Positions 1 to 64,000 of a stretch of 64,000 nucleotides of DNA are shown here, one piece after another; within the stretch, counting starts at the first letter, position 1; the number at the start of each line of letters is the position of its first letter. The notes under the pieces were generated by a model. That model saw only the letters and a program-made list of their open reading frames with translations, searched no databases and was not told where the DNA came from. The DNA is taken from the IMG/VR virus record IMGVR_UViG_3300032293_000766, positions 1 through 64,000 of that record; one strand, given 5' to 3'. The DNA comes from a virus. Both the position numbers and the translations under genes were made by a program.

Positions 1-45
1 AAGTTTAGTTGTCAAGTGCCAAAAAAGATTTTTTTCGATTTTCTC

Positions 46-123
46 TAAACCCTTATCAAATAAAGACTTGCGACAAATGCGGCCCGCCGCCCTCGCCCTA
101 AGTCTTTTAGGGTCAAGGACTTA
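46..123. repeat. Paired-palindrome element copy 1 (25+28+25 bp)
   Basis: TAAACCCTTATCAAATAAAGACTTG (46-70), 28-bp GC-rich linker, TAAGTCTTTTAGGGTCAAGGACTTA (99-123); same geometry as three other copies. Confidence 0.9.
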
Positions 124-126
124 TGT

Positions 127-831
127 TTAGTGTGCGGGAAACAATACGTTAGCCAAGCCCTTTACACACAAATCACACGTTACACTACCCTTAGTGGGGG
201 TGCATGTTACAACACCGCGACCGCGACGAATCTCTGGGCATGTTACAAATTTAGTACCATTTAGTACAACAAGCTTGGGCAGAGACTGTCTCCAAGCCTC
301 TGCCAGATTCTTACGCTTGGGACGCTTTTTAGCAATCTTCTGATCACTATCACACCACGCAAACAGTTTGAATCCCTTTGCGAGAGCTTCTCCCATGTCT
401 TCGTCATTGTGAATACTGGCATATACTTTCATATACTTATTAAGACTTACAAGCCTATCATCATAGATATGAGTATAAAACCACATGTCAGGCAGAGTTG
501 TACCATCGGCAATAATACTCTCACAAGCCCACGTTACATTTGCAACATAGTCTAGATCAAGTTCGCCATTGAGAAACCAATCACCACGCTCATGCCAGCG
601 GATAGACTTACTTTGACGAATGGCATCAAGAATCATAGCACGAATGCGATTCTTTTCAGTTATGATATTCTGCATACCGGCGGGGCGAACATTAGGATAC
701 ATTTTTTCGGTCTGCTCTGCATAACAGCCGTTACCCAAGAAATCACAATCGGGCGGGCATGTATCACCCACCGGACGCGACACTACCAAACAACCCTTAC
801 CCAACTTGTCATTACCGTTTGCAACTTTCAT
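127..831 (-). CDS. Cys-rich phage protein, Gp88-like (possible Fe-S/radical-SAM-like fold)
   Basis: 234 aa; TCPPDCDFLGNGCYA, IRWHERGDW, WFYTH, TCPE and CDLC motifs recall the phage Gp88 family; AGGAGAG RBS and promoter upstream. Confidence 0.6.
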   Translation of the reverse strand: MKVANGNDKLGKGCLVVSRPVGDTCPPDCDFLGNGCYAEQTEKMYPNVRPAGMQNIITEKNRIRAMILDAIRQSKSIRWHERGDWFLNGELDLDYVANVTWACESIIADGTTLPDMWFYTHIYDDRLVSLNKYMKVYASIHNDEDMGEALAKGFKLFAWCDSDQKIAKKRPKRKNLAEAWRQSLPKLVVLNGTKFVTCPEIRRGRGVVTCTPTKGSVTCDLCVKGLANVLFPAH

Positions 832-854
832 GATTCTCTCCTTTGGATACGCTT

Positions 855-882
855 ATTATACAGTATATATCGGCATCGTCAA
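855..882 (-). promoter_or_regulatory. sigma70-type promoter
   Basis: Minus strand TTGACG-N16-TATAAT with A-tracts upstream. Confidence 0.75.
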
Positions 883-913
883 GAGGAAAAATCAAGGAAA
901 AATAAAATTGTCA

Positions 914-991
914 TAAACCATTGTGGCATAAACACTTACGGCGAATTCGCCTCGCCCGCCTTGCCCTAAGTCTTTTAGGCACAAGGCTTTA
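914..991. repeat. Paired-palindrome element copy 2
   Basis: TAAACCATTGTGGCATAAACACTTA (914-938), 28-bp linker, TAAGTCTTTTAGGCACAAGGCTTTA (967-991). Confidence 0.9.
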
Positions 992-993
992 CG

Positions 994-1152
994 TCAAGCA
1001 AAGGTTGTTTCCATCTCTATATCCCCCAAAATGCCTACAACGTCAGCCCAATCGTAAAAGTCAGACTGAACATTTGGATCGTCAATAGGCTCAACCATAC
1101 GCTCATCACGCATTTCGGCAAGAATGGCATTGACATCATCAAAGTTGTACAT
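994..1152 (-). CDS. Small acidic hypothetical protein (52 aa, not in ORF track)
   Basis: Manual translation MYNFDDVNAILAEMRDERMVEPIDDPNVQSDFYDWADVVGILGDIEMETTFA*; AAGGTG RBS; stop 2 bp from the palindrome element. Confidence 0.65.
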   Translation of the reverse strand: MYNFDDVNAILAEMRDERMVEPIDDPNVQSDFYDWADVVGILGDIEMETTFA

Positions 1153-1164
1153 CTGTTCACCTTA

Positions 1165-1365
1165 TTAGGATTTGAGTTCTTCATATGACACGCGACGATT
1201 GACACTTCCATCTTCATTCAATTCATATACTGAACAATCGTACTCATAAAGAAAACGATTCTGGATATCCTTCAGCCAAGACGCTTTTGCTTGCTCAAAA
1301 GTCTGCATAGCTTCACGCCTGAGAAATCCATCATAAGCGATAACAAATCTTTTGTCCATTGTCAT
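1165..1365 (-). CDS. Hypothetical protein (~66 aa, MTMDKRFVIAY...)
   Basis: ORF track 1165..1404; start moved to the ATG at 1365, which lies downstream of the promoter at 1395-1422 and follows a purine-rich leader. Confidence 0.65.
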   Translation of the reverse strand: MTMDKRFVIAYDGFLRREAMQTFEQAKASWLKDIQNRFLYEYDCSVYELNEDGSVNRRVSYEELKS

Positions 1366-1378
1366 TCTTTCTTTCTTA

Positions 1379-1558
1379 TTAAGCCCTACGGGATAGTGTA
1401 GCATGGGAAACTATCTTGTCAAGCGTATACCATTCACCATCACCATAACGACCAGAGAGCAGAATCTTGATATTCTTGCCAATGATCTGCTGAACAGTAC
1501 CATAACCGTCAACAACTTGAACAACATCGCCAACCATAATCTTTTGCATCTTTTTCAT
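1379..1558 (-). CDS. Small hypothetical protein, possible SH3/KOW-like beta barrel (59 aa, not in ORF track)
   Basis: Manual translation MKKMQKIMVGDVVQVVDGYGTVQQIIGKNIKILLSGRYGDGEWYTLDKIVSHATLSRRA*; own promoter at 1580-1607. Confidence 0.6.
   Translation of the reverse strand: MKKMQKIMVGDVVQVVDGYGTVQQIIGKNIKILLSGRYGDGEWYTLDKIVSHATLSRRA
1395..1422 (-). promoter_or_regulatory. sigma70-type promoter
   Basis: TTGACA-N16-TACACT with TG extension. Confidence 0.6.
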
Positions 1559-1579
1559 CTTTCGCTTTCTTGTGCTTGT

Positions 1580-1607
1580 ATTATATCGATTAGCAGATTG
1601 CTGTCAA
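1580..1607 (-). promoter_or_regulatory. sigma70-type promoter
   Basis: Perfect TTGACA-N16-TATAAT. Confidence 0.8.
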
Positions 1608-1612
1608 CCCCC

Positions 1613-1837
1613 TCATGCGAGGGTGGGATTGGAGCGATAATACTTTGCCCACAATTCATCCATCACGAACTGGACAATGCGATCATGCGAACCACGACAA
1701 ACGTAGTAGCCCATATGAATGTCGAACAGGGCAAACGTCCCATCCTCTTTTGGGTGATAGGTGAATCCACACTTGTAGGCATAGGCGTTGATTTTACCCT
1801 TGACAGTTGCAATCTTAGGAGGCTTTCTCATTTTCAT
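1613..1837 (-). CDS. Hypothetical protein (74 aa)
   Basis: ORF track; AAGGAA RBS; promoter directly upstream. Confidence 0.7.
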   Translation of the reverse strand: MKMRKPPKIATVKGKINAYAYKCGFTYHPKEDGTFALFDIHMGYYVCRGSHDRIVQFVMDELWAKYYRSNPTLA

Positions 1838-1865
1838 TTCCTTTTCTCTTACTTGTTATATCGAC

Positions 1866-1893
1866 ATTATACAGAGTATTCTTGAACTTGCAA
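1866..1893 (-). promoter_or_regulatory. sigma70-type promoter
   Basis: TTGCAA-N16-TATAAT followed by GTCGATATAA, matching the promoter at 2979-3006. Confidence 0.7.
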
Positions 1894-1937
1894 GCGAAAA
1901 GTTTCCTTACAATTCCGTAAGGTTCGCATAGAGAGTT

Positions 1938-1953
1938 TGGCACGATATTTGCT
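1938..1953 (+). promoter_or_regulatory. sigma54 (-24/-12) consensus site
   Basis: TGGCACG-ATAT-TTGCT matches TGGCACG-N4-TTGCW exactly. Confidence 0.65.
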
Positions 1954-1979
1954 AGTGTGTAGAATATGAGCATTGAACG

Positions 1980-2057
1980 TAAGTCATTGGTACATAAACA
2001 CTTACATCAAACGCGGCAGGCCACTTTCGTCATAAGTCTTTATGTGGCAAGACTTTA
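1980..2057. repeat. Paired-palindrome element copy 3
   Basis: TAAGTCATTGGTACATAAACACTTA (1980-2004), 28-bp linker, TAAGTCTTTATGTGGCAAGACTTTA (2033-2057). Confidence 0.9.
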
Positions 2058-2078
2058 CGACGATTGTGTGCATTGTAT

Positions 2079-2150
2079 TCAATCTCTGACAATTGTACAG
2101 GTGTACAACATTCCACACCAGCAAACTGCAAATAGTAATGCGCCTATCAT
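2079..2150 (-). CDS. Putative 23-aa hydrophobic micropeptide
   Basis: MIGALLFAVCWCGMLYTCTIVRD*; AAGGAG RBS overlapping the end of the upstream gene. Confidence 0.4.
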   Translation of the reverse strand: MIGALLFAVCWCGMLYTCTIVRD

Positions 2151-2155
2151 TGTTA

Positions 2156-2476
2156 TTACTCCTTAAATGAAAAGGGGCTAATTTCTATACGCTGTACAAC
2201 ACTATACTGCTTGGCTAATTCTTCAACACGTTCACGCGATCCCGGCTTACCTACTGGAACGATCATAGTATCGTCACCACCAGAGTATCGCGGGTCAATC
2301 TTTTCTTTTGTTACCTTACCAAGATTCTTCAAGGCTTTACGATTGAACTTGAGTACCTTTTCCACTTGAATCATCTCACCATCAATACTCTTTACCTCTG
2401 TTGGGATTGCCATTCCAAGGAAACACATACGTGCTTGACGCTTGGCATTTTCGATGATGGGGAATTTGGTAGCCAT
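2156..2476 (-). CDS. Hypothetical protein (106 aa)
   Basis: ORF track; GAGGA RBS; promoter at 2517-2545. Confidence 0.75.
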   Translation of the reverse strand: MATKFPIIENAKRQARMCFLGMAIPTEVKSIDGEMIQVEKVLKFNRKALKNLGKVTKEKIDPRYSGGDDTMIVPVGKPGSRERVEELAKQYSVVQRIEISPFSFKE

Positions 2477-2516
2477 TGTTTTCTATCCTCTTGGGTTATC
2501 GTTCTCTTGTGCGTGT

Positions 2517-2545
2517 ATTCTATCAAACTTCTTTTGCTGTGTCAA
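2517..2545 (-). promoter_or_regulatory. sigma70-type promoter
   Basis: TTGACA-N17-TAGAAT with TG extension. Confidence 0.75.
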
Positions 2546-2662
2546 TCACATTTCATCGAACATATCTTGAACAGCGTTACCCACTTCGTGAGCAGTGTAG
2601 GACATGAAACCAGCAAACGTAATAAGGGCAAACAGTTGGGCGTATTCGATAACCGTAATCAT
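2546..2662 (-). CDS. 38-aa membrane microprotein resembling a mature Flp pilin (not in ORF track)
   Basis: MITVIEYAQLFALITFAGFMSYTAHEVGNAVQDMFDEM*; own promoter at 2688-2715. Confidence 0.55.
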   Translation of the reverse strand: MITVIEYAQLFALITFAGFMSYTAHEVGNAVQDMFDEM

Positions 2663-2687
2663 TAGAGTCTCTCTTTCTTGTGTGTTT

Positions 2688-2715
2688 ATTCTAGCAAATT
2701 TTTTCTTCGTGTCAA
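2688..2715 (-). promoter_or_regulatory. sigma70-type promoter
   Basis: TTGACA-N16-TAGAAT with TG extension. Confidence 0.75.
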
Positions 2716-2724
2716 CCCCCTCTA

Positions 2725-2943
2725 TTAGAGGGTCATCAATCCCTTGAAGTGTGAGAAGGTCAGCGTAAGCTTTTGACCAGCGTACTTATGATCGATATAC
2801 GCTTGTGCAGAGCTTTTCCGATTATCGGTAGCCCCGACATACTGTACAACCGTACCATGCTGATCGATTACCTTCCAGACTTTCTTCTGTGTAATCTTGG
2901 GGAGGCTGTTGATGAAACTGTTGACTGAGGTTGCTTTTTCCAT
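2725..2943 (-). CDS. Hypothetical protein (72 aa)
   Basis: ORF track; purine-rich leader; promoter upstream. Confidence 0.7.
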   Translation of the reverse strand: MEKATSVNSFINSLPKITQKKVWKVIDQHGTVVQYVGATDNRKSSAQAYIDHKYAGQKLTLTFSHFKGLMTL

Positions 2944-2978
2944 TTTCTCTTCTCTTCTTTCTTACTTCTTATATCGAC

Positions 2979-3006
2979 ATTATAGCAAACATTCTTTAGC
3001 TTGCAA
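2979..3006 (-). promoter_or_regulatory. sigma70-type promoter
   Basis: TTGCAA-N16-TATAAT with TG extension, followed by GTCGATATAA. Confidence 0.7.
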
Positions 3007-3071
3007 GAGAAAAATCCAAATAATATTGTCAAGAGATTTTGACAAAACTTTCTTTCTCTTTTCCCTATACT

Positions 3072-3105
3072 TGGCACACCGTTTGCTATAGCAAGACCTA
3101 TGCCA
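3072..3105. promoter_or_regulatory. Two face-to-face sigma54 consensus sites
   Basis: Plus strand TGGCACA-CCGT-TTGCT (3072-3087); minus strand TGGCATA-GGTC-TTGCT (3105-3090). Confidence 0.6.
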
Positions 3106-3118
3106 GACCCTTTTTACG

Positions 3119-3196
3119 TAAATCATTGATATATAAAGACTTACATCAAGTTCGGCACTGACCGTAGCACCTAACTCCTTATGTACTAACGACTTA
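3119..3196. repeat. Paired-palindrome element copy 4
   Basis: TAAATCATTGATATATAAAGACTTA (3119-3143), 28-bp linker, TAACTCCTTATGTACTAACGACTTA (3172-3196). Confidence 0.9.
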
Positions 3197-3363
3197 TGAC
3201 TCGTATGTTAAGATAGGTAGGTGGGGGGTTTTATCTTCAATAGATAAATTGGGCTGACCATGCCTTTGGGCCGGGGTAGTTCATTCACGATTCAAAATTA
3301 TTAATTTTATGTATTACCCAATCCTCCCTCATCGCCCCCAAGCGCAACAAAAGACACTAAACA

Positions 3364-3373
3364 GTGTATAATA
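3364..3373 (+). promoter_or_regulatory. Putative phage late promoter motif GTGTATAATA
   Basis: GTGTAT(A/T) recurs before eight rightward gene blocks. Confidence 0.55.
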
Positions 3374-3390
3374 CGGTAAGGAGAAATAAT

Positions 3391-3564
3391 ATGAATGAAC
3401 CCAAATTAGTTGAATCGCAATTACACTGTCGCGCCAATGCAAGTCTAAACACTTCTATTATTGAAGATTTAGAGAAAGAGGATCGCCCACTAGAATCTTT
3501 ATTACTGGATGAAGGGAAAAAGGATGAATCGTCAACAACTTCCACTAAACAATTGCCTAGCTAA
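3391..3564 (+). CDS. Small acidic hypothetical protein (~57 aa)
   Basis: AAGGAG RBS 7 bp before the ATG at 3391. Confidence 0.55.
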   Translation: MNEPKLVESQLHCRANASLNTSIIEDLEKEDRPLESLLLDEGKKDESSTTSTKQLPS

Positions 3565-4147
3565 ATACGTAATTAACTCTAGCAACCTACTTGAATTAAC
3601 AAATGAGCAACTAGACCCCAATGTAGCAAAGACTCTTGAACTAATCGATTATGAGTCCTACTATATATATTCATTAGTTAAGCTAACGCCCCCCAACGCC
3701 ATCTCTATAGGTGAGCGCGGTATAGGTAAGTTTAAGAAAATACTAGACAAGACATACCTAGTACGTTTACGCCCCATCACACTATTCTACAACGGTGAAC
3801 TCAAGCAGGCTAACGTATATACCAAACCCACTAATATGGTATGCGTAGACAAGGAAGTTATCTCCCTATCCGTAGATCCGCCCCTCTCACTTGATGAGTT
3901 CTTCGCATTTCCATATAGTGTTGTTTATTCTAATGAGTCTGGCCTAGTTGACGCCGTTACTTTAGATGATAATTGTGTCTTAGGAAGAATTGGTTCAAGT
4001 GTAAAATCATTAAATATTAATGACTTATTCAAGGCTACTTCTTATGATTCCTGTAAAGATGCGCCAAAGACTAAGGGGCTTATTATATATGATAATGCCG
4101 ATGACTGTTTAAAATATTACAGCGGTAAAGGATGGCGTAAAATATGA
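3509..4147 (+). CDS. Hypothetical protein (C-terminus resembles fibre-protein motifs)
   Basis: 212 aa (alternative start 3524); ends GLIIYDNADDCLKYYSGKGW; ATGA overlap with next gene. Confidence 0.65.
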   Translation: MKGKRMNRQQLPLNNCLAKYVINSSNLLELTNEQLDPNVAKTLELIDYESYYIYSLVKLTPPNAISIGERGIGKFKKILDKTYLVRLRPITLFYNGELKQANVYTKPTNMVCVDKEVISLSVDPPLSLDEFFAFPYSVVYSNESGLVDAVTLDDNCVLGRIGSSVKSLNINDLFKATSYDSCKDAPKTKGLIIYDNADDCLKYYSGKGWRKI

Positions 4148-4632
4148 AAATACCGTCAAACATGACAGAAGAAGAACTGGTTGCACAAATCAATAAAGTA
4201 ATAGATAGAATATCCCCCAAGTATACATTTTACGGTTATGACATAAACGATATTAAGCAAGAGTCTTTTATTATTTGCTTAGATGCACTAGATCGCTACG
4301 ATGAAACGCGCCCCCTTGAAAACTTCTTATCTGTCCACCTGTCAAATAGATTAAAAAACTTTGTACGCGACAACTACTCTTTTAGTAATAATTATGAAAA
4401 AAGAAGAGTCTGTTCCCCTATGCAATTATCTTATGAAGAAAATGTAGAAAATAACGAAACTACTCACAGCGTTGATTTTAAAGATATGGATGAATTAATC
4501 TCTGATCGCTTGCCAGCGCGCTATCGCTCAGATTACCTTAAGTTTATTAACAACGTTGCTATGACCAAGGCTAAAAGGGAAAAAATAGTCGCTCTAATAA
4601 AGGAAATAATGGAGGATATAAATAATGCGTAA
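4144..4632 (+). CDS. Phage sigma70-family (region 2) factor, candidate late sigma
   Basis: DIKQESFIICLDALDRYDETRPLENFLSVHLSNRLKNFVR matches the sigma region 2 pattern (D..QE.......a..rfD......f.ty.....N...d..R). Confidence 0.7.
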   Translation: MKIPSNMTEEELVAQINKVIDRISPKYTFYGYDINDIKQESFIICLDALDRYDETRPLENFLSVHLSNRLKNFVRDNYSFSNNYEKRRVCSPMQLSYEENVENNETTHSVDFKDMDELISDRLPARYRSDYLKFINNVAMTKAKREKIVALIKEIMEDINNA

Positions 4633-5410
4633 GGGGCGTATTTCTAAAGAAGAAGAGCGTATTATTTCGCGCCTAATTAATACTATGGTGCCAGAAGATA
4701 TAGCTAAAGAGCTAGATCGTGATGTGGAATCTATAGATCAGTTTATTAAGCGAAAATTTAGACACAATTTATCACCAGAAGAAGAGGCCACTTACTCACT
4801 AGAAGATCGCCCCTATTGGGGTGAATTAGCTTCACAATTTACTGAGGAAGAATTAGAGTTGTTTAAATACCACTGGGGTAGAATCATATCACAGTTTAAT
4901 GATGACGTTTTCCCAACAGAAGAGTTGCAAGTAATAGACGTTATAAAATTAGAGATATTAATGAATAGGTGCCTTAGAAGTAATAAGGATAATATAGTAC
5001 AGATAAACGTTTACGATAAAATGATTGCGACTGAACGCGAGCGCGAAAAAGATCAACAAGACATGGACTATATATTCAACCTAGAAAGACAGTCTGCTTC
5101 TCTACGAGCTTCTCAGGAAGCTCTAAATAAAGACTATCGTGAACTACAAACAAAGAAGGCCGCTATACTTCGTGAAATGAAGGGTACACGCGAACAGAGA
5201 ATAAAGCGATTGGAGGACTCTAAGCAAAGTTTTACTAGCTGGGTAGCTATGCTAATCGATAATCCAGACAAAATGAAACAATATGGAATTGAGATGGAGA
5301 AAATGCGCCTTGCTACAGAAAAGGAGAAGGAACGCCTTTCTTCTTATCATACCTACGCAGATAATACAGTAGATCAACCATTTCTTACACCGGATACAAT
5401 TAAGGACTAA
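4625..5410 (+). CDS. Coiled-coil protein with N-terminal HTH-like segment; possible terminase small subunit
   Basis: 261 aa; PEDIAKELDRDVESI HTH-like; long charged helices; upstream of terminase large subunit (function inferred from position only). Confidence 0.4.
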   Translation: MRKGRISKEEERIISRLINTMVPEDIAKELDRDVESIDQFIKRKFRHNLSPEEEATYSLEDRPYWGELASQFTEEELELFKYHWGRIISQFNDDVFPTEELQVIDVIKLEILMNRCLRSNKDNIVQINVYDKMIATEREREKDQQDMDYIFNLERQSASLRASQEALNKDYRELQTKKAAILREMKGTREQRIKRLEDSKQSFTSWVAMLIDNPDKMKQYGIEMEKMRLATEKEKERLSSYHTYADNTVDQPFLTPDTIKD

Positions 5411-5412
5411 TT

Positions 5413-6465
5413 ATGAAAAAGGCTATTATATTTGGAATCACTGGACAGGACGGCAGTCACCTAGCAGACCTATTATTAGAGAAAGATTATAGTGTCATTG
5501 GTGTAACTCGTCGCTGTAGTGTGGATAATACCCAAAGATTAAAACATCTGTCTGATTGTGATAGCTTCAATTTGATCGAAGGGGATATAACAGATGTAAG
5601 TAGTGTAATTAATATTTTTAAGAATAACGAAGATGTAGATGAGGTCTATAATCTAGCCGCACAATCGCATGTTGCAACCTCGTTTAGCCAACCAGCATTA
5701 ACATGGGACATAACCGGCAAAGGCTGCTTAAATGTACTCCAAGCTATTGTGGATACAGGTAATAATTGCAAATTTTACCAAGCCTCATCTAGTGAAATGT
5801 TTGGTAGTTCATTTGATCTAGATAAAGATGGAAGTAAATATCAAGACGAAAATACTAAATTTATGCCCAACTCACCATACGCTATATCAAAATGCGCGGC
5901 ACATTATTTAGTTAGATTGTATCGTGATGCTTACAATGTGCATGGTAGCTGTGGAATATTATTCAATCACGAAGGCCCGCGAAGAGGCGATAATTTCGTA
6001 ACCCAAAAAATAGTCAAATGGACTGTGAGTTTTAAGAAATGGCTAAATTCTATTAATCATTCATCAAATAATGTGTTTGTTAATAACCATAATATTATTG
6101 TCGGTGACAGCGTATTTCCAAAATTAAAGCTTGGAAATATAGATACATATAGAGATTGGGGATATGCTGGAGATTATGTTGAAGCTATGTGGCTTATGCT
6201 ACAGCAAGAAATACCAGACGATTATGTGATTTGCACTGGCAACTCACACACTGTTTGGGAATTTCTAGATCTTTGTTTTAAGTATACTAATTTAGATAGC
6301 ATTATAGATTGGAAAGATGCTATGTATATTGATCCGCAGTTAGTTAGACCCTCAGAAGTCCCATACTTACGCGGTGATTGTTCAAAAGCAAAAAGTGTTC
6401 TAGGTTGGAGTCCAAAGCATGATCTATACGGATTGGTGAAACTGATGATAGATGCAAAACTATAG
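5413..6465 (+). CDS. gmd: GDP-mannose 4,6-dehydratase
   Basis: GITGQDGS NAD-binding motif, YNLAAQSHV, YQASSSEMFG, SPYAISK (YxxxK), GILFNHE, RDWGYAGDYVEAMWLMLQQ. Confidence 0.95.
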   Translation: MKKAIIFGITGQDGSHLADLLLEKDYSVIGVTRRCSVDNTQRLKHLSDCDSFNLIEGDITDVSSVINIFKNNEDVDEVYNLAAQSHVATSFSQPALTWDITGKGCLNVLQAIVDTGNNCKFYQASSSEMFGSSFDLDKDGSKYQDENTKFMPNSPYAISKCAAHYLVRLYRDAYNVHGSCGILFNHEGPRRGDNFVTQKIVKWTVSFKKWLNSINHSSNNVFVNNHNIIVGDSVFPKLKLGNIDTYRDWGYAGDYVEAMWLMLQQEIPDDYVICTGNSHTVWEFLDLCFKYTNLDSIIDWKDAMYIDPQLVRPSEVPYLRGDCSKAKSVLGWSPKHDLYGLVKLMIDAKL

Positions 6466-6706
6466 ACTAACAATAGATCTTTCTGATGTATATCAAGAGC
6501 TAGTATCGTACTCTGTACATTTAATAGGATACACTATACCATTTTCTCTAGTTTTCATAGAAGCAGATAATTATGACGATGCGTGTTTTGTCGTAGTGGA
6601 TCGATTAATAAAGTACGTCTTAAAAAAAGATAAGTCCATAAAAAGTAGAATACTTTGTAGAAAAATCAAAAAATTTATTAGAATCACTAAAGTAGAAAAA
6701 CTATGA
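6452..6706 (+). CDS. Hypothetical protein (84 aa)
   Basis: Overlaps both neighbours in operon-like fashion. Confidence 0.6.
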   Translation: MQNYRLTIDLSDVYQELVSYSVHLIGYTIPFSLVFIEADNYDDACFVVVDRLIKYVLKKDKSIKSRILCRKIKKFIRITKVEKL

Positions 6707-6969
6707 GTAATAGAAAAATTTCAGAAGATGTCTATAAGCGTTTTACTCAGGATGTAAAAAAACGAGATAAAAGACAATGCCAAATGCCAGGATGTAAATC
6801 TAAAAGTAGGTTGCAAGTTCATCATATAAAAATGTGGTCTAGTGCAGCATCTCTAAGATATGATACTGATAATGGTATTACTTTATGTAAATCTTGCCAT
6901 GATAGCATCAAGAACAAAGAAAAACAATACGAAAAATTATTTAGAGAGATAGTAGATGGCAAACTATAA
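6703..6969 (+). CDS. HNH endonuclease (packaging-associated type)
   Basis: RDKRQCQMPGC...LQVHHI...NGITLCKSCH. Confidence 0.9.
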   Translation: MSNRKISEDVYKRFTQDVKKRDKRQCQMPGCKSKSRLQVHHIKMWSSAASLRYDTDNGITLCKSCHDSIKNKEKQYEKLFREIVDGKL

Positions 6970-7459
6970 AGTCGCACCACCTTTTACTGTAATTAAGGAC
7001 ACTAGAGAACAGGAGGGTTATTACTTTAGTAAATTCAACACATGCGCTGGCATGATTGATCAAAAACTAGATACTGGTGACTATACAATACAAGGCTTAG
7101 AAGATAAAGTTTGTATAGAGCGCAAAGGATGTGTGGAAGAATTAGCTATAAATTTGGGACAAAAAAAACATCAGTTCCTACAAGAGATTGACCGTATGCA
7201 ATCATTCCCACATAGATTTATAGTTTTAGAGTTTTCTTTGGAAGAATTAATAAAGTTTCCCGAAGATACCAGAATACCTATTAAAAATCAATCATCATTA
7301 AAAATTACTGGCAAATACATGCTTAAGTGCATAGTTGAATTTCAAATATACAATAACATCAATGTCTTATTCTGCGGAAATAAAAAGTCAGCATTCCTTG
7401 CTGTTAGTAGCATTTTTAAGCGAATTAATGAAATGTACACTATTGGAAGAAAGAAATAA
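6956..7459 (+). CDS. ERCC4/XPF-domain nuclease
   Basis: DTREQ...LDTGDY...IERKG...EL motif. Confidence 0.85.
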   Translation: MANYKVAPPFTVIKDTREQEGYYFSKFNTCAGMIDQKLDTGDYTIQGLEDKVCIERKGCVEELAINLGQKKHQFLQEIDRMQSFPHRFIVLEFSLEELIKFPEDTRIPIKNQSSLKITGKYMLKCIVEFQIYNNINVLFCGNKKSAFLAVSSIFKRINEMYTIGRKK

Positions 7460-7460
7460 T

Positions 7461-8087
7461 ATGGCAATTACACATGACAAATTGTTTGATTTACATAATT
7501 ATGGCTGCAATATAAAGACTAGAGAAATATTTTTGCATAATACTTATGCATCAGACGAGAACAGTAATCCCGGCGTTGAATATAAAATGGCTAATACGTT
7601 CATAAAAAATGTACGTGTTTTGGAACAAGATAACAACAATGAAATTTTCATACATATGCATAGTATAGGTGGAGAATGGTCTGACGGAATGGCTATATTC
7701 GATACTATTACTATGTGCAAATCCCATGTAACCATAATAGTTTATGGACAGGCAGAGTCTATGAGTAGTATCATTTTACAAGCTGCTGATAAACGACTTA
7801 TGACGCCAAATTCTTACTTTATGTCCCATTTTGGCTCTAGCGATGCTAATGGTCATTATTTAAATGTTCAAAACTGGGTTAAATATGAGAAAAACCTTTG
7901 TGACATCATGATGGATATTTATGCTAGCAGATGCGTAAAAGGTAAATATTTCAAAGATCAGAATTGGGATTTAACAAAAGTCAAAAACTTTCTTTATAGA
8001 AAGATGAAGAATGGCGATTGGTATATAAACGCTAATGATGCAGTAAACTATGGATTTGCTGATAAGGTTATTACATCATGGGAGTAA
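7461..8087 (+). CDS. clpP: ClpP-like serine protease
   Basis: HSIGGEWSDGMAIFDTI, AESMSSII (Ser), FMSH (His), DWYINANDAVNYGFADKV; likely start is the ATG at 7461. Confidence 0.8.
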   Translation: MAITHDKLFDLHNYGCNIKTREIFLHNTYASDENSNPGVEYKMANTFIKNVRVLEQDNNNEIFIHMHSIGGEWSDGMAIFDTITMCKSHVTIIVYGQAESMSSIILQAADKRLMTPNSYFMSHFGSSDANGHYLNVQNWVKYEKNLCDIMMDIYASRCVKGKYFKDQNWDLTKVKNFLYRKMKNGDWYINANDAVNYGFADKVITSWE

Positions 8088-10054
8088 ATGATCTTAAAAT
8101 AGTAGAAGAAGCATGGCTTGGTTTAGATCAAGTTGGAAGCAACTTTTTTAATCCTATGCAATTCGTTGCTTCTGATGATGAAGAATTTAATATAAGATTA
8201 GCTTGGCTTATGACCCAGCCCGACTATCTTCCATTTATAGCCAAGCATATTTTAAACACTCAACTTCTTCCATCTCAATCTTTGATTTTAAGAGAACTAT
8301 GGGAGCGTAAATTTCCTATGCTTATCGCTACTCGCGGCGCGGGAAAGTCTTTTATGCTTTCACTATATTCCATACTACGCGCATTAATACTACCAAAAAG
8401 AAAAATTGTTATTGTTGGTGCTGCTTTTCGTCAGTCCAAAATATTGTTTGAATACATGGAAACGATATGGAACAATTCTCCAATGTTGAGAGATGTTTGC
8501 GATGGAGACAGTGGCCCAAGAAGAGATACTGATCGTTGTACTCTTAAGCTTAATGATAGCACTATAACCTGTTTACCTTTAGGTGATGGTCAAAAGATTA
8601 GAGGTCAACGCGCCAACGATATCATATGCGACGAATTCGCGTCTGTTCCAAGAGAAATTTTCGAAAACGTTGTTGCCGGTTTCGCTGCTGTTAGTGCTAA
8701 CCCAGTAGAAAATGTAAAGAGATTGGCAGCAGAGCAAAAAGCTATAGAATTAGGTATTGATCTTGATAAACCTGTAGAGATCAAAAAAGACAATCAAATT
8801 ATTTTATCTGGAACTGCTTACTATGATTTTAATCACTTTGCTACTTATTGGAAAAAGTGGAAATCTATAATTAAAAGCAAGGGTGATGTAAACATGTTAC
8901 GCGAAATTTTTGGAGAAGATCCTCCAGAAAATTTTGATTGGAAACAATATTCTATAATACGTATACCATACGAACTATTACCTAGAGGCTTCATGGATGC
9001 TGATCAAGTAGCAAGATCTAAAGCTACTGTACATACTGGTATTTATCAAATGGAATATGGAGCTTGTTTCACAAGAGATTCTCAAGGATTTTTTAAGAGA
9101 TCATTGGTAGAATCCTGTATCGCTTCAGTATCTAATAACATCATAGACAGTAACGGTAATACGATACATTTTAATGCGTCTTTAATTGGTAATAAAGAAA
9201 AGCGTTATGTATATGGCGTAGACCCCGCTTCAGAAGTTGATAATTTTAGTATTGTTGTTTTAGAACTAGATGGTAACTATAGAAAAATAGTACATTGCTG
9301 GACAACTACGCGAACAGAGCATAAAGAAAAAGTTAAAAAGGGATATGTATCTGAAACAGACTTCTACTCATATTGTGCTAGAAAAATTAGAGATTTAATG
9401 CAGCTATTTCCATGCCTACACGTTTCTATTGACGCGCAGGGCGGCGGTATAGCAGTCATGGAATCGTTGCACGATAAAGATAAATTAAAACCTGGAGAAT
9501 TTCTAGTATGGCCTACTATTGAAGATAGTAAACCAAAGGATACAGACGATGAGCGCGGATTACACATATTAGAGATGTGTCAATTTGCTAGACATGATTG
9601 GCTAGCAGAAGCGAATCATGGAATGAGAAAGGATTTTGAAGACAAGGTTCTACTGTTCCCAGATTTTGACGCTATTAGTTTGGCTATATCTGAATCAGAA
9701 GATATATCTAGAAGTCGAATGTTTGACACTTTAGAAGAATGCGTAATTGAGATTGAAGAACTAAAAGATGAATTATCTATGATACAAATGACTCAAACTT
9801 CTAATGGTAGAGATAGGTGGGACACCCCAGAAGTTTTAGTTCGTACTGGTAAAAAAAATAAGATCAGAAAAGATAGATACTCTGCATTATTAATGGCAAA
9901 CATGGCTGCGCGTACAATACAAAGAACACCGACTGCTCACGAATACAATTTTTATGGCGGATTTGCTAATGGAGATTATCAAAAGAAGAACAAGGATGAA
10001 GATTACTATTCTGGCCCAAGCTGGTTTACTGACACTATGAAAGATGTGTATTAA
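8078..10054 (+). CDS. terL: Terminase large subunit
   Basis: Walker A ATRGAGKS, IRGQRA, Walker B ICDEFAS, ILSGTA, RNase H-like GVDPA and KDRYSAL. Confidence 0.92.
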   Translation: MGVNDLKIVEEAWLGLDQVGSNFFNPMQFVASDDEEFNIRLAWLMTQPDYLPFIAKHILNTQLLPSQSLILRELWERKFPMLIATRGAGKSFMLSLYSILRALILPKRKIVIVGAAFRQSKILFEYMETIWNNSPMLRDVCDGDSGPRRDTDRCTLKLNDSTITCLPLGDGQKIRGQRANDIICDEFASVPREIFENVVAGFAAVSANPVENVKRLAAEQKAIELGIDLDKPVEIKKDNQIILSGTAYYDFNHFATYWKKWKSIIKSKGDVNMLREIFGEDPPENFDWKQYSIIRIPYELLPRGFMDADQVARSKATVHTGIYQMEYGACFTRDSQGFFKRSLVESCIASVSNNIIDSNGNTIHFNASLIGNKEKRYVYGVDPASEVDNFSIVVLELDGNYRKIVHCWTTTRTEHKEKVKKGYVSETDFYSYCARKIRDLMQLFPCLHVSIDAQGGGIAVMESLHDKDKLKPGEFLVWPTIEDSKPKDTDDERGLHILEMCQFARHDWLAEANHGMRKDFEDKVLLFPDFDAISLAISESEDISRSRMFDTLEECVIEIEELKDELSMIQMTQTSNGRDRWDTPEVLVRTGKKNKIRKDRYSALLMANMAARTIQRTPTAHEYNFYGGFANGDYQKKNKDEDYYSGPSWFTDTMKDVY

Positions 10055-10055
10055 T
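10046..10055 (+). promoter_or_regulatory. Putative late promoter GTGTATTAAT
   Basis: 48 bp before the portal start. Confidence 0.5.
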
Positions 10056-10093
10056 TGTTATTGAACTAACAATCTAACTGATAAGGATTTAAT

Positions 10094-12100
10094 ATGACTG
10101 ACGACATGATTACATGGTCTGACGATGATCAAAACAGCAAGAGTGTTGCTATGAGCAAATTAAGTGAAAGCGTAAGCGAATATTCTTCTGTTAATAAATC
10201 TACTGGTAATCATTACAGAAATTTCATAGACATTGAGCCTAATAGATCAGTAAGACCCGGTTTTACTCATAAAGATTATTATGCATTTAGGCCAGAAGAA
10301 GCAGTTCCTACTGAACAACGCAGAATCATAAAAATGTGCATGGAAGCATATGACAAAGTTGGAATTATTCGTAATATTATTGATTTAATGGGAGACTTTG
10401 GTAGTCAAGGTATACAAATTGTACATCGTGATAAAAGTGTAGAAAAATTTTATCAGCAATGGTTTAAAAGTATAAATGGTAAAGAGCGATCAGAAAGATT
10501 TCTTAATAACTTATACAAATGCGGTAATGTAATTATATATCGAAGCTATGCTAAAGTAACGCCACAGTTAAATAATTACATGAAATCTATTGCTAGTGAT
10601 ATTAAAGTTGAAGTACCAAATGCTGAAAAAAATTTAATTCCCTGGAGATATAACTTTTTTAATCCGCTTACAGTTGCTATGAAAGATGGGAACTTGTCAC
10701 TTTTCATGGGACTAAAGAATTTTTCAATAAAAGCAGATAACTTTCTTGATAAATTTCAGTCTGGCAATATACCAAGTCACGTTCTTGAAAGTCTACCAAA
10801 AAATGTAAAACAAAGTTTACTTAATGGAGAGAGGGATATTCCACTAGACCCAGAGAGATTAAGCGTTTTTTACTACAAGAAAGACGATTGGAGACAGTGG
10901 GCGAACCCTATGATATATGCTATTTTAGATGATATTGTCATGTTAGAAAAAATGAGACTAGCAGATTTATCAGCCCTAGACGGAGCTATATCAAATATAA
11001 GACTATGGACGCTTGGTAACTTAGAATATAAAATCTTACCCAATAAAGCCGCTATCAATAAACTAAGAGATATATTAGCAAGCAACGTGGGTGGAGGAAC
11101 AATGGAATTAGTATGGGGTCCAGAGCTTTCATTTACTGAGTCAAGCAGTGAAGTATATAAATTCCTAGGTTCTGAAAAATACACATCGGTTTTAAACAGT
11201 ATATATGCTGGCCTTGGTGTTCCACCAACTTTAACTGGTATGGCAACAAACGGTGGAGGATTTACCAATAACTTTATATCACTAAAAACTCTTGTCGAAA
11301 GACTACAATACGGACGCGATCAATTGGCAGGTTTTTGGGAGAAGGAAATTGAGATAATTAGAAAAGCTATGGGTTTTAGACATAAGGCTCATATACAATT
11401 TGATCAAATGACATTATCTGATGAGGCTGCTGAAAAGAATTTATTAATACAATTAGCTGATAGGGATATTATCAGTCATGAAACTTTAATTGAACGATTT
11501 AAAGAAATTCCAGATATAGAAAGAATAAGACTAAAAAGAGAAATGGACAGAAGAGACAGTGTTGGTCCACCTAAAGCTAGTCCTTTTCATAACGCTAATC
11601 AAAAATTGGAGTTAGAAAAAATGGACAAGCAATCTAAGATCGATAAACAAAATGCCCCTAAACCTGTTCAGCCCTCTAATCCAAACGGTCGCCCACCACT
11701 AAAGCAAGACACTAATATTAGGAAAAAGAGGGTTGACAAACCTAGGTCTAAGCCGGGAGTTGCAGAGCTTTTAGTCTGGTCAGAAAATACTATGAGTGCT
11801 ATTTCTTCTCTTATAGTTGAGCCATATTTGAATGGTCTTAATAAATCTAATCTTAGACAGTTAACAAAAAGCGAGTGTAAACAGTTAGAAAATATTAAAC
11901 TAGATATTTTTACTAATATAAATCCATTATCTAGTGTATCAAATGAAGATATAGTATCATTATTAAAAGCTAATTCAAAAACTCCACAAGATTTCAAAAA
12001 AATCCTTAAAACAAGCGGTATATCTTTAGATAAGCTAAGTCTAGAAGAATACAAAAATAGCGTACTTGGTAAGTATATAGAGTACACTATGCAATTTTAA
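10094..12100 (+). CDS. Portal protein
   Basis: 668 aa directly after terL; IIRNIIDLMGDF, IYAGLGVPPTL and low-complexity C-terminal extension typical of portals. Confidence 0.8.
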   Translation: MTDDMITWSDDDQNSKSVAMSKLSESVSEYSSVNKSTGNHYRNFIDIEPNRSVRPGFTHKDYYAFRPEEAVPTEQRRIIKMCMEAYDKVGIIRNIIDLMGDFGSQGIQIVHRDKSVEKFYQQWFKSINGKERSERFLNNLYKCGNVIIYRSYAKVTPQLNNYMKSIASDIKVEVPNAEKNLIPWRYNFFNPLTVAMKDGNLSLFMGLKNFSIKADNFLDKFQSGNIPSHVLESLPKNVKQSLLNGERDIPLDPERLSVFYYKKDDWRQWANPMIYAILDDIVMLEKMRLADLSALDGAISNIRLWTLGNLEYKILPNKAAINKLRDILASNVGGGTMELVWGPELSFTESSSEVYKFLGSEKYTSVLNSIYAGLGVPPTLTGMATNGGGFTNNFISLKTLVERLQYGRDQLAGFWEKEIEIIRKAMGFRHKAHIQFDQMTLSDEAAEKNLLIQLADRDIISHETLIERFKEIPDIERIRLKREMDRRDSVGPPKASPFHNANQKLELEKMDKQSKIDKQNAPKPVQPSNPNGRPPLKQDTNIRKKRVDKPRSKPGVAELLVWSENTMSAISSLIVEPYLNGLNKSNLRQLTKSECKQLENIKLDIFTNINPLSSVSNEDIVSLLKANSKTPQDFKKILKTSGISLDKLSLEEYKNSVLGKYIEYTMQF

Positions 12101-12109
12101 CTATTTTTT

Positions 12110-12119
12110 GTGTATTATC
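12110..12119 (+). promoter_or_regulatory. Putative late promoter GTGTATTATC
   Basis: 26 bp before the protease start. Confidence 0.5.
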
Positions 12120-12135
12120 TTCATAAGAGGTAAAT

Positions 12136-13599
12136 ATGAACGTATATAAGAAAGAATTACAAGATGGTGTGGGAGAACTTGTAGAAAAACAAGTGTCCAT
12201 AGCATATTGTTCACCAGTTATACTTTCAGAAGAAAATGACCTTAATCCATCCTATGTCAACAAGGTTATAGCAAACAGTGCTAATCCTAAACAAATAGAT
12301 TTATATTACATTAAGTCTATTTTGGTTTCTACTGGATGGAATAAAAATGATGATGTCTTCGATTCAGCTGTAACTTGGGCTGCTCGTAAGACACCAGAAG
12401 ACAAACAATTCAATTTTATGCACAATGAGAATGACATTATTGGGCATATAACTGGTAGTTATGTAGTAGATCGTGATGGTGCGACTGTAGCTGATGTAGA
12501 AACTTATACTTCTGATTTCGATATCGTAACAGAAGCCGTATTATACAACAGTTGGACGAATCAAGAAAATAGAGACAGGATGAAGCAACTTATTGCCGAA
12601 ATTGAAGAAGGCAAATGGTTTGTTTCAATGGAATGTCTTTTTTCTGGATTTGATTACGCTGTAATGGATGAAAGTGGATCTACAGCATTATTACCAAGGA
12701 GTGAAGCGTCGGCGTTTTTAACAAAGCATTTAAGAGCTTATGGTGGAACTGGACAGTATGAAGGACGTAAGATAGGTAGATATTTAAAAGACATTTCTTT
12801 TTCTGGTAAAGGCTTGGTATCAAAGCCTGCCAACCCAAGAAGTGTCATCTTAGATGCTAGTCGTGCTAGCTCAGATAATACAATAACTTTTAAGTTTAAT
12901 CACAGTGAAGGAGATACTATGACAGATAACACAGTACTAGAACAGAACGTGACTGATCTTCGCGCTGAGTTAGCATCTCTCAAAGAAGAAAATGCTACAC
13001 TTCGTGCTTCAGTTGAAGCTTTTAATTCAAAAGAGCATGAAGATGTTGTTTCGAAGCTACAAGCTGAACTAACAACAAAGGCAGATTCAATTGAAAGTCT
13101 TAGTAAGTCATTATCAGAAAGAGATGTAACAATTTCATCTCTAGAAGAAGCTTTAGCTAAGTCTAAGGAAGAAATGATGAGCAAGGAAGAAGAACTCAAG
13201 ATGATGAAGAAGGAAAAGAGTAAGATGTCACGTAAAGCTAGTCTTCTAGATTTAGGTTTCTCAGAAGAAGAAACAGAAGAGTCTCTAGCTTCTTATGAAG
13301 AATTAGACGATACAAGTTTTGATCTCATCGTAGCCGCCATGAAGAAGGTTACAATGAAGAAGGAAAAGGCTCTTAAGCAAGAGGATAGTAAGAAAGACGC
13401 AAAAATGTTAGAGGAAAAGAAGGATAAGAAGTATGCTGAAGAAGAATCAAAGGCTGATGAAGTTACTGAAGAACTTTTCACAAACGTAGATTCAACCGAA
13501 GCCACTTTAATTAACGCTTCTGATGAGGTAGATCAATTAGAGGCCACAAGAGCAAGTATTGCAGAGTGGCTTGAGACAAACGTACTACGTGTTAAATAA
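12136..13599 (+). CDS. Prohead protease fused to coiled-coil scaffold
   Basis: N-terminal NKNDDVF..FNFMH..IIGH..VSMEC..PAN domain; E/K-rich coiled-coil C-half; lies between portal and capsid. Confidence 0.75.
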   Translation: MNVYKKELQDGVGELVEKQVSIAYCSPVILSEENDLNPSYVNKVIANSANPKQIDLYYIKSILVSTGWNKNDDVFDSAVTWAARKTPEDKQFNFMHNENDIIGHITGSYVVDRDGATVADVETYTSDFDIVTEAVLYNSWTNQENRDRMKQLIAEIEEGKWFVSMECLFSGFDYAVMDESGSTALLPRSEASAFLTKHLRAYGGTGQYEGRKIGRYLKDISFSGKGLVSKPANPRSVILDASRASSDNTITFKFNHSEGDTMTDNTVLEQNVTDLRAELASLKEENATLRASVEAFNSKEHEDVVSKLQAELTTKADSIESLSKSLSERDVTISSLEEALAKSKEEMMSKEEELKMMKKEKSKMSRKASLLDLGFSEEETEESLASYEELDDTSFDLIVAAMKKVTMKKEKALKQEDSKKDAKMLEEKKDKKYAEEESKADEVTEELFTNVDSTEATLINASDEVDQLEATRASIAEWLETNVLRVK

Positions 13600-13616
13600 T
13601 ATAAGGAGAAATAACT

Positions 13617-14066
13617 ATGGCTCTAAAATCAGATAGATATGAACTTCAAACTGATATCAGCTTTTTCTATAACGATGGAACTGCCACTCGCGGTGGCGTA
13701 GTTTCTCACGATACAACAGCTGGTTCAGGTGCTTCAATGGATCAAGGTGTCAATCTTGTTAAGTATTCAACAACTGGCATTCCAGTTGGCGTTCTTCTTA
13801 ACGACGTTGTAAACAAGGATCTAACTAGAACTCACCTTAATCTATATAAGGATGAAGTACAAAAGGGTGGCAAGGTAACAGTCCTACGTAAAGGATATGT
13901 AGTCACCAATAACGTAACTGGCACTCCGTCTGCTGGTGCTACCGCTTATCGCTGCACAGTAACCGCTGGAAATTTCAGTGCAGTTGCTAGCGGAAATAAG
14001 GTCGGAGCATTTTTAACTAGCAAAGACGAAGACGGTTATGCCAAAGTCGAAGTAAACCTTCCCTGA
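13617..14066 (+). CDS. Capsid decoration/cement protein
   Basis: 149 aa, small and beta-rich, between scaffold and major capsid; AAGGAG RBS. Confidence 0.6.
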   Translation: MALKSDRYELQTDISFFYNDGTATRGGVVSHDTTAGSGASMDQGVNLVKYSTTGIPVGVLLNDVVNKDLTRTHLNLYKDEVQKGGKVTVLRKGYVVTNNVTGTPSAGATAYRCTVTAGNFSAVASGNKVGAFLTSKDEDGYAKVEVNLP

Positions 14067-14093
14067 CTAATTTAAACTAAAGGAGAAATTTTT

Positions 14094-15101
14094 ATGCCAA
14101 TTAATAATAGACCTAGTGATGAGTTCATCAGTCTCCTACGTAAGTCAGGGGATGCGGATATCAATGTTGCTCAAGCTGCTCAAAGAGAGTTTGCTAAAGC
14201 ACTGGAACTACCCTTACGTAAGGGTATTCTTGTCGGTAACATTCTTGGTAACATCTTTGAAACCATTAATGTAGAACCCGGTGCCAACACTGAGTTCCCA
14301 TTAGACCTTGTGGCTCCCGGCTTAGAAGGCGACCATGTTGCTTATACTAATCCCGGCCACGGTAGAATTCCAGAGCGTTCAGTTGAGAGTGACTATGTGA
14401 TGATTCCAACATATAGCATCACTTCTTCAATTGATTATCTTCTTCGTTATGCCCGCGATGCTCGTTGGGATGTGGTGTCACGCGCCATGCAAGTTATGGA
14501 AGCTGGCTTTACAAAGAAGATGAATGACGATGGCTGGCACACTCTTCTAGCTGCTGGCGTTGATCGTAACATTCTTGTTTTTGATGCCGATGCAACTGCT
14601 GGTCTTTTCAGCAAGAGACTTGTTTCTCTTCTCCAGACAGTAATGCGTCGTAATTCTGGTGGTAATAGTGCATCAGTTGGTCGTGGTCGCCTAACTGATC
14701 TCTATGTTTCTCCAGAAGCTTTAGAGGATGTTCGTAATTGGGGTCTTGATCAGATTGACGAAGTAACTCGTCGTGAGATTTACAACGCTTCTGGCGATGG
14801 CGCTCCCATCACCAGAATCTACGGTGTGAACCTCCATGATCTTGACGAACTAGGCGAAGGTCAGGAATATCAGACATTCTTTACCTCACAGCTTGGTGGT
14901 AATGTTCAGACAAACGATCTAGAATTAGTCGTTGGTCTTGATCAGTCAACTAAGGATAGTTTTGTAATGCCCGTTAAGGAACAGCTACAGGTATTCGAAG
15001 ATCCTACTCTTCACAGACAGCAAAGAGCCGGTTACTATGGCTTTGCGGAACTTGGCTTTGGCGTGTTAGATAACCGTAGAATTATTCTAGGCTCATTCTA
15101 A
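14094..15101 (+). CDS. Major capsid protein (HK97-fold expected)
   Basis: 335 aa; position in head module; strong RBS; codon usage suggests high expression; terminator follows. Confidence 0.85.
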   Translation: MPINNRPSDEFISLLRKSGDADINVAQAAQREFAKALELPLRKGILVGNILGNIFETINVEPGANTEFPLDLVAPGLEGDHVAYTNPGHGRIPERSVESDYVMIPTYSITSSIDYLLRYARDARWDVVSRAMQVMEAGFTKKMNDDGWHTLLAAGVDRNILVFDADATAGLFSKRLVSLLQTVMRRNSGGNSASVGRGRLTDLYVSPEALEDVRNWGLDQIDEVTRREIYNASGDGAPITRIYGVNLHDLDELGEGQEYQTFFTSQLGGNVQTNDLELVVGLDQSTKDSFVMPVKEQLQVFEDPTLHRQQRAGYYGFAELGFGVLDNRRIILGSF

Positions 15102-15123
15102 TACTGTTTTAGTCACACACAGT

Positions 15124-15157
15124 AAGGCCACTCTCATATTCATGGGGGTGGCTTTTT
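15124..15157 (+). terminator. Rho-independent terminator after major capsid gene
   Basis: GCCACTCTCAT-ATTC-ATGGGGGTGGC stem-loop followed by TTTTT. Confidence 0.85.
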
Positions 15158-15167
15158 GTGTATTATA
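15158..15167 (+). promoter_or_regulatory. Putative late promoter GTGTATTATA
   Basis: Immediately after the terminator, 46 bp before the next start. Confidence 0.55.
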
Positions 15168-15203
15168 GATAGATATGGAAAATAAATTATAAGGAGAATC
15201 TAT

Positions 15204-15884
15204 ATGTCTGCTTTGTCTGATTACCTTGAATCTGGATTGTTACATCACGTATTTGCTAATCAGCCATTTACTATGCCAAGCTCTGTAGCTTTAGCTCTAT
15301 TGTCTAATCCCGCTACAGATATTAGTAATGGTAGTTCAATTTCTGAAATTCCAAGTGGAGTTGGTTCAGCGATTACTGGTTATAGCCGCGTTAATATCAC
15401 AAGCCTACAAGACGCTTGGAGATTTGCGTCATCTGCTGACAATGTTTCTTTTGCTGTTTCTGGAACCAGAAGTAATGCTGGCGTTGGTAGTGGAGTAACA
15501 GGTAATTTTTACCCAGTATACTTATCACAAGTACGCGCTGGAGGTTCTACATCAGAAACAGTAACGTTTTCAGAATTTCCAAATACAATATTTTATTTTG
15601 CTAGTGGTAACAACAATGTGTATGGATCTGGCTCAAGTATTGGGTCTAATACAAACTATAACACTTACCCTGCACCCAGTAGATATTTAGTAAATAAGTA
15701 TCAAATAATTTTCCCAACTGCTATCAATGATTGGGGTTTTGTTTCTGGTGTTGCTATTCTTGACAATGCAAACTATAAGTCTGGTAATGTTCTCATGTAT
15801 TCTACATTGACAAATCCAAGATTAGTTTATGCTGGAGATAATATAAGATTTGATGCAGAATCTTTACAAATTGTCTTCAATTAA
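15204..15884 (+). CDS. Virion structural protein (MSALSDYLE.../FPTA..DWG type) with inserted module
   Basis: N- and C-terminal motifs of a common phage structural family; insert shared with two other proteins. Confidence 0.65.
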   Translation: MSALSDYLESGLLHHVFANQPFTMPSSVALALLSNPATDISNGSSISEIPSGVGSAITGYSRVNITSLQDAWRFASSADNVSFAVSGTRSNAGVGSGVTGNFYPVYLSQVRAGGSTSETVTFSEFPNTIFYFASGNNNVYGSGSSIGSNTNYNTYPAPSRYLVNKYQIIFPTAINDWGFVSGVAILDNANYKSGNVLMYSTLTNPRLVYAGDNIRFDAESLQIVFN

Positions 15885-15899
15885 ATAGAAATATGTTAA

Positions 15900-18800
15900 A
15901 TGATTCTATCAAAAAATCAGCTTGTAGACAGCATTAATAGAGTTCTACCAGATAATAATTCTGGTAGAATTTCACCTAAAGATTTAAGAGAAAGCCTAGT
16001 AAACATACTAGACTCTCTTCCTAATATCTTAGTTACTACAAATTTGAATTCAGCAAATTTTGCTACAGTTAATGATAGAACTACTAAGGCTGGTGAAAAT
16101 ACACTATCTAGATCAGTCAGCACTGTTGGATATCTCAGTCAAGATAATTCTGCCTTTGGTTATTCAGCACTAGCTTCAAACTACCAATCAAGCTTTAATA
16201 CAGCCATTGGTTCTTTTGCTATGAGTTGTAATTTATACGGTAGTAAAAATATTGCAATAGGTTACAATTCTCTACCTAGTATCATTGACGGTATTGGTAA
16301 TGTTTCTATTGGAAATTATTCGTTATATCTAAATAAACACAGAAATTACAATATAGCTTTAGGTCATGCCGCTGGATATCATTTAAATAAACTTCCAGAC
16401 CTAGAGCAAGACTATAATTTATTCGTTGCTTCGTATGACATTGATTATGATGATATGTGTGGGTCTTCTGGTAATACCAGAAATGATTTAAGACCATTAA
16501 TATTTGGAAAACTATCTTCATCCAATTTAAAATTAGCAATAGCCCCAACAGTAAATAGCACGGGCATTTCGCTTCACAACGAAGCCGTCCTACAGGTTGG
16601 TGGTAATATCGGCCCCACTATGTCTGGTAGGCTGGATGTTAATAACGATACCTCTATAGCTTTATTTGACTTAGGTAGTCGTAATTACTGGTGGAGAAGT
16701 TTATATCTAGATAAATCAATAGAATTTTTAGATAACTTATCGTTTAATAAGCCACCTCAGTCTCAAGGCGATACCAACAATACTTTATTATTTCTCTCCA
16801 AAGATGGTTATATTGGATTAAACACTACTAATTTACATAGATCAGAAGGGTTAGTTACATCTAAGGGCAGTATAATACCCGAGGCAGATAATTTTTATGA
16901 TCTAGGTTCTCCAAATCACGCTTGGAGAAATGCTATTGTAAATAATCTTGTTATACAAAACAGTATTTTACTACCACAGCTTAAAAGATTTTACTTAGCA
17001 TCAAATATTGATCTCAATGGTAATGCCGTTGGTTTATTTTCAGACGATTTAATTAACAATGCTGGACTGTATTTAAAGTCTAAAGATTATTGGTACGATA
17101 GAGAATATAGTATATCTTATCTAGCCCCTACTCCGTCTACAGATACGCCGGATGTTAAAAAGCCTTCCTTACTAATAAATTTTAATCAGGGCATATCAGA
17201 TTTTTCAGATAATAATTTTACCGTTAATAACATCAACAGTACGCTATCTACTGTAAGTTATAAGTCTGGCACTCAAAGCTTATATCTCAATGGTTCCGGT
17301 AGACAGGGTATACAAACTTCTATATTAAACGCATTTGCTTTTGATCTTAATGATTTTACGATAGACTTTTGGATTAGGCCAGACAGTTTGCCTTCTTCAG
17401 CAGACGTATATAGATTCTTATTAGATATGCGTCCAACAAATGCAAATGGACAGTACGTACTATTGTCTCTACTTTCAGATGGAAGATTGCAGTATTCAAC
17501 TAATATAGATAGTAGTAACCTCGTTACACTCACAACAAATTCTAATCAAACAGTAGCCCCACTTTCTTGGAATCACATAGCTGTTACTAGAATTAATGGC
17601 GTTTTGAGAATATTCATTAATGGTACATTGTCTGGTTCTGTGAATGATAATACTAGATATTTATCTCAAGCCTTTAGGTTTGGTCACACCGCTTGGACAT
17701 CAACTCATTACAATGTTAACAACTATGTTGGATACGTTGATGACATTAGAATTGTTAATGGTATAGGAATATTCAGTAATAACTTTGATAAAAATAATGT
17801 AACACTTACAAATGTTTCTTTAACTAAGAATTTCAATAGAGATGCTTCTTGGTTATCTAATATTAGCCTACGCATTAATAGTCAAGGGTTCTTAAAAACA
17901 AGAAGAATATTAGGCTACGAGGATGGATTAGATTTAGTCTCTAGTGGTAATGTGCTATCACTTGAAAACAGCCTAGTGTATAAGCCACTTAGCTCTCTTT
18001 CTACTCCATCTAGCGGGACACATGTCAGCTTTATATCTAAGTCTGAAAATGAATATAATCAACTAATTGAATATAAAAATCCATCATTTGATGGTAAAAT
18101 TACTCAACAGTTTATAACAAATTATAATGATAACAAGCAAGGTGCTGAGTTAAAATTTGCAAGAAATAATAGAACCTTAGATATTAATTTCGTAGACGGC
18201 AACGCAACTAATACTGTAGCTTCTTTTTCTAAAGATAAAGTAACTTTCATCAAGGGCGATAATCAATTTGATATTTTTGATTTAGTAGTTGAGGGATATG
18301 CAAAAACTAATATAGACGCTCCAGTATCAGCAGACTTCCCTACTAGTGGCATATTGATTTTAAAAAATTCTCAATGGATCAACAGAAAAGAAATTACTGT
18401 TGTCAATAGGGATGCTTCTTTAGACATTAATAGGGGTCACTATATTGTTGCTGCTTCTATAAACGGTGAATATAGACCAGTTTGGGTAAGTTGTGATGAA
18501 ACAGATATTGGTCAAGTAATACCTTCTGGTATTGATGAAAGTTTTGTAATGAAAATATCTAATATGTATTTACAGTACATAAGAGAAGATAAGATAGTAT
18601 CAGATACTGTTACTCCAGATCAAGAAGGAGTTGTTTTAAGATTAGGTAACGCAAACCTTAATTACTTAAGACAAGATGTTAGCCCAAATCCAAACTTAAA
18701 AGACAATTTTGCTGTATTTGGAAGAGTGAGTTCTGGAACTTACGTTGGTACTGAAGGATATTTTTACCCATTGGCAAAAGATGTATCACAAGTTGTTGGA

Positions 18801-21542
18801 CAAACTCCAATACAGTTTATGTTTGATGAATTTCCTAATCAACTTTTTTATATGCCTACTGGAAATCAAAACATTGGAGTTGGAACAGATGGAAATTATA
18901 CGCTATATACTCAAGGTAGAATACCAACATTTTTTGAACTAGGAATAGTCGTACAAGAAAATAATGGATTCAATGATCAATTTATATCAACCCAACAACC
19001 TTTTGCTTTAGGCTCATCAGATTTTACCATAGAGTTTATGTTAAGGCCGCAGCCTTCTACTTTTGATAGATTGAGATATTTATATGATTCAAGGCCAACA
19101 AATGTTTTAAACAGTACAGATATCGTCAACGGTACTTATCACTCACTAGTTCTTACTAAGGAAAGAGAATTACTATATAACATAGTAGATTCTAATGGTT
19201 TGCGTGATACAAAAATACAAACTCCTACTGGAATATTAGTCGCCAACACATGGCATCATGTAGCAATATCTAGAAAAGATAAAGTAACTAGATTATTCGT
19301 TAATGGCACCCAAAGAGGTTTATCATTTATTGATGAATATAACTATAGTTCTTCTTCTCCTACATTTTTTAACTCCCAAACAAAGACGCCATTTGATTAT
19401 GAATCCAACAACTTGCAAGGATTATTGCTGCCATCTGTAATGACTAGAGTAGATGGTTTTTATGGTCACGTAGACGATATTTTACTTGTCAATAGTGGAC
19501 TTTATGGTGGTAATTTTACATATTCTTCTTTACAATCACGCTCATCTCAATTATCAAGCAATGCAAGTGGTTTAAGAATAACTTTTGCAAATGCACTAGT
19601 TCAAGATAGCTTAAACAATAGGGGCTTAAATTTTCCAGGCGTTTCTGTTTCTAATGATATTGTTAACCCAACTAATGGTAATACTGGGCCTAGCTTGTTC
19701 GTAGGCAACAGTGGAAATATTAACACTGTTAGATCAAGCTATGTATATAATCTCAATAACTCTAAGCGTATTTATATATCCGACGCTAGAACTGCTCAGA
19801 GAAATAATGAAACTCTGCCACACTATACGTTTGTTGACACTTTAGATCCCACTAAGAATCAAATTATAACAGATATTTTTACAATAGGCAAGCCAGAAGA
19901 TATTAATATTATTGGTGCATCTTTTGCTACTCCTGTTATTAGTGGAATACCAACAACTATTTTAGTGCAAGTTGGAGCAAGCGTTCCCAATGCGCCAGCC
20001 GGTTTACTTGTAACTAAGGGTAATCAAAGAGTTTCACTATCATGGACTCCCTCTTCTACAGCAGGGTTAGAAATTTTAGATTATGATATACAGTATTCAA
20101 GTAACAATGGAGCAACTTGGACTACATTTATTAAGCCAATCAGCACTAATACTAGCGCTATTATTACTTCGCTTGTAAATGGTACATCTTATATTTTTAG
20201 AGTAGCTACCATTAATAGGATAGGAAAAGGCGCATATTCAATCCCAAGTATTGCTGTTACTCCTTCTCTATCTTCTCCAGAGGAACCAACCGGCTTGAGC
20301 GCACAGGGTACTAATGCGTCACTAGTCTTATCTTGGTTTGCTCCATTAAGTAATGGTGGAGCTAATATTTCTAATTATAGCGTTCAATACAGTACAGATA
20401 GCGGGCTGACATATACTTCAGTCACTACTAATTCTACAAATAATACATTCATATTACTTAATCTTGTTAACGGTACAGAATATACTGTAAGAGTAGCGGC
20501 TATAAATAGCGTCGGCGTTGGTACTTATAGTCAAACTATTACCGCAAGACCTGTTAATCAGTTACCTTCAGAGCCACGAAATTTAAACATTACTCGCACC
20601 AACTTCAGAGAACTTACTGTTAATTGGTTACAGCCTCTTTTTAATGGTGGTTCTAATATTAATAAATACAATATTTCTTATGCGGTTAATAATGATAGTG
20701 TTTACAATACTATTTTTGCAAGCGGCAATGCTAATTCTCTATCTATACCAAATTTATTGCTTGGTAGTGGATACGTTTTTAAGATAAGTGCTGAGAATAC
20801 ATTCGGCGCTGGTCTTTCTACTCCGCTTTCAGACCCTATCCTAGTATCTTCTGGAACAATTCCTAGCGCCCCTCTTAATTTATTAGGCACCGCATCTAAC
20901 AGGAGCGCATCTTTATCTTGGAACCCACCAGCAAACGATGGTGGCGGAAGCATAAGTGATTATACTATACAATACAGACAGATTAGTAAACCTAATGAGT
21001 CTTATCCATCTTTTGATTCATCTACAATAACTTTTAATGAAGGCGTCAGTACTTCCACTTCTAGTACGGTAACTTCTTTACAAAATGGCTCGTCTTACAA
21101 GTTTAAAGTATCTGCTAAAAACTATGTGGGCAATAGTCCATTCACATCTGAGACTATAGATATTACACCTTCGCGTATTCCATATGCGCCACAATTAGTA
21201 TCTGGTGTTTATGTTTTCAATAATGGAAGTATTTCTAATACTAAAACAGACAGAGTAAGGTTGAATTGGAATATACCTATTAGTGGATTCATGCCAACGC
21301 TTTCTTCTCCATTTGGAGATCCCGGCAATGGTGGTGCTATTATTACTGACTTCTTAATATCCTACAGTGGCTTGAAAAATAATGCTTATTCAAGTGTATA
21401 TAATTTTAATACTCAATCTATCGAAAATTTTGCAGTCATTACTAATTTAGATACTACTTTTGATTGGTATTTTAATATCAGAGCAATTAATCAAAATGGC
21501 CTAGGTGATATTAGCACTAGAGTATCTGGACAAATTTTATAA
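15900..21542 (+). CDS. Large fibre/adhesin: beta-roll repeats, 2 LamG domains, ~5 FN3 domains
   Basis: 1880 aa; NSAFGYSAL/NTAIG/NIAIG repeats; DFTIDFW..WNHIAV..GYVDDIRI LamG; LSW..P..GG..I.DY..QY..LVNGT.Y.FRVAA.N FN3. Confidence 0.85.
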   Translation: MILSKNQLVDSINRVLPDNNSGRISPKDLRESLVNILDSLPNILVTTNLNSANFATVNDRTTKAGENTLSRSVSTVGYLSQDNSAFGYSALASNYQSSFNTAIGSFAMSCNLYGSKNIAIGYNSLPSIIDGIGNVSIGNYSLYLNKHRNYNIALGHAAGYHLNKLPDLEQDYNLFVASYDIDYDDMCGSSGNTRNDLRPLIFGKLSSSNLKLAIAPTVNSTGISLHNEAVLQVGGNIGPTMSGRLDVNNDTSIALFDLGSRNYWWRSLYLDKSIEFLDNLSFNKPPQSQGDTNNTLLFLSKDGYIGLNTTNLHRSEGLVTSKGSIIPEADNFYDLGSPNHAWRNAIVNNLVIQNSILLPQLKRFYLASNIDLNGNAVGLFSDDLINNAGLYLKSKDYWYDREYSISYLAPTPSTDTPDVKKPSLLINFNQGISDFSDNNFTVNNINSTLSTVSYKSGTQSLYLNGSGRQGIQTSILNAFAFDLNDFTIDFWIRPDSLPSSADVYRFLLDMRPTNANGQYVLLSLLSDGRLQYSTNIDSSNLVTLTTNSNQTVAPLSWNHIAVTRINGVLRIFINGTLSGSVNDNTRYLSQAFRFGHTAWTSTHYNVNNYVGYVDDIRIVNGIGIFSNNFDKNNVTLTNVSLTKNFNRDASWLSNISLRINSQGFLKTRRILGYEDGLDLVSSGNVLSLENSLVYKPLSSLSTPSSGTHVSFISKSENEYNQLIEYKNPSFDGKITQQFITNYNDNKQGAELKFARNNRTLDINFVDGNATNTVASFSKDKVTFIKGDNQFDIFDLVVEGYAKTNIDAPVSADFPTSGILILKNSQWINRKEITVVNRDASLDINRGHYIVAASINGEYRPVWVSCDETDIGQVIPSGIDESFVMKISNMYLQYIREDKIVSDTVTPDQEGVVLRLGNANLNYLRQDVSPNPNLKDNFAVFGRVSSGTYVGTEGYFYPLAKDVSQVVGQTPIQFMFDEFPNQLFYMPTGNQNIGVGTDGNYTLYTQGRIPTFFELGIVVQENNGFNDQFISTQQPFALGSSDFTIEFMLRPQPSTFDRLRYLYDSRPTNVLNSTDIVNGTYHSLVLTKERELLYNIVDSNGLRDTKIQTPTGILVANTWHHVAISRKDKVTRLFVNGTQRGLSFIDEYNYSSSSPTFFNSQTKTPFDYESNNLQGLLLPSVMTRVDGFYGHVDDILLVNSGLYGGNFTYSSLQSRSSQLSSNASGLRITFANALVQDSLNNRGLNFPGVSVSNDIVNPTNGNTGPSLFVGNSGNINTVRSSYVYNLNNSKRIYISDARTAQRNNETLPHYTFVDTLDPTKNQIITDIFTIGKPEDINIIGASFATPVISGIPTTILVQVGASVPNAPAGLLVTKGNQRVSLSWTPSSTAGLEILDYDIQYSSNNGATWTTFIKPISTNTSAIITSLVNGTSYIFRVATINRIGKGAYSIPSIAVTPSLSSPEEPTGLSAQGTNASLVLSWFAPLSNGGANISNYSVQYSTDSGLTYTSVTTNSTNNTFILLNLVNGTEYTVRVAAINSVGVGTYSQTITARPVNQLPSEPRNLNITRTNFRELTVNWLQPLFNGGSNINKYNISYAVNNDSVYNTIFASGNANSLSIPNLLLGSGYVFKISAENTFGAGLSTPLSDPILVSSGTIPSAPLNLLGTASNRSASLSWNPPANDGGGSISDYTIQYRQISKPNESYPSFDSSTITFNEGVSTSTSSTVTSLQNGSSYKFKVSAKNYVGNSPFTSETIDITPSRIPYAPQLVSGVYVFNNGSISNTKTDRVRLNWNIPISGFMPTLSSPFGDPGNGGAIITDFLISYSGLKNNAYSSVYNFNTQSIENFAVITNLDTTFDWYFNIRAINQNGLGDISTRVSGQIL

Positions 21543-21554
21543 CGGAGACAATAT

Positions 21555-22961
21555 ATGGCACTTACAAACTTTGAAGGATTTGAAAGATACCAAAGCTATA
21601 CAGCTGTAAAGGATTTTATCAATATACCATTTGGACCAAGTAATGTTGCTGGTGTTGTTACACCGACTATAGTTTCTGGTCCGACTGCTAGAAATCAACT
21701 CAGTTGTCTATCTATGATTAGCAGTAGACAAGACTCAACTTATAATCCTGGCGGTTCTGGAGTTCAAACAAGATACCATAAGAATTTTTATCCTAAAGTA
21801 GCTATACCATTTAGAGATAATATTAATGAAGGCGTTCTTGGGTTTGCGTATCACTATTCTAAGCCATCTGATGGTCGATGGGGAGATGGAGTTTCTGTAT
21901 TTACTCCTTTTGCTTGCGTAACAGATGCAAACTATAGGCCACACTTTTATCTTTGTGCTACAAACAATGGCACTATACAAGTACGCGCTTGGAATACTAG
22001 CGCTTTATTAGACGATACGTTGACGGCTGTAGGATTTACTGCAATTAATGACTTTGTAAGTCGTAGTGTATGCGTTAGATATGGATACAATAATGTTTGT
22101 GAACAATTTATAGACGATCCCAAAAATTTAGTTACAGTAGGATCTGGATCAGATGCTAATCTTTCTATTGATCCATCAAAATTTATTTTACTTGGCACTA
22201 GCAGTGTTAATAACACGCTTATAGCAGATAATTGGAATTATATAGAATTGAAGTACAAGATAGACAATACTGCATTAGCAGAAAATGGTGGCTTTTTAGA
22301 ACTTAAAATTAATCGCTCTGCAAATTCTGTTGCTAATGATTTATATCTTGAAAAAATTAGAACAACATATCAAGCTGTTAATACTGCTTCTCATGCAGTT
22401 TTTGGTGTTGTTTGGGGTCATAGATCAGATAGTTCTTCCAATGCTGGAAATGCAGCTAATCTTGGATGGCGAACTTTAATAGACGATTTCTATTCTATAA
22501 GATCTGTATCTGGTCAAGTAGATCTAAATAATTTTCTTGGTGTTGTAAGCTGCGAGAAAGCCCCTTATTCATCATTTGTTCAAAATACATTCTCAAGTGG
22601 TGACTTACAAAGCATATCAGATCCTTTTGCTGGAGCAGACAGTTTTCTTATACCTTCTGGTAATGGCTCTTTAATATCAGATGACCAAGAGCAAGTTGCT
22701 AACTTCAATGTTAATATCAATACTAATAAAAACATATTAGCTATACAGCCAACCGTACACGCTTTTGCTCCTAGCTCACTGACTAAGTTAAACTTTTCAC
22801 TACTATTTGGTAGCTTAAAAACTGCTACTAGTGGCCTTTCTGTTAGCTCTAACAGTCAAGGCGGTATAACTTACGGCCCAGTATATTCTAGAGATATTAA
22901 TGGAAATATTTTTACTGATTTGACATTAAATAATCACGCAGTTAAACATGAGGTTTCATAA
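21555..22961 (+). CDS. Lectin-like virion protein, paralog of 32906..34180
   Basis: EGFE, WNYIELKY, IDDFY and NNFLGVVSC motifs. Confidence 0.65.
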   Translation: MALTNFEGFERYQSYTAVKDFINIPFGPSNVAGVVTPTIVSGPTARNQLSCLSMISSRQDSTYNPGGSGVQTRYHKNFYPKVAIPFRDNINEGVLGFAYHYSKPSDGRWGDGVSVFTPFACVTDANYRPHFYLCATNNGTIQVRAWNTSALLDDTLTAVGFTAINDFVSRSVCVRYGYNNVCEQFIDDPKNLVTVGSGSDANLSIDPSKFILLGTSSVNNTLIADNWNYIELKYKIDNTALAENGGFLELKINRSANSVANDLYLEKIRTTYQAVNTASHAVFGVVWGHRSDSSSNAGNAANLGWRTLIDDFYSIRSVSGQVDLNNFLGVVSCEKAPYSSFVQNTFSSGDLQSISDPFAGADSFLIPSGNGSLISDDQEQVANFNVNINTNKNILAIQPTVHAFAPSSLTKLNFSLLFGSLKTATSGLSVSSNSQGGITYGPVYSRDINGNIFTDLTLNNHAVKHEVS

Positions 22962-23569
22962 TGATATATTCTATCATATCTAATAATTTACCATTTGATA
23001 AGTATTTATCTCATTTACTACTTACTGGTGATAATGATCTAACTACTGTATATAGTGTGGATGAAGACTTTTTAAAGCTTCCTACATCTATCGATGATAG
23101 CATACTTACATTAAGAACCGTAGACCTAAGAGCCTTCTCGTCTTTCTATCAGCACAAACTTAACTTAGAGTGTACGGCTTTAAGAGAAAACATAGACACT
23201 GTGAATGATTTAGTATATTTCACAAAACACTTGAGCAAAAATATTATTCACTGTGGACTAACTGATTTTCTAGTAAGTCAATACTACTTACCTATTTCTG
23301 AATGCGTGATGCTATATGTCAAGTATGATTTTGACGCTATTAATACAGAATACTTTTTTGGCTCTTTAACTGAAAAAGATCATGAAAACTTCATGAAGAC
23401 TTCTGACATAATAGACAATATACGCTCAGAATATAGAATAGCTGGCAAGAATGTTGTCACTATAAAATACGACCAGTTGATTAACCAAAGTTTTAACTTA
23501 CACAACATCAATTTAAATCTTAATACAAATATTGATAGAAAGCTATTGCTCTATAAGTATTTAACATAA
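22961..23569 (+). CDS. Hypothetical protein (202 aa)
   Basis: ORF track; TAATG coupling to upstream gene. Confidence 0.65.
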   Translation: MIYSIISNNLPFDKYLSHLLLTGDNDLTTVYSVDEDFLKLPTSIDDSILTLRTVDLRAFSSFYQHKLNLECTALRENIDTVNDLVYFTKHLSKNIIHCGLTDFLVSQYYLPISECVMLYVKYDFDAINTEYFFGSLTEKDHENFMKTSDIIDNIRSEYRIAGKNVVTIKYDQLINQSFNLHNINLNLNTNIDRKLLLYKYLT

Positions 23570-23584
23570 TAGAGGTTTCATAAC

Positions 23585-26500
23585 ATGGGTAGGCCAGAAG
23601 ACTGTCATTGCCCGTGTGGCTATGAGCCGGTACTAAGAAGAAATCCTATAACTATAGTTATTACAGAGCAACCCAAAAATGCTACTGTCTATGATGATAT
23701 AGCCATTTTTAATATTAGCTCTACTATTGATCAACTGCCATCATATTATTATCAGTGGCAGAAAAGAAGTTTTTTTGAAGATTATTTTACTGATATACCA
23801 TTCGCAAATGGTTCAACTTTATTAGTTTCAAATCCTAGCATTGACGACAATGGCGCTAAGTATAGAGTATACATAGGTCACTATGGTAACGATCCGCCGG
23901 TTTATAGTGACGAAGCTACTCTTTCCATTACTAAAGACTTACCAAGCCCAACAATAAGTATTAAAAGTCACCCTAAGAGTATTGACTTAGGATTTTTAGA
24001 CAACACTATTTTATCCGTAGACGCCACAGTTAGTCCCAGCGTAAGACTATTTTATCAGTGGCAAATTAGTAAAAACGGTTTTGGTAATTTTCAAGATATA
24101 CCAAATGAAAATCAAAAAACGCTTTCATTAAAATCACTATTGTATGATAGGGATAATCTAAACGAATATAGAGTAAAGATCAAAACTTCATACTCGCCAG
24201 TTTATGTATATAGTAATATTGCTAGGATTACATTAACAAGATTTCCTAAGATTAGTATTATCTCTCATCCATCAGATACTCAGTCTAATCAAGGTGTTGC
24301 CAACTTTAACATTGAAGCATTAACTGATGATAGAACCCCGCTATCTTATGTTTGGCAAAGAAAAAGGCTATCAGACAATTCATTTATAACCATACCGCAA
24401 TCTACATCTAGCTCTCTCGTTGTAAGAAACTTAAATAACAGAGATGATGATGAATCTTTATATAGAGCTATTTTGTATGTTGGTAGTCTTAATAAGTCTA
24501 AGTTAAGTCAATATGCTAAGTTAAGTGTTCCTAAGTCAACAATTACTGCCATCAATCCCAATACATTTGCTCCCATTGCTGTTTCTGGTGAGATCAATTT
24601 ATCAGTTCTAGCAACTATTACTAGTGGAGATGAAATTATATATCAGTGGCAGAACAAGTCTAACGAATTTGATAATCTCTATACTAATATCTCTGGTGCA
24701 AACACCCCAAATCTTAAACTAACTAAATTAGAATATGATGTGGACGATAATGATATATACAGAATATTTTTGCAAGCTAGGTATTCTAAAGATGTAAGTA
24801 CTAGTCAATTTTTTACTATCAATGTGCCATATGCGCCCAAAATTAATGTCATAGATGATACGCAGCTTATCTTTGGAATTAGTGGCAACATAGGGAATGA
24901 CAGATCGTTTACTTTATTTTCCACGGCAGAGCTTGAATTTAATACAGTTACGCAAGTTTCTGGACAGCTTTTTGGGCTTTGGCAGTCTTATAATGCTAAT
25001 ACTAATAATTGGATAAATATAGCTAATCAGTCTGGCGACTATCTATCTATTAATAATGCAAGCTATCTACAGTATAACAATACTGAATTTAGAAGATTTT
25101 ATACAAGCGATCAGGGATCTACTCCTAAATTCAGTTCTTCGTTTGCAGTTTTCCTAAATAAACCCACCATCAACGTAACTCCATTACCAATATCTTTCTC
25201 TGGTATTGATGGAATAGCTGAAATATCAGTTAGCGCATCTGTTAATTTCAATCAAACGCTATCTTATCAATGGCAAAAATTTAACTCTATAACTTCTACA
25301 TATACTGATATACCGAACACAAACAACTCTACGCTAAGATTAGAAAATTTACGATATCTTGATAATAACTTGGATAGATACAGAGTCATAGTTAGTGCTA
25401 CCGATGGTGCTGATAGTGTTGCTAGTAATTTTAGCACTCTATTAATATCTAAACCGTTAATTACGTTTACAAAACCTTTAGCCGATCAAACGGCTTTAGC
25501 TCACTCAGCATTGTTTAGTATAGACGCAGTAATAACCAACACAAGCGCCCCTCTTTCATATCAATGGCAGAAGCTAGACAAAGATATTAATATCTATACT
25601 AATATGATAGGTGAAGATAAGTCATTTCTCTCTTTATCTAGACTAATAAGATCAAGAGATAATAATTCAATGTATAGAGTTGGTATACGAGGAATTGATG
25701 GTGCAGACTCTGTTATTTCAGAACCTAAGAAATTAAGTGTTGAGATACCAGCAGTGTCTATTATTAATCAGCCAGCATCAAGTATAAAAACAAGATCTAG
25801 CACTTTGACTTTGAATACTGACGCGACTGCTACTTATGAAGGAACTGTATCATATCAGTGGCAAGAATTTAATCCTAACTTAAACCATTCATCATTTGTT
25901 GATATATCTGGCGCTAATAGTAAAACCCTAACGGTATCTAATATTGGCTATTTTACTCATAATCTTACTAATTATAGAGCTAAGATAGGAACATTTGAGC
26001 CTGAGACGGTAAATGTATTTACTAATTTTTCACTATTAGAAATAACTCCAGTTGTTTTCTTAAGTAATCTTTATCAGAGCTATATCATAGATCAAGAAAA
26101 ACTTGTTGTATATGATACTAGATTAAGCAATGTATATCAATCATACTTATTAGACCAAGCACCTCTGATATTGCTAGATACGAGATTTAGCAATATGTAT
26201 CAATCCTACATACTAGATCAAACGCCTGCGATATTTTTAGATACAAGGTTGAGCAATATATATCAGTCATATCTATTAGACCAAGAGGTTATCAAAGTAG
26301 TAGATACGAGATTTAGTAATATGTATCAGTCTTATGCATTAGATCAAGATATACTTAGATTTAACTTTAGCGGTATACCTATTTTATCATCTGGATTTAT
26401 TAGTCAAAAATTCATTAACTTATACATCAATTCGTCGCAAGCCACAAGCTCTGGTTCTCAGTGGGAAGGCTATAGAGTACAGTTACAGAATACTGTAACT

Positions 26501-27622
26501 AATGAAACTAAAGATTTATTAGTAGAACAAACGGGCAATTATATTGTATTTAACGATGATATTTTATTACAAGATAATAACGACTACAATATTAAAATTG
26601 GATTTGTTTACTCTCAAGAGCAAAGCCCCTCACCTTTTACAAATTACTTAAATATTCCACAGTTTAAGCCGCCTTCGCAGGTCTTAAATGCGAATATAGT
26701 ATCTCCAGATGATTGGGAGTTAGCAAGAACTAGACTTGATTTAACTTGGAATACTCCACTAGATAGTGGCTCTTCTTCAATATTAGGCTATCAAATTAAG
26801 CAAAGTGGCTTCATTGAGAATGTTAGGAGTAGCGGTTTAGCTAATACTGATACGTTTATAAATATTAGTGGATTAATTCCTGGTAGATCTTACATATATG
26901 ATATTAGGTCTTTCAACCTTCATGGATTGAGTGATCCAGTTTTTGTCAGTGGTAATACTTCATCTATAATTAAACTTTCTGGCATTATAGATATCAATAC
27001 CGAACTTACGATTGGTCCGCAAAAATTAGACTCATCTATATTTATTGCTTCTGGACAATTAGATATAATTTCAAACGCTCCAAGTAACTTGATAGGTTCT
27101 CCTAGCAACAGTCAAGTTTCACTATCTTGGACTGCTTCTAATAATATTCAAGGAACACTTAATAATTATCTAGTAGCTTACAGATTATCTGGACAACCAT
27201 TCCAGACAGTACTAACAAATAGTACTAACAACTCATATGTCCTTGGACAATTAATAAATAATTCAACATATGACATCAAAGTTGCCCCTATATACTATGA
27301 CTACGCTAATATAATTTCTACTGGAGATTTCAGTCAAACAATCTCAAGCACTCCAGTTAAGCCAGTAGAACCAATATATCTAGCTAATGGCTTTATTAGT
27401 ACAGTAAATATTGATACTGTCAACGATCCAGAATTCCCAAATGCAGCTATATCCAATGGTTTTATTAGTGTATTAACAAATGATACTATAAGTCAAGATG
27501 AATTCTCCAATGCCGCGCTTTCAAACGGTTATCTCAGTATAATACATAGAGATCCAACGCCTACTAGCGGCGCTACAAACTCTTATACTTTTGAGAGAGA
27601 AAAAGCTTATTCATGGTTCTAG
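23585..27622 (+). CDS. Multi-Ig-domain virion protein with FN3 domains and internal peptide repeats
   Basis: 1345 aa; ~8 Ig-like units (I...P.......YQWQ....F.DI....L......D...YRV); FN3 domains; 21-aa and 23-aa repeats. Confidence 0.85.
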   Translation: MGRPEDCHCPCGYEPVLRRNPITIVITEQPKNATVYDDIAIFNISSTIDQLPSYYYQWQKRSFFEDYFTDIPFANGSTLLVSNPSIDDNGAKYRVYIGHYGNDPPVYSDEATLSITKDLPSPTISIKSHPKSIDLGFLDNTILSVDATVSPSVRLFYQWQISKNGFGNFQDIPNENQKTLSLKSLLYDRDNLNEYRVKIKTSYSPVYVYSNIARITLTRFPKISIISHPSDTQSNQGVANFNIEALTDDRTPLSYVWQRKRLSDNSFITIPQSTSSSLVVRNLNNRDDDESLYRAILYVGSLNKSKLSQYAKLSVPKSTITAINPNTFAPIAVSGEINLSVLATITSGDEIIYQWQNKSNEFDNLYTNISGANTPNLKLTKLEYDVDDNDIYRIFLQARYSKDVSTSQFFTINVPYAPKINVIDDTQLIFGISGNIGNDRSFTLFSTAELEFNTVTQVSGQLFGLWQSYNANTNNWINIANQSGDYLSINNASYLQYNNTEFRRFYTSDQGSTPKFSSSFAVFLNKPTINVTPLPISFSGIDGIAEISVSASVNFNQTLSYQWQKFNSITSTYTDIPNTNNSTLRLENLRYLDNNLDRYRVIVSATDGADSVASNFSTLLISKPLITFTKPLADQTALAHSALFSIDAVITNTSAPLSYQWQKLDKDINIYTNMIGEDKSFLSLSRLIRSRDNNSMYRVGIRGIDGADSVISEPKKLSVEIPAVSIINQPASSIKTRSSTLTLNTDATATYEGTVSYQWQEFNPNLNHSSFVDISGANSKTLTVSNIGYFTHNLTNYRAKIGTFEPETVNVFTNFSLLEITPVVFLSNLYQSYIIDQEKLVVYDTRLSNVYQSYLLDQAPLILLDTRFSNMYQSYILDQTPAIFLDTRLSNIYQSYLLDQEVIKVVDTRFSNMYQSYALDQDILRFNFSGIPILSSGFISQKFINLYINSSQATSSGSQWEGYRVQLQNTVTNETKDLLVEQTGNYIVFNDDILLQDNNDYNIKIGFVYSQEQSPSPFTNYLNIPQFKPPSQVLNANIVSPDDWELARTRLDLTWNTPLDSGSSSILGYQIKQSGFIENVRSSGLANTDTFINISGLIPGRSYIYDIRSFNLHGLSDPVFVSGNTSSIIKLSGIIDINTELTIGPQKLDSSIFIASGQLDIISNAPSNLIGSPSNSQVSLSWTASNNIQGTLNNYLVAYRLSGQPFQTVLTNSTNNSYVLGQLINNSTYDIKVAPIYYDYANIISTGDFSQTISSTPVKPVEPIYLANGFISTVNIDTVNDPEFPNAAISNGFISVLTNDTISQDEFSNAALSNGYLSIIHRDPTPTSGATNSYTFEREKAYSWF
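26060..26350 (+). repeat. Coding tandem repeat, ~5 x 63 bp (21 aa: DTR(L/F)SNxYQSYxLDQ)
   Basis: Five SNxYQSY units with synonymous divergence. Confidence 0.85.
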
Positions 27623-27623
27623 T

Positions 27624-27633
27624 GTGTATATTA
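27624..27633 (+). promoter_or_regulatory. Putative late promoter GTGTATATTA
   Basis: Intergenic, 39 bp before the start at 27663. Confidence 0.5.
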
Positions 27634-27662
27634 CGTTAGGTCTATAAAAAAAGGAAACTCTA

Positions 27663-28037
27663 ATGCCTCTCCCAAATCTTAATAGTCCAACAAAAGTAGA
27701 AGGGCGCAATGTTTTAGTAACTAGCATACCAACAAACGCTTCTGGATGTTTGGTTAATCCTTCTGGTAGCAATGAAACGTTGCGTATCAGTAATATTTAC
27801 GTAAGTAATATTGACGGTGTTAACGCTTGTGATGTGAACTGTTATATATTAGATAACAGTACCTCTCCAGCCGCTACAGGATATTTAGCATTTACAGTAA
27901 GTATTCCCGCTGATGCTAGTCTAGTATTACTAACAAAAAATGAAAATACATACTTGATGGAAAATCAAACCTTGTTTTTGGGTGCCAGCGCGGCTAACGA
28001 TTTAAGCGCTGTTATTAATTACGAGGAAATAATTTAA
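27663..28037 (+). CDS. Small virion structural protein
   Basis: 124 aa; NIYVSNIDGVN...IPADASLVLL..YLMENQ...NYEEI, a common phage fibre-associated type. Confidence 0.65.
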   Translation: MPLPNLNSPTKVEGRNVLVTSIPTNASGCLVNPSGSNETLRISNIYVSNIDGVNACDVNCYILDNSTSPAATGYLAFTVSIPADASLVLLTKNENTYLMENQTLFLGASAANDLSAVINYEEII

Positions 28038-28039
28038 TT

Positions 28040-28894
28040 ATGTTGTCACTACCGCGCGATAGGTATATAGGTTTTGATAGAGGCGAAAAGTCTCTTTTTG
28101 TACAAGTACTTGCCGTTGGCGGCGGTGGCGGTGGAGGCTTCTATGGTGGTGGTGGAGGGGCTGGAGGATTCCAAGAACAGGCAATTGCTATCTCTTTGGG
28201 CGTTGCTTATTCTGTTTCCATAGGCGCAGGCGGTTCAGCAAGTACTGGCGCAGACTCGCGCGCTGGTATGGGTTCTCCTTCAAATTTTGCAAACATTATT
28301 AGCGTAGGCGGTGGTTCTGCTGGCACACGAACAGTAACTAGCTCAACTGCTGGCTACCATGCTATAGCTTTCGCTGGAGGTTCTGGCGGTGGTTCGTATG
28401 CCAATGCTATTGTAGGTATTGCGCCATCTGTCGGTCAAGGAAACGCAGGAACTAATGGTACAGCCGCTGGATTTTCTGGTGGTGGAGGTGGTGCTGGCAG
28501 TGCAGCAGGAGCTACAGTTGCTGGAACACGCGGAGGCGCTGGTGGCTCTGGTAAGGTATCTACGATTACTGGATTAACTTATGCTGGCGGCGGCGGTGGT
28601 GGCTCTGCAAACGCAGGAAACTTCGCTGCTGGTGGCTCTGGTGGTGGCGGTAGAGGCGGTTCAGCAACTGGTCAAACTGCTGGAGTTGCCGGAACTGCAA
28701 ATACTGGCGGTGGCGGTGGCGGTGGCAGCACAAACGCAAACGGTGGTAACGGTGGCTCTGGCGTAATTGTGATATTAGCGAGTTCGCAACTTCGCTTAAC
28801 AATTGGCGCTGGATTGACTTATACAAGCTCACCGTCTGGCGCTAATACTATCTATACTTTTACAGGGGGAACCGACACGGTAACATTCAACTAA
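28040..28894 (+). CDS. Glycine-rich fibre-tip protein
   Basis: VGGGGGGG, YAGGGGG, ANTGGGGGG, GGSGVIVI motifs. Confidence 0.8.
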   Translation: MLSLPRDRYIGFDRGEKSLFVQVLAVGGGGGGGFYGGGGGAGGFQEQAIAISLGVAYSVSIGAGGSASTGADSRAGMGSPSNFANIISVGGGSAGTRTVTSSTAGYHAIAFAGGSGGGSYANAIVGIAPSVGQGNAGTNGTAAGFSGGGGGAGSAAGATVAGTRGGAGGSGKVSTITGLTYAGGGGGGSANAGNFAAGGSGGGGRGGSATGQTAGVAGTANTGGGGGGGSTNANGGNGGSGVIVILASSQLRLTIGAGLTYTSSPSGANTIYTFTGGTDTVTFN

Positions 28895-29205
28895 TGGCAC
28901 ACTACGCATTTCTAAATAATCAAAATATTGTTACAGAGGTTATCATCGGCAAAGACGAGAATGATGGCGGTATAGATTGGGAAGTATATTATGGCGAATT
29001 ACGTAGTCAAGTATGTAAGCGCACAAGTTATAACACGCATAATAACGTTCATCTATTTGGTGGCATTCCGTATCGCAAGAATTATGCTGGCATTGGGTAT
29101 ACATATTTAGCAGATCTAGACGCTTTCATCCCTCCATGTCCCGGCGATGGCTGGACCTTGGACGAAGCTACTGGTTCATGGGTTTTCAATGACCTTCAAC
29201 AATAA
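28894..29205 (+). CDS. Conserved partner of Gly-rich fibre proteins (MAHYA...RKNYAGIGYTY type)
   Basis: MAHYAFL..NIVTEVI, RTSYN, RKNYAGIGYTY, DAFIPP; TAATG coupling. Confidence 0.7.
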   Translation: MAHYAFLNNQNIVTEVIIGKDENDGGIDWEVYYGELRSQVCKRTSYNTHNNVHLFGGIPYRKNYAGIGYTYLADLDAFIPPCPGDGWTLDEATGSWVFNDLQQ

Positions 29206-29242
29206 ACTAACCCCACAGTACATATATTTTTAAAGGTATAAT

Positions 29243-31012
29243 ATGATAAATATAAAACGACTAAAAGATTTCCCAGAAGGTAGTGGAAGCTTAACTGCTG
29301 ATGATGTTTTTATTTTTACAGATAATCCTTCCGGTGTTGGTATTACAAAAAAAATAACCTTAAGTCAATTGAGTAATGCTATAGGCGGTGGAATCTCTGA
29401 TATTGTAGAAGATATTAGTCCAGAACTTGGTGGTAGTCTTGATGCGCGCAATTTTAGTATTAGTGGCGTTTCTACTTTAACAGGTGCTAGTGGAAACTTT
29501 ACAAGTTTAAGACAAAATGGCGTTGTCGTTAGTGTTAGTGGACATTCTCACCTTAGTTCTAATATTACTGACTTTAATAGTTCTGTTAGTGGTTTATTAC
29601 CCGTTAAAAATATTCTTGCTGGTTATGACATTGACATCACTAATAATAGTGGTGTTTATACCGTTGCTTCTACAAATTTAGTCCATGTTGATAGTCAACA
29701 GCCTCAAGGATTTATTAATAGAACTGATAGTAGAATTAGTGTTAGTGGAAATATATTCAGAATAGAACCTACAGGAAGCTCATATAGTTATTATAATAGA
29801 GGTATCAAAGTTGTTAAAACTAGTGGTGATAGTTTAACTATACCTAATATTACTCAAATTAATTATATTCATTTTGATACTGTTAATAATCAAATATCAA
29901 ATAAAACTACAAGCTTTGATTTTTCTACTGATATTCCTATCGCATATGTAGCTTGGAATAGTGGAGTTGGTCCTAGTGGACAAATGACTTTCTTTGCTGA
30001 AGAACGTCACGGAATTGTGATGGATACCAGCACTCACAAGTGGATTCATAATACTTTTGGTATGCAATATGTTGATGGCTTGAGTATTGGTAATTATGTT
30101 TTAGGTGGAAATGGGTCTAGCAATACTCATGCAACTATATCAATCGGTAATGGTACTCTTTATCAAGAAGATATTCAGATAAATGTTACTGACAGTTCTA
30201 GTGCTGATCCTTTCTGTCAAGAGTTAAGTCCGATTGCTAAAATTCCCGTTTATTATCACGACGGAACTACTGGTCAGTGGGTTAAGAATACCGCCACAGA
30301 CTATCCTGTTAAATATGGAGCTAATGGGCCACAATATAACTTATTAACTGGTAGCAATTGGACAACCCCCGATGTTAGCCCCGGTGGACAAACAAGATAC
30401 TTTGCAGCATGGATTCTTGCAACTAATCAAATTGATGATCCTATAATTAGTATTATGGGTCAAAGATATGATAGTACTGAGGGAGCCGCTGAAAATAGTA
30501 ACTCTTGGGGCGATGTTAATCTTACTAATCTTCCATTAAGCGAAGTTAAACCTCTTTATCGATTAATATTTGCTGCTGATAGCAATAGCTATACAAATGC
30601 TCCTAAGTGTACTTTACGTAGTATTCTTGATATACGAGTAGCCGTAATTAGTACTGTCGCTGGAGTTGCCCAGAATGATCACGGAAGTTTATTCGGATTG
30701 GGTGACGATGATCACTCTCAATACTTGCATGTGGATAATAATCGAACGGTTAATGCAATTCATAATTTTGTTAATGGATTAACTGTTAATGGTACTAGTG
30801 TAAGTGTAAGTGGTCATTCTCATACTTCATCTAATATCACAGATTTTAATATTAGTGTTAGTGGACTTTTGCCAAGTGGATTAGTACGAAGTAATACATC
30901 TGGTATAACTGGAGCTAGCGGCATTAATAACATTGTTCAAATGAATCAAGCAAGTTATGATGCTATTGGTAGTGGCAATTACGATCCTAATACAATTTAC
31001 TTTATAGTGTAG
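29243..31012 (+). CDS. Tail-fibre-like protein
   Basis: 589 aa; two GHSHxSSNITDFN repeats and DHGSLFGLGDDDHSQY His motif; ends YDPNTIYFIV. Confidence 0.7.
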   Translation: MINIKRLKDFPEGSGSLTADDVFIFTDNPSGVGITKKITLSQLSNAIGGGISDIVEDISPELGGSLDARNFSISGVSTLTGASGNFTSLRQNGVVVSVSGHSHLSSNITDFNSSVSGLLPVKNILAGYDIDITNNSGVYTVASTNLVHVDSQQPQGFINRTDSRISVSGNIFRIEPTGSSYSYYNRGIKVVKTSGDSLTIPNITQINYIHFDTVNNQISNKTTSFDFSTDIPIAYVAWNSGVGPSGQMTFFAEERHGIVMDTSTHKWIHNTFGMQYVDGLSIGNYVLGGNGSSNTHATISIGNGTLYQEDIQINVTDSSSADPFCQELSPIAKIPVYYHDGTTGQWVKNTATDYPVKYGANGPQYNLLTGSNWTTPDVSPGGQTRYFAAWILATNQIDDPIISIMGQRYDSTEGAAENSNSWGDVNLTNLPLSEVKPLYRLIFAADSNSYTNAPKCTLRSILDIRVAVISTVAGVAQNDHGSLFGLGDDDHSQYLHVDNNRTVNAIHNFVNGLTVNGTSVSVSGHSHTSSNITDFNISVSGLLPSGLVRSNTSGITGASGINNIVQMNQASYDAIGSGNYDPNTIYFIV

Positions 31013-31014
31013 TT

Positions 31015-32253
31015 ATGACTAAAGCTAATATAGGAAATTCTCAGGTTGTAATAAAGATTGGGCAAAATGCAGTCCTAAAGGCTTATAGGGGATCAAACGT
31101 CATTTATAGCCCCGTATCCGCTGCTCCTATAAGCGTAAGTCCTCTCCATTTGGCTAACGGGTTTCTTAGTACATTAGGTAATGATACTGTAAACGAAAGT
31201 GAATTCCCAAATGCCGCTTTATCAAATGGCTATTTAAACGTATTAAGATTAGAGAATACAACTGAAAGCGAATTCCCCAATGCAGTTTTGTCAAACGGGT
31301 ATTTAGGCGTTTTGCATATTGATCCTATTGTTATCCCCCTGCCTAATGCCCCAACCAGTTTGTCTGCAACCGCTGGGAACGCCCAGATTGTTTTATCTTG
31401 GACTGCACCGACTAATACTGCCATTAGCGATTACACCATTGAATACACGCCAGCGGGAGCGGGTACGGGATATTCGCTCTCTGGTTATGCTACAACAGCC
31501 GCCAACGGCAACTACACAACCAGCGGAGAAATTAGCAATAATCCTACATGGCAGCACTCGTCCGCTGATTACGTTCTATCATATATTGGAGAAAGCGTTG
31601 GCTGGGCCTTGTTCCCCGGCACTATAGCGGGAGGATACACTGGTGGCCCTATTGCTAGTCAGGTTTGCGGATATCCTGGCGGTGGCGAAGGTACATGTTC
31701 AGAGGGTTCTGTCACGGGCGATTGGAACGAGGGCATAAGCTCTGGAGCAGGTAGCTTCACTGTCGCTGCTGCGACCGCTACTCCGCAAAATGTATCCACT
31801 GGCAGCAGTAATTCTAGTTATACGCTGACGGGCTTGACCAACGGCACGGCTTACACGGTGCGTGTAGCGGCGGTTAATTCGGCTGGCACTGGCGCCTACA
31901 CGGCGGCCTCTAGCGGCGTGACACCTAATGCGGCGAGCGTTCCGGGTGCGCCGACTTTAGTGCGGAACGGCAACGCTTACTGGGCCTGCCAAGAGGGCGA
32001 CAACGCGGTCATGTGGAACGTACCATCTTCAAATGGCGGCTCCGCAATTACGGGCTACGTTTGGCGAATCGGAAGCGGTTCTTTAACTTCCGTAAGCCCA
32101 TCGACCGGCACAAGCCAAGCCTTCAGCAACCCTAATTGGACAGGTGGGCGAGTTGTAGGTTTACCAACGGGTGGCTCTTTCCAAGTCGCTGCCGTAAACG
32201 CAATCGGTACTGGGCCGTTCGCTTCAATAACACTGCAACAGGATTGCAACTAA
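31015..32253 (+). CDS. FN3-domain virion protein
   Basis: 412 aa; three 23-aa N-terminal repeats and two FN3 domains. Confidence 0.75.
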   Translation: MTKANIGNSQVVIKIGQNAVLKAYRGSNVIYSPVSAAPISVSPLHLANGFLSTLGNDTVNESEFPNAALSNGYLNVLRLENTTESEFPNAVLSNGYLGVLHIDPIVIPLPNAPTSLSATAGNAQIVLSWTAPTNTAISDYTIEYTPAGAGTGYSLSGYATTAANGNYTTSGEISNNPTWQHSSADYVLSYIGESVGWALFPGTIAGGYTGGPIASQVCGYPGGGEGTCSEGSVTGDWNEGISSGAGSFTVAAATATPQNVSTGSSNSSYTLTGLTNGTAYTVRVAAVNSAGTGAYTAASSGVTPNAASVPGAPTLVRNGNAYWACQEGDNAVMWNVPSSNGGSAITGYVWRIGSGSLTSVSPSTGTSQAFSNPNWTGGRVVGLPTGGSFQVAAVNAIGTGPFASITLQQDCN

Positions 32254-32795
32254 TGAACGTTATTCGTATAAGAAACTTTTTGAGCGATAGCGAACGAACT
32301 ACGCTACTAGCGTGGTGCGAATCAAACGTCGCGTGTTTTGGAGACGCAAGAACTGCTGACGGTGAAATATATCCGCTTCGTAAAATCTCTAATAGTAACG
32401 TAGTATTGGCTACTGGCGGTTTCCCCGAAGTGGCCTATCAAATACAAAATCGTATCAGAGAGCAATTTCCGACATTAGGACCATCTCTACCGCGATTCCT
32501 AGACGGTATGACTGTAGGTATTCTTCTGCCTAGCGGCGAGTTTGCTCAACACGTTGACCATCACTTCCGACAGGATGATCTGGTTTGTGTTGGTGTAAAC
32601 GCACTCATTGTCGCTCCAGATTCAGGTGGTATAGTGAGCGTTGACGGAGAGGAACAAGAGCAGCAAGAAGGAGACGCACTAATCTACCTTTTGTCGGAGC
32701 AGATTCATGGAGTTTCTCAGGTTAATGGTAACGTAAAGCGAGTTGTTTGGTCGTGGCGATTCATTGTTGATCCTACTACTTGGAATGTTGTATAA
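32253..32795 (+). CDS. 2OG-Fe(II) oxygenase (prolyl-hydroxylase-like)
   Basis: Start at coupled TAATG; NFLSDSE, HVD, GG, HGVSQV..KR motifs. Confidence 0.75.
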   Translation: MNVIRIRNFLSDSERTTLLAWCESNVACFGDARTADGEIYPLRKISNSNVVLATGGFPEVAYQIQNRIREQFPTLGPSLPRFLDGMTVGILLPSGEFAQHVDHHFRQDDLVCVGVNALIVAPDSGGIVSVDGEEQEQQEGDALIYLLSEQIHGVSQVNGNVKRVVWSWRFIVDPTTWNVV

Positions 32796-32859
32796 AATAC
32801 TTCTTATAACTCCTTGCTTGCATCACCATCGATGAATACTTGATCTTACGCTACAAATA

Positions 32860-32869
32860 GTGTATTAAT
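32860..32869 (+). promoter_or_regulatory. Putative late promoter GTGTATTAAT
   Basis: Intergenic, 46 bp before the start at 32906. Confidence 0.5.
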
Positions 32870-32905
32870 TATTAAATCAACCAATTACTATAAAGGGATA
32901 ATTAA

Positions 32906-34180
32906 ATGGCAATCATAACATATGAAGGTTTTGAAAATTATAGCTCTTTTGATGCTGTTCAGAATTATTTGAATTATCTTAATTATGGAACCATGAGTTT
33001 TATTAGCGGCATTGACGCCAACAATGTTACTCCACGTAATAATGGAAGCTGTTTAAAATTTGTTTCTCTCAGTAATGCCACATATCCAAAATTTAAATTG
33101 AAATCCCCAAATAATATAGCTAATACTAGTGGGGTTTTTGGCTTCTCTTGGTACAACCTTTTACCCGCTGGTGGAAGTTGGGGAACTTTTACTCCTATAT
33201 GCGGAGTAATTGATAATGTTGGTAAACCTATTTTTTATATTGGGGTTAATAGTAATGGAAATATAGAAGCTAGGAGATGGGTTCGCAGAATTCAAACTGG
33301 CGATTACTCTTATGAAACTTTTGATACTTCTAATACCGTATGGAATTCTTTTTTGAACTTTCAATATCGCTGTGGGAAAAATGGTTGTGATCAGAATTAT
33401 TATTCACTTTTTGATATTACTAATTATAGTTTACTTGGAGCCACAACAAGTCTTGTAACTGCAAATGCTTGGAATTATATTGAAGTTAAGTATAGCCTTT
33501 CTAACACAAGTAGCGGCTATATACATATCAAAATTAACAGAAATAGTAATGACACAACTTTAGATCTAAATCTAAATAATATTGCAACCTCCCCTAGTAC
33601 AAGTCCTGCACTTAGTTTAGTGTTTGGTGTACATAGAGGTCATGCCACAAATCCAATTAACCTTGGAACTAATACAACAATTTATACTAGCTATTTTGAT
33701 GATATTTACTGGGCAGACCTTACAGGATCTAATAATGATTTCCTAGGCAGAGTAAGCTGCAAAAAGTTTAGTTATAATGACGTAATAAGCTATAATATGA
33801 CTACGCCAGCTAGTAGTGGTACTGCGCTTTCTAATTTTAATGAGACTTTTACAGGCTCTGGCGTAATAAATACTAGAAATATAGGCAACGTTGTGGGCCA
33901 AACTCTTGACGTTAGGAGTACAGGAGTTAGTAGTGAGACACTGAGTCCTATATTTGTTCGTCAATATATTCATGGCTATAAGACAGAAGCTAATAGTGAT
34001 ATTGCCCTTGGAACAACCGATGGAGTAAATAGTTTGGCTGTTAGTGGAATTAATCTTAATAATGATTCTATAAGTGGCGTTCTTAAGTATCGTGATTATG
34101 ATAATGCGCCAGACGGAAATGAGTGGACTAACCAAAAAATTGCTAACACAACATTTAGACATACTGTAATTAGTAGTTAA
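32906..34180 (+). CDS. Lectin-like virion protein, paralog of 21555..22961
   Basis: YEGFENY, WNYIEVKY, YFDDIYW and NNDFLGRVSC motifs. Confidence 0.65.
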   Translation: MAIITYEGFENYSSFDAVQNYLNYLNYGTMSFISGIDANNVTPRNNGSCLKFVSLSNATYPKFKLKSPNNIANTSGVFGFSWYNLLPAGGSWGTFTPICGVIDNVGKPIFYIGVNSNGNIEARRWVRRIQTGDYSYETFDTSNTVWNSFLNFQYRCGKNGCDQNYYSLFDITNYSLLGATTSLVTANAWNYIEVKYSLSNTSSGYIHIKINRNSNDTTLDLNLNNIATSPSTSPALSLVFGVHRGHATNPINLGTNTTIYTSYFDDIYWADLTGSNNDFLGRVSCKKFSYNDVISYNMTTPASSGTALSNFNETFTGSGVINTRNIGNVVGQTLDVRSTGVSSETLSPIFVRQYIHGYKTEANSDIALGTTDGVNSLAVSGINLNNDSISGVLKYRDYDNAPDGNEWTNQKIANTTFRHTVISS

Positions 34181-34187
34181 GAAATTT

Positions 34188-34724
34188 ATGAAAGGTGTTT
34201 GCGCGCTATATAACAATAAAGCATTAGCTTTAGTCGCTCGTAGCAGCAGTCACGCTCTTATGAGTCTTATGCTACCAGAAGTTTATGAAAAGAGAGTAAT
34301 CTTCTTAAAAGAAGATCGTTGGCATCCAATCATGAATTTAGAGGGGTGGGATTTAAGACACGGTTTTCCAGAAGTAGAACAGATATGTGTTATGGTTAGA
34401 AATCCGATTGAAAGATTCGCAAGCAGTATGGCAAGAAGAAAACTAACCTTTGAACAAGCTTTAGAAGTCAAGGATGAAGACGTTCATTTTTGGAGTATAG
34501 AAAGTATGGGACTTATAAATGAAAAATGTAGCCACTTTTTATTCCCAGAACAGATAGATCTATGCGCTCAAATGCTTGGATTAAAAGTACCAGTTTCAAA
34601 ACTCAATGAAGAAGACAATAAACCCAATCTATCTACTAGAGAGATAGAAGTGCTAAAAAAAATTTATAAAGCAGACATAGAACTATATAATAAATTAAAG
34701 GAGAATTATCATGGGCGAATTTGA
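34188..34724 (+). CDS. Sulfotransferase-like protein (Sulfotransfer_2-like, degenerate)
   Basis: VARSSSHAL (degenerate 5'-PSB loop), VRNPIERFAS (3'-PB motif), HF, and IYKADIELY C-terminus. Confidence 0.55.
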   Translation: MKGVCALYNNKALALVARSSSHALMSLMLPEVYEKRVIFLKEDRWHPIMNLEGWDLRHGFPEVEQICVMVRNPIERFASSMARRKLTFEQALEVKDEDVHFWSIESMGLINEKCSHFLFPEQIDLCAQMLGLKVPVSKLNEEDNKPNLSTREIEVLKKIYKADIELYNKLKENYHGRI

Positions 34725-35295
34725 TGGCAAGGTATTACTAGTAAGAAATTTTATTACTCCAGAAGAATGCTCCGCTCTTAAAAATTGGGCCATAGAGAAT
34801 GCTTCAGAACAATTTGTTGATGGCGTAGGTGGTAATTGGGATACTAAAGAGTTTGTAAGAGTAAAAAATAGATTAACCAACAGAATGGTTGGCAATAATA
34901 TACATTATCCTGATCTTGTTTACTCTATTCAAAATAGACTAAAAGAAACCTTTCCAATTATTAAAGATGCTGAAGTTATTAAATATCATGGAAAAGATGG
35001 CGTGGTTGTCAGCATAACATATAATACTGGTGATGTTTACAAGCATAAAGACCCATCAGTAGATCATCAAGTTCAAGATACTGTAGCGTTAAGATTTAAT
35101 ATTCTTGCTAGTAAAGCTGAAAACGGTGGCGTTATTCACGTTGAAGACAAAACGTATGATCTTAATGAAGGGGATTTGATGGCCTACTTAGTTAGTGAAT
35201 ACTATCACAGTGTTGAAACTTGTTCTGGCAATAATCCAAGAATTTTATTTATGTTTGGCTTTTGTGTCAATAAAGAAACTTGGGAAAATCAGTGA
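34711..35295 (+). CDS. 2OG-Fe(II) oxygenase
   Basis: NFITPEEC, HKD, GG, HSVETCSGNNPRI motifs. Confidence 0.8.
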   Translation: MGEFDGKVLLVRNFITPEECSALKNWAIENASEQFVDGVGGNWDTKEFVRVKNRLTNRMVGNNIHYPDLVYSIQNRLKETFPIIKDAEVIKYHGKDGVVVSITYNTGDVYKHKDPSVDHQVQDTVALRFNILASKAENGGVIHVEDKTYDLNEGDLMAYLVSEYYHSVETCSGNNPRILFMFGFCVNKETWENQ

Positions 35296-35356
35296 GCTAT
35301 ATTTACGTTTATAACTAGCTTTATCCTATATCATTACTAATCAATTACGCAATTAA

Positions 35357-35369
35357 GTGTATAGTAAGT
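35357..35369 (+). promoter_or_regulatory. Putative late promoter GTGTATAGTAAGT
   Basis: Identical 13-mer at 48601; 37 bp before the start at 35394. Confidence 0.55.
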
Positions 35370-35393
35370 CATTAACTTACTCAGGAGAATACT

Positions 35394-35942
35394 ATGTCCA
35401 CATCTGGTATACTACCAACTTCTGGCACACTACATAATAATTCAACAGGTAATTTTGAAATACCAAGCATTGTGCGAACTTGGATAAACGATTTAGATTC
35501 TTCTAGTTATAAATACTCAGATGGTCGCATCAATCAAGTCATTTGTGTTGCAGCAAGATTTGTCCAACAAGACGCTGAATTTAAAACAAGATACAGTATT
35601 GGTATAGATTATATTTCTCCCAATCCAGCAGAACTTGAAGATTTTGATTTTATTAATCTAGTTGGATTAAAAACTGCGTGTATTATACTTGGTGGCGAAT
35701 TAAAGATGGAGGCCGGTAATGCTATATCAATTAAGGATGGACCATCCTCTATTGATTTACGCGGTGTTGCTAGCACTATAGCGGCTTACCGTAACGATAT
35801 ATGCTCACGCTATGATGAATATCTATTAGATTATAAGGTGTTTGGAATACAAGCTGGTCAAGCAGTTCTTGGCCCATACAGTCCTGCTAGCGAATTTGTA
35901 TCACGACGTTACAACGACACAAGAGACGGAAATTATTTTTAG
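35394..35942 (+). CDS. Putative head-tail connector/adaptor
   Basis: 182 aa; IVRTWINDLD...YSDGRI helical pattern; assigned from pattern and context. Confidence 0.5.
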   Translation: MSTSGILPTSGTLHNNSTGNFEIPSIVRTWINDLDSSSYKYSDGRINQVICVAARFVQQDAEFKTRYSIGIDYISPNPAELEDFDFINLVGLKTACIILGGELKMEAGNAISIKDGPSSIDLRGVASTIAAYRNDICSRYDEYLLDYKVFGIQAGQAVLGPYSPASEFVSRRYNDTRDGNYF

Positions 35943-35960
35943 AACATTGGAGGATAGAAG

Positions 35961-36947
35961 ATGGCCATTCTTAGTAAACAGGTATTATTAAACAATATAA
36001 CTGTAGATTTAGCTGACAATAATGCTGGATTAATTTCAGCAGCAGATATTAGAAATAATCTTTTTAATACTGTTGATTCGATGAATTCAATTATTGCTAG
36101 TGGAGATTTCAATCTTCAGACTCCATTTGGTAAAAACGTTAGAGTTAAAAGAACCCTTGGTGATACTGGAACTGGGTTTTTTGTTGCTGAAAACGGCATT
36201 AGTTTTCCTAACGCCTCTTCAAGTCTAAAAGACCAGACAGTACCATATCCCGGCCCCACCGGTATTAATCATAATGATTTATCTAATAGAGACAATAACT
36301 CTGCTCACTCCGTCTTTTTAACATTAGACGGTAGTAGAGTAATGGCTGGAAATCTTGGATTAGCTAACAATTGGATCGGCGCTTCTGGGTACTCAAATGT
36401 TGGTCTTCGTTTTCAATATCAAGGTGGTACTAATCAAAGCGTTGGTAAAGAAAATATTTTAGTAGGTAATTCTGGAGAGTTTGTATTTAGTACAGACAAT
36501 TCTAGATTTTCTAGCGGCAAGTCAGTTGCTAAAGCTTGGATCACATTTGATGGTGCGAATAGTGGTGTTCCCACTGCTATTCCTGTAGTCAAAAATTCTT
36601 ACAATATTAGACGTATTACTAGAACATCCCCAGGTAAGTATGTTATTTATCTTAAAAATGGTGTGCTATCTACTGGATCTAATAACTTTGTTGTAGTAGC
36701 TAATAGTAACGCTAGAACCGACAGCGATGACATGAGCGATTTTGAAAGAAATACCGTTGGAACTAAACGTGGATATAATGCTATTGATGGACATTTCTTC
36801 ACATTCGTGGTTCTTAATGAGGCCGGTGAATACGTTGACGCTGAAATAAACGATGCCATTGTTTTCGGAGAAGACCTTGGTTCTACAGTCAATGAGGCTA
36901 GCGGTGTATCAAGTACTTATGCTTCCAATTTTAACCCATTCATTTGA
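35961..36947 (+). CDS. Virion/fibre protein sharing its N-terminus with the 1880-aa protein
   Basis: DNNAGLISAADIR N-terminus; AKAWITFDG...SYNI..ITRTSPGKYVI fibre C-terminal type. Confidence 0.65.
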   Translation: MAILSKQVLLNNITVDLADNNAGLISAADIRNNLFNTVDSMNSIIASGDFNLQTPFGKNVRVKRTLGDTGTGFFVAENGISFPNASSSLKDQTVPYPGPTGINHNDLSNRDNNSAHSVFLTLDGSRVMAGNLGLANNWIGASGYSNVGLRFQYQGGTNQSVGKENILVGNSGEFVFSTDNSRFSSGKSVAKAWITFDGANSGVPTAIPVVKNSYNIRRITRTSPGKYVIYLKNGVLSTGSNNFVVVANSNARTDSDDMSDFERNTVGTKRGYNAIDGHFFTFVVLNEAGEYVDAEINDAIVFGEDLGSTVNEASGVSSTYASNFNPFI

Positions 36948-36966
36948 TCGCTAATAAGGATTAATT

Positions 36967-39900
36967 ATGTCAGATAAAATAGTATTGTATGATAGAATAA
37001 AAGAATTAAGTTATACAACGGGTTCTGGCAATATTATACTAGAAGGCTCTCCAGCCGGATTTAGCTCATTCGCTTCTGTCTATCCGCACAGCGGCGTATT
37101 GTTTTATGCTATTACTGATGGTAATAATTATGAAATTGGTTCTGGTATCTTTTTGAGATCAGATTTTTCCGCCAGTGACAATATACTTAGTAATCAAATT
37201 CAAAGATTTCCCATTAGGACTAGTACCAATTCAATTATCAATTGGTCAACTGGCCTTAAGGAAGTATATGTAACATATCCAGCTAGCCATTCTGTTTATA
37301 CTGGTTCTGGAATAGGGTCTTACAACAACCCGCAAGTTAGCGGATTAGCTATCTGGGGCGGCTCACATACTCTAGATTATGACCCCAACTTAGTTTGGAA
37401 TTCTACATTAAATAGATTAGGTATCAATAAGTCTAATCCTTCGTTTGCTATTGACATTGGCGGTCAGAGTTATGAGTCAATTATTAATGCTTCTGGATAT
37501 ATTGTTGGAAATTCTGGCATTAAATTTGCTTCAGGTACTCAGAGTGAACATTTCCTAAAAAATAAACTAGACATAGATGCATACAACGAATCATTATTGA
37601 GCCAAACAACTGGACTGAGTGACGTTGTTCAGCTTAGTGGTGCTGTAAATCAATACTTATTACTTAAGAAGCAAAACGCTGGATTATTTTTCGCTGGCCC
37701 GCCAAGTGGATGTGGCGCTCCACCATGTAATCCAAATTATCCGTCATTTCGTACAATTACAATGTCTGATTTGCCACCGCTATCGAATACATACGCTTCA
37801 TATTCTAGTGGAGTAAATCACGCTGGCAGAATTACATTTTGGGTTAATAACAATACCATTGGATCAGATCAGTATTTCCAGTGGGACTCAATAAACCATA
37901 AATTATCTATAGGTAAGCCGGGGATTGCTCCAGTAGCAGATGTAGAAATAAGTGGAGTAGTTGATATATTAGGTAGATTGAATATTAGTAGTGGGATTAG
38001 ATTGATTCCATCTAATAATATAGGAAGTGGTAATAGTATTTTATACCAGAATGCAAATAATCAACTTGTTTTTAATAATGAGCCTTATGTTTCATCTGGC
38101 AAAGTTGAACTGATGGTTTCTAATGCTGTAAGTAGCTTTCTACTCAACGATCTTAATCTTAATATAGCTTTATCTGGCAAGTCGTTTATTCCAACTGGTA
38201 CAATTCAGTATAGCGAAGTTTCTGGAGTAAATGGTCAACTTTTATTAGATAATCAATACCTTTATGCCTATACTCCTAGCGGACAATGGAGAAGAATATA
38301 TCTAGGTAATGCTTTTGATATTAGATCATTCGGTGACAACTCTTTCGTTCCACCAGATGCTCCTATTAATTTAAGCGGTGTGCCAAAAAATCAATCTGTG
38401 CATTTAATCTGGACTGCCCCTAATAGTTCCCTAGGCATTATTGATTATATAGTTCAATATAGCGGAGTTGCAAACTCTGGATGGTTAACTTATGGTGGAG
38501 AAAACTCTGAACCAAGACAAAATGTTAATGGTCTTGTTAATGGTCAGACTTACTCTTTTAGAGTTGCTGCTGTTTCTGCTGTTGGCTCTGGTGCGTATTC
38601 CAATACTTTCCAATCTGTTCCCAATCCAACAGTTCCATTTGCTCCTTTAATTACATCTATTGCAAATAACAATATTGATTCTATAACTGTTAACTGGACA
38701 ACTCCAGATAATGGTGGAGCAAATATTAGTTCTTATGAACTAGAGTATACCCCACTAAGCGGTTTAGCTCAATACCTAAACGTTGGATCGGTTAATACAT
38801 ATACGCTAAATAGTACTAATGGTATTCAGGGCGAAGTTGCAGAAAGCCCAAATGGTGGCGCATTTTATACAGTTAGGGTTCGCGCCACTAATAGTGTAGG
38901 TTCTAGTAACTATAGCACACCAGCAAGTTTATTGGTAAGAAGCATTGGCCCACCAAGCCCACCGCGATCAGTTCAGCTAGAAAGCGTAACGTTTGATTCA
39001 GCTACTCTATCATTTATTTTACCAGAATTTGCCGGTCATCCCGGTGAACCAGTTAGCTCTTTAGATTATAGAGCTTTAGTAAGATTTGATAATTTTGACA
39101 ACACAGCTTTCGCTGTTTCTGGTTCGTTTAGTGCAAATAATGGTTATTTTTATCCAGTATATCTTAATAGTGGAATTGCTGCACTTTCTGGTGTTCCAAT
39201 GGCAATTACCATGCAGACATTTAAGAATATTACCTTTTACGGAGTTTCAAGCATCACTCAAAGTGGCGTAGCTTCATATCCAACAAATCAGTACGATCTA
39301 TATAATAGATACGATCAAGTTGTTCCAGATTCTCCATCAGCAGATTTAAGGCGCTCTGTTACTATCTCTAACCTTAATAGAGATAAGTTATATAACATTA
39401 CTCTTCAGTCTTTTAACAATAACTATAATAGTGCCTCAAGTAATATAGTTAACGCAAATACTACAAATCCACCACTAAAGCCAACAAACTTTATTGGTTT
39501 TGCTGAAAGCAATAGTGGCATTATATTAAGCTGGACTAACCCAACTCAGCCACTACCAGTTATAGATCATTCTATTAAGATCGGTACACCTTCTGTGTAT
39601 TGCTTAGATTTTGAAAACCTAAGAGATTTTGATCGTGGAACTACAGAAGATTTAAGAGTATATAATTCAGCCAACTTAGGATCACTCACTGTAAACAAAT
39701 TAGGTTCTGTTAACTATAGCTCAGACTCTGCTGTTGGAACAAAAAGTATTTTACTACAAGGATTAAGCAGTGCTAGAGGTCTTTATGCTGAATCATCTAA
39801 AGATTTGGAATTTGGTCTAAATGACTTTACTGTTGAGTGCTTTGTAAAGTTAGACGATGTAAATAAAGAGTCTATATTATTTGACTTTAGAAAAAACGGA

Positions 39901-42900
39901 TTAAATCCAGACGCAGAAGACCTAGAGGGTGAATACTTCTTGTTAAGAGTCAAGCCAAATGGAAGACTTGAATATAGAGATTCAGAGGCTCAAAGATCTG
40001 GCTTCGTAACTAATACTGTTCTTACGAGCGGTACTTGGCACCATGTCGCATTTTCGCGCTTCAACAACATTAGTAAAATTTTCGTTGATAACATTGCAGT
40101 TTCTAGTGGATATGTAGATAACTTAAAATATTTATCTTCTCCATTCGCTTTTGGTTACGATACATCTTTATCAAATCCATCTAAAAACTTCATCGGCAAA
40201 GTAGACGGAATCAGAGTTACAAACGGTGTTGGATTATATGTTGGTAACTTTACAAAGCCTAATTATAACTTTGTTGATACACAATTCAAGCTAAACCTTA
40301 CAAATTATCAAGCAATTAATCTTAATTTTGAGCAATCTTCTGGGAATAATAATTCTATTGTGCAGATCCCTAATGTCAGAAACCGTTTGATTTTACAAAT
40401 GGATGGGGATAATAACACATTTATTGATAATAGCACAAACCCCAATAGTATTATATCGGTAGGAAACGTTACACAATCAACCAATCAAATTTCTCCAGTT
40501 GGTGGCAAATCTGCGTATTTTGATGGCAACTCTTATCTTGATTGTAATAGCTCAATAGGTACTTTGGTAGGAAGCGAAAACTTTACAATAGAGGCTTGGT
40601 TTTATTTAACTTCTCCAGCATCTGGAATACAAGCAATAGTTGGTAGCAAATCAAGTTTCCCATTTTTGGGTGAATTATCTCATATAGTAGGCATATACAA
40701 TAACAAACCGTATGCTTTCGTAAGCGTTGGTCTTGGCACATTTCCAGTTTTTAATCCTAATGTGCAGGATATCTCACTAAATCAATGGCACAGAATAAAT
40801 TTTAATCGATCAGGAAATACTTATTACCTTAACTTTGACAATGTTGTAATTGCCGAACAGACTATTGGTGGCCTCAATACCACTGGGTCAGGTTCTTTGC
40901 ATATAGGAGCATACGACGGTTTAAATAAATTTAGTGGATATATTGATGGCGTAAGAATACTCGCAGACGATGCATATATAAATATTCCTCAAGACAATTC
41001 AACTCCCACATCCCAGATAGCTATACCTCTCGTTGGTAATGCGCAGCTAGTTCCTTTCCCTAAAAATGGAAATAATTCATTGTTTATACCTGGAAATGGA
41101 AACAATGGATTTTTACAACAATTTAGCAATAATGAATTAGCTTTTGGTGTAAAAGATTTTACTATTGAATCTTGGGTATACCCATTAGCGTTAGATAACG
41201 AATATTTTCTTTTTGACTTTAGACCCACAAATAAAAATTCTGATCCCGGTGGGACTTATTTTCTCCTTACTTTAAATCAAAATAGGGGTCTTAACTACTA
41301 CACAGATGGCAAGGCTAGAATATCTACTAGCGGAAACCTTTCTTTAGGCAATTGGAATAAGGTTGAAGTATCAAGAAATCAAGGCGTAACTAGAGTATTT
41401 GTAAATGGAACAATTGCCGGTTCTTTAGAAAATGACCGTTTCAATTTTCTTAATCAAAATTGCAGAATAGGTTATACATCTTGGAATAATAGGCCAGATT
41501 ATGTAAATCAAAACTTCATTGGTTATATAGATGACTTTAGAGTTTTGAAAGGCGTTGGCTTATATACAACCAATCACTCAGTTAGTCAATCATACAAGAA
41601 TATTCTATACGCTCCAAGTGATTATTCATCTGTTATATTAAACTTTGAAGAAGTAACAGACGATTCATTAAGTATTGAAAATTCTGGAAATTTAGTTAGT
41701 CAATCCACTGCTGTGAAAAAGTTTGGTAATCATAGCCTATTTTTCCCGTCTAGTGGTAATAACGTTGTTTCTAGTGATATATCTTCCAACTTACATTTCG
41801 GTAAAAAAGACTTTACGATTGAATCTTGGATCTATCCAACTGCTATTAGTGGAACAACACCACTCTTTGACTTTAGACCAAGTAATGTCAATAGTTTATC
41901 TATTAATGATGCTGGAGTAGTCGATGGAACATATCTATACTTGACATTAAATAGTGATAGATCTATATCTTACATTACTGATGGATCTACAAGAATACAA
42001 AGTTCTGGTTCTGCAATACCATCTGGTTCTTGGTCGCATGTTGCTCTTTCTAGGAAAAATGGTATTAGTAGATTATTTATAAATGGAGTTCAGCACTCTG
42101 GTGTCTATGTAGATGACAATAATTTCCAGCCTCAGTCATTCCGCTTTGGTAATACAGCTTGGACTTCTGGTAGTTTTAATACATACAAAGGCTATGCTGA
42201 TCTTATCAATGTTTCTAAGGTTGGTCAATACACACAAAACTTTACGCCACCCAATAATACCTTTGTAGAAATCACTAATAATAATTCTTACCCAGCAATA
42301 TTACTAGATTATAACAGCTTAATTGTAGATAAAACTAAACAGTCGCCAATCACCGTAAGGGCTGGAACATCTACTGGTAATATAATTAAATTTGGTTCAT
42401 CTAGCTTGTACATGGGCGTTAGTCCATCCTCTCCACTTGGTATTGAAACAGATGAAAGCTACCTGTTTGCTTTTTCTAAAAACGACTTTACTGTTGAGAC
42501 TTGGATTTATCCTACAGATTTGTCTAATGATCAATCTATCTTTGATTTTAGGCCATCTGTTGGTGGTGGAGAAATCAACTCTACAGATAACGGTACGTAT
42601 TTTCATTTAGATATATCTAGCAATAGATCTTTGAGATATAAGGCTGGAGATTCAACATTATCAAACGTGCCTACTGGCGTAATATCAGAAAACACTTGGC
42701 AACACATTGCTGTTTCTAGATCCAACAATATAACAAGATTGTTTGTTAATGGAACTCAAGTTGGTTCAGACATCGTAGATAACAATAACTTCCTATTTTC
42801 ACGTTTTAGAATCGGCCCGTCTGTAAATGCTAGTAAAAACTTTAAAGGATATTTAGACGAAACTAGAGTTTTAAATGGTACTGGAGCTTATGTAAATACC

Positions 42901-45900
42901 TTTACCACCCAAAGCATACCATTTACGCTTGGTGTAAAAAATGATATAGCATCTCTTACAACAAAATCAGACTCTATTGGACCAAATAATTATTTTACTA
43001 TTGGATCATTAGACGCAAATCAAGAATATCTATTTAAGTTAGCCCCAGAAAGCGTAGCTGGCGTTGGGGAATATTCTGACTTGATTAAAGTTAAAACTAG
43101 CCCCGCTTTTATATCAGTATGGAATACATCTAATGTGACTCTAGACACTTCACTTAACGACGAGGTAAGACTACCTCTAGTTGCTAATGGTAATTATAAC
43201 TTCTACGTTTCTTGGGGCGATGGTAAATTCGATCTCATTACTAACGCTAATTATCTTACTAAGTCTCTTCATGAATATTCTACTCCCGGTCAGTATACTA
43301 TTACAATGCAGGGCGTAATAGATGGTTGGCAATTCAAGGAAGATGGAGATTCTATAAAGATACAAGAAGTTAAATCTTGGGGTCCACTTAACTTTATAGA
43401 TAATGTAGATCGTCAATTCCAAGGTTGCAGCAATCTAGTTATAACAGCTAAAGATTATCCAAAGATTGGCAATACTCTTAGTGCATGTTTCTCAGATTGC
43501 ATTAGCCTAAATGACTCTCTAGAAAATTGGGATGTCTCAAGATGTTTGGATATGAACTTCATGTTTTTAAATTGCGTTGCTTACAATGGAGATATTTCTA
43601 AGTGGGATGTTTCTAATGTTAAGAGCATGAGAGCTATGTTCTTAAATGCCGTGTCTTTCAATAGAGACATTGGAAGATGGAATACTGGTAAAGTGTTTAA
43701 CATGAATTCTATGCTTACAAATGCTTCTAGCTTTAATCAAGATATTAGTCTAATGAGAATTGATAGCTTAGTTGATGCAAACAGAATGTTAATAGGCACT
43801 GATATGAGTAAGCAAAACTATGATAACCTTTTAGAATTTTGGGGTGATATAGATACTCCAAAGCGTTCAGACGTAGCTTTTGGAATTAGCCAAGAATATT
43901 CAAAAAATAGTATATCTGATGCAGCTAGACAAACATTGCGTCAACAATATAATTGGATTATTAATGATTATGGTAGCGACAACTCTTTTGTGTTTAAGAT
44001 TAAGAGTGCTACCGATGATTTTACTTTTGATCTTGGCAATTTCTTTAAGACTAACACTAATGATAGTAGTAGATCTTATGGAGCCATGTATGTCAACTTT
44101 GGTGATGACTCATTCTTAGATATTCCTACCGGTTCTAACTCAATAATAAAAAATTATTACGACAAACTATCACAAGAGCTAACAGTGCGCATCGATGGTA
44201 GTATGAGTAATTTTAACACTAAGTATAATGATTCGCGCATATACATAACAGATATAGCTAGGTGGGGTGGTGTTTCTACATTTATCAATAATATACCAGA
44301 TAGATTTTCTGGATGCACAAATCTATTAAGTGTAACCGCTGAAGATTCTCCACAATTAGCTAATTCCATCATGGGATTCTTTAGTGACTGTGAATCGCTT
44401 GGATCAATTGATGATACTGAAAGTACTAGTAATTTTATACTATCTTTTGGTCTGAATATAAATGGTCAATTAGGATATGATACTTCTACTGCATCTAACC
44501 CATTTCCTAGAAAATCAACTAATAAGAGATGGAGAAAAGTTGCTAATGGTAAGAATCATACTCTTGCTATTGACAATCAAGGATACCTATGGTCTTGGGG
44601 AAATAATAGCTCTGGCCAATTAGGACATGGAGATAGAACTTCGCGCATTACACCAGCTAGAATCAGTAATAAAACTTGGAATCATATAGCTGCTGGGCGT
44701 GATCACAGTTTGGCTATAGATAATAATGGTAGGCTTTATGCTTTTGGCAGTAATGCTTATGGACAAATTGGAGATGGCACTAATAATAATAGATTGTCTC
44801 CCGTACTAATAGATCAAATAGATACACAATGGATTTATGTATCTGCCGGTCATGATTTTAGCATGGCTATCTCTGACGATGGAGAATTATATTGCTGGGG
44901 TAATAATGAATACTCACAACTTGGTACTGGTGATATCGTATTAAGAAATGTACCAACTAAGATCGGTATTAAGACTTGGAAGATGATAGACGCTGGCAGA
45001 GATCATGCTTTAGCTATAGATACATCTGACAACTTATACGCTTGGGGAAATAATGCCTACGGTCAATTGGGCCTAGGTAACAATAATACTGCTAATGTTC
45101 CAACATTATTAAGCGGTTCTACTTGGAAGAAGATTAGTGCTGGTGAATTCTACTCTCTAGCAATTAACTCTTTAGACAAGGCGTATGGATGGGGTAATAA
45201 TGCCTATGGTCAACTAGGCAATCAGCAAGGTAAAAACAGCGGCAATAAGATAAACGCCCCAAGTGTCATTAGAAATGATCTTACATTTACAAATATATAT
45301 GCTGGGTATAGACATAGCGCAGCAATTCAAAGTAATAAAGATATGTGGCTATGGGGTGATAATACATACGGTCAGCTAGGATATCAAACATCTCAACTAT
45401 CAAATAGTGAACTACCAGTTAAACTAAATAGTACAAATAATTTTGGTAATATAGCTTTAGGTGAATATCATACATCATCAATTTTAGATGAACCACCCGT
45501 TTCTTCTACTAGTCTAGAAGATTGGAATTTGGTAAATGTTACTGATATCAGCAATATGTTCAGAAATTGCTCATCATTTAATGTAGATATTGATAGCTGG
45601 AATACTTCTAGCGTAGTAAGCATGAGCTACTGTTTCGCTGGAGCCACAGCTTTCAATAGAAGTCTAAATAGCTGGAATACCAGTAGCGTTATAGATATGA
45701 GTAGTATGTTTGCTGGCGCTATATCTTTTGATGAAGATATTGCAGGCTGGGATACTTATAACGTAAGAAATATGAGTAATATGTTTAACGGTGCTTCTAG
45801 TTTTGATAAGAATGTTGGGTTCTGGGACATAAGTAAAGTTAAAGATATGAGCTTTATGTTTACAAATGCAGTTTCACTAAGCACAAGAACATATAGCAAT

Positions 45901-46056
45901 ATTCTAGTTAGATGGTCTACAGCGCAAGTTCAGCGCGGAGTAGTTCTTCACGCTTCGTCTTATTATGATGGGTCTTCTGTATCAGTCATGTCTGCTCGTA
46001 ACTATCTACTATCTAACGATTGGACAATAAATGATCTGGGGGCCATTAATGTATAA
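36967..46056 (+). CDS. Giant mosaic adhesin: FN3, 5 LamG, PKD-like, DUF285/BspA-like repeats, RCC1 propeller
   Basis: 3029 aa; DRIKE..YTTGSG N-terminus; LamG motifs; WDVSNVKSMRAMF repeats; ~7 (W/F)GxNxxGQLG...AG.xHSLAI repeats. Confidence 0.88.
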   Translation: MSDKIVLYDRIKELSYTTGSGNIILEGSPAGFSSFASVYPHSGVLFYAITDGNNYEIGSGIFLRSDFSASDNILSNQIQRFPIRTSTNSIINWSTGLKEVYVTYPASHSVYTGSGIGSYNNPQVSGLAIWGGSHTLDYDPNLVWNSTLNRLGINKSNPSFAIDIGGQSYESIINASGYIVGNSGIKFASGTQSEHFLKNKLDIDAYNESLLSQTTGLSDVVQLSGAVNQYLLLKKQNAGLFFAGPPSGCGAPPCNPNYPSFRTITMSDLPPLSNTYASYSSGVNHAGRITFWVNNNTIGSDQYFQWDSINHKLSIGKPGIAPVADVEISGVVDILGRLNISSGIRLIPSNNIGSGNSILYQNANNQLVFNNEPYVSSGKVELMVSNAVSSFLLNDLNLNIALSGKSFIPTGTIQYSEVSGVNGQLLLDNQYLYAYTPSGQWRRIYLGNAFDIRSFGDNSFVPPDAPINLSGVPKNQSVHLIWTAPNSSLGIIDYIVQYSGVANSGWLTYGGENSEPRQNVNGLVNGQTYSFRVAAVSAVGSGAYSNTFQSVPNPTVPFAPLITSIANNNIDSITVNWTTPDNGGANISSYELEYTPLSGLAQYLNVGSVNTYTLNSTNGIQGEVAESPNGGAFYTVRVRATNSVGSSNYSTPASLLVRSIGPPSPPRSVQLESVTFDSATLSFILPEFAGHPGEPVSSLDYRALVRFDNFDNTAFAVSGSFSANNGYFYPVYLNSGIAALSGVPMAITMQTFKNITFYGVSSITQSGVASYPTNQYDLYNRYDQVVPDSPSADLRRSVTISNLNRDKLYNITLQSFNNNYNSASSNIVNANTTNPPLKPTNFIGFAESNSGIILSWTNPTQPLPVIDHSIKIGTPSVYCLDFENLRDFDRGTTEDLRVYNSANLGSLTVNKLGSVNYSSDSAVGTKSILLQGLSSARGLYAESSKDLEFGLNDFTVECFVKLDDVNKESILFDFRKNGLNPDAEDLEGEYFLLRVKPNGRLEYRDSEAQRSGFVTNTVLTSGTWHHVAFSRFNNISKIFVDNIAVSSGYVDNLKYLSSPFAFGYDTSLSNPSKNFIGKVDGIRVTNGVGLYVGNFTKPNYNFVDTQFKLNLTNYQAINLNFEQSSGNNNSIVQIPNVRNRLILQMDGDNNTFIDNSTNPNSIISVGNVTQSTNQISPVGGKSAYFDGNSYLDCNSSIGTLVGSENFTIEAWFYLTSPASGIQAIVGSKSSFPFLGELSHIVGIYNNKPYAFVSVGLGTFPVFNPNVQDISLNQWHRINFNRSGNTYYLNFDNVVIAEQTIGGLNTTGSGSLHIGAYDGLNKFSGYIDGVRILADDAYINIPQDNSTPTSQIAIPLVGNAQLVPFPKNGNNSLFIPGNGNNGFLQQFSNNELAFGVKDFTIESWVYPLALDNEYFLFDFRPTNKNSDPGGTYFLLTLNQNRGLNYYTDGKARISTSGNLSLGNWNKVEVSRNQGVTRVFVNGTIAGSLENDRFNFLNQNCRIGYTSWNNRPDYVNQNFIGYIDDFRVLKGVGLYTTNHSVSQSYKNILYAPSDYSSVILNFEEVTDDSLSIENSGNLVSQSTAVKKFGNHSLFFPSSGNNVVSSDISSNLHFGKKDFTIESWIYPTAISGTTPLFDFRPSNVNSLSINDAGVVDGTYLYLTLNSDRSISYITDGSTRIQSSGSAIPSGSWSHVALSRKNGISRLFINGVQHSGVYVDDNNFQPQSFRFGNTAWTSGSFNTYKGYADLINVSKVGQYTQNFTPPNNTFVEITNNNSYPAILLDYNSLIVDKTKQSPITVRAGTSTGNIIKFGSSSLYMGVSPSSPLGIETDESYLFAFSKNDFTVETWIYPTDLSNDQSIFDFRPSVGGGEINSTDNGTYFHLDISSNRSLRYKAGDSTLSNVPTGVISENTWQHIAVSRSNNITRLFVNGTQVGSDIVDNNNFLFSRFRIGPSVNASKNFKGYLDETRVLNGTGAYVNTFTTQSIPFTLGVKNDIASLTTKSDSIGPNNYFTIGSLDANQEYLFKLAPESVAGVGEYSDLIKVKTSPAFISVWNTSNVTLDTSLNDEVRLPLVANGNYNFYVSWGDGKFDLITNANYLTKSLHEYSTPGQYTITMQGVIDGWQFKEDGDSIKIQEVKSWGPLNFIDNVDRQFQGCSNLVITAKDYPKIGNTLSACFSDCISLNDSLENWDVSRCLDMNFMFLNCVAYNGDISKWDVSNVKSMRAMFLNAVSFNRDIGRWNTGKVFNMNSMLTNASSFNQDISLMRIDSLVDANRMLIGTDMSKQNYDNLLEFWGDIDTPKRSDVAFGISQEYSKNSISDAARQTLRQQYNWIINDYGSDNSFVFKIKSATDDFTFDLGNFFKTNTNDSSRSYGAMYVNFGDDSFLDIPTGSNSIIKNYYDKLSQELTVRIDGSMSNFNTKYNDSRIYITDIARWGGVSTFINNIPDRFSGCTNLLSVTAEDSPQLANSIMGFFSDCESLGSIDDTESTSNFILSFGLNINGQLGYDTSTASNPFPRKSTNKRWRKVANGKNHTLAIDNQGYLWSWGNNSSGQLGHGDRTSRITPARISNKTWNHIAAGRDHSLAIDNNGRLYAFGSNAYGQIGDGTNNNRLSPVLIDQIDTQWIYVSAGHDFSMAISDDGELYCWGNNEYSQLGTGDIVLRNVPTKIGIKTWKMIDAGRDHALAIDTSDNLYAWGNNAYGQLGLGNNNTANVPTLLSGSTWKKISAGEFYSLAINSLDKAYGWGNNAYGQLGNQQGKNSGNKINAPSVIRNDLTFTNIYAGYRHSAAIQSNKDMWLWGDNTYGQLGYQTSQLSNSELPVKLNSTNNFGNIALGEYHTSSILDEPPVSSTSLEDWNLVNVTDISNMFRNCSSFNVDIDSWNTSSVVSMSYCFAGATAFNRSLNSWNTSSVIDMSSMFAGAISFDEDIAGWDTYNVRNMSNMFNGASSFDKNVGFWDISKVKDMSFMFTNAVSLSTRTYSNILVRWSTAQVQRGVVLHASSYYDGSSVSVMSARNYLLSNDWTINDLGAINV

Positions 46057-46585
46057 CTATATCGCTGAAAATATATGGTACGCAGTCATACACAACGTAT
46101 CATTAGACATATTATCTTTTGGTAGCTTATATTTTGGCAGAGAGATATCTACTAATCATACTATAAAAATTTTTGATACAGAAAAAAATCTAGAAGAGTA
46201 TGTAGATAGTCGCAAGGGCGACTCTTGGTATAAATCACATAAAAACAACGTAGATACTAATACCCCCATAACCAAACAAATAAAAGAAATAATGATAGAG
46301 CGCGAAAAAGAAATCCTAAATAGTGGATGGCAAACAAGCTTCAACTATAGATTATCTATGAATGATAGCACTTATAATACTCTTATGAATACATTAATAT
46401 CTAGCAAAGACGCATCACTAGAAGATACCGCAAAGATAATGATATTAGACAGTGAAAACATACCAAGACAAATTAAATTCGAAGATTTCAAAAAACTCAT
46501 GTTTGAATATAACCAAGCGCGTATTTTATTTCAAATGTGTTATAACAAGCGTATTAAAGAGATAGAATCTAGGAAAGTACTATAA
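46049..46585 (+). CDS. Hypothetical protein, possible fibre-assembly chaperone
   Basis: Overlaps the end of the giant adhesin gene; helical C-half. Confidence 0.5.
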   Translation: MYNYIAENIWYAVIHNVSLDILSFGSLYFGREISTNHTIKIFDTEKNLEEYVDSRKGDSWYKSHKNNVDTNTPITKQIKEIMIEREKEILNSGWQTSFNYRLSMNDSTYNTLMNTLISSKDASLEDTAKIMILDSENIPRQIKFEDFKKLMFEYNQARILFQMCYNKRIKEIESRKVL

Positions 46586-47067
46586 TGCCCGTCAATATAC
46601 CACAAAGCGTATTTGATAAATATTTTGACGTTATAGATTCCACCTTTGATATATTCGGAGTGACATGTCAATTAGTATCAATAGACAAAAAAGAAATTAT
46701 TAATAAAGATCCAAATAATAACTACCCAAATCGTGATACTGTAAATCCACACAGAAGGGGTAATGGTATAGTGAATACTGGGAATACTACTATTATAGAA
46801 ACAGAAATATTAACAGATATCAAACTCAAAGTATATTGGGATAGTAAGCAGTGGGTTAAAGTAACAGACAGTATAGTAGCCCCTAACACTTCTATCCAAA
46901 CTATCTGCTTTATGTCTGATTTACAAAAAATACTTAACGCAAAAGCTTTAATAGTACACAAAGATATCAAAGATAAAAAAGAGATGAGATTTGAAAGAAT
47001 CGGTGAACATATACCTCTAGGTTTAAAACAAAATAGATATTTTGCCTGTTTTTGGAAAAGAGTATGA
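46585..47067 (+). CDS. Putative head-closure/neck protein
   Basis: 160 aa, beta-rich; first of three genes before the tail tube. Confidence 0.5.
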   Translation: MPVNIPQSVFDKYFDVIDSTFDIFGVTCQLVSIDKKEIINKDPNNNYPNRDTVNPHRRGNGIVNTGNTTIIETEILTDIKLKVYWDSKQWVKVTDSIVAPNTSIQTICFMSDLQKILNAKALIVHKDIKDKKEMRFERIGEHIPLGLKQNRYFACFWKRV

Positions 47068-47699
47068 TAACCATAAAGCTGATAGATCCAGTTTCAAAAA
47101 TAACTACCGATATTAATCTCTCTATCGCCCAATATCTGAATGACAGAATAATAAAAAATAGACTTTCCACTATCAATAAAATTAAGAGTTATATACCAGC
47201 TTGGATTAATTCTCAGCCAGAAATAATATCTTTACAGTCTCAAACTACAAATACTCTATTTGCTCTATTTGGATTAAGATCTGGATCTACAAATAGTATC
47301 GTAGACGATATCATAAACAGTGTTGTTAATTCTCTTTCTTTTAGTTTTAATCCTATAGATAATCAATTAAATGGTGGCATAACAATAGAGTTACAGCCAT
47401 CAGATTTTCAAAACTTATTATCTTTACAAAGTGGACACGTAGTATATAGTCAAGGAGATTTACACTGGCTTAACTGGCTATTAACTATGGGAAATTCAGT
47501 TATAATAGCTAATTACAATTACTCGCCACAATCTGGAGCGGGTAGATCTAGACAGGGCATAATGAAATTTGGAGGTTCTTTCAGAATACCCCCACAATAT
47601 TCTGGTACAGATACAGACAATTTTATAACAAGAGCATTAACCGGTTCTGCGCAAGAAGATCAAATAACTCAAATCATAAATACAGAATTATTCAAATGA
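47064..47699 (+). CDS. Putative neck/tail-completion protein
   Basis: WLNWLLTMG...GRSRQGIM...FITRAL; position; ATGA overlaps. Confidence 0.5.
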   Translation: MITIKLIDPVSKITTDINLSIAQYLNDRIIKNRLSTINKIKSYIPAWINSQPEIISLQSQTTNTLFALFGLRSGSTNSIVDDIINSVVNSLSFSFNPIDNQLNGGITIELQPSDFQNLLSLQSGHVVYSQGDLHWLNWLLTMGNSVIIANYNYSPQSGAGRSRQGIMKFGGSFRIPPQYSGTDTDNFITRALTGSAQEDQITQIINTELFK

Positions 47700-48646
47700 G
47701 CGACTATACATCCTTAAAAGGATTTAACAGTGTTTTTGAAACAACTCTTGGTAATGAGTTGCAAGATAATATTGTTGAATTTTTTGATTGGGGCTTATTA
47801 CAAAAGGGCAACTATTTTAATGTAACCCTTGGTGAACGCAACGAGAGTAACGAAGATTATAGTAAATTATCTTATGTAGATTTACAAAATGTTAACGGCA
47901 CCGTTTTTCAGGCATTTAGAGGTAATTGGGTTTGGCAAAGTGGAATTAGCTATCCAAACCCACCTGTTTATCCATCGTCTATATACGTAGATGGTCGCCT
48001 CAATGTACAGCCAAGCGGTAGAGATTATAAAATAGACTATTACAATGGTAGAATAATTTTTACTCAGCCAAGTGGATCAAGTAATCCTAATGGTATAAAT
48101 AAAAATAGCATAATACAAGTTCCATACTCATACAAATATATTAATGTTATTTACGCAAACACTTTACCTTGGCTGAAAGAAATTGAGTATAAGTCACTTT
48201 ACAATGTAGATCAAGACCCGAATAAAACTACACCAAGTGAAATGAAAATTCAATTACCGGCCATAGCGGTTGAAATAGTCCCAAACAGAAGAATGTCTGG
48301 ATATCAACTTGGTGGCGGGCAATATATAACTAATCAGATTTTGTTCCATTGTATAGCTGAAAATGACTTTGATCTAAATAGGTTAGTTGATATTGTTTCT
48401 ATGCAAAATGATAAAACGATATATACCTTTAATTCTAATACTATAGCTTCTAGTGGCGCTTTTCCAATTAAGTATGACGGCACCCTATCCTCTAATCCAC
48501 TAAGATATCCAGAACTTATTAAAAATTTCCCAGGATATAGTGTTCGACTAAACAAATGCACGGCTAATGAATCTAAAACCATTAATAGTAACTTATTTTT
48601 GTGTATAGTAAGTATAATGGCAGAAATCATCGATGAAAATATTTAA
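47696..48646 (+). CDS. Putative tail terminator
   Basis: QLPAIAVE...GYQLGGG...FHCIAEND pattern directly before the tail tube. Confidence 0.55.
   Translation: MSDYTSLKGFNSVFETTLGNELQDNIVEFFDWGLLQKGNYFNVTLGERNESNEDYSKLSYVDLQNVNGTVFQAFRGNWVWQSGISYPNPPVYPSSIYVDGRLNVQPSGRDYKIDYYNGRIIFTQPSGSSNPNGINKNSIIQVPYSYKYINVIYANTLPWLKEIEYKSLYNVDQDPNKTTPSEMKIQLPAIAVEIVPNRRMSGYQLGGGQYITNQILFHCIAENDFDLNRLVDIVSMQNDKTIYTFNSNTIASSGAFPIKYDGTLSSNPLRYPELIKNFPGYSVRLNKCTANESKTINSNLFLCIVSIMAEIIDENI
48601..48613 (+). promoter_or_regulatory. Putative late promoter GTGTATAGTAAGT
   Basis: 77 bp before the tail tube start; identical to 35357. Confidence 0.5.
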
Positions 48647-48677
48647 ACTAACAACATATTCTATAGGAGAGTAACTC

Positions 48678-49844
48678 ATGCCTAATAATAAGAGAATTTT
48701 TTATGCCTGCCAAGCTGTTGGCATTTCGGAAATGAATAAAGCTACGCCAGCTATGCACATTTTGCACGGCGTTCAGAGCGTTGGCATTAACACTGCTTTT
48801 AATCTTGAGCAAGTCTTTGAACTTGGTCAATTACAAATTTATGAAAACATTGAAGGTATTCCAGAAGTTGAAGTTACTTTAGAAAAAGTACTAGACGGGT
48901 TTCCCCTTATTTATACAGCCGCCACTTCCTCAAGAGACGCTTTGGGGTTTAATAGTGCTGTTGGTAATGGTTTAGCACAGCGCGCTAATAATCAGTGCTG
49001 TTTGCATTTAGGTATTTTTGATGAGACTAATAATACAGTATCATCTTTTGCGCCCACTACTCAGGTTTATATGTCTGGGATGTATGTCAGTAATGTTAGT
49101 TACACTATGCCAACTGATGGAAACATGACAGAATCTATTACATTAGCTGGAAATCATAAAACATGGGCGCCAGCAACTGCTAATCAGATGACTTCTGCAC
49201 TTACTGTTAAATTGAGCGGTGTCGGTACTACTGGTTCAGCAGCTGATAGAGTTGGTGCCGATCAACCGCGCGATGGCGTAGGCGCAGTTGGTGTTGCAAG
49301 AAGAGAAAATTTCGTAATGGCTTCATCAATTATGCCAAAAAGTATTATTAAGGCTACATCACCAAGTAGGTCCAGTGCTGATATTACAGCAACTAGCGGA
49401 AATGGCTATGACTCTACTACTAATTCTCCCACTGTTCATATCCAATCAGTAACTGTTAGTACAGACTTTGGTCGTGAAGATATTTTCGAACTAGGTCGTA
49501 AGTTTGCTTACTATCGCCCTGCTACATTCCCAGTAGAGGTTACTTGTGAAATGGAAGTTATTTCTAATTCTGGAGACTATGTAAGTGCTTTAGAAGAAGG
49601 CGATCCCGACTTCCATTCAGTCGCAAGAACTAGTGGTAATAACACTAGTGATGAAACTATTAAATTAATCATTAACAATGGTTATACTTTTGATCTTGGT
49701 ACTAAAAATAGATTATCATCAGTTAACTTTGCTGGTGGCGATGCCGGTGGCGGTAATGCTACTATGACATTTAGCTATACTAACTTCAATGATTTAACAA
49801 TAATAGACCAAAACAGTGGCGTACTTACTAGTAATGTACAATAA
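48678..49844 (+). CDS. Major tail tube protein
   Basis: 388 aa; duplicated (V/I)QSV....F..E..FELG motif (two tube-like domains); AGGAG RBS. Confidence 0.75.
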   Translation: MPNNKRIFYACQAVGISEMNKATPAMHILHGVQSVGINTAFNLEQVFELGQLQIYENIEGIPEVEVTLEKVLDGFPLIYTAATSSRDALGFNSAVGNGLAQRANNQCCLHLGIFDETNNTVSSFAPTTQVYMSGMYVSNVSYTMPTDGNMTESITLAGNHKTWAPATANQMTSALTVKLSGVGTTGSAADRVGADQPRDGVGAVGVARRENFVMASSIMPKSIIKATSPSRSSADITATSGNGYDSTTNSPTVHIQSVTVSTDFGREDIFELGRKFAYYRPATFPVEVTCEMEVISNSGDYVSALEEGDPDFHSVARTSGNNTSDETIKLIINNGYTFDLGTKNRLSSVNFAGGDAGGGNATMTFSYTNFNDLTIIDQNSGVLTSNVQ

Positions 49845-49905
49845 AGAATAGCGATTTAGGAAAATAAAGGAAACATATGAAAGCTCTCGCTGGTGAGGTT
49901 CTATA

Positions 49906-50946
49906 ATGGACTTTCAAAAGCGAGAGCTTTTTGTATTAAAAATTAGATTAGGTAAAATTAAAATACCAAAATTAAAATGTGAATTATATCCACCCACCAT
50001 TGAGGATAGGTTAGAGTCATGCGAAGTATATGATCAAGCGTACTTCAATGCTCTCAATGAAGAGATGATGACTGAACATCAAATGGCCGAGTGGATGATA
50101 GAACATAACTTATGGAGTCATCACGAAGAAAAAGACTTAGAAGGTATAAGAAAAAACATAGAAGATATTAAAGTAGAAGTATACAAGCTCAATAAAGAAA
50201 AAAATAAAGCCAATCAACTAAAGAGATATCTTAGGTCTATTGAAAAAAAGCTTAATGACCAAATAAACAAAAAAAACTTGTATTACTATAATACATGTGA
50301 AAGTATAGCCAATCTAGAGAAACTAAGATATTTAATTAAGCGTAATTGCTTACAAAATAATAGGATATGTGACTTAGAAGATGACGAATTAGACTATGTT
50401 CTAGATTGTTTCCGTGAGAGTATTTTATCGGAAGAAATAATAAGAGAAGTTTCGCGCAACGAGCCGTGGCGTTCTTTGTGGTTCATTAAAAATCACAATA
50501 AACAAGACGTATTTTTGAATCTAGATAGAGATATTACTATAAATCAACAAAATTTATTATTGTGGTCACAAACATATGATAATATCCATGAATCAATGGA
50601 CTGCCCAAGCGACGATGTTATAGATGATGATGATATGTTGGATGGATGGTTAATATTTCAGTCACGTAAAAGAAAACAGGAAAAGGTAGAGCAGGATATG
50701 GACAAAAAGATGAGTAGTAAAGTTAAAAATTCTTCTGAAGTATATTTAATGGCATCTAATATTGATGAAGCTAAAGATATAGAAAATATTAATTCATATC
50801 ACTCTAAGATGATTAAGAAGCAAAGGCAAGCAGTCATAAAGCACAGCGGTGACGCTGGCGTTACTCAGGATAAATTTCAAGACGAAATATTAGACCAGCA
50901 AGCTAAACAAAATCAACAATTTTTACAGAACGCTAGGAGGAAATAA
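49906..50946 (+). CDS. Hypothetical protein, possible tail assembly chaperone
   Basis: 346 aa; YDNIHESMDCPSDDVIDDDDMLDGW; between tube and tape measure. Confidence 0.5.
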   Translation: MDFQKRELFVLKIRLGKIKIPKLKCELYPPTIEDRLESCEVYDQAYFNALNEEMMTEHQMAEWMIEHNLWSHHEEKDLEGIRKNIEDIKVEVYKLNKEKNKANQLKRYLRSIEKKLNDQINKKNLYYYNTCESIANLEKLRYLIKRNCLQNNRICDLEDDELDYVLDCFRESILSEEIIREVSRNEPWRSLWFIKNHNKQDVFLNLDRDITINQQNLLLWSQTYDNIHESMDCPSDDVIDDDDMLDGWLIFQSRKRKQEKVEQDMDKKMSSKVKNSSEVYLMASNIDEAKDIENINSYHSKMIKKQRQAVIKHSGDAGVTQDKFQDEILDQQAKQNQQFLQNARRK

Positions 50947-51272
50947 TGTCTCAGGATTATAAAAATATTAGAGATAAAAAATATCAAATTGATTCTAAAG
51001 ATAGGCTATCTAAGATATTGAAAAAGAAAGTTCAAACTACAATGATCGGCGCGTTGAGTACTATGGAAAAATATTTTGGGTTTTTATGGAATAGTGATAC
51101 AGGTAAGTTAACGGAAGATCAGAAGAAAATGCTTGAATTATATCAAGCAATGCGCTCGGAGATATTAGACAAGGGGAATCATCAAGCCAGAAATATTGAT
51201 GCTGAATTGTCTCAGTATAATGTGGAATGGCTAAGATATAATATAACAATGCCAGTTATAAACAAGGAGTAA
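50946..51272 (+). CDS. Hypothetical protein (108 aa)
   Basis: TAATG coupling. Confidence 0.6.
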   Translation: MSQDYKNIRDKKYQIDSKDRLSKILKKKVQTTMIGALSTMEKYFGFLWNSDTGKLTEDQKKMLELYQAMRSEILDKGNHQARNIDAELSQYNVEWLRYNITMPVINKE

Positions 51273-51275
51273 AAA

Positions 51276-52139
51276 ATGAAAGAAAAGCAGAGACAAGTTG
51301 AAGTTAAATTGGAAGATGGAACAGTTAAGAAGGTTTTAGTCAAGAAACCTAGTAATAAGTTACTATCAGACGCCCAATTGCTTGGTGCCAAAGTGTGGAC
51401 AAATTGTACACGCGATGGAATTATGACAAAGAAAGAATTAGAAGTTTTTATGCGCAATAGAAACATTTGGGATTCTGAGAAAGATCAACAGCAACAGGCT
51501 TTAGTTGATTCTATATCTAACTTAGAAAGAGAACTTGCGCTAGGTACAGATGGTAAGTTAACTAAAAAGCGCGGTAAAGAAATTGCAATTTCTATGCGTA
51601 GACTTAGATTAATGTTACGTAATCTTATATCTGAAAGATTAAGTCTTGAGCAGAATACTGCCGAAGCTTTATCTGAAAATGCTAAGTTTGATTTTCTAGT
51701 TGCTAACTGCGTTTATCTTGAAGATGGCAATACAAAAGTGTATAATTCTCTAGAAGATTATAGCGCTAAAGCAGACGATGAAGTAGCCTATGCTTCTGCT
51801 AACGCTTTGGCTCAGATGATGTACTCTATAGACAAAGAGTTCGAAGAAAAACTTCCAGAGAACAAATTTCTTAAAAAGTTTAACTTTGTTAATAGTGATT
51901 TAAGCTTAGTAGATGCAGAGAATAACCTCGTAGATATAGACGGTAAAAGAATAGACAGCGAAGGTTATTATCTCAATGAAGATGGCAATAGAGTAGATTT
52001 AGAAGGTCATGTATTAGATTCTGATGGAGCTTTAGCTTTACAAGCAGAATATGTAGATGATGAATCTGAAGAAGTTTCTACTGAAGTAAAAGAGAAAGTA
52101 AAGAAAAAGGCGTCAAAGAAAAAAGAAGCGGACAGTTAA
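51276..52139 (+). CDS. Putative tail assembly chaperone
   Basis: 287 aa; AAGGAG RBS; immediately upstream of the tape measure gene. Confidence 0.55.
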   Translation: MKEKQRQVEVKLEDGTVKKVLVKKPSNKLLSDAQLLGAKVWTNCTRDGIMTKKELEVFMRNRNIWDSEKDQQQQALVDSISNLERELALGTDGKLTKKRGKEIAISMRRLRLMLRNLISERLSLEQNTAEALSENAKFDFLVANCVYLEDGNTKVYNSLEDYSAKADDEVAYASANALAQMMYSIDKEFEEKLPENKFLKKFNFVNSDLSLVDAENNLVDIDGKRIDSEGYYLNEDGNRVDLEGHVLDSDGALALQAEYVDDESEEVSTEVKEKVKKKASKKKEADS

Positions 52140-52170
52140 TAGATAGTGCAGTCATTTCACGGAGAATAAA

Positions 52171-55100
52171 ATGTCCAGATTTGTTTTGACTGCTCAGTTA
52201 CAACTACAAGCACCAAGTAATGTTCGTCAAGTAGTAAATCAGATTCAAAGCCAATTAGCTGGCGTTAATGTTCCTATTAACATTCAGAACTCTGCTGTTG
52301 CTACTAGACAAATTAATCAAATAAAAGCTGCTACTAACGATGCCACTACTGCGGCAGAACGTATGGGTGCAGCTTTTGGTGTTTCGTTAAAAAGATTCGC
52401 TTCATTTTCTATAGCCACAAGGGCGGTAGGATTATTTACTAGCGGTCTAGCTGGAGCTATTAAAGACGCTATAGCTTTTGAAAGAGAATTAATTAAAGTT
52501 GCCCAAGTAAGTAATCAAAGTATAGCTTCATTAAAAGGTTTAACTTCTACTATAACTGAACTTGCTACGAGTTTAGGTGTAGAGTCTAAATCTTTGCTTG
52601 AAGTATCTACAATCTTAAAGCAGGCCGGTTTATCAGCTAATGATACCTCTATTGCTTTAAGAACACTAGCCAAAGCAGCATTAGCACCTAACTTTGATAG
52701 TATTACAGAAACTACTGAAGGTGCTATTGCTATTTTGGCACAGTTCGGATTGGGCGTAACGGCACTAGAAGGCCAACTATCTTCTATCGATGCCGTTGCT
52801 GGCGCATTTGCTGTTGAAGCTTCTGACTTAATTGACGTTATTAGAAGAACTGGTGGCGTGTTTAAATCATCTGGTGGAGATTTAAATGAGCTTATTGCCT
52901 TATTCACCAGCGTTAGAGCAACGACGCGCGAAAGTGCCGAAAGTATTGGTACTGGATTAAGAACAATTTTTACACGTATACAAAGACCAAAAACTATTGA
53001 GTTCTTAAAACAATTTGGTGTTGAGTTAGTTGATCTAGAGGGTAAGTTCGTTGGCCCATTTGAAGCAGTCAAGAGATTAAGTGCTGCATTAAATGGATTA
53101 GGAGAAGGAGATTTAACTTTTATACGTGTTGCTGAAGAATTGGGTGGCTTTAGACAGATCGGCAAAGTTCTCCCACTTTTACAGCAGTTTGCTATTGCCC
53201 AAAACGCTTTGAATGTAGCACAAAATGCTGGTAATGGATTGACACAAAATGCAGTAACCGCCCAACAGGCTTTAGCTATTCGCATTACTAAAGTAAAAGA
53301 AGAATTTCTTGCTTTCGTAAGAGGTGTTACAGAAAGTAAAGGTTTTCAATTATTTGTTAATACTGCACTAAATTTAGCCTCTGCTTTCATTAAGATAGGT
53401 GAAGCTTTAACACCAGTTATTCCACTTCTTACGGCGATGATGGCTATTAATATTAGTCGTGGCATAGGTAGTTTTTTAACTTCTATACCGCGCGGAGTCG
53501 CTTCTAATAGACTTAGTGGTGGTGGTAGAGTCTTAGGTTTTGAAAAGGGTGGAATGGTTCCCGGTGTTGGCAATAAAGATAGCGTACCGGCCATGTTGAC
53601 TCCCGGTGAAATTGTCATGAATCGTGCAGCTGTACAGAAATATGGTGCTGGTAATTTAGTAAAAATGAATCGCTCTGCTAGTGGTGGATATACTGTTGAA
53701 CAACTGAAAGATTCACAGAAAAAAATAATATCTAGAAGTCTTTATCCCACCTCTCCTACATCTCATTTAGAATTAAACGATAAAGTTAAAGCTAATATCG
53801 TACAAATGCCAGCTAACGAGCCACTGTCACCCGAAGAAATTGACAGTATAAGAAAAGCTTATCCAAGTTTAACTCCTGATCAAATGAAAAGAATTAAGGA
53901 TGGGAATCAGCGCAAATCTTTGATAGATATTCGCAAAAATCCACAAAGCGCTTCAAAAGAAGATATTACTTTATCTAAAGAATTTGCTAGAGCAGAACGA
54001 GTCTGGGGGCAGGCTTATGAGCAAGTATTAATAAATAGAAGCAAGGGCAAGGATAGTCAAGGTGAATTAAGCTTGGCAAACTCCGGTGATTTAAATTACC
54101 CAGTAGATGTAAAAAGAGGTAATGCTGGTTCTGAAACTTGGGGAGAAGTCAAGTTTAAAACTAGCAAAGAGCCTAAAAAAGACTTAACTGCTAAACTTCT
54201 TGCAAAAAAAATATTAGATAATCAGATAAATACATTATTTACTGAGAATAAACCAGATCCAAAAATTGACGATGTTGATTTAGGAATATTAGAATATTAT
54301 TCTGGCATATCTAAAGGAGATAGTCATAAATTACAGTTTTATAAAGGTCTAAGTTTAGGTGGTAGGGTTCAAAGATTTGAAGAAGGTGGCGTTGCTCAAC
54401 GCAGAGTTGGTATTATAGATAGTGACGTTCTTAGAGACAAGAAAAATGCAGCAAGAGTAGCTGAAGGCATGAAGCTATTAGATGCTAAATCTGAAGCTGA
54501 CTATGCTATTAAGCTGTCTAAACTAGCTGGCGAAGCAAGGCAGGCTGGCTCATTAAATAAATTTAGAGTTATGACTGGCGCTGCTGCAAATCGTAAAAGC
54601 AGTGTTGCTACTGGTCGCGGAGCTAAAGATGATGCCACATTAAGGAAAACAACTAGAAAACAAATTTTACATCCAGATGATTTAAAAGATGTTGATCAAG
54701 TCATGTCATTAACAACTACCCTAAAAGATTCTAAGTTAGACTATATGGGTATGGCTGATAGAATCTACGTCAAAGATTCTTCTACTGAAGATGAACAAAA
54801 ACTAGTTAAGTTATTTGAAAGACAACGCAATCTTCAAAAAGATCCTACTTTATACGGTAGGGAAACAGGAACTACTGAAGGTTTAAACCCAGACTATGGC
54901 TTACAAACAGCGTCACTAATATCACAATTTGGAACGACAGAAGATCGTACAAATAAAGGTAAGGTGATGACTCTTGGAGAAAAAACTGATCAATCTGGCG
55001 CTCCACGTTTTCAAGTAAGAAGAAAGCGTTTAGAAGAATTGCCAGAATTAGTTAGTGCTAAAGGTCAATTCCCCGGCGCAGCTTCCCCACTTACTAGAGG

Positions 55101-58100
55101 TCACGCTGAAACTGCTGTAGGCACACTACTTGCTAAAGTTAGGGAAAAATATCCAGACGCTACTCATAAAGATTTATTATTTGCTTTAGCTCCAGATTTA
55201 TCTTTGAGTGGTGGATCGCAAGGTAGGGAACATGGTTCAAGATATGGAGAATATCCAGCGTCATTTAGAAGAGATTTAATTAAGCTGGCTTTACCAGAGA
55301 TGATGATTTCCTCTGCCAATAGCGCATCTCAAACTGGTATTAATTCAAGAATTTCTGAAATTGAGAAGGGCGCTACTGGTCGAAGAAGATTTGCGGTAAT
55401 GGAAAAAGACGCCCCAGTTGTTATATCTAAAGCAGAAAATGAAAATCCAGAAGGCGTAATGGAAAGATATAGATCTGCTGGATTAACTCCATATAATATA
55501 GCTAGATCAGCTGATACTGAGGGGGATAGTATTAGCGGTACAGCCACAAGGCAAGCTGTAATTGATAAAGATTATGCCAAGTTAGATTTAGCCGTATTGC
55601 CACAAGTTGGTTCTGCTATTAAAGCTAATCAACCACAATTGCGCAATCGCAGGATGATGGTTCCACTAGTACAACAAGCTTTAGATATTTTTACACAGGC
55701 AAATGCTAGTAAGGTAAACGAACAGGTAGACAGTATATTGCAAAACGCTTCTGGTGGCCCGTTTACAAGGATGACTCCTAAATTTAAGGAGTCTCATCCC
55801 AATCTAGTTAAACAGATTAAACAGCTTAGAAGTAGTAGGGATATATTTGAAAGAGAAGCTTTCCTAGATCCGGCTCATGACTTAATTAGAATAATTAGTG
55901 ATAGATATCCAGATATGTATGGCTTAGATGTATCAAGAAAAGAGCCAGTAGATGTGCCTGTTACTGAAGATATGATTAAACAACATATTGTTGATGCTAG
56001 CAAGTCATCTTCTTATTTTAGACCCGGTTTATCTTTCAATGGTGATGGAATACAATTATCGCCAACATTACAAAAAGTTAAGGACGCTGTTGATAAAGAA
56101 GTAAAATCTGAAGTTGTTGCTGAACCGACAGTAGAGAAAGAAATAGTAGCCCCAAATAGTAGAAGTGACATATTTAAGATTTTATCTAGAGAAGAGGCCG
56201 CAGCTGCTTCTGGCGTGAGTGGAATTAAAGCCTATGATATTATGGGTATACGTAGACCGCTAACCCCAGACGAACAAAAGGTTAAGGATGCTATTAAGGC
56301 TGCATATGTTAAAAAGGTCAAGCGTCAAGGGGCATCAGCTAAAGCCCAGACAACTAAATTAAGAGAAAAGGGATTAGAATTTGGCGCTGCTGGATTATTT
56401 GGAAAAGCTTTTGCAGCTAAAAATATTAAAATTGAATCTGATAAATTGTCTAGCTCAAGAATGGTTAGAGTTAATAGTGGCGTAATGGATCAGGCTACAG
56501 CCACAAGACTTAGTACAACAATGAGCCAAGGCGTTAGTGACATTATTAGTAAAGGTACTAATATAGTTAGGGCTGGACAGTCAAAATCGCCTCCAACGCA
56601 AAATCCACTTCAAGGATTAAATACTAATACTAATGCCACTATTCAGGGTGGATTAATAGAGCAAATAATTCAACAGCTAGGTGGCCCCGGTGCCGTTAAG
56701 GGTAAAGGATTTGACTTTCCAGAAGGATTGCAGGGTGCTGCTAAGTATTTTAATATAGATCCAAGCATTCCAACAGACGTTAAGAGAACTCTATCTGGCC
56801 CCTCTACCATTAAAGATAATATAGTTACTTATCTTAAAAATGTAATGGGTTATAATAGTGGTGGATTAGTACAGAAATTTCCTATAGGTGGCAGAGTATC
56901 TAGAAAAGTACCTTATGACGAGGTTGAGGGCGATCCATTTGCTAAAGCAGCTAATAGTAACACGCTTGGATCTTCAGCTTATGATTTAGAAAAAAGTAGC
57001 GGTTTAAGTCCTACCGAGTTTGAACAAGCTTACCAATACGCTAAGACCGCTCAGTTTAACATTGAAGAATTCAAAAAAGATTTAGCTAGAAGATTAGAAG
57101 CTAAAAAACAAAGATCTCAAATCAAAACTGATTCGTCTAGTATGTTGCAACAATTAATGCAACAAACTAAGACATCTACAGATAAACAAATAGCATTAGG
57201 AAAAACATTACAGGATACTTCTAATGATATAGGGTATAGGCCATCCGAATTAGAAAGAATAGCTCAAGCAAGAGCAGATATTAGTAATGCCATTCAACCT
57301 ACAAGAAGGAGAATGGGTGGTCGCCTTGGTTTTGAAACTGGCGGTACTGTTCCAGCTTTAGTTAGTAATGGTGAAGCTTATGTTCCACCAGCTATGGCTA
57401 AAAAGATAGGTTACGGAAAACTCAATAGGATGAATCAGGCAGACCGTAATGGTATGGGGCGATTTAGCGAAGGTGGCATTAGCGTATTCAAGGGGCCGGG
57501 AAGTGGTACTAGTGATAGTATTCCCACTAATTTACCAGTTGGTAGTTTTATAATACGAGAGAAGGCTACTAAAGCATTAGGATTGAATAGAGGGGGAAGT
57601 GTTGGTGGCGTTAGAAGATTTTTTAAAGGTGGTCAAAATACAAAAGATGCTAGCAGAACAAAGGGTTATACTTCTTATGCAAATATAGAAGATGCTGCAA
57701 ATGATTTTGCGGATATAATTGGTCAATTAGGTCCAAGAATCGCTCAAGATATTCAAAAAAGATTTCAAGGCATTGAAAATGTACAGGCTGGACAAACACC
57801 GAAGCTATCTAAAAAACCTATGAAAGAAGGAATGCGCGGTGCAGCTGTCATTAATTCTCAAGGGCAGACATCAATGGCTTTACAAATACAAGGAGCGAAT
57901 GCTGCTGCTAACAGTAACACACTTGCTCATGAAACTGGTCACTTAGCAGACTTCTCACTCGGTGGAGGTAAAGAACTAGCAAGTAAAACAGAAGGTACTT
58001 TTCAATTTGACTTGGTTGAAAAAGTTAAGCCTATTATGATAAAAGCTTTTGAAGCAGCGGGTGAATCAGCACAAAGAATTGCAGAATATTGCGCTTCAAA

Positions 58101-61100
58101 TGAAGAGTTATTTGCAGAATTTTTTGCTAAAGCTAGTCCAGAAGTTAGGGCTATTATAACATCAACAACGGATTCCAAAAAAGGAATGGAGCAATTAGCT
58201 AATATCTTAGGGAAAACTGGATACACATACGCAGGATTAGAAGCTTCTGATATATCAAAGCCGCGACCTCAAACAAAAGCGGCATCTATGGGTATGTCTA
58301 CTGCTGACGTAATAAATCAAGCAAAAGTTCTGTCTATTCCTTCTTCTTTCAATATAGGTGGGTTAACTGGGCCAACCAGTGTACCAACTGGGTCAACCAG
58401 TGTGCCATCAGCTGGACCGTTACCAGAAGAAGATTGTGTTAAGTTATGTGATCCAGTACTAGATAAATTAAATAGTACTCTTAGTGAGTTACTAAAGGCT
58501 ATACAAGCTTTATCTTCATCTAGCACTCCATTTACGCCTAGCGCATCAGTATCGCCACAACAATCGCAGCCACCAGACCCACAAATGAGTAAAGCAGAAG
58601 CTACAACATTAGCGAGTACACCTAAAAGTGATATGTTTAAAAAGTCTACAGAAGAGTTAAGTACAGCACAAAAGGTCTTACAAGCAGACTTTGCCGCACA
58701 AAGAGACGCTCTTAGAGCAACTGCTACTAGTGCGTCAGAATACAAAAAGAAATTAGAAGAAATTGATAAAGAAGAAAAAAATAGATTAAAAAATATCAAT
58801 AAAGAATTAAAGACTAGAGAAGAAGCCCCAGCTAAAACTGCTGAACGTAAAGCCGAACGTAAAGCTGAACGTGAAGCTGATAACAATTTAAGTAAGGTTA
58901 CAGGAGCAATTAGTAGCGGTCAAGGCTATCAATTAAAAAATGAAGAACTTGTTTCAGCAAATAAAACAGTACAAGATCGTGCTAGTAAAGCTAGAGATGA
59001 AGCTAGACAAACTTCAACTAGTCAAAAAGATTATGATCAACGTGTCAAGACTATTAATGAAAATGAAGACAGTCAACTTAAAGGAATAAATAGAGAAGCA
59101 AAAAATCGTGGCATTAATTTAAGTGGTGGCGAAAAATCTGACAAGGGCATGTTTACTTTCAGTCAAGCTCTTACTGGCGCTAGTGCTGCTTTAAATGGTT
59201 TAATACAAACTGCTGGCGGTACTGATGATGCCTTTGGTCGTATTGCAAGTTCTGTACTATCTTCAGTTACTGCTATTAGTAGTTCGCTTTCTGTATTAGA
59301 ACAATTATCTGGTATTGAAATAAAAGGTTTTGGAGACATAGCTAAAATACCACAAGAATTAGGTAAATCTTTTGCTAATATTGGAGCTACTTTAGATGCT
59401 AAAATATCAGAATTTTCTGGTGGAAGAATATCTAGTTCTTCTGTTGGACTTGAAAAACTCTTTTCTTCCTTGGGTGCTGTTGCCGGTGTCGTTGGCATAA
59501 CTGCCGCTGCGTTTTCCGCAGCTGCTGGCGTGTTGTATTCTACTAGCACAACAGTTGCTGAATATGACAAGGCAATGGCAGATGGGAATATAGCATTAGT
59601 TGGTACTTTATCAGCTAAAAAAACAGCTGAAGAAGATATTATTAATAGTGGAGGAATATTTGCTGCTGGAATAGTTGCAGTTGCTGCGATAGTACCTATA
59701 TTTTTAGCAGCTGTAACATCAATGATACCTCCATTGGCTGGACTTTCAACTAGTTTATACGCTCTTGCTGCTCCAATAGCTGCTACTGTTGCCGTTGTTG
59801 TTGCTGCTGGTGCAATATTTTTATATGCTACTGGTAATTTGGAAAATTTTGCAAATGGAGTTAGAAATATTGCGTCAAGTTTAACCGGTGGTTGGATACA
59901 GAGTACTTCAACAATTCAACAGTTTGCTCAAGCCACTGCTGCTACTTCTCATACAATGAAATTGATGCAAGATCAAGCTAAACAAACTACACAATCTCTT
60001 AAAGACTTATCAGAAGGTAGAAAGAGCGCAAAAGAAGTATTGAATCAATTTTCTGGACAGGCAAAATCTGCTGCCAATGCTCAATTCTTAGCAGAAGCTT
60101 TACCGGAAGATACAGCTAAAGAGAAAAAAGCCAAAGATAAGGCAATTGATGAAGCTAATAAGAATAAAGATAAAGTTTTGTCAGACGCCGCACCAGCTAT
60201 TAATTCTCAAGCTAGAAATATAGCTATCGCTGGCGGAAATTTCGCTGACTTTTTTGCTAGCTTACCAAAAGAATTACAAGCAATTTATAATCAAAATCCA
60301 GAAGAATTAAAATTACTTAAAGAAGCTTTTGGTAATACTGCTAAAGAAGTTGAAGTTGCTAGAAAACAATTTGAAGCAATGAATCTTGGTTTTAGAAATG
60401 TAACTTCTGTAACTGGCGCTGCTGTAAATTCTGTTACAAATTTTACTGCTGGGTTACAAGCTGGGAATTTGGCTGTTGCTCAATCTGCTAATACATTGGC
60501 AGCTTCTCTTACGTCTGCTGGAGCAAATATTAGTACAAATGATTTTAATAATGCTTTGAGTGATGTTACAGGAACTATGGCCTCTCTTGGCGCTAGTGAT
60601 CAACAAATTTCAAAATTTAAAGAAAATCTTACAGCTTTGGCGCAAGTTCAGAGAAATGCTAGTGGAATTTTTGATCAAGTAAAAGATCAAATTAAAGCTG
60701 GTGGATTCCAAGGTATGAGTCCAGAAGCCGCTGGAGAAAGCTTCCGTAAATTAGTTGATGATCAATTAAAAGCTTCTGGAATTGGTGAAGAAGCTCGTAA
60801 AAGAATTGGTGACGCTTTAGGCGATATTGAACTTGGCGATAAAGAGAGGCAACAAATTGCTGCCGGTGATTACAGTTTCTTAACTAAGAAACTAGAAGAG
60901 GCTGGTGTTGGTATGACCGCAGAGGTAAATCAGATGGTATCTGATTTGCAAAAGGTAAATTCTGAATTAAATACTTTATACAAACAAAGAATTGACTCTG
61001 AACGAGCTTTAGTCGAAGCTCAACGTCAAGCTATTTCATTAACCTTAGAAGGTCTTGATATACAAGCCAAATACGGTGGCAATGCCGTCACTCCAGAAAT

Positions 61101-62478
61101 AAGAAAACAAGCAGCATTAGAAAGCGCAAACGTTGGAAGGAGGGCTGCTGGATTAAATGATATAAGAGGTTCAGACCCTGCATCTTTACGTGCTGGATTA
61201 AATCAAATTCGTGGAAATTTTTCTGGATTAGAGCAAAAAGCTTTGCAGGGCAAAGTTTCTGGCCAAGAGGGCGTAAAAGATGAAGGAATGAGAGAAAATC
61301 TCAAGAAAGCCCAACAGGATCAAATAAAGTTAATTAAAGATTTAATATCCGCAGAAGAAGAACAACTAAGACTTACTAAGGAAAAAAATAAGTTAGAAAA
61401 AAGTTCTTTAGAATCATTATTGTCTGGAGATATTGATAAGTTCTTTGAGCAACAGGCTGCTGTTGGCGCAACCGCAGCTATAGCAAGCGGTAATCGCGCA
61501 GCTATTGGTCAGTTTGGAGGTCAAGCATTATCTGGAGCTTATCAGAATTTACAATCTCAAAAAGAAGCTGGAGTAACTGAAGTATTTGGTCAGAGAATAT
61601 CTGGGGCCGGTGGATTACTAGAAAGTTCTGCTATGGCTTCACTTGGAGCTAGGGGCATACAAAATCCAAGAATGGCGCAAATATTAGCTGGTACTACTCC
61701 AGAGGAAGAGGCTAGTAGTAGAAGACTAAGGGAATATGGTGGATTACTAGGTGAAGCTGGTGCCGCTGGTGCTGAAATGGCACAAATGGAATTAGCGCGT
61801 GCAGACATGAATATTGCTAAAGCTACTATAAAAATAGAAAATGGAGGTTTTGATACAGATATTTTAAGTAATGAACCACAAGGTAGAAGTCGCGGTGGAA
61901 TCGTGTATGCTAGTAAAGGACAGCTTATTAATTTTGTTCCAAAGGGAACAGATACCGTTCCAGCCATGTTAACTCCCGGTGAATTTGTAATAAATAGAGG
62001 CGCTGTAAATCGTGGTGATAACTTATCTTTCTTAAGAGCTATTAATAATGGTAATTATACAGCAAGCGCACAAAGATTAAACAGCAACAATACTTCTATT
62101 CCTAATATTATGAAACAATTAGCTGGTAGTCCACAGGTAATACAAACTCAGGATACTCAAAGGAAAATGGTTCAAAATGAACAAAGTATATCAAATGTTA
62201 ATTTTGACGTACAAAAACTTTCTAAGCAACTCGGCAAATTCATGTCAGGATTTGATGGATTTATGGAAAGTTTCTCAAATCAAGTTGGAAAGCTAGGCAA
62301 TACTGAGGTTTCTCATAAGATGGGAGATGTAAATCTTAATATTAATGGAGGCCAGTTCTTACAAAGCATGGCCGATGGATTAAAGCAACAGTTAATGCAA
62401 GATTTAGGACAACAATTGCAGAGTATAAAAATAAATAACGTTGGTAATATTAAACTAGGAAGAACATCTGTATTATAA
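52171..62478 (+). CDS. Tape measure protein with central enzymatic cargo domains
   Basis: 3435 aa; N-terminal TP901-like TMP core (FERELIKVAQVS..., TTRESAESIGTGLRTIFTRI); TM segments ~59480-59835; DxVPAMLTPGE motifs. Confidence 0.88.
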   Translation: MSRFVLTAQLQLQAPSNVRQVVNQIQSQLAGVNVPINIQNSAVATRQINQIKAATNDATTAAERMGAAFGVSLKRFASFSIATRAVGLFTSGLAGAIKDAIAFERELIKVAQVSNQSIASLKGLTSTITELATSLGVESKSLLEVSTILKQAGLSANDTSIALRTLAKAALAPNFDSITETTEGAIAILAQFGLGVTALEGQLSSIDAVAGAFAVEASDLIDVIRRTGGVFKSSGGDLNELIALFTSVRATTRESAESIGTGLRTIFTRIQRPKTIEFLKQFGVELVDLEGKFVGPFEAVKRLSAALNGLGEGDLTFIRVAEELGGFRQIGKVLPLLQQFAIAQNALNVAQNAGNGLTQNAVTAQQALAIRITKVKEEFLAFVRGVTESKGFQLFVNTALNLASAFIKIGEALTPVIPLLTAMMAINISRGIGSFLTSIPRGVASNRLSGGGRVLGFEKGGMVPGVGNKDSVPAMLTPGEIVMNRAAVQKYGAGNLVKMNRSASGGYTVEQLKDSQKKIISRSLYPTSPTSHLELNDKVKANIVQMPANEPLSPEEIDSIRKAYPSLTPDQMKRIKDGNQRKSLIDIRKNPQSASKEDITLSKEFARAERVWGQAYEQVLINRSKGKDSQGELSLANSGDLNYPVDVKRGNAGSETWGEVKFKTSKEPKKDLTAKLLAKKILDNQINTLFTENKPDPKIDDVDLGILEYYSGISKGDSHKLQFYKGLSLGGRVQRFEEGGVAQRRVGIIDSDVLRDKKNAARVAEGMKLLDAKSEADYAIKLSKLAGEARQAGSLNKFRVMTGAAANRKSSVATGRGAKDDATLRKTTRKQILHPDDLKDVDQVMSLTTTLKDSKLDYMGMADRIYVKDSSTEDEQKLVKLFERQRNLQKDPTLYGRETGTTEGLNPDYGLQTASLISQFGTTEDRTNKGKVMTLGEKTDQSGAPRFQVRRKRLEELPELVSAKGQFPGAASPLTRGHAETAVGTLLAKVREKYPDATHKDLLFALAPDLSLSGGSQGREHGSRYGEYPASFRRDLIKLALPEMMISSANSASQTGINSRISEIEKGATGRRRFAVMEKDAPVVISKAENENPEGVMERYRSAGLTPYNIARSADTEGDSISGTATRQAVIDKDYAKLDLAVLPQVGSAIKANQPQLRNRRMMVPLVQQALDIFTQANASKVNEQVDSILQNASGGPFTRMTPKFKESHPNLVKQIKQLRSSRDIFEREAFLDPAHDLIRIISDRYPDMYGLDVSRKEPVDVPVTEDMIKQHIVDASKSSSYFRPGLSFNGDGIQLSPTLQKVKDAVDKEVKSEVVAEPTVEKEIVAPNSRSDIFKILSREEAAAASGVSGIKAYDIMGIRRPLTPDEQKVKDAIKAAYVKKVKRQGASAKAQTTKLREKGLEFGAAGLFGKAFAAKNIKIESDKLSSSRMVRVNSGVMDQATATRLSTTMSQGVSDIISKGTNIVRAGQSKSPPTQNPLQGLNTNTNATIQGGLIEQIIQQLGGPGAVKGKGFDFPEGLQGAAKYFNIDPSIPTDVKRTLSGPSTIKDNIVTYLKNVMGYNSGGLVQKFPIGGRVSRKVPYDEVEGDPFAKAANSNTLGSSAYDLEKSSGLSPTEFEQAYQYAKTAQFNIEEFKKDLARRLEAKKQRSQIKTDSSSMLQQLMQQTKTSTDKQIALGKTLQDTSNDIGYRPSELERIAQARADISNAIQPTRRRMGGRLGFETGGTVPALVSNGEAYVPPAMAKKIGYGKLNRMNQADRNGMGRFSEGGISVFKGPGSGTSDSIPTNLPVGSFIIREKATKALGLNRGGSVGGVRRFFKGGQNTKDASRTKGYTSYANIEDAANDFADIIGQLGPRIAQDIQKRFQGIENVQAGQTPKLSKKPMKEGMRGAAVINSQGQTSMALQIQGANAAANSNTLAHETGHLADFSLGGGKELASKTEGTFQFDLVEKVKPIMIKAFEAAGESAQRIAEYCASNEELFAEFFAKASPEVRAIITSTTDSKKGMEQLANILGKTGYTYAGLEASDISKPRPQTKAASMGMSTADVINQAKVLSIPSSFNIGGLTGPTSVPTGSTSVPSAGPLPEEDCVKLCDPVLDKLNSTLSELLKAIQALSSSSTPFTPSASVSPQQSQPPDPQMSKAEATTLASTPKSDMFKKSTEELSTAQKVLQADFAAQRDALRATATSASEYKKKLEEIDKEEKNRLKNINKELKTREEAPAKTAERKAERKAEREADNNLSKVTGAISSGQGYQLKNEELVSANKTVQDRASKARDEARQTSTSQKDYDQRVKTINENEDSQLKGINREAKNRGINLSGGEKSDKGMFTFSQALTGASAALNGLIQTAGGTDDAFGRIASSVLSSVTAISSSLSVLEQLSGIEIKGFGDIAKIPQELGKSFANIGATLDAKISEFSGGRISSSSVGLEKLFSSLGAVAGVVGITAAAFSAAAGVLYSTSTTVAEYDKAMADGNIALVGTLSAKKTAEEDIINSGGIFAAGIVAVAAIVPIFLAAVTSMIPPLAGLSTSLYALAAPIAATVAVVVAAGAIFLYATGNLENFANGVRNIASSLTGGWIQSTSTIQQFAQATAATSHTMKLMQDQAKQTTQSLKDLSEGRKSAKEVLNQFSGQAKSAANAQFLAEALPEDTAKEKKAKDKAIDEANKNKDKVLSDAAPAINSQARNIAIAGGNFADFFASLPKELQAIYNQNPEELKLLKEAFGNTAKEVEVARKQFEAMNLGFRNVTSVTGAAVNSVTNFTAGLQAGNLAVAQSANTLAASLTSAGANISTNDFNNALSDVTGTMASLGASDQQISKFKENLTALAQVQRNASGIFDQVKDQIKAGGFQGMSPEAAGESFRKLVDDQLKASGIGEEARKRIGDALGDIELGDKERQQIAAGDYSFLTKKLEEAGVGMTAEVNQMVSDLQKVNSELNTLYKQRIDSERALVEAQRQAISLTLEGLDIQAKYGGNAVTPEIRKQAALESANVGRRAAGLNDIRGSDPASLRAGLNQIRGNFSGLEQKALQGKVSGQEGVKDEGMRENLKKAQQDQIKLIKDLISAEEEQLRLTKEKNKLEKSSLESLLSGDIDKFFEQQAAVGATAAIASGNRAAIGQFGGQALSGAYQNLQSQKEAGVTEVFGQRISGAGGLLESSAMASLGARGIQNPRMAQILAGTTPEEEASSRRLREYGGLLGEAGAAGAEMAQMELARADMNIAKATIKIENGGFDTDILSNEPQGRSRGGIVYASKGQLINFVPKGTDTVPAMLTPGEFVINRGAVNRGDNLSFLRAINNGNYTASAQRLNSNNTSIPNIMKQLAGSPQVIQTQDTQRKMVQNEQSISNVNFDVQKLSKQLGKFMSGFDGFMESFSNQVGKLGNTEVSHKMGDVNLNINGGQFLQSMADGLKQQLMQDLGQQLQSIKINNVGNIKLGRTSVL

Positions 62479-62487
62479 GGATAATGA

Positions 62488-64000
62488 ATGCCCACATTTT
62501 GTTTTTGCTCATCTAGATTAGACGGCGAAGGCCCAATACCTATAGTTGCATCTAGCTTCTTAGAAGCAGATTTGACTGTACAAATGTCCTACAGCCCTAA
62601 GTTCGAAACATTTTCTAATTTTGGTCTATATATTAAGTCTTTAGGATTAACTAGGTTAATTGCAGAGGCTAGTATACCACAACAGAATTATAACATTACG
62701 CATAGTGTTGTTTCTGCACTTTTAACCAATGCGTCTATAAGCGATAATATTAATGTTGAACTTTATTCTAAATCAAATTTTTCTACAGATTCAGAATTTA
62801 TAGCTTTAGCAGATAAGATTAGTGGTAATATATTTGAAGATAATATAGAGCAACTAGATAATGACAACTTCTTCGCTGCTCCCGTTAATGGTACTCAAAA
62901 GTTATATCCAGTACAAGATTTAATTACGTCGTATAATGGGCAAGTTTTAGTTAATGAAAAATTACAAACCAGCGATCTATTTAACAGTATCAACGGTGGC
63001 ATTTTCGTTGGCGATTTTAGGAGCGATGGTAGAACTATAAGTGACACACTATCTTATATTTTACCATCCTCAGTTAACATTGGTGGACATTATAGATATA
63101 AAGCTGTAGTTGAAAATCCCAGATTAACACCAAAAGAGAGTAGACTGTTTATTAGAGCAGCGGCCCCGCTTTTTGGTTCTAATGATACAGATGAAAGTAT
63201 TCCTAGATACACAATATCGAATATTAAATTTGAAGATCCAAGTGGCAACTTAATTATTCAGTATAGAGATATTGAAGTTCGCGGTGATGCAAATTTTGAT
63301 AACGCTCCAGAGAATATTAGCTACACAACATACATCACTAGACCTATTAAGAATAATGCCATATTAGCAACCCAAGATATTAATTATCCAATATTAAATT
63401 CTAATGGTGACTATACTCTCACGTTTGACATTATTATAGACAGTAATGACGCCCCATTTAATTTAGGTTTTAATGAGGGATTTGATGACGATATTCCAAA
63501 TGATAATGTTATTATTGATGAAGATGATTATTTAAGTATTGGATCGCCTTTTTCTACAATATCACAAGAAGCTATCAATCCTATAAATAGCATAAGAATA
63601 TCAGAGATTGAAATATTTAATTTTGGTGCAGCTAACATAGTTAACGACACATACTTAAATTGTTATACTGAGGTTGATTTAATAGGAGAAAGATTAGAGA
63701 GATTCTTAAGCCCACAAATTCTACTACCATATGACCATAATAATAGAATACATCCAAGCGTTAATACTATTTGGGCATCTTCTCCAGATAGTAGCGGAGT
63801 AAGATTATTTAATACTAATCAAGAATTATCAAATCAAATTGTAGGAAAAATTATTAATGATAGTGATGATGATTATATAGAATTAGTTTCTAGCTCTATA
63901 CTAGATTCTGGCAAGCTACATTTAGTTTTTACTCATAAGACATTAGAATCATTGCTAGTTTATCGCGGTGGAGCATTTAGAGAGTTGAGTAATTCTTTTA
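62488..64000 (+). CDS. Partial ORF (runs off window), probable distal tail/baseplate-region protein
   Basis: ATG at 62488 after AAGGA; MPTFCFCSSRLDGEGPIPIVASS... frame appears open to the window end. Confidence 0.65.
   Translation, partial: MPTFCFCSSRLDGEGPIPIVASSFLEADLTVQMSYSPKFETFSNFGLYIKSLGLTRLIAEASIPQQNYNITHSVVSALLTNASISDNINVELYSKSNFSTDSEFIALADKISGNIFEDNIEQLDNDNFFAAPVNGTQKLYPVQDLITSYNGQVLVNEKLQTSDLFNSINGGIFVGDFRSDGRTISDTLSYILPSSVNIGGHYRYKAVVENPRLTPKESRLFIRAAAPLFGSNDTDESIPRYTISNIKFEDPSGNLIIQYRDIEVRGDANFDNAPENISYTTYITRPIKNNAILATQDINYPILNSNGDYTLTFDIIIDSNDAPFNLGFNEGFDDDIPNDNVIIDEDDYLSIGSPFSTISQEAINPINSIRISEIEIFNFGAANIVNDTYLNCYTEVDLIGERLERFLSPQILLPYDHNNRIHPSVNTIWASSPDSSGVRLFNTNQELSNQIVGKIINDSDDDYIELVSSSILDSGKLHLVFTHKTLESLLVYRGGAFRELSNSF

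Follow-up and report, generated by a model that had tools for sequence, protein, structure and literature searches.

A conserved double-palindrome composite at early-unit boundaries of a phage genome: a candidate docking module for a DNA-bending protein

Introduction

IHF sites are classically found upstream of sigma-54 promoters and also precede phage early promoters, enhancers usually take the format of two phased dyads, and recombinase core sites have a format like 9-7-9 or 11-7-11. REPs are reported to serve as topological insulators and as binding sites for gyrase, IHF and Pol I (PMC3333891); the T4-type PeSL stem-loops terminate transcription (PMC2839356). Here we describe a repeated element in the early region of the genome of an uncultured lake phage, for which no published description was found in the literature searched. 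The window analysed is a stretch of 64,000 nucleotides (positions 1 to 64,000 of IMG/VR record IMGVR_UViG_3300032293_000766) within a 135-kb contig. Judging from sequence, we give about an even chance to the reading that the element docks a dimeric bending protein, IHF-like and probably encoded by the host, on double-stranded DNA and marks the boundaries of early units.

Results

The preliminary description had reported four copies of a double palindrome at the left end of the window, and a repeat search, the 25 + 28 + 25 bp layout of every copy and a matrix scan of the contig all bear this out (Table 1). The copies are 60-75% identical to copy 1 across 81 nt. With a matrix made from the eight half-sites, the window half-sites score 21.7-27.6 bits against a top score of 17.3, reached by single sites only, in the remaining 132 kb, and element copies are confined to the first 3.2 kb of the contig. 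The leftward array begins with copy 4, which adjoins the divergent junction. The leftward stop codons said to abut copies 1 and 2 are indeed found 3 nt (127-129) and 2 nt (994-996) from their right edges, and the -35 boxes expected at ~30 bp lie 30-31 bp to the left of the same two copies. The gene at 127-831 encodes a GP88/DUF7227 protein; no family was found for the other seven leftward genes (994-2943).

Table 1. Positions of element copies, genes and signal-like motifs in the window
Feature	Position	Strand	Details
Element copy 1	41..128	.	half A 46-70, linker with GC core 71-98, half B 99-123, CG-type flanks
Element copy 2	909..996	.	half A 914-938, half B 967-991; right edge 2 nt from stop codon of gene 994-1152
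Element copy 3	1975..2062	.	half A 1980-2004, half B 2033-2057
Element copy 4	3114..3201	.	half A 3119-3143, half B 3172-3196
Leftward early gene units bounded by elements	127..2943	-	127-831, 994-1152, 1165-1404, 1379-1558, 1613-1837, 2156-2476, 2546-2662, 2725-2943
Sigma-70-type promoter of GP88/DUF7227 gene	855..882	-	TTGACG-16-TATAAT; -35 at 31 bp from copy 2
Internal consensus sigma-70-type promoter	1580..1607	-	12/12 matches
Sigma-70-type promoter	1866..1893	-	TTGCAA-16-TATAAT; within repeated promoter block D2 (1824-1900)
Sigma-70-type promoter	2979..3006	-	second copy of promoter block D2 (2937-3013)
Sigma-54-type -24/-12 motif	1938..1953	+	TGGCAC-N5-TTGCT; 26 bp left of copy 3
Two face-to-face sigma-54-type motifs	3072..3105	.	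3072-3087 (+), 3090-3105 (-)
Junction hairpin with G-run	3207..3237	.	in relatives, kept beside final element, which is often A-only

A search of related phage contigs in IMG/VR gave 48 distinct full copies, and the two palindromes lie exactly 53 bp apart in 48/48. Half-sites of at least 10 bits number 135 in 1.03 Mb of these relatives and 7 in the reversed-sequence control; the offset of 53 was seen 48 times, any other offset below 200 once or twice. The earlier proposal of a fixed geometry under selection thus stands, and the spacing points to paired protein dimers bound on the same helix face. A related family, in L140, has a spacing of 42 bp, or about four turns. The arrays of relatives hold 7-9 full copies over at least 12-16 kb, in agreement with the earlier view that the array continues beyond the window. 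What did not survive is the "variable linker": across the 48 copies the linker has a fixed start, CGtCaAA, and a GC core, GGC(C/G)(C/G)GCC, whose positions, 36-43, are likewise fixed (C38 in 47/48 copies). CG dinucleotides stand on both sides of each palindrome, and the unit spans about -5 to +82. Because its linker holds a fixed core, the element is a composite of ~87 bp rather than two palindromes with a free linker. The consensus of the dyad-symmetric site is (CG)TAAGTCnTT-N7-AAnGACTTA(CG), the four arms varying independently around a single 9-bp consensus in which TAA/TT/AA/TTA are invariant; the central 7 bp differ among all eight window half-sites and are unconserved in the 48 copies. 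The halves also occur alone (n=17), and these are split by function: 11 are A-type, 7 of them at the array head where no gene ends, and 4 are B-type, which follow a gene or tRNA and have the GC core ahead of them.

The palindrome is also multi-copy in bacterial genomes (129 sites vs 0 control sites in G007, 25 vs 2 in G006, 21 vs 1 in G009), which argues for a cellular binder. Two further observations are new: in some Planctomycetota genomes the multi-copy palindrome lies inside a MITE-like unit, adjoining its terminal inverted repeat in G007, and bacterial copies often stand just after tRNA genes, 40/121 exact matches being 1-40 nt past a tRNA 3' end and 34/121 being followed by a T-run. This position is that of a terminator hairpin, an observation that speaks against the docking reading. 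The Y1 transposase family PF01797 is absent from G007, despite its 129 copies, and present in G009.

Could the element act through a folded strand? If it were an RNA-level 3'-end signal resembling the PeSL stem-loops, its palindromes, folded either in the leftward transcript or as cruciforms in the DNA, would terminate or attenuate read-through, process or stabilise the transcript and provide homology for recombination. We consider this unlikely. It would fit the position of the right edge, which lies -16 to +5 nt from the upstream stop codon in 22/46 elements, the fold z-scores of single copies on the mRNA strand (-2.0 to -3.8), the bacterial matches after tRNA genes, and the array's intrinsic terminators, which are not above chance (2 terminator-like sites in 1-3600 vs 2.6 expected). 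It would also fit the sister contigs L014 and L015, where two true C-run/G-run hairpins surround the same GC core at the element position; these look structural and not sequence-specific, which counts against the docking reading. However, neither the hairpin pairings (A:A', B:B') nor A:B pairing, as proposed earlier for a folded ssDNA or RNA, show covariation on either strand: paired cells of the hairpin model amount to 79.7% vs 80.9% in shuffles (+ strand) and 76.9% vs 77.5% (- strand), those of the A:B model to 73.8% vs 73.4% (+ strand) and 69.9% vs 69.5% (- strand), and RNAalifold predicted 0 pairs. Moreover, many arms are non-complementary (column pair 12/24 of alignment A1 is a standard pair in 15/48 copies), the four window copies fold differently from one another, there is no U-tract after the element, whichever direction is read, neither of the terminator-like sites in 1-3600 lies at the palindromes, and it is sequence rather than structure that is kept across phages and bacteria. 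An Rfam covariance-model search of window positions 1-8000 gave 0 matches at E<=1. True C-run/G-run hairpins do occur in the window outside the palindromes, at 1608-1627, directly upstream of the internal promoter, and at 2716-2732.

The preliminary description had also considered an integron-, pdif- or recombinase-type site. Each half, with 9-11-bp inverted arms around a 7-bp spacer, would then be the core site of a tyrosine recombinase, either one that the host supplies or one of an uncharacterised family, in an arrangement like attC or Xer/pdif. The 9-7-9 format (11-7-11 with the CG flanks) resembles recombinase cores, the elements abut stop codons and, in bacteria, tRNA 3' ends, the palindrome lies within a MITE-like unit in G007, and relatives differ in the presence or absence of cassettes. 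The expectation that breakpoints would fall at the elements held in part: the points of divergence of variant contigs from lake metagenomes are 65, 956/958 (within the GC core of copy 2) and 996-998 (an element edge), but other breakpoints fall at gene ends, inside units and at promoters, such as the population joints 1899->3027 and 1925->2966 at promoter repeats. Several findings nevertheless make a recombination site quite unlikely: (i), gene order among relatives is largely collinear. (ii), since the central 7 bp differ, strand exchange would join copies without an identical overlap. (iii), the consensus lacks the attC core motifs, which we take to be RYYYAAC / GTTRRRY, and (iv), profile searches with PF00589 (integrase) and PF00239 (resolvase) gave no match in five phage records (G000-G004), nor did PF01797 in G000, G001 and G003. 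PF00216 (HU/IHF) and PF00158 (sigma-54 activator) likewise had no match in G000-G004; these records are fragments, 22-85% complete, and compatible with a phage-encoded binder of another family.

The promoter context of the 48 elements is less uniform than their anatomy. A recognisable sigma-70-type promoter lies at most 260 bp to the left of 30/48 elements and 18/48 have none within that distance; among these 30, 10 have the -35 box at 29-33 bp from the element, with further clusters at 18-21, 41 and 53-57 bp and a weak ~11 bp periodicity that is based on related, non-independent promoters (p about 0.04 on unique distances). We also observed, as a new feature, a clustering of sigma-54-type -24/-12 motifs beside the elements: we count 21 strict motifs in the 73.5 kb of arrays, 15 in the other 957 kb and 0.09 in shuffles, an array density about 18-fold that elsewhere, and every array motif stands immediately to the left of an element. 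Of the looser matches, 39/84 are followed on their right, at 0-250 bp, by the start of an element, and matches 114-240 bp from an element all point leftward like the genes, which places the element at about -70 to -300.

Such positions, together with the two phased dyads, would suit an enhancer (UAS) at which two dimers of a host sigma-54 activator bind the palindromes and drive the adjacent -24/-12 promoters. This explanation seems improbable, because the motif is missing beside more than half of the elements (there is none in L082 and L063), the PF00158 domain was not found in G000-G004, and a -24/-12 motif is found within 300 bp of only 3/121 copies in bacteria. In addition, 8/21 strict motifs point rightward, into the element, and several form face-to-face palindromes, as does the 34-bp one 13 bp left of copy 4, which could instead be operators. 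The enhancer or operator option raised earlier may nonetheless apply in a broader form, and it comes close to the docking-module reading.

By analogy with BIME-2/REP, the element might finally be a topological insulator or strong gyrase-type site, its GC-rich centre and symmetric bendable arms relieving supercoiling between very strong co-directional promoters. The array region does contain many consensus promoters in one direction, and two inverted palindromic units with a linker at unit 3' ends recall BIMEs. Yet invariant, sequence-specific arms would be unexpected for gyrase and the GTAG-type REP signature is not in the consensus, so that we regard this possibility as very improbable.

Discussion

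The anatomy of the element, its conservation, its positions, the lack of covariation and the absence of the phage genes looked for are observations; from these we infer that a protein most likely binds it, that this protein is probably of the IHF/HU type, and that binding would affect transcription. In the docking-module reading, two dyad-symmetric sites whose centres lie five helical turns apart would flank the conserved GC core and be occupied by two dimers of a sequence-specific DNA-bending protein, probably host-encoded. Such a module would stand wherever two early transcription units meet, with half B and the core at the 3' end of the upstream unit and half A ahead of the promoters of the next (sigma-70-type, often sigma-54-type too). 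Once bound and bent, it would shape the promoter DNA upstream, or activate it, and keep adjacent units insulated from each other. A by-product would be homology for the gain and loss of cassettes, offered by its repeated conserved sequence as by the repeated promoters. When the IHF consensus is taken to be WATCAANNNNTTR, the arms match AANNNNTTR in 172/192 cases, CAANNNNTTR in 76/192 and the full motif in 15/192 vs 0.14 in shuffles. The strongly conserved GTCC/GGAC within the 'N4' of IHF is no IHF feature, however, and weighs against an IHF reading.

It is tempting, if rather doubtful, to speculate that the element belongs to a widespread and undescribed class of protein-bound modules at transcription-unit boundaries, common to large aquatic phages and bacterial chromosomes (in MITE-like repeats and after tRNA genes). 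The cellular binder could be either a new factor or a protein of the IHF/HU type with symmetric binding, which stops read-through and sets up the next promoter, working with the host sigma-54 RNA polymerase in phages. If so, part of the phage early programme would run through sigma-54, for which we found no description in the literature searched on sigma-54 and phages.

How does the element compare with known systems? It shares with integron attC sites imperfect inverted repeats directly after the stop codon of each cassette. It differs from them in having no R''/R' core motifs, no covariation indicative of a folded bottom strand and no nearby integrase (0 matches to PF00589 in the five phage records, which are fragments), and its cassettes have their own promoters and often several genes. 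For Xer/dif (pdif) sites, the format of ~11-bp arms fits but the 6-8-bp centres are not shared; the GC-rich hairpin and U-tract of an intrinsic terminator are lacking at the element, and, as regards a UAS, -24/-12 motifs are enriched, fewer than half of the elements have one, and PF00158 had no match in G000-G004. IHF sites are alike in the arm core CAA-N4-TTR, in lying tens of bp upstream of promoters and in helical register; the element is distinguished by its symmetric double word, the extra GTCC/GGAC, sites that are invariably paired and accompanied by a GC core, and the rarity of the full consensus (15/192 arms).

The PeSL elements (PMC2839356, PMC4122927) are similar in being a ~100-bp repeated intergenic motif among small orphan early genes, with a stop codon on one side and, on the other, an AT-rich stretch and a strong sigma-70-type promoter, and in being linked, with no dedicated recombinase, to gain or loss of the genes they flank. 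Here too the orphan genes lie in a hyperplastic region with indels, seen as cassette differences among relatives and as joints or loose ends of lake-metagenome contigs at promoter repeats and element edges. The PeSL stem-loop, however, is a terminating G-run/C-run hairpin, whereas the element has sequence-conserved palindromes, the 53-bp spacing and the GC core, with neither covariation nor a terminator signature; and the strong promoter, inside the motif in PeSL, lies here outside the conserved unit, at variable distance, with sigma-54-type motifs beside some copies. REP/BIME repeats (PMC3333891), especially BIME-1 with its IHF site in the linker, share two inverse palindromic units with a conserved linker, an extragenic position at unit ends, multiple copies and a link to architectural proteins. 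The element, by contrast, has its IHF-like words within the palindromes and a GC-rich linker; it lacks GTAG, the Y1 transposase (RAYT) family PF01797 is absent from G000, G001, G003 and G007, though present in G009, and the setting is a phage early region. Finally, the left terminal repeat of T5 (bioRxiv 10.1101/866236) also combines conserved inverted repeats with a functional 'spacer' in the first-expressed DNA and was read as a docking site for a host DNA-binding protein; T5 has one or two units of 131 bp, which contain DnaA boxes and lie within a non-coding tract, whereas here a 78-87-bp unit stands between every early gene unit.

A paired palindrome in the early region of uncultured phages

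The source contig is a linear IMG/VR virus of 135,211 bp, rated 85% complete, and its first 64 kb make up the window. Four copies of a double palindrome had been claimed in the preliminary description, and two approaches recovered them: a repeat finder returned an 81-nt family with four members in the window, and with a scoring matrix derived from eight half-sites the same copies, each built as 25 + 28 + 25 bp, scored 21.7-27.6 bits, against 17.3 bits at most for the lone sites elsewhere in the contig. The element is thus real and, in the source contig, restricted to the block of leftward genes with which the contig begins. Rfam gave zero matches in window positions 1-8000 and, near the array, Pfam and PHROGs named GP88/DUF7227 and a sigma-factor-like protein only.

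Coordinates of the features in the window and in related loci (L numbers, loci of relatives or bacteria; G003, a phage record)
Feature	Position	Strand	Remarks
Leftward genes	127-2943	-	family (GP88/DUF7227) known for 127-831 only
Rightward genes	from ~3364	+	sigma-factor-like protein, GDP-mannose dehydratase-like gene, large terminase
212-aa protein	3509-4147		no match in the protein atlas
81-nt repeat family	46, 914, 1980, 3119		four members
Early block	1-4000		GC 40-42%, vs 32-38% in most of the window
Early promoter	855-882		(G/C)CGATA spacer word
Internal promoters	1580-1607, 2688-2715
C-run/G-run hairpins	1608-1627, 2716-2732		each immediately upstream of an internal promoter's -35
Junction hairpin, conserved G-run	3207-3237		AAGAT...GGGGGGTTTTATCTT; between leftward array and rightward operon, adjoining the last, often A-only, element; also in L018, L043, L069, L071, L076, L079, G003
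TGGCAC-N5-TTGC (-24/-12) clusters	1938-1953, 3072-3105		early block; also in L014, L018, L019, L056, L069, L080; often palindromic pairs
Repeated promoter block D2	1824-1900, 2937-3013		77 nt, 75% identical
Hairpins of the sister lineage	L014:1095-1163, 1725-1782, 2490-2558		also in L015; in place of the AT-rich palindromes
S8 subtilase gene, 390-401 aa	L033:3848-5020, L018:3293-4498	leftward	array head; window without it
42-bp array	L140:49-2787		six pairs; contig binned as Enterobacterales

No cultured phage has a large terminase more than 29% identical to this one, and a sugar-dehydratase gene was the only match in a GenBank phage DNA search. Used as a query, the terminase led to 80 IMG/VR loci (protein identity 73-99%), on which the matrix was refined. 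A cut-off of 10 bits gave 135 half-sites in 1.03 Mb, whereas the reversed-sequence control gave 7. The fixed spacing of the palindromes, first noticed in the window, holds in these relatives: an offset of 53 bp occurred 48 times and each other offset below 200 only once or twice, so that 11 sources supply 48 full elements, all distinct. Phage-type arrays lie on two MAG-binned contigs, one with the 53-bp spacing and one with the 42-bp spacing. The pairs on the contig binned as Enterobacterales, set exactly 42 bp apart, form a second rigid spacing class.

The array had been thought to reach left beyond the window, and in three longer contigs the arrays indeed extend over 12-16 kb; each has 7-9 full elements, at intervals of 0.7-3.6 kb. 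Because the source contig and two relatives of 132-136 kb all terminate inside the array, the missing ~15% of the source genome is probably more array, and the element explains the assembly breaks in the early region of these phages. Leftward tRNA genes number 7-9 per array in three relatives (L083, L084, L085), clusters of 5-8 included; since none was found in the window, those of the window phage are probably in the unassembled part. The relatives' arrays were also compared with the far end of the source contig; in another phage record (G001), the 10-kb stretch to the left of the array had no counterpart in the source contig. Proteins encoded left of the relatives' arrays belong to further families (subtilase, UvdE, cytidylyltransferase), and no DNA-binding regulator was found among them.

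Anatomy and polarity of the element

In the 48-copy profile the unit runs from about -5 to +82, with the consensus tGtCG, TAAGTCnTTG-N6-TAAGGACTTA, CGtCaAA..GGC(C/G)(C/G)GCC..G.CC, TAAGTCCTT-N7-AAGGaCTTA, CGtC; the outer arms are more degenerate and the inner arms nearest the consensus. The linker, at first described as variable, turned out to be conserved, C38 being kept in 47 of the 48 copies. It is also asymmetric, so that the element is polar, and its orientation always matches that of the genes.

A folded ssDNA or RNA, including pairing of half A with half B, had also been put forward. The alignments speak against it: covariation and paired cells never rose above shuffle controls, for two-hairpin and A:B models on both strands, RNAalifold predicted zero pairs in the mRNA-sense alignment, and single copies do fold (z-scores of -2.0 to -3.8 on the mRNA strand) yet into shapes that differ among copies. 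The symmetry is therefore that of a single 9-11-bp word present four times, a pattern to be expected of dimers bound to duplex DNA. The missing covariation and pairing likewise make an RNA-level 3' signal unlikely, but the strongest case for a role of structure, or of the GC core itself, comes from a sister lineage (L014/L015): two C-run/G-run hairpins surround the same GC core (GCGGCGGGCC) at the same place, beside sigma-54-type motifs.

Genes, promoters and sigma-54-type motifs

Near-consensus, minus-strand promoter-like sites of the sigma-70 type are enriched in the leftward block (17 vs 8.8 expected), and intrinsic terminators are not in excess (2 vs 2.6 expected). The right edge of the element falls -16 to +5 nt from the stop codon of the upstream gene in 22 of 46 elements, and a sigma-70-type -35 lies within 260 bp to the left of 30 of 48. 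Ten of these 30 are at 29-33 bp, with other clusters at 18-21, 41 and 53-57 bp; the distances show a weak ~11-bp periodicity (p ~0.04 on unique values), among promoters that are related to each other. Lone halves (n = 17) are distributed by type: 11 are A-type, seven of them at the array head beside the conserved G-run hairpin, and the four B-type ones are preceded by the GC core, with a gene or tRNA upstream. This division by position, together with the placement of stop codons and -35 boxes, suggests that B, with the core, goes with the 3' side of one unit, and A with the promoter side of the unit that follows. Many early promoters of the window and its relatives have in common the (G/C)CGATA spacer word and an extended -10, TGTAGAAT or TGTATAAT, suggesting a single promoter family that may have been copied around.

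For the motif TGGCAY-N5-TTGCW, of sigma-54 type, 73.5 kb of arrays contain 21 occurrences and the other 957 kb contain 15 (0.09 in shuffles), these 15 being mostly in the early block of loci without a recognised element. In mapped arrays the motifs lie directly left of an element, with one exception, and those 114-240 bp from it all point leftward, as the genes do. Eight of the 21 strict motifs face into the element, and several form face-to-face pairs (3072-3105 in the window is one), which may serve as an operator. This enrichment would fit a sigma-54 enhancer; however, the five phage records, which are fragments, yielded no sigma-54 activator domain, and we regard such a function as improbable. 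In the literature on sigma-54 and phages, outside subscription journals, we found no sigma-54 promoters described in phage genomes.

A candidate binder and the palindrome in bacteria

By motif counts, the arms include the core of the IHF consensus: AANNNNTTR is present in 172 of 192 arms, CAANNNNTTR in 76 of 192 and the full word in 15 of 192, against 0.14 in shuffles; their conserved GTCC/GGAC is not a known IHF feature. PF00216 had no match in the five phage records (G000-G004), which are fragmentary.

A scan for the perfect half-site in one genome per prokaryote species returned at least 120 stretches. Among the bacterial matches listed, a T-run follows 34 of 121, and 40 of 121 lie 1-40 nt (mostly 1-8) past the 3' end of a tRNA gene. 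Spirochaete tRNA-Asp loci, probably orthologous, account for about 14 of these 40. Positions 1-8 nt past the 3' end recur for many different tRNA genes in Spirochaetes, often with a T-run, in Planctomycetota, with CG flanks, and in other bacteria (L216, L217, L221 and 40 of the 121 loci in L086-L205). At up to two mismatches, a Thermoguttaceae MAG (G007) contains 129 sites against 0 in the control; the counts are 25 against 2 for a Pirellulales MAG and 21 against 1 for a Kapaibacterium MAG. The arm variants in these MAGs match those of the phage. The Thermoguttaceae sites, examined at L226, L228, L235, L236, L238 and L239, sit within a MITE-like unit of ~170 bp with terminal inverted repeats of ~20 bp (CTAAGCTCGACTTTTGCCAT type) and two palindromes 57 bp apart; sites in this MAG also directly abut tRNA 3' ends. 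In a Planctomycetota sample, 27 of 121 genomes had a match at up to one mismatch, and the word is thus sporadic in this phylum, not phylum-wide.

On a rough estimate, random palindromic terminators could be the source of some bacterial matches, but they would account neither for the Thermoguttaceae counts nor for the tRNA-adjacent share of the matches listed. A link with RAYT, the REP-associated Y1 transposase, is rejected: the MAG with 129 copies is without a Y1 transposase; in the fragmentary phage records G000, G001 and G003, PF01797 had no match.

The multi-copy occurrence of the same palindrome in bacterial genomes favours a cellular protein as the candidate binder, and is compatible with a 3'-boundary function as well. 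The likeliest mechanism, we predict from sequence, is that of a polar module on duplex DNA, bound by protein and with a boundary and architectural role, a reading that we hold with even confidence; that the element is a topological site seems highly improbable. The original interpretation is partly supported. Should a host architectural protein be recruited at each early-gene boundary, dozens of strong promoters would be organised and insulated without ordinary terminators in large uncultured aquatic phages, and a phage example of sigma-54-type promoters would be added. Being multi-copy in certain bacterial lineages, the word would also help to predict hosts from sequence, and the rigid spacings of 42 and 53 bp open the binding model to direct test.

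Cassette dynamics and likeness to known systems

The stretch occurs in lake and freshwater metagenomes from 10 studies, with no RNA run among those listed. Under the cassette-shuffling reading first envisaged, gene content would vary with breakpoints at the elements. Gene order is largely collinear between the relatives' arrays, which differ in the genes and units that they have or lack; some breaks do fall at elements, but others fall at promoters and gene ends. Variant junctions were read from assembled contigs, which reveal neither transcript ends nor rare circles: contigs of four runs carry deletions that run from one D2 promoter block to the other (1899->3027 and 1925->2966), and variant contigs also diverge at 65, 885, 956/958 and 996-998. 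The D2 joints remove ~1.1 kb, including element copy 3.

That the element is a recombination site, as in the integron- or pdif-like system first envisaged, appears improbable: the half-site centres vary from copy to copy, and neither PF00589 nor PF00239 was found in the five fragmentary phage records. The cassette changes come nearer to homologous exchange of PeSL type (promoter-early stem-loop of T4-type phages; PMC2839356) than to site-specific recombination. In the literature on PeSL, sigma-54, IHF, the T5 injection stop and REP/BIME, outside subscription journals, no description of the element was found. A second likeness to PeSL concerns the two internal C-run/G-run hairpins, which, each with its promoter, have a stem-loop-plus-promoter layout and are separate from the double-palindrome element.

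Follow-up and report, generated by a model that had tools for sequence, protein, structure and literature searches.

A giant tape measure protein from an uncultured phage as a probable carrier of enzyme-like modules exchanged at short linkers

The tape measure protein (TMP) of an uncultured phage appears to double as a "polyvalent" enzyme carrier, whose modules are swapped at short glycine-rich linkers and whose cargo would be delivered at infection; this reading is given a probability of roughly 0.6. The gene lies in a window of 64,000 nucleotides (positions 1 to 64,000 of IMG/VR record IMGVR_UViG_3300032293_000766), to which all coordinates below refer. Relatives swap enzyme-like modules at the linker motif, so enzyme delivery is probably a second task of the tail ruler. 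Injection of the cargo is suggested by TMP biology; a role against host defences might also be proposed.

The whole TMP gene (52171–62478; + strand, as are all features below) is a single ORF of 3435 aa plus stop. According to Pfam, PF10145 (PhageMin_Tail) matches TMP aa 127–312 with an E-value of 1.4e-22 and 81 bits (cut-off 33.2), while TIGR01760 (tape_meas_TP901) matches aa 89–379 with an E-value of 1.1e-28 and 100.3 bits (cut-off 28.8). Both scores are far above the curated cut-offs and bear out the identity proposed in the earlier note, a tape measure protein, here of the TP901 type; the 3435-aa protein also matches TMP PHROGs. The gene is part of a run of structural genes, all on one strand, that lies downstream of the gene for the large terminase subunit (TerL), the order of tail genes is siphovirus-like, the genome (135,211 bp) is contained in a single contig, and GC content is even along the TMP gene (0.376–0.386). 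A PHROGs search on ten neighbouring ORFs gave only two weak tail matches, and the neighbouring tail genes have no family matches. A nucleotide search with the whole gene matched no cultured phage, phmmer with the whole protein found nothing in the PDB, and Pfam searches with the whole protein, two relatives, and six separate modules returned nothing except PhageMin_Tail. Among cultured phages, the N-terminal domain is matched best by SPbeta YomI (~24% identity, E-value 6e-14); for the TMP family, neither a Pfam family nor a cultured member was found.

It is extremely improbable that separate genes were fused here by misassembly or read in a wrong frame. The frame is open over 10,305 nt, many independent contigs share the architecture (468 relatives confirmed in viral contigs and 129 giant ones in the protein collection), and every complete copy has its N- and C-terminal TMP parts in a single frame. 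Nothing in favour of such an artefact was seen; a module of one relative (L073) contains a frame break.

The family core consists of the N-terminal TMP domain, units A and B, a long body that is rich in Ala and has transmembrane-like segments, unit D, and the C-terminal domain, with a variable array of globular modules placed between unit A and the body. The N-terminal domain (aa 1–440; 52171–53490), a conserved family anchor, is present in 181/191 family proteins and has 86–99% identity among close relatives, and the C-terminal domain (aa 3299–3435; 62065–62475) is present in 135/191. The distal body (aa 2321–3230; 59131–61860), delimited by hydropathy and composition, is 64–96% identical to the relatives P0002 and P0004. 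Its Ala content is 15.8% (aa 2320–3230), and according to hydropathy it has three transmembrane-like segments (aa 2430–2456, 2489–2526, and 2525–2558; 59458–59844). Ahead of it lies a Ser/Pro/Lys/Glu-rich, low-complexity spacer, coiled-coil-like by composition (aa 2041–2320; 58291–59130), which is nearly unique to this protein, being covered by 0–3 of 120 relatives.

The motifs listed in the earlier note are all present in the translated ORF. GGRVLGFEKGG (aa 451; 53521) opens unit A (aa 450–505; 53518–53685), in which the linker is followed by the DSVPAMLTPGEIVMNR...LVKMN core. Unit A corresponds to phrog_35029, annotated as function unknown; it has no Pfam match, and this 50-aa unit was the only part matched by tblastn of aa 440–2100 against cultured phages. 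Units B and C (aa 1716–1811; 57316–57603) comprise GGRLGFETGG-TVPALVSNGEAYVPP..., with its linker at aa 1716 (57316), and GRFSEGG...DSIPTNLPVGSFII... (GRFSEGG at 57460); they show 79–96% identity to close relatives and a pLDDT <50 in the AlphaFold2 model. RGGIVYASKG (aa 3241–3250; 61894) marks unit D (aa 3242–3298; 61894–62064; GGIVYASKG...GTDTVPAMLTPGEFVINR...LRAIN). Cores of the D(S/T)(V/I)P type are found at aa 470, 1782, and 3261, with the variant TVPALVSNGE at aa 1726. Three orphan linkers were identified by motif: GGRVQRFEEGG (aa 730–740; 54358–54390), GGLVQKFPIGG (aa 1564–1574; 56860–56892), and GGVRRFFKGG (aa 1812–1821; 57604–57633). The pattern GG.{2,6}F.{1,4}GG occurs 5 times in the TMP versus a mean of 0.11 and a maximum of 2 in shuffled sequences (0/2000 shuffles reach 5), and the strict form GG.[IVLM]..[FY]..GG occurs 314 times in 121 related proteins (493,403 aa) versus a mean of 0.4 in 20 shuffles.

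The idea that these motifs delimit the cargo is borne out for the short orphan linkers, but not for the 50-aa D(S/T)VPAMLTPGE units. The latter are present in 191/191 family proteins, including cargo-poor ones and the shortest (1791 aa with ~160 aa of cargo), and are core elements of the TMP family, the cargo being punctuated by the orphan linkers only. About 29,600 protein clusters contain the unit, in as many as 11 copies and in proteins as long as 7872 aa; it also occurs in the TMP of mycobacteriophage Douge and in hub-cluster proteins of T4-like cyanophages. The short GGxVxxFxxGG linkers, which stand directly before modules, look like the first strand of a core unit. Linkers and units have an AlphaFold pLDDT <50, which is compatible with flexible joints and silent on cleavage; the linkers may serve as flexible joints and recombination-tolerant seams. 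A homotrimer prediction for the unit (3 copies, 91-row alignment) scored 0.01, i.e., "no answer", and is counted neither for nor against any reading. A literature search for six unit peptide strings found none.

In this TMP the array would comprise a PD-(D/E)xK-like nuclease, a P-loop-kinase-like and NMNAT/PPAT-like pair, another nuclease-like core, the small module M3, and a zincin peptidase. Module M2a (aa 741–1255; 54391–55935) combines a P-loop kinase-like domain with a putative HIGH-type nucleotidyltransferase (TRGH and ISGTATR motifs), and its AlphaFold2 model has a pLDDT of 82.3 and a pTM of 0.76. Matches reported by VIA include NadM (2qjo; Z 12.6, rmsd 6.1 over 182), NMNAT (1f9a; Z 12.4, rmsd 3.1 over 156), and PPAT (4nah; Z 12.3, rmsd 3.0 over 149). 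Foldseek also reports PPAT (probability 1.0, E-value 9e-4), and the PDB profile search matches 3gmi over the ISGT region (E-value 1.5e-5). Among the homologues, TxGH is kept as T975 in 36/37 and G977 and H978 in 37/37, and SxTxxR as S1122, T1124, and R1127 in 37/37. Judging by these motifs and the Rossmann-like fold, the C-terminal part of M2a is probably a nucleotidyltransferase of the HIGH superfamily (NMNAT/NadD/PPAT/TmcAL), with the NMNAT, PPAT, and TmcAL matches tied within ~2 Z units in VIA. As for the N-terminal half, the VIA matches to P-loop kinases of the zeta-toxin/AvrRxo1 type (zeta toxin 6epg_B with Z 8.0 and rmsd 3.7 over 154, and 4z8q_A with Z 5.9) are both middling. Its Walker A motif is degenerate in this TMP (GAAANRKSS, with the glycines replaced) in comparison with GxAGSGK[ST] in most relatives; K809 is kept in 37/37 rows. 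M2a homologues begin a median of 3 aa after a linker or unit mark. Viral contigs scanned with the single M2a sequence gave nothing, whereas alignment-based scans did give matches.

Module M4 (aa 1822–2040; 57634–58290) resembles HExxH zinc metallopeptidases (HETGH at aa 1920–1924, E1979), and its domain is modelled by AlphaFold2 with a pLDDT of 70–96. VIA matches it to PPEP-2 (6fpc; Z 7.5, rmsd 3.4 over 130) and PPEP-3 (9g0j; Z 6.7), with nearly all of the top 50 being zincins, and the Foldseek matches are weak (E-values 0.05–0.3). H1920, E1921, H1924, and E1979 are conserved in 39/39 sequences, and according to the fold and the HExxH...E pattern M4 is likely a zincin metallopeptidase-like domain. 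No Pfam family, including any polyvalent-protein metallopeptidase model, was matched at E <= 10. Stand-alone copies were sought for M2a (281–896 aa), with only one TMP fragment on a 2.7-kb contig found, and for M4 (120–384 aa), with none found; their absence is weak evidence, since the searches require shared 5-residue words.

The remaining modules are described by motif or sequence. M1 (aa 506–729; 53686–54357) is PD-(D/E)xK nuclease-like by motif, with E617, D646, E659, and K661 kept in 32/36, 35/36, 33/36, and 31/36 homologous modules, respectively, and its identity to otherwise near-identical relatives drops to 9–32%. M2b and M2c occupy aa 1320–1563 (56128–56859), with M2c at aa 1484–1563 (56620–56859). 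By motif, M2c has an E...D...xK nuclease-like core (E1497 in 171/172, D1515 in 172/172, and K1538 in 157/172) and is found in 166/191 family proteins. Both M1 and M2c keep the E...(P)D...(D/E)xK motif of PD-(D/E)xK nucleases. M3 (aa 1575–1715; 56893–57315), a small helical module, is present in 39/191 proteins with 24–49% identity to close relatives and has no Pfam family below an E-value of 0.17. Pfam, PDB profile, and ESM Atlas searches gave nothing for M1, M2c, and M3, and ESM Atlas had no usable match for the M1 and M2b/c queries.

The earlier note described ~1600 aa between the motifs as globular, enzyme-like, and unlike the flanks, which agrees with both composition (Ala 9.3% versus 13.9% and 15.8% in the flanks; Pro 4.5% versus 2.0% and 1.5%) and the two modules with confident enzyme folds. 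AlphaFold modelling, which it suggested as a check for each module, covered M2a and M4 and supports globular enzyme folds for both; M1, M2c, and M3 stay at the level of motif and sequence.

The same conservation bears on whether the modules are merely tolerated or degenerate spacers for tail length or assembly, with units and linkers docking tail chaperones or the tube. Such a role is quite unlikely: a mere spacer would not hold catalytic-type residues across divergent copies, as is seen for M4 (39/39), M2a (36–37/37), M2c (E and D in 171–172/172), and M1 (31–35/36), and the nuclease, nucleotidyltransferase, and peptidase types are those described for known injected polyvalent proteins. Consistent with a spacer are the presence of the units throughout the family regardless of cargo, their occurrence in unrelated phages, where proteins of the tail lumen or hub carry them, the range of TMP lengths (1791–6454 aa), and the degenerate Walker A. 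The arithmetic of the earlier note is correct: at ~0.15 nm of tail per TMP residue, 3435 aa would imply ~515 nm. Between close relatives the globular cargo differs by hundreds of residues, which means that their tails differ in length to match or that compact cargo departs from this scaling.

Comparison of relatives argues for cassette exchange. The best 120 of the 129 giant relatives match aa 500–2100 only in parts. Of their 936 HSP ends, 64% are no more than 15 aa away from a linker or unit versus 11% at random, in part because the linkers are themselves conserved and draw alignment ends towards them. Breakpoints cluster at aa 1560–1579 (43 HSP ends) and aa 1820–1839 (68 HSP ends); tallying HSP starts and ends separately gave no sign of which side a linker belongs to. 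In comparison with the near-identical relatives P0002, P0003, P0004, and P0006, identity is 86–99% over aa 1–480 and 9–32% over aa 521–720, and returns to 76–99% from the linker at aa 730 onward (51–99% over aa 721–1560, at least 76% except in the first two windows of P0006). It is then 24–49% or gapped over aa 1561–1720, 79–96% over aa 1721–1800, and <35% or gapped over aa 1801–2320, with P0002 and P0004 at 64–96% from aa 2321. Identity in near-identical relatives thus drops from ~90% to ~20% exactly in the cassettes.

P0006 and P0007 carry modules in a different order, 938 inter-mark segments form 248 clusters, and relatives with N-termini 52–72% identical have TMPs of 1791–2850 aa, most without M1, M2a, and M4. 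The breakpoints near motifs and the loss of identity in cassettes support a modular cassette with recombination joints. Relatives differ in modules and their order, and exchange points coincide with linkers or units, as expected from the cargo swaps that the earlier note proposed to look for; at the level of sequence comparison, relatives exchange, add, lose, or reorder cassettes at linkers. At the DNA level, the sole notable repeat among linkers and units is between units A and D (58 nt at 81% identity), so within-gene homologous recombination between linkers is not supported. L073 is seemingly split by its frame break, which lies away from linkers, and is uninformative. Module names of relatives (GNAT-like, HAD-like, ART-like, SNase-like) were assigned by eye. 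In Pfam searches with P0085, P0105, and P0006, the PF03496 label precomputed for P0085 did not come up again at E <= 0.01 and P0105 gave glycine-zipper matches only, while the PDB profile search gave nothing meaningful for A7, the commonest module of short relatives.

If the array were a true polyprotein, the linkers would be protease sites and the modules would be freed by the zincin or another protease at tail assembly or after ejection. The zincin with its four invariant catalytic-type residues would suit this, as would the strongly conserved, position-specific linker motif and the predicted disorder of linkers and units (pLDDT <50), which would make them accessible; metallopeptidase autoprocessing has also been proposed for polyvalent proteins (PMC5512222). 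Yet a zincin (M4 or a second, HELTH type) is found in only 4/54 complete locus TMPs (identical or near-identical loci, e.g., L001 and L002, are kept in this and the other counts) and in 62/121 P-proteins, where module frequencies are biased because 120 P-proteins were chosen by similarity to the cargo itself. Linker numbers are alike either way (3.0 per protein with versus 2.24 without zincin in locus TMPs, and 3.2 versus 3.2 in P-proteins), and the motif also opens core units, including those of cargo-poor TMPs and the Douge TMP. Polyprotein processing is therefore rather unlikely, and the embedded zincin, found in 4/54 complete locus TMPs, does not fit the role of a cognate protease travelling with the linkers, a role that a protease encoded elsewhere might still take.

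Under the favoured reading, a TMP that carries exchangeable enzymes, the cargo would ride in the tail lumen, probably loosely folded since phages of this kind build their tails separately from their heads, and would leave the tail together with the TMP at infection. Its targets might then be host nucleic acid, host proteins, or metabolism of the nucleotide or NAD type. If cargo is delivered, the TMP would be a second route, besides head-packaged proteins, for ready-made enzymes before gene expression, and the cassette structure would show how the phage arsenal gets reshuffled; the tagged-module design could also guide the engineering of phage-based protein delivery for laboratory strains. A bolder version, which is unlikely, takes the GGxVxxFxxGG tag and the 50-aa units as a loading or translocation code, such TMPs as a programmable multi-effector injection platform, and the kinase-like/NMNAT-like pair as a NadR-like NAD salvage enzyme. 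Were it true, any tagged enzyme could follow the ruler into the tube as a loosely folded thread and be injected ahead of or with the DNA, the ~29,600 unit-bearing clusters would be concerned, and the NadR-like pair, delivered at the first moment of infection, would blunt NAD-depleting defences.

Enzyme domains inside TMPs have several parallels. Mycobacteriophage TM4-type TMPs have embedded cell-wall hydrolase motifs, and SPbeta YomI likewise contains an enzyme domain (a cell-wall hydrolase motif). Those domains act on peptidoglycan during entry, whereas the many modules found here look like cytoplasmic enzymes for nucleic acids, nucleotides, or proteins. In Douge, the TMP gp16 carries the 50-aa unit twice (residues 978–1028 and 1426–1470, profile E-value 7.5e-5); gp16 forms a trimer that fills the lumen of the tail (PDB 8ZDO; PMC13033339). 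No cargo array is reported for gp16 in that source, however, and model 8ZDO covers residues 1658–1699 only. Phage P-SS2, whose TMP may be unrelated to this family, has a 1886-aa TMP and a tail of ~325 nm (PMC2784084). Sle1 contractile injection effectors are similar by description, with a TMP-like scaffold and an exchangeable functional domain inside a tail-like tube, but the nanomachine there is bacterial and has just one functional domain (PMC13277306). A literature search on TMPs with cargo, effector, or injected domains found P23-45 and the contractile injection effectors, and no description of this TMP family.

Enzyme cargo on a TMP has precedents in the TMP–RNA polymerase fusion of P23-45 and in polyvalent proteins. 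Thermus phage P23-45 gp96 is a 5002-aa TMP whose N-terminal part is the virion RNA polymerase (PMC10770324). As here, a giant TMP carries enzyme sequence on the N-terminal side of its ruler and membrane part, and entry of the polymerase with or at the TMP pore was proposed; there it is one enzyme of one kind, in contrast to the 4–5 unrelated modules found here, swapped and punctuated by a repeated motif. The tblastn search with aa 440–2100 returned no Thermus phage, and no sequence relation to gp96 was found. For polyvalent proteins, Iyer et al. 2017 (PMC5512222) describe cargo associated with the head or with the DNA, and a repeated linker is not part of that description; the term "tape measure" is absent from the paper's main text, and the supplementary architecture lists may hold TMP fusions. 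In other respects the likeness is close: polyvalent proteins are giant polypeptides with nuclease, nucleotide-acting, and zincin domains in variable architectures, thought to be co-injected with DNA, and the TMP described here likewise appears to be a single giant chain of variable architecture in which several enzyme domains of effector type, unrelated to one another, are joined.

The 3435-aa protein P0001 is a genuine tape measure protein (TMP), whose scaffold carries conserved enzyme-type modules arranged as a cassette, and these are exchanged among relatives at a repeated motif. It is encoded by a single open frame of 10,305 nt (52171-62478, + strand), the window representing the initial 64 kb of one 135,211-bp contig. 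Residues 89-379 form a TP901-type tape measure domain with PF10145 and TIGR01760 scores (81 and 100 bits, respectively) far exceeding the curated cut-offs, and aa 16-440 are also hit by TMP PHROGs. The Ala-rich distal body contains three hydrophobic membrane-type segments (aa 2430-2558). The gene belongs to a run of same-strand ORFs that includes the large terminase subunit TerL (8078-10054, +; weak Terminase_6N and TerL_ATPase matches), followed by ORFs of 668 and 487 aa with no family matches. Three giant proteins with FN3, laminin-G/concanavalin-like, DUF285, and RCC1-repeat domains (1880, 1345, and 3029 aa; 15900-21542, 23585-27622, and 36967-46056, respectively, all +) are presumably virion fibres or decoration proteins. 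The run also includes a block of small unannotated ORFs. The ORFs directly upstream of the TMP (346, 108, and 287 aa; 49906-52139, +) have no PHROG match. GC content is even along the TMP gene and thus gives no sign of a recent foreign insert. Patches of higher GC (0.40-0.43) are located at window positions 1-4000 and 28001-32000, the remainder of the genome having 0.32-0.39.

The GG-linker motifs listed in the earlier note, which regarded the TMP as a polyprotein with cargo modules delimited by these linkers, are all present in P0001 at correctly given positions. The pattern GG.{2,6}F.{1,4}GG is found 5 times, compared with a mean of 0.11 in 2000 shuffles, none of which reaches 5; the strict linker form has 314 occurrences in 121 P-proteins (P0001 and metagenomic relatives) versus 0.4 in shuffles. 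Four motifs in P0001 head ~50-aa units, designated A, B, C, and D, with the core D(S/T)(V/I)PAxLxxGE(F/I)V...L..(M/I)N. Three orphan linkers (aa 730, 1564, and 1812) resemble the first strand of a unit and directly precede modules, and homologues of module M2a start a median of 3 aa past such a mark, unit or linker. The region spanning aa 506-2040 contains less Ala and more Pro than the flanking sequence. AlphaFold2 assigns pLDDT below 50 to units B and C with their linkers, which adjoin the confidently modelled M4. Further downstream, a tandem 21-nt repeat (AACTGGGCCAACCAGTGTACC, copy 90% identical; 58365-58406) encodes the TGPTSVP / TGSTSVP repeat that opens a low-complexity spacer.

The unit has no Pfam family, and its PHROG is without known function. 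Its profile retrieves 29,580 cluster representatives at E <= 0.001, a number that drops to 8271 with a cut-off of 1e-10 and to 1400 with 1e-30; some of these proteins, up to 7872 aa long, have up to 11 units. It also occurs twice in the TMP gp16 of mycobacteriophage Douge (PDB 8ZDO chain S, residues 978-1028 and 1426-1470); as described for that structure, just the last 42 residues of the TMP are modelled, and both copies belong to the unmodelled part (PMC13033339). The shortest complete relatives of P0001, from loci L034 (1791 aa) and L026 (1883 aa), still contain type A, B, and D units, and only ~160 aa separate A from B. Since these cargo-poor TMPs retain them, the units are core TMP parts, and the view of them as delimiters that arrived with the cargo does not hold.

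To describe module distribution, 191 proteins were used, duplicates included. Parts of P0001 aa 500-2100 are matched by 129 metagenomic proteins (2000-6000 aa), the best 120 of which, together with P0001, make up the 121 P-proteins. N-terminal-domain relatives are encoded on 468 IMG/VR stretches, of which 80 loci were kept; ten without a recognisable ORF were dropped, and 16 of the remaining 70 TMP ORFs are cut by contig ends. In this set, whose P-proteins are biased because they were selected by cargo similarity, iterated profile searches detect the unit in all 191 proteins (575 copies), the N-terminal domain in 181, the C-terminal domain in 135, and M2c in 166, while M1, M2a, M3, and M4 are found in 35, 36, 39, and 38, respectively. 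In relatives with N-termini 52-72% identical, the TMPs mostly have 1791-2850 aa and lack M1, M2a, and M4.

The proposal of a modular cassette with exchange at the linkers is supported by these comparisons. Among 936 internal BLASTP HSP ends on P0001, 64% are no more than 15 aa away from a unit or linker, compared with 11% for random positions (maximum 15% in 1000 trials). Exchange is most clearly evident from how identity to four near-identical relatives (P0002, P0003, P0004, and P0006) varies along the protein; P0003 differs from P0001 by 186 aa, in cargo. Identity is 86-99% over the N-terminal domain and the start of unit A (aa 1-480), 9-32% over M1 (aa 521-720), 51-99% over M2 (aa 721-1560; at least 76% except in the first two profile windows of P0006), 24-49% or a gap over M3 (aa 1561-1720), 79-96% over units B and C (aa 1721-1800), below 35% or a gap over M4 and the spacer (aa 1801-2320), and 64-96% from the distal body to the C-terminus (aa 2321 to the end; P0002 and P0004). 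The positions of these steps are where unit A ends and at the four linkers. In P0004, a divergent M1 homologue occupies the M1 slot, and thus some swaps are between versions of one module type; other relatives have outright different modules or a changed order (P0006, P0007). Overall, inter-mark segments fall into 248 clusters, including 172 singletons. In one locus (L073, 11866-11893) the TMP frame is broken inside an M2c-like module and resumes in another frame, reflecting an assembly error or else a genuine frameshift.

The enzyme-like character ascribed earlier to the cargo is matched by AlphaFold2 models of M2a and M4, which give nucleotidyltransferase-like and zincin-like folds, respectively. 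For M2a (aa 741-1255; 13-row alignment, pLDDT 82.3, pTM 0.76), the C-terminal half resembles NMN adenylyltransferases (2qjo, Z 12.6; 1f9a, Z 12.4, rmsd 3.1 over 156/164 residues), PPAT (4nah, Z 12.3), and TmcAL (Z 10.4). Foldseek and a PDB profile search concur, and 36-37 of the 37 aligned rows conserve the TxGH and SxTxxR residues. The N-terminal half resembles zeta-toxin-type P-loop kinases with middling scores (Z 8.0 and 5.9), its Walker A motif being intact in most relatives and degenerate in P0001. M4 (aa 1822-2040; pLDDT 70-96 over the domain) matches Pro-Pro endopeptidases and other zincins (Z 7.5, rmsd 3.4 over 130 residues), with HExxH and a downstream Glu kept in 39/39. M1 and M2c keep an E...D...(D/E)xK pattern almost without exception, and Pfam, PDB profile, and ESM Atlas searches gave no usable match for them. 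Names given to relatives' modules (SNase-, GNAT-, HAD-, and ART-like, and a second HELTH zincin) were assigned by eye and from profile counts, with no library match behind them. The ~160-aa A-B module of the shortest relatives (L034 11483-11920; also P0017, P0019, and P0020), with its DGD(T/S)F...R...(G)(Y/W)DA(Y/P)E pattern, looks by eye like a staphylococcal-nuclease-type domain, and its profile finds it in 8 of 191 proteins.

In lambda-like phages tails are assembled separately from heads. Given that the TMP is a trimer filling the tube lumen, as reported for Douge (PMC13033339), the cargo would be located within the tail or protrude out of it. For a lumen of 4 nm that holds three chains at half-dense packing, our rough estimate is ~16 residues per nm versus 6.7 for a helix; on the same rough basis, a cargo of 1600 aa could lengthen the tail by ~100 nm instead of 240 nm. 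A TMP has its C-terminus at the tail tip, and this end is the first to exit. Since the membrane segments of P0001 are downstream of the cargo, established knowledge of TMPs suggests that the cargo would follow them through the channel. The N-terminal RNA polymerase of P23-45 gp96 has been proposed to follow likewise (PMC10770324). Cleavage at the linkers, the processing role suggested in the earlier note, is possible, though unsupported; of the 54 complete TMPs from the loci, only 4 have an embedded zincin, and the number of linkers is independent of it.

A nucleotide search of the TMP gene against cultured phages gave no match, and in tblastn against phages nothing but the 50-aa unit matched, namely in T4-like cyanophage hub-cluster proteins, in two TMPs, and in some uncultured marine viruses. 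The cyanophage gene comes after gp26 and the hub assembly catalyst, and the next gene encodes a TMP or transglycosylase. Such unit-bearing proteins of 766-950 aa are encoded in Synechococcus phage S-SM2 (L145, 2996-5296) and S-SCSM1 (L146, 2231-5083), where they are annotated 'transmembrane protein' or 'endolysin (virion protein)'. The best cultured match of the N-terminal domain is SPbeta YomI (~24% identity), a known TMP with a cell-wall hydrolase domain.

Enzyme domains in TMPs as such are already known, as are the TMP-polymerase fusion of P23-45 (PMC10770324) and, among CIS effectors, TMP-like proteins with a functional domain (PMC13277306). Polyvalent proteins are likewise known as injected proteins, and tape measure proteins are absent from the main text of the paper on them (PMC5512222). 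No description of an enzyme-array TMP, of cassette exchange, or of the unit and linker was found in the open-access literature. Compared with these systems, what appears to be new here is the array of putative cytoplasm-type enzymes inside a TMP, the exchange of cassettes, and a very widespread unnamed unit with its linker.
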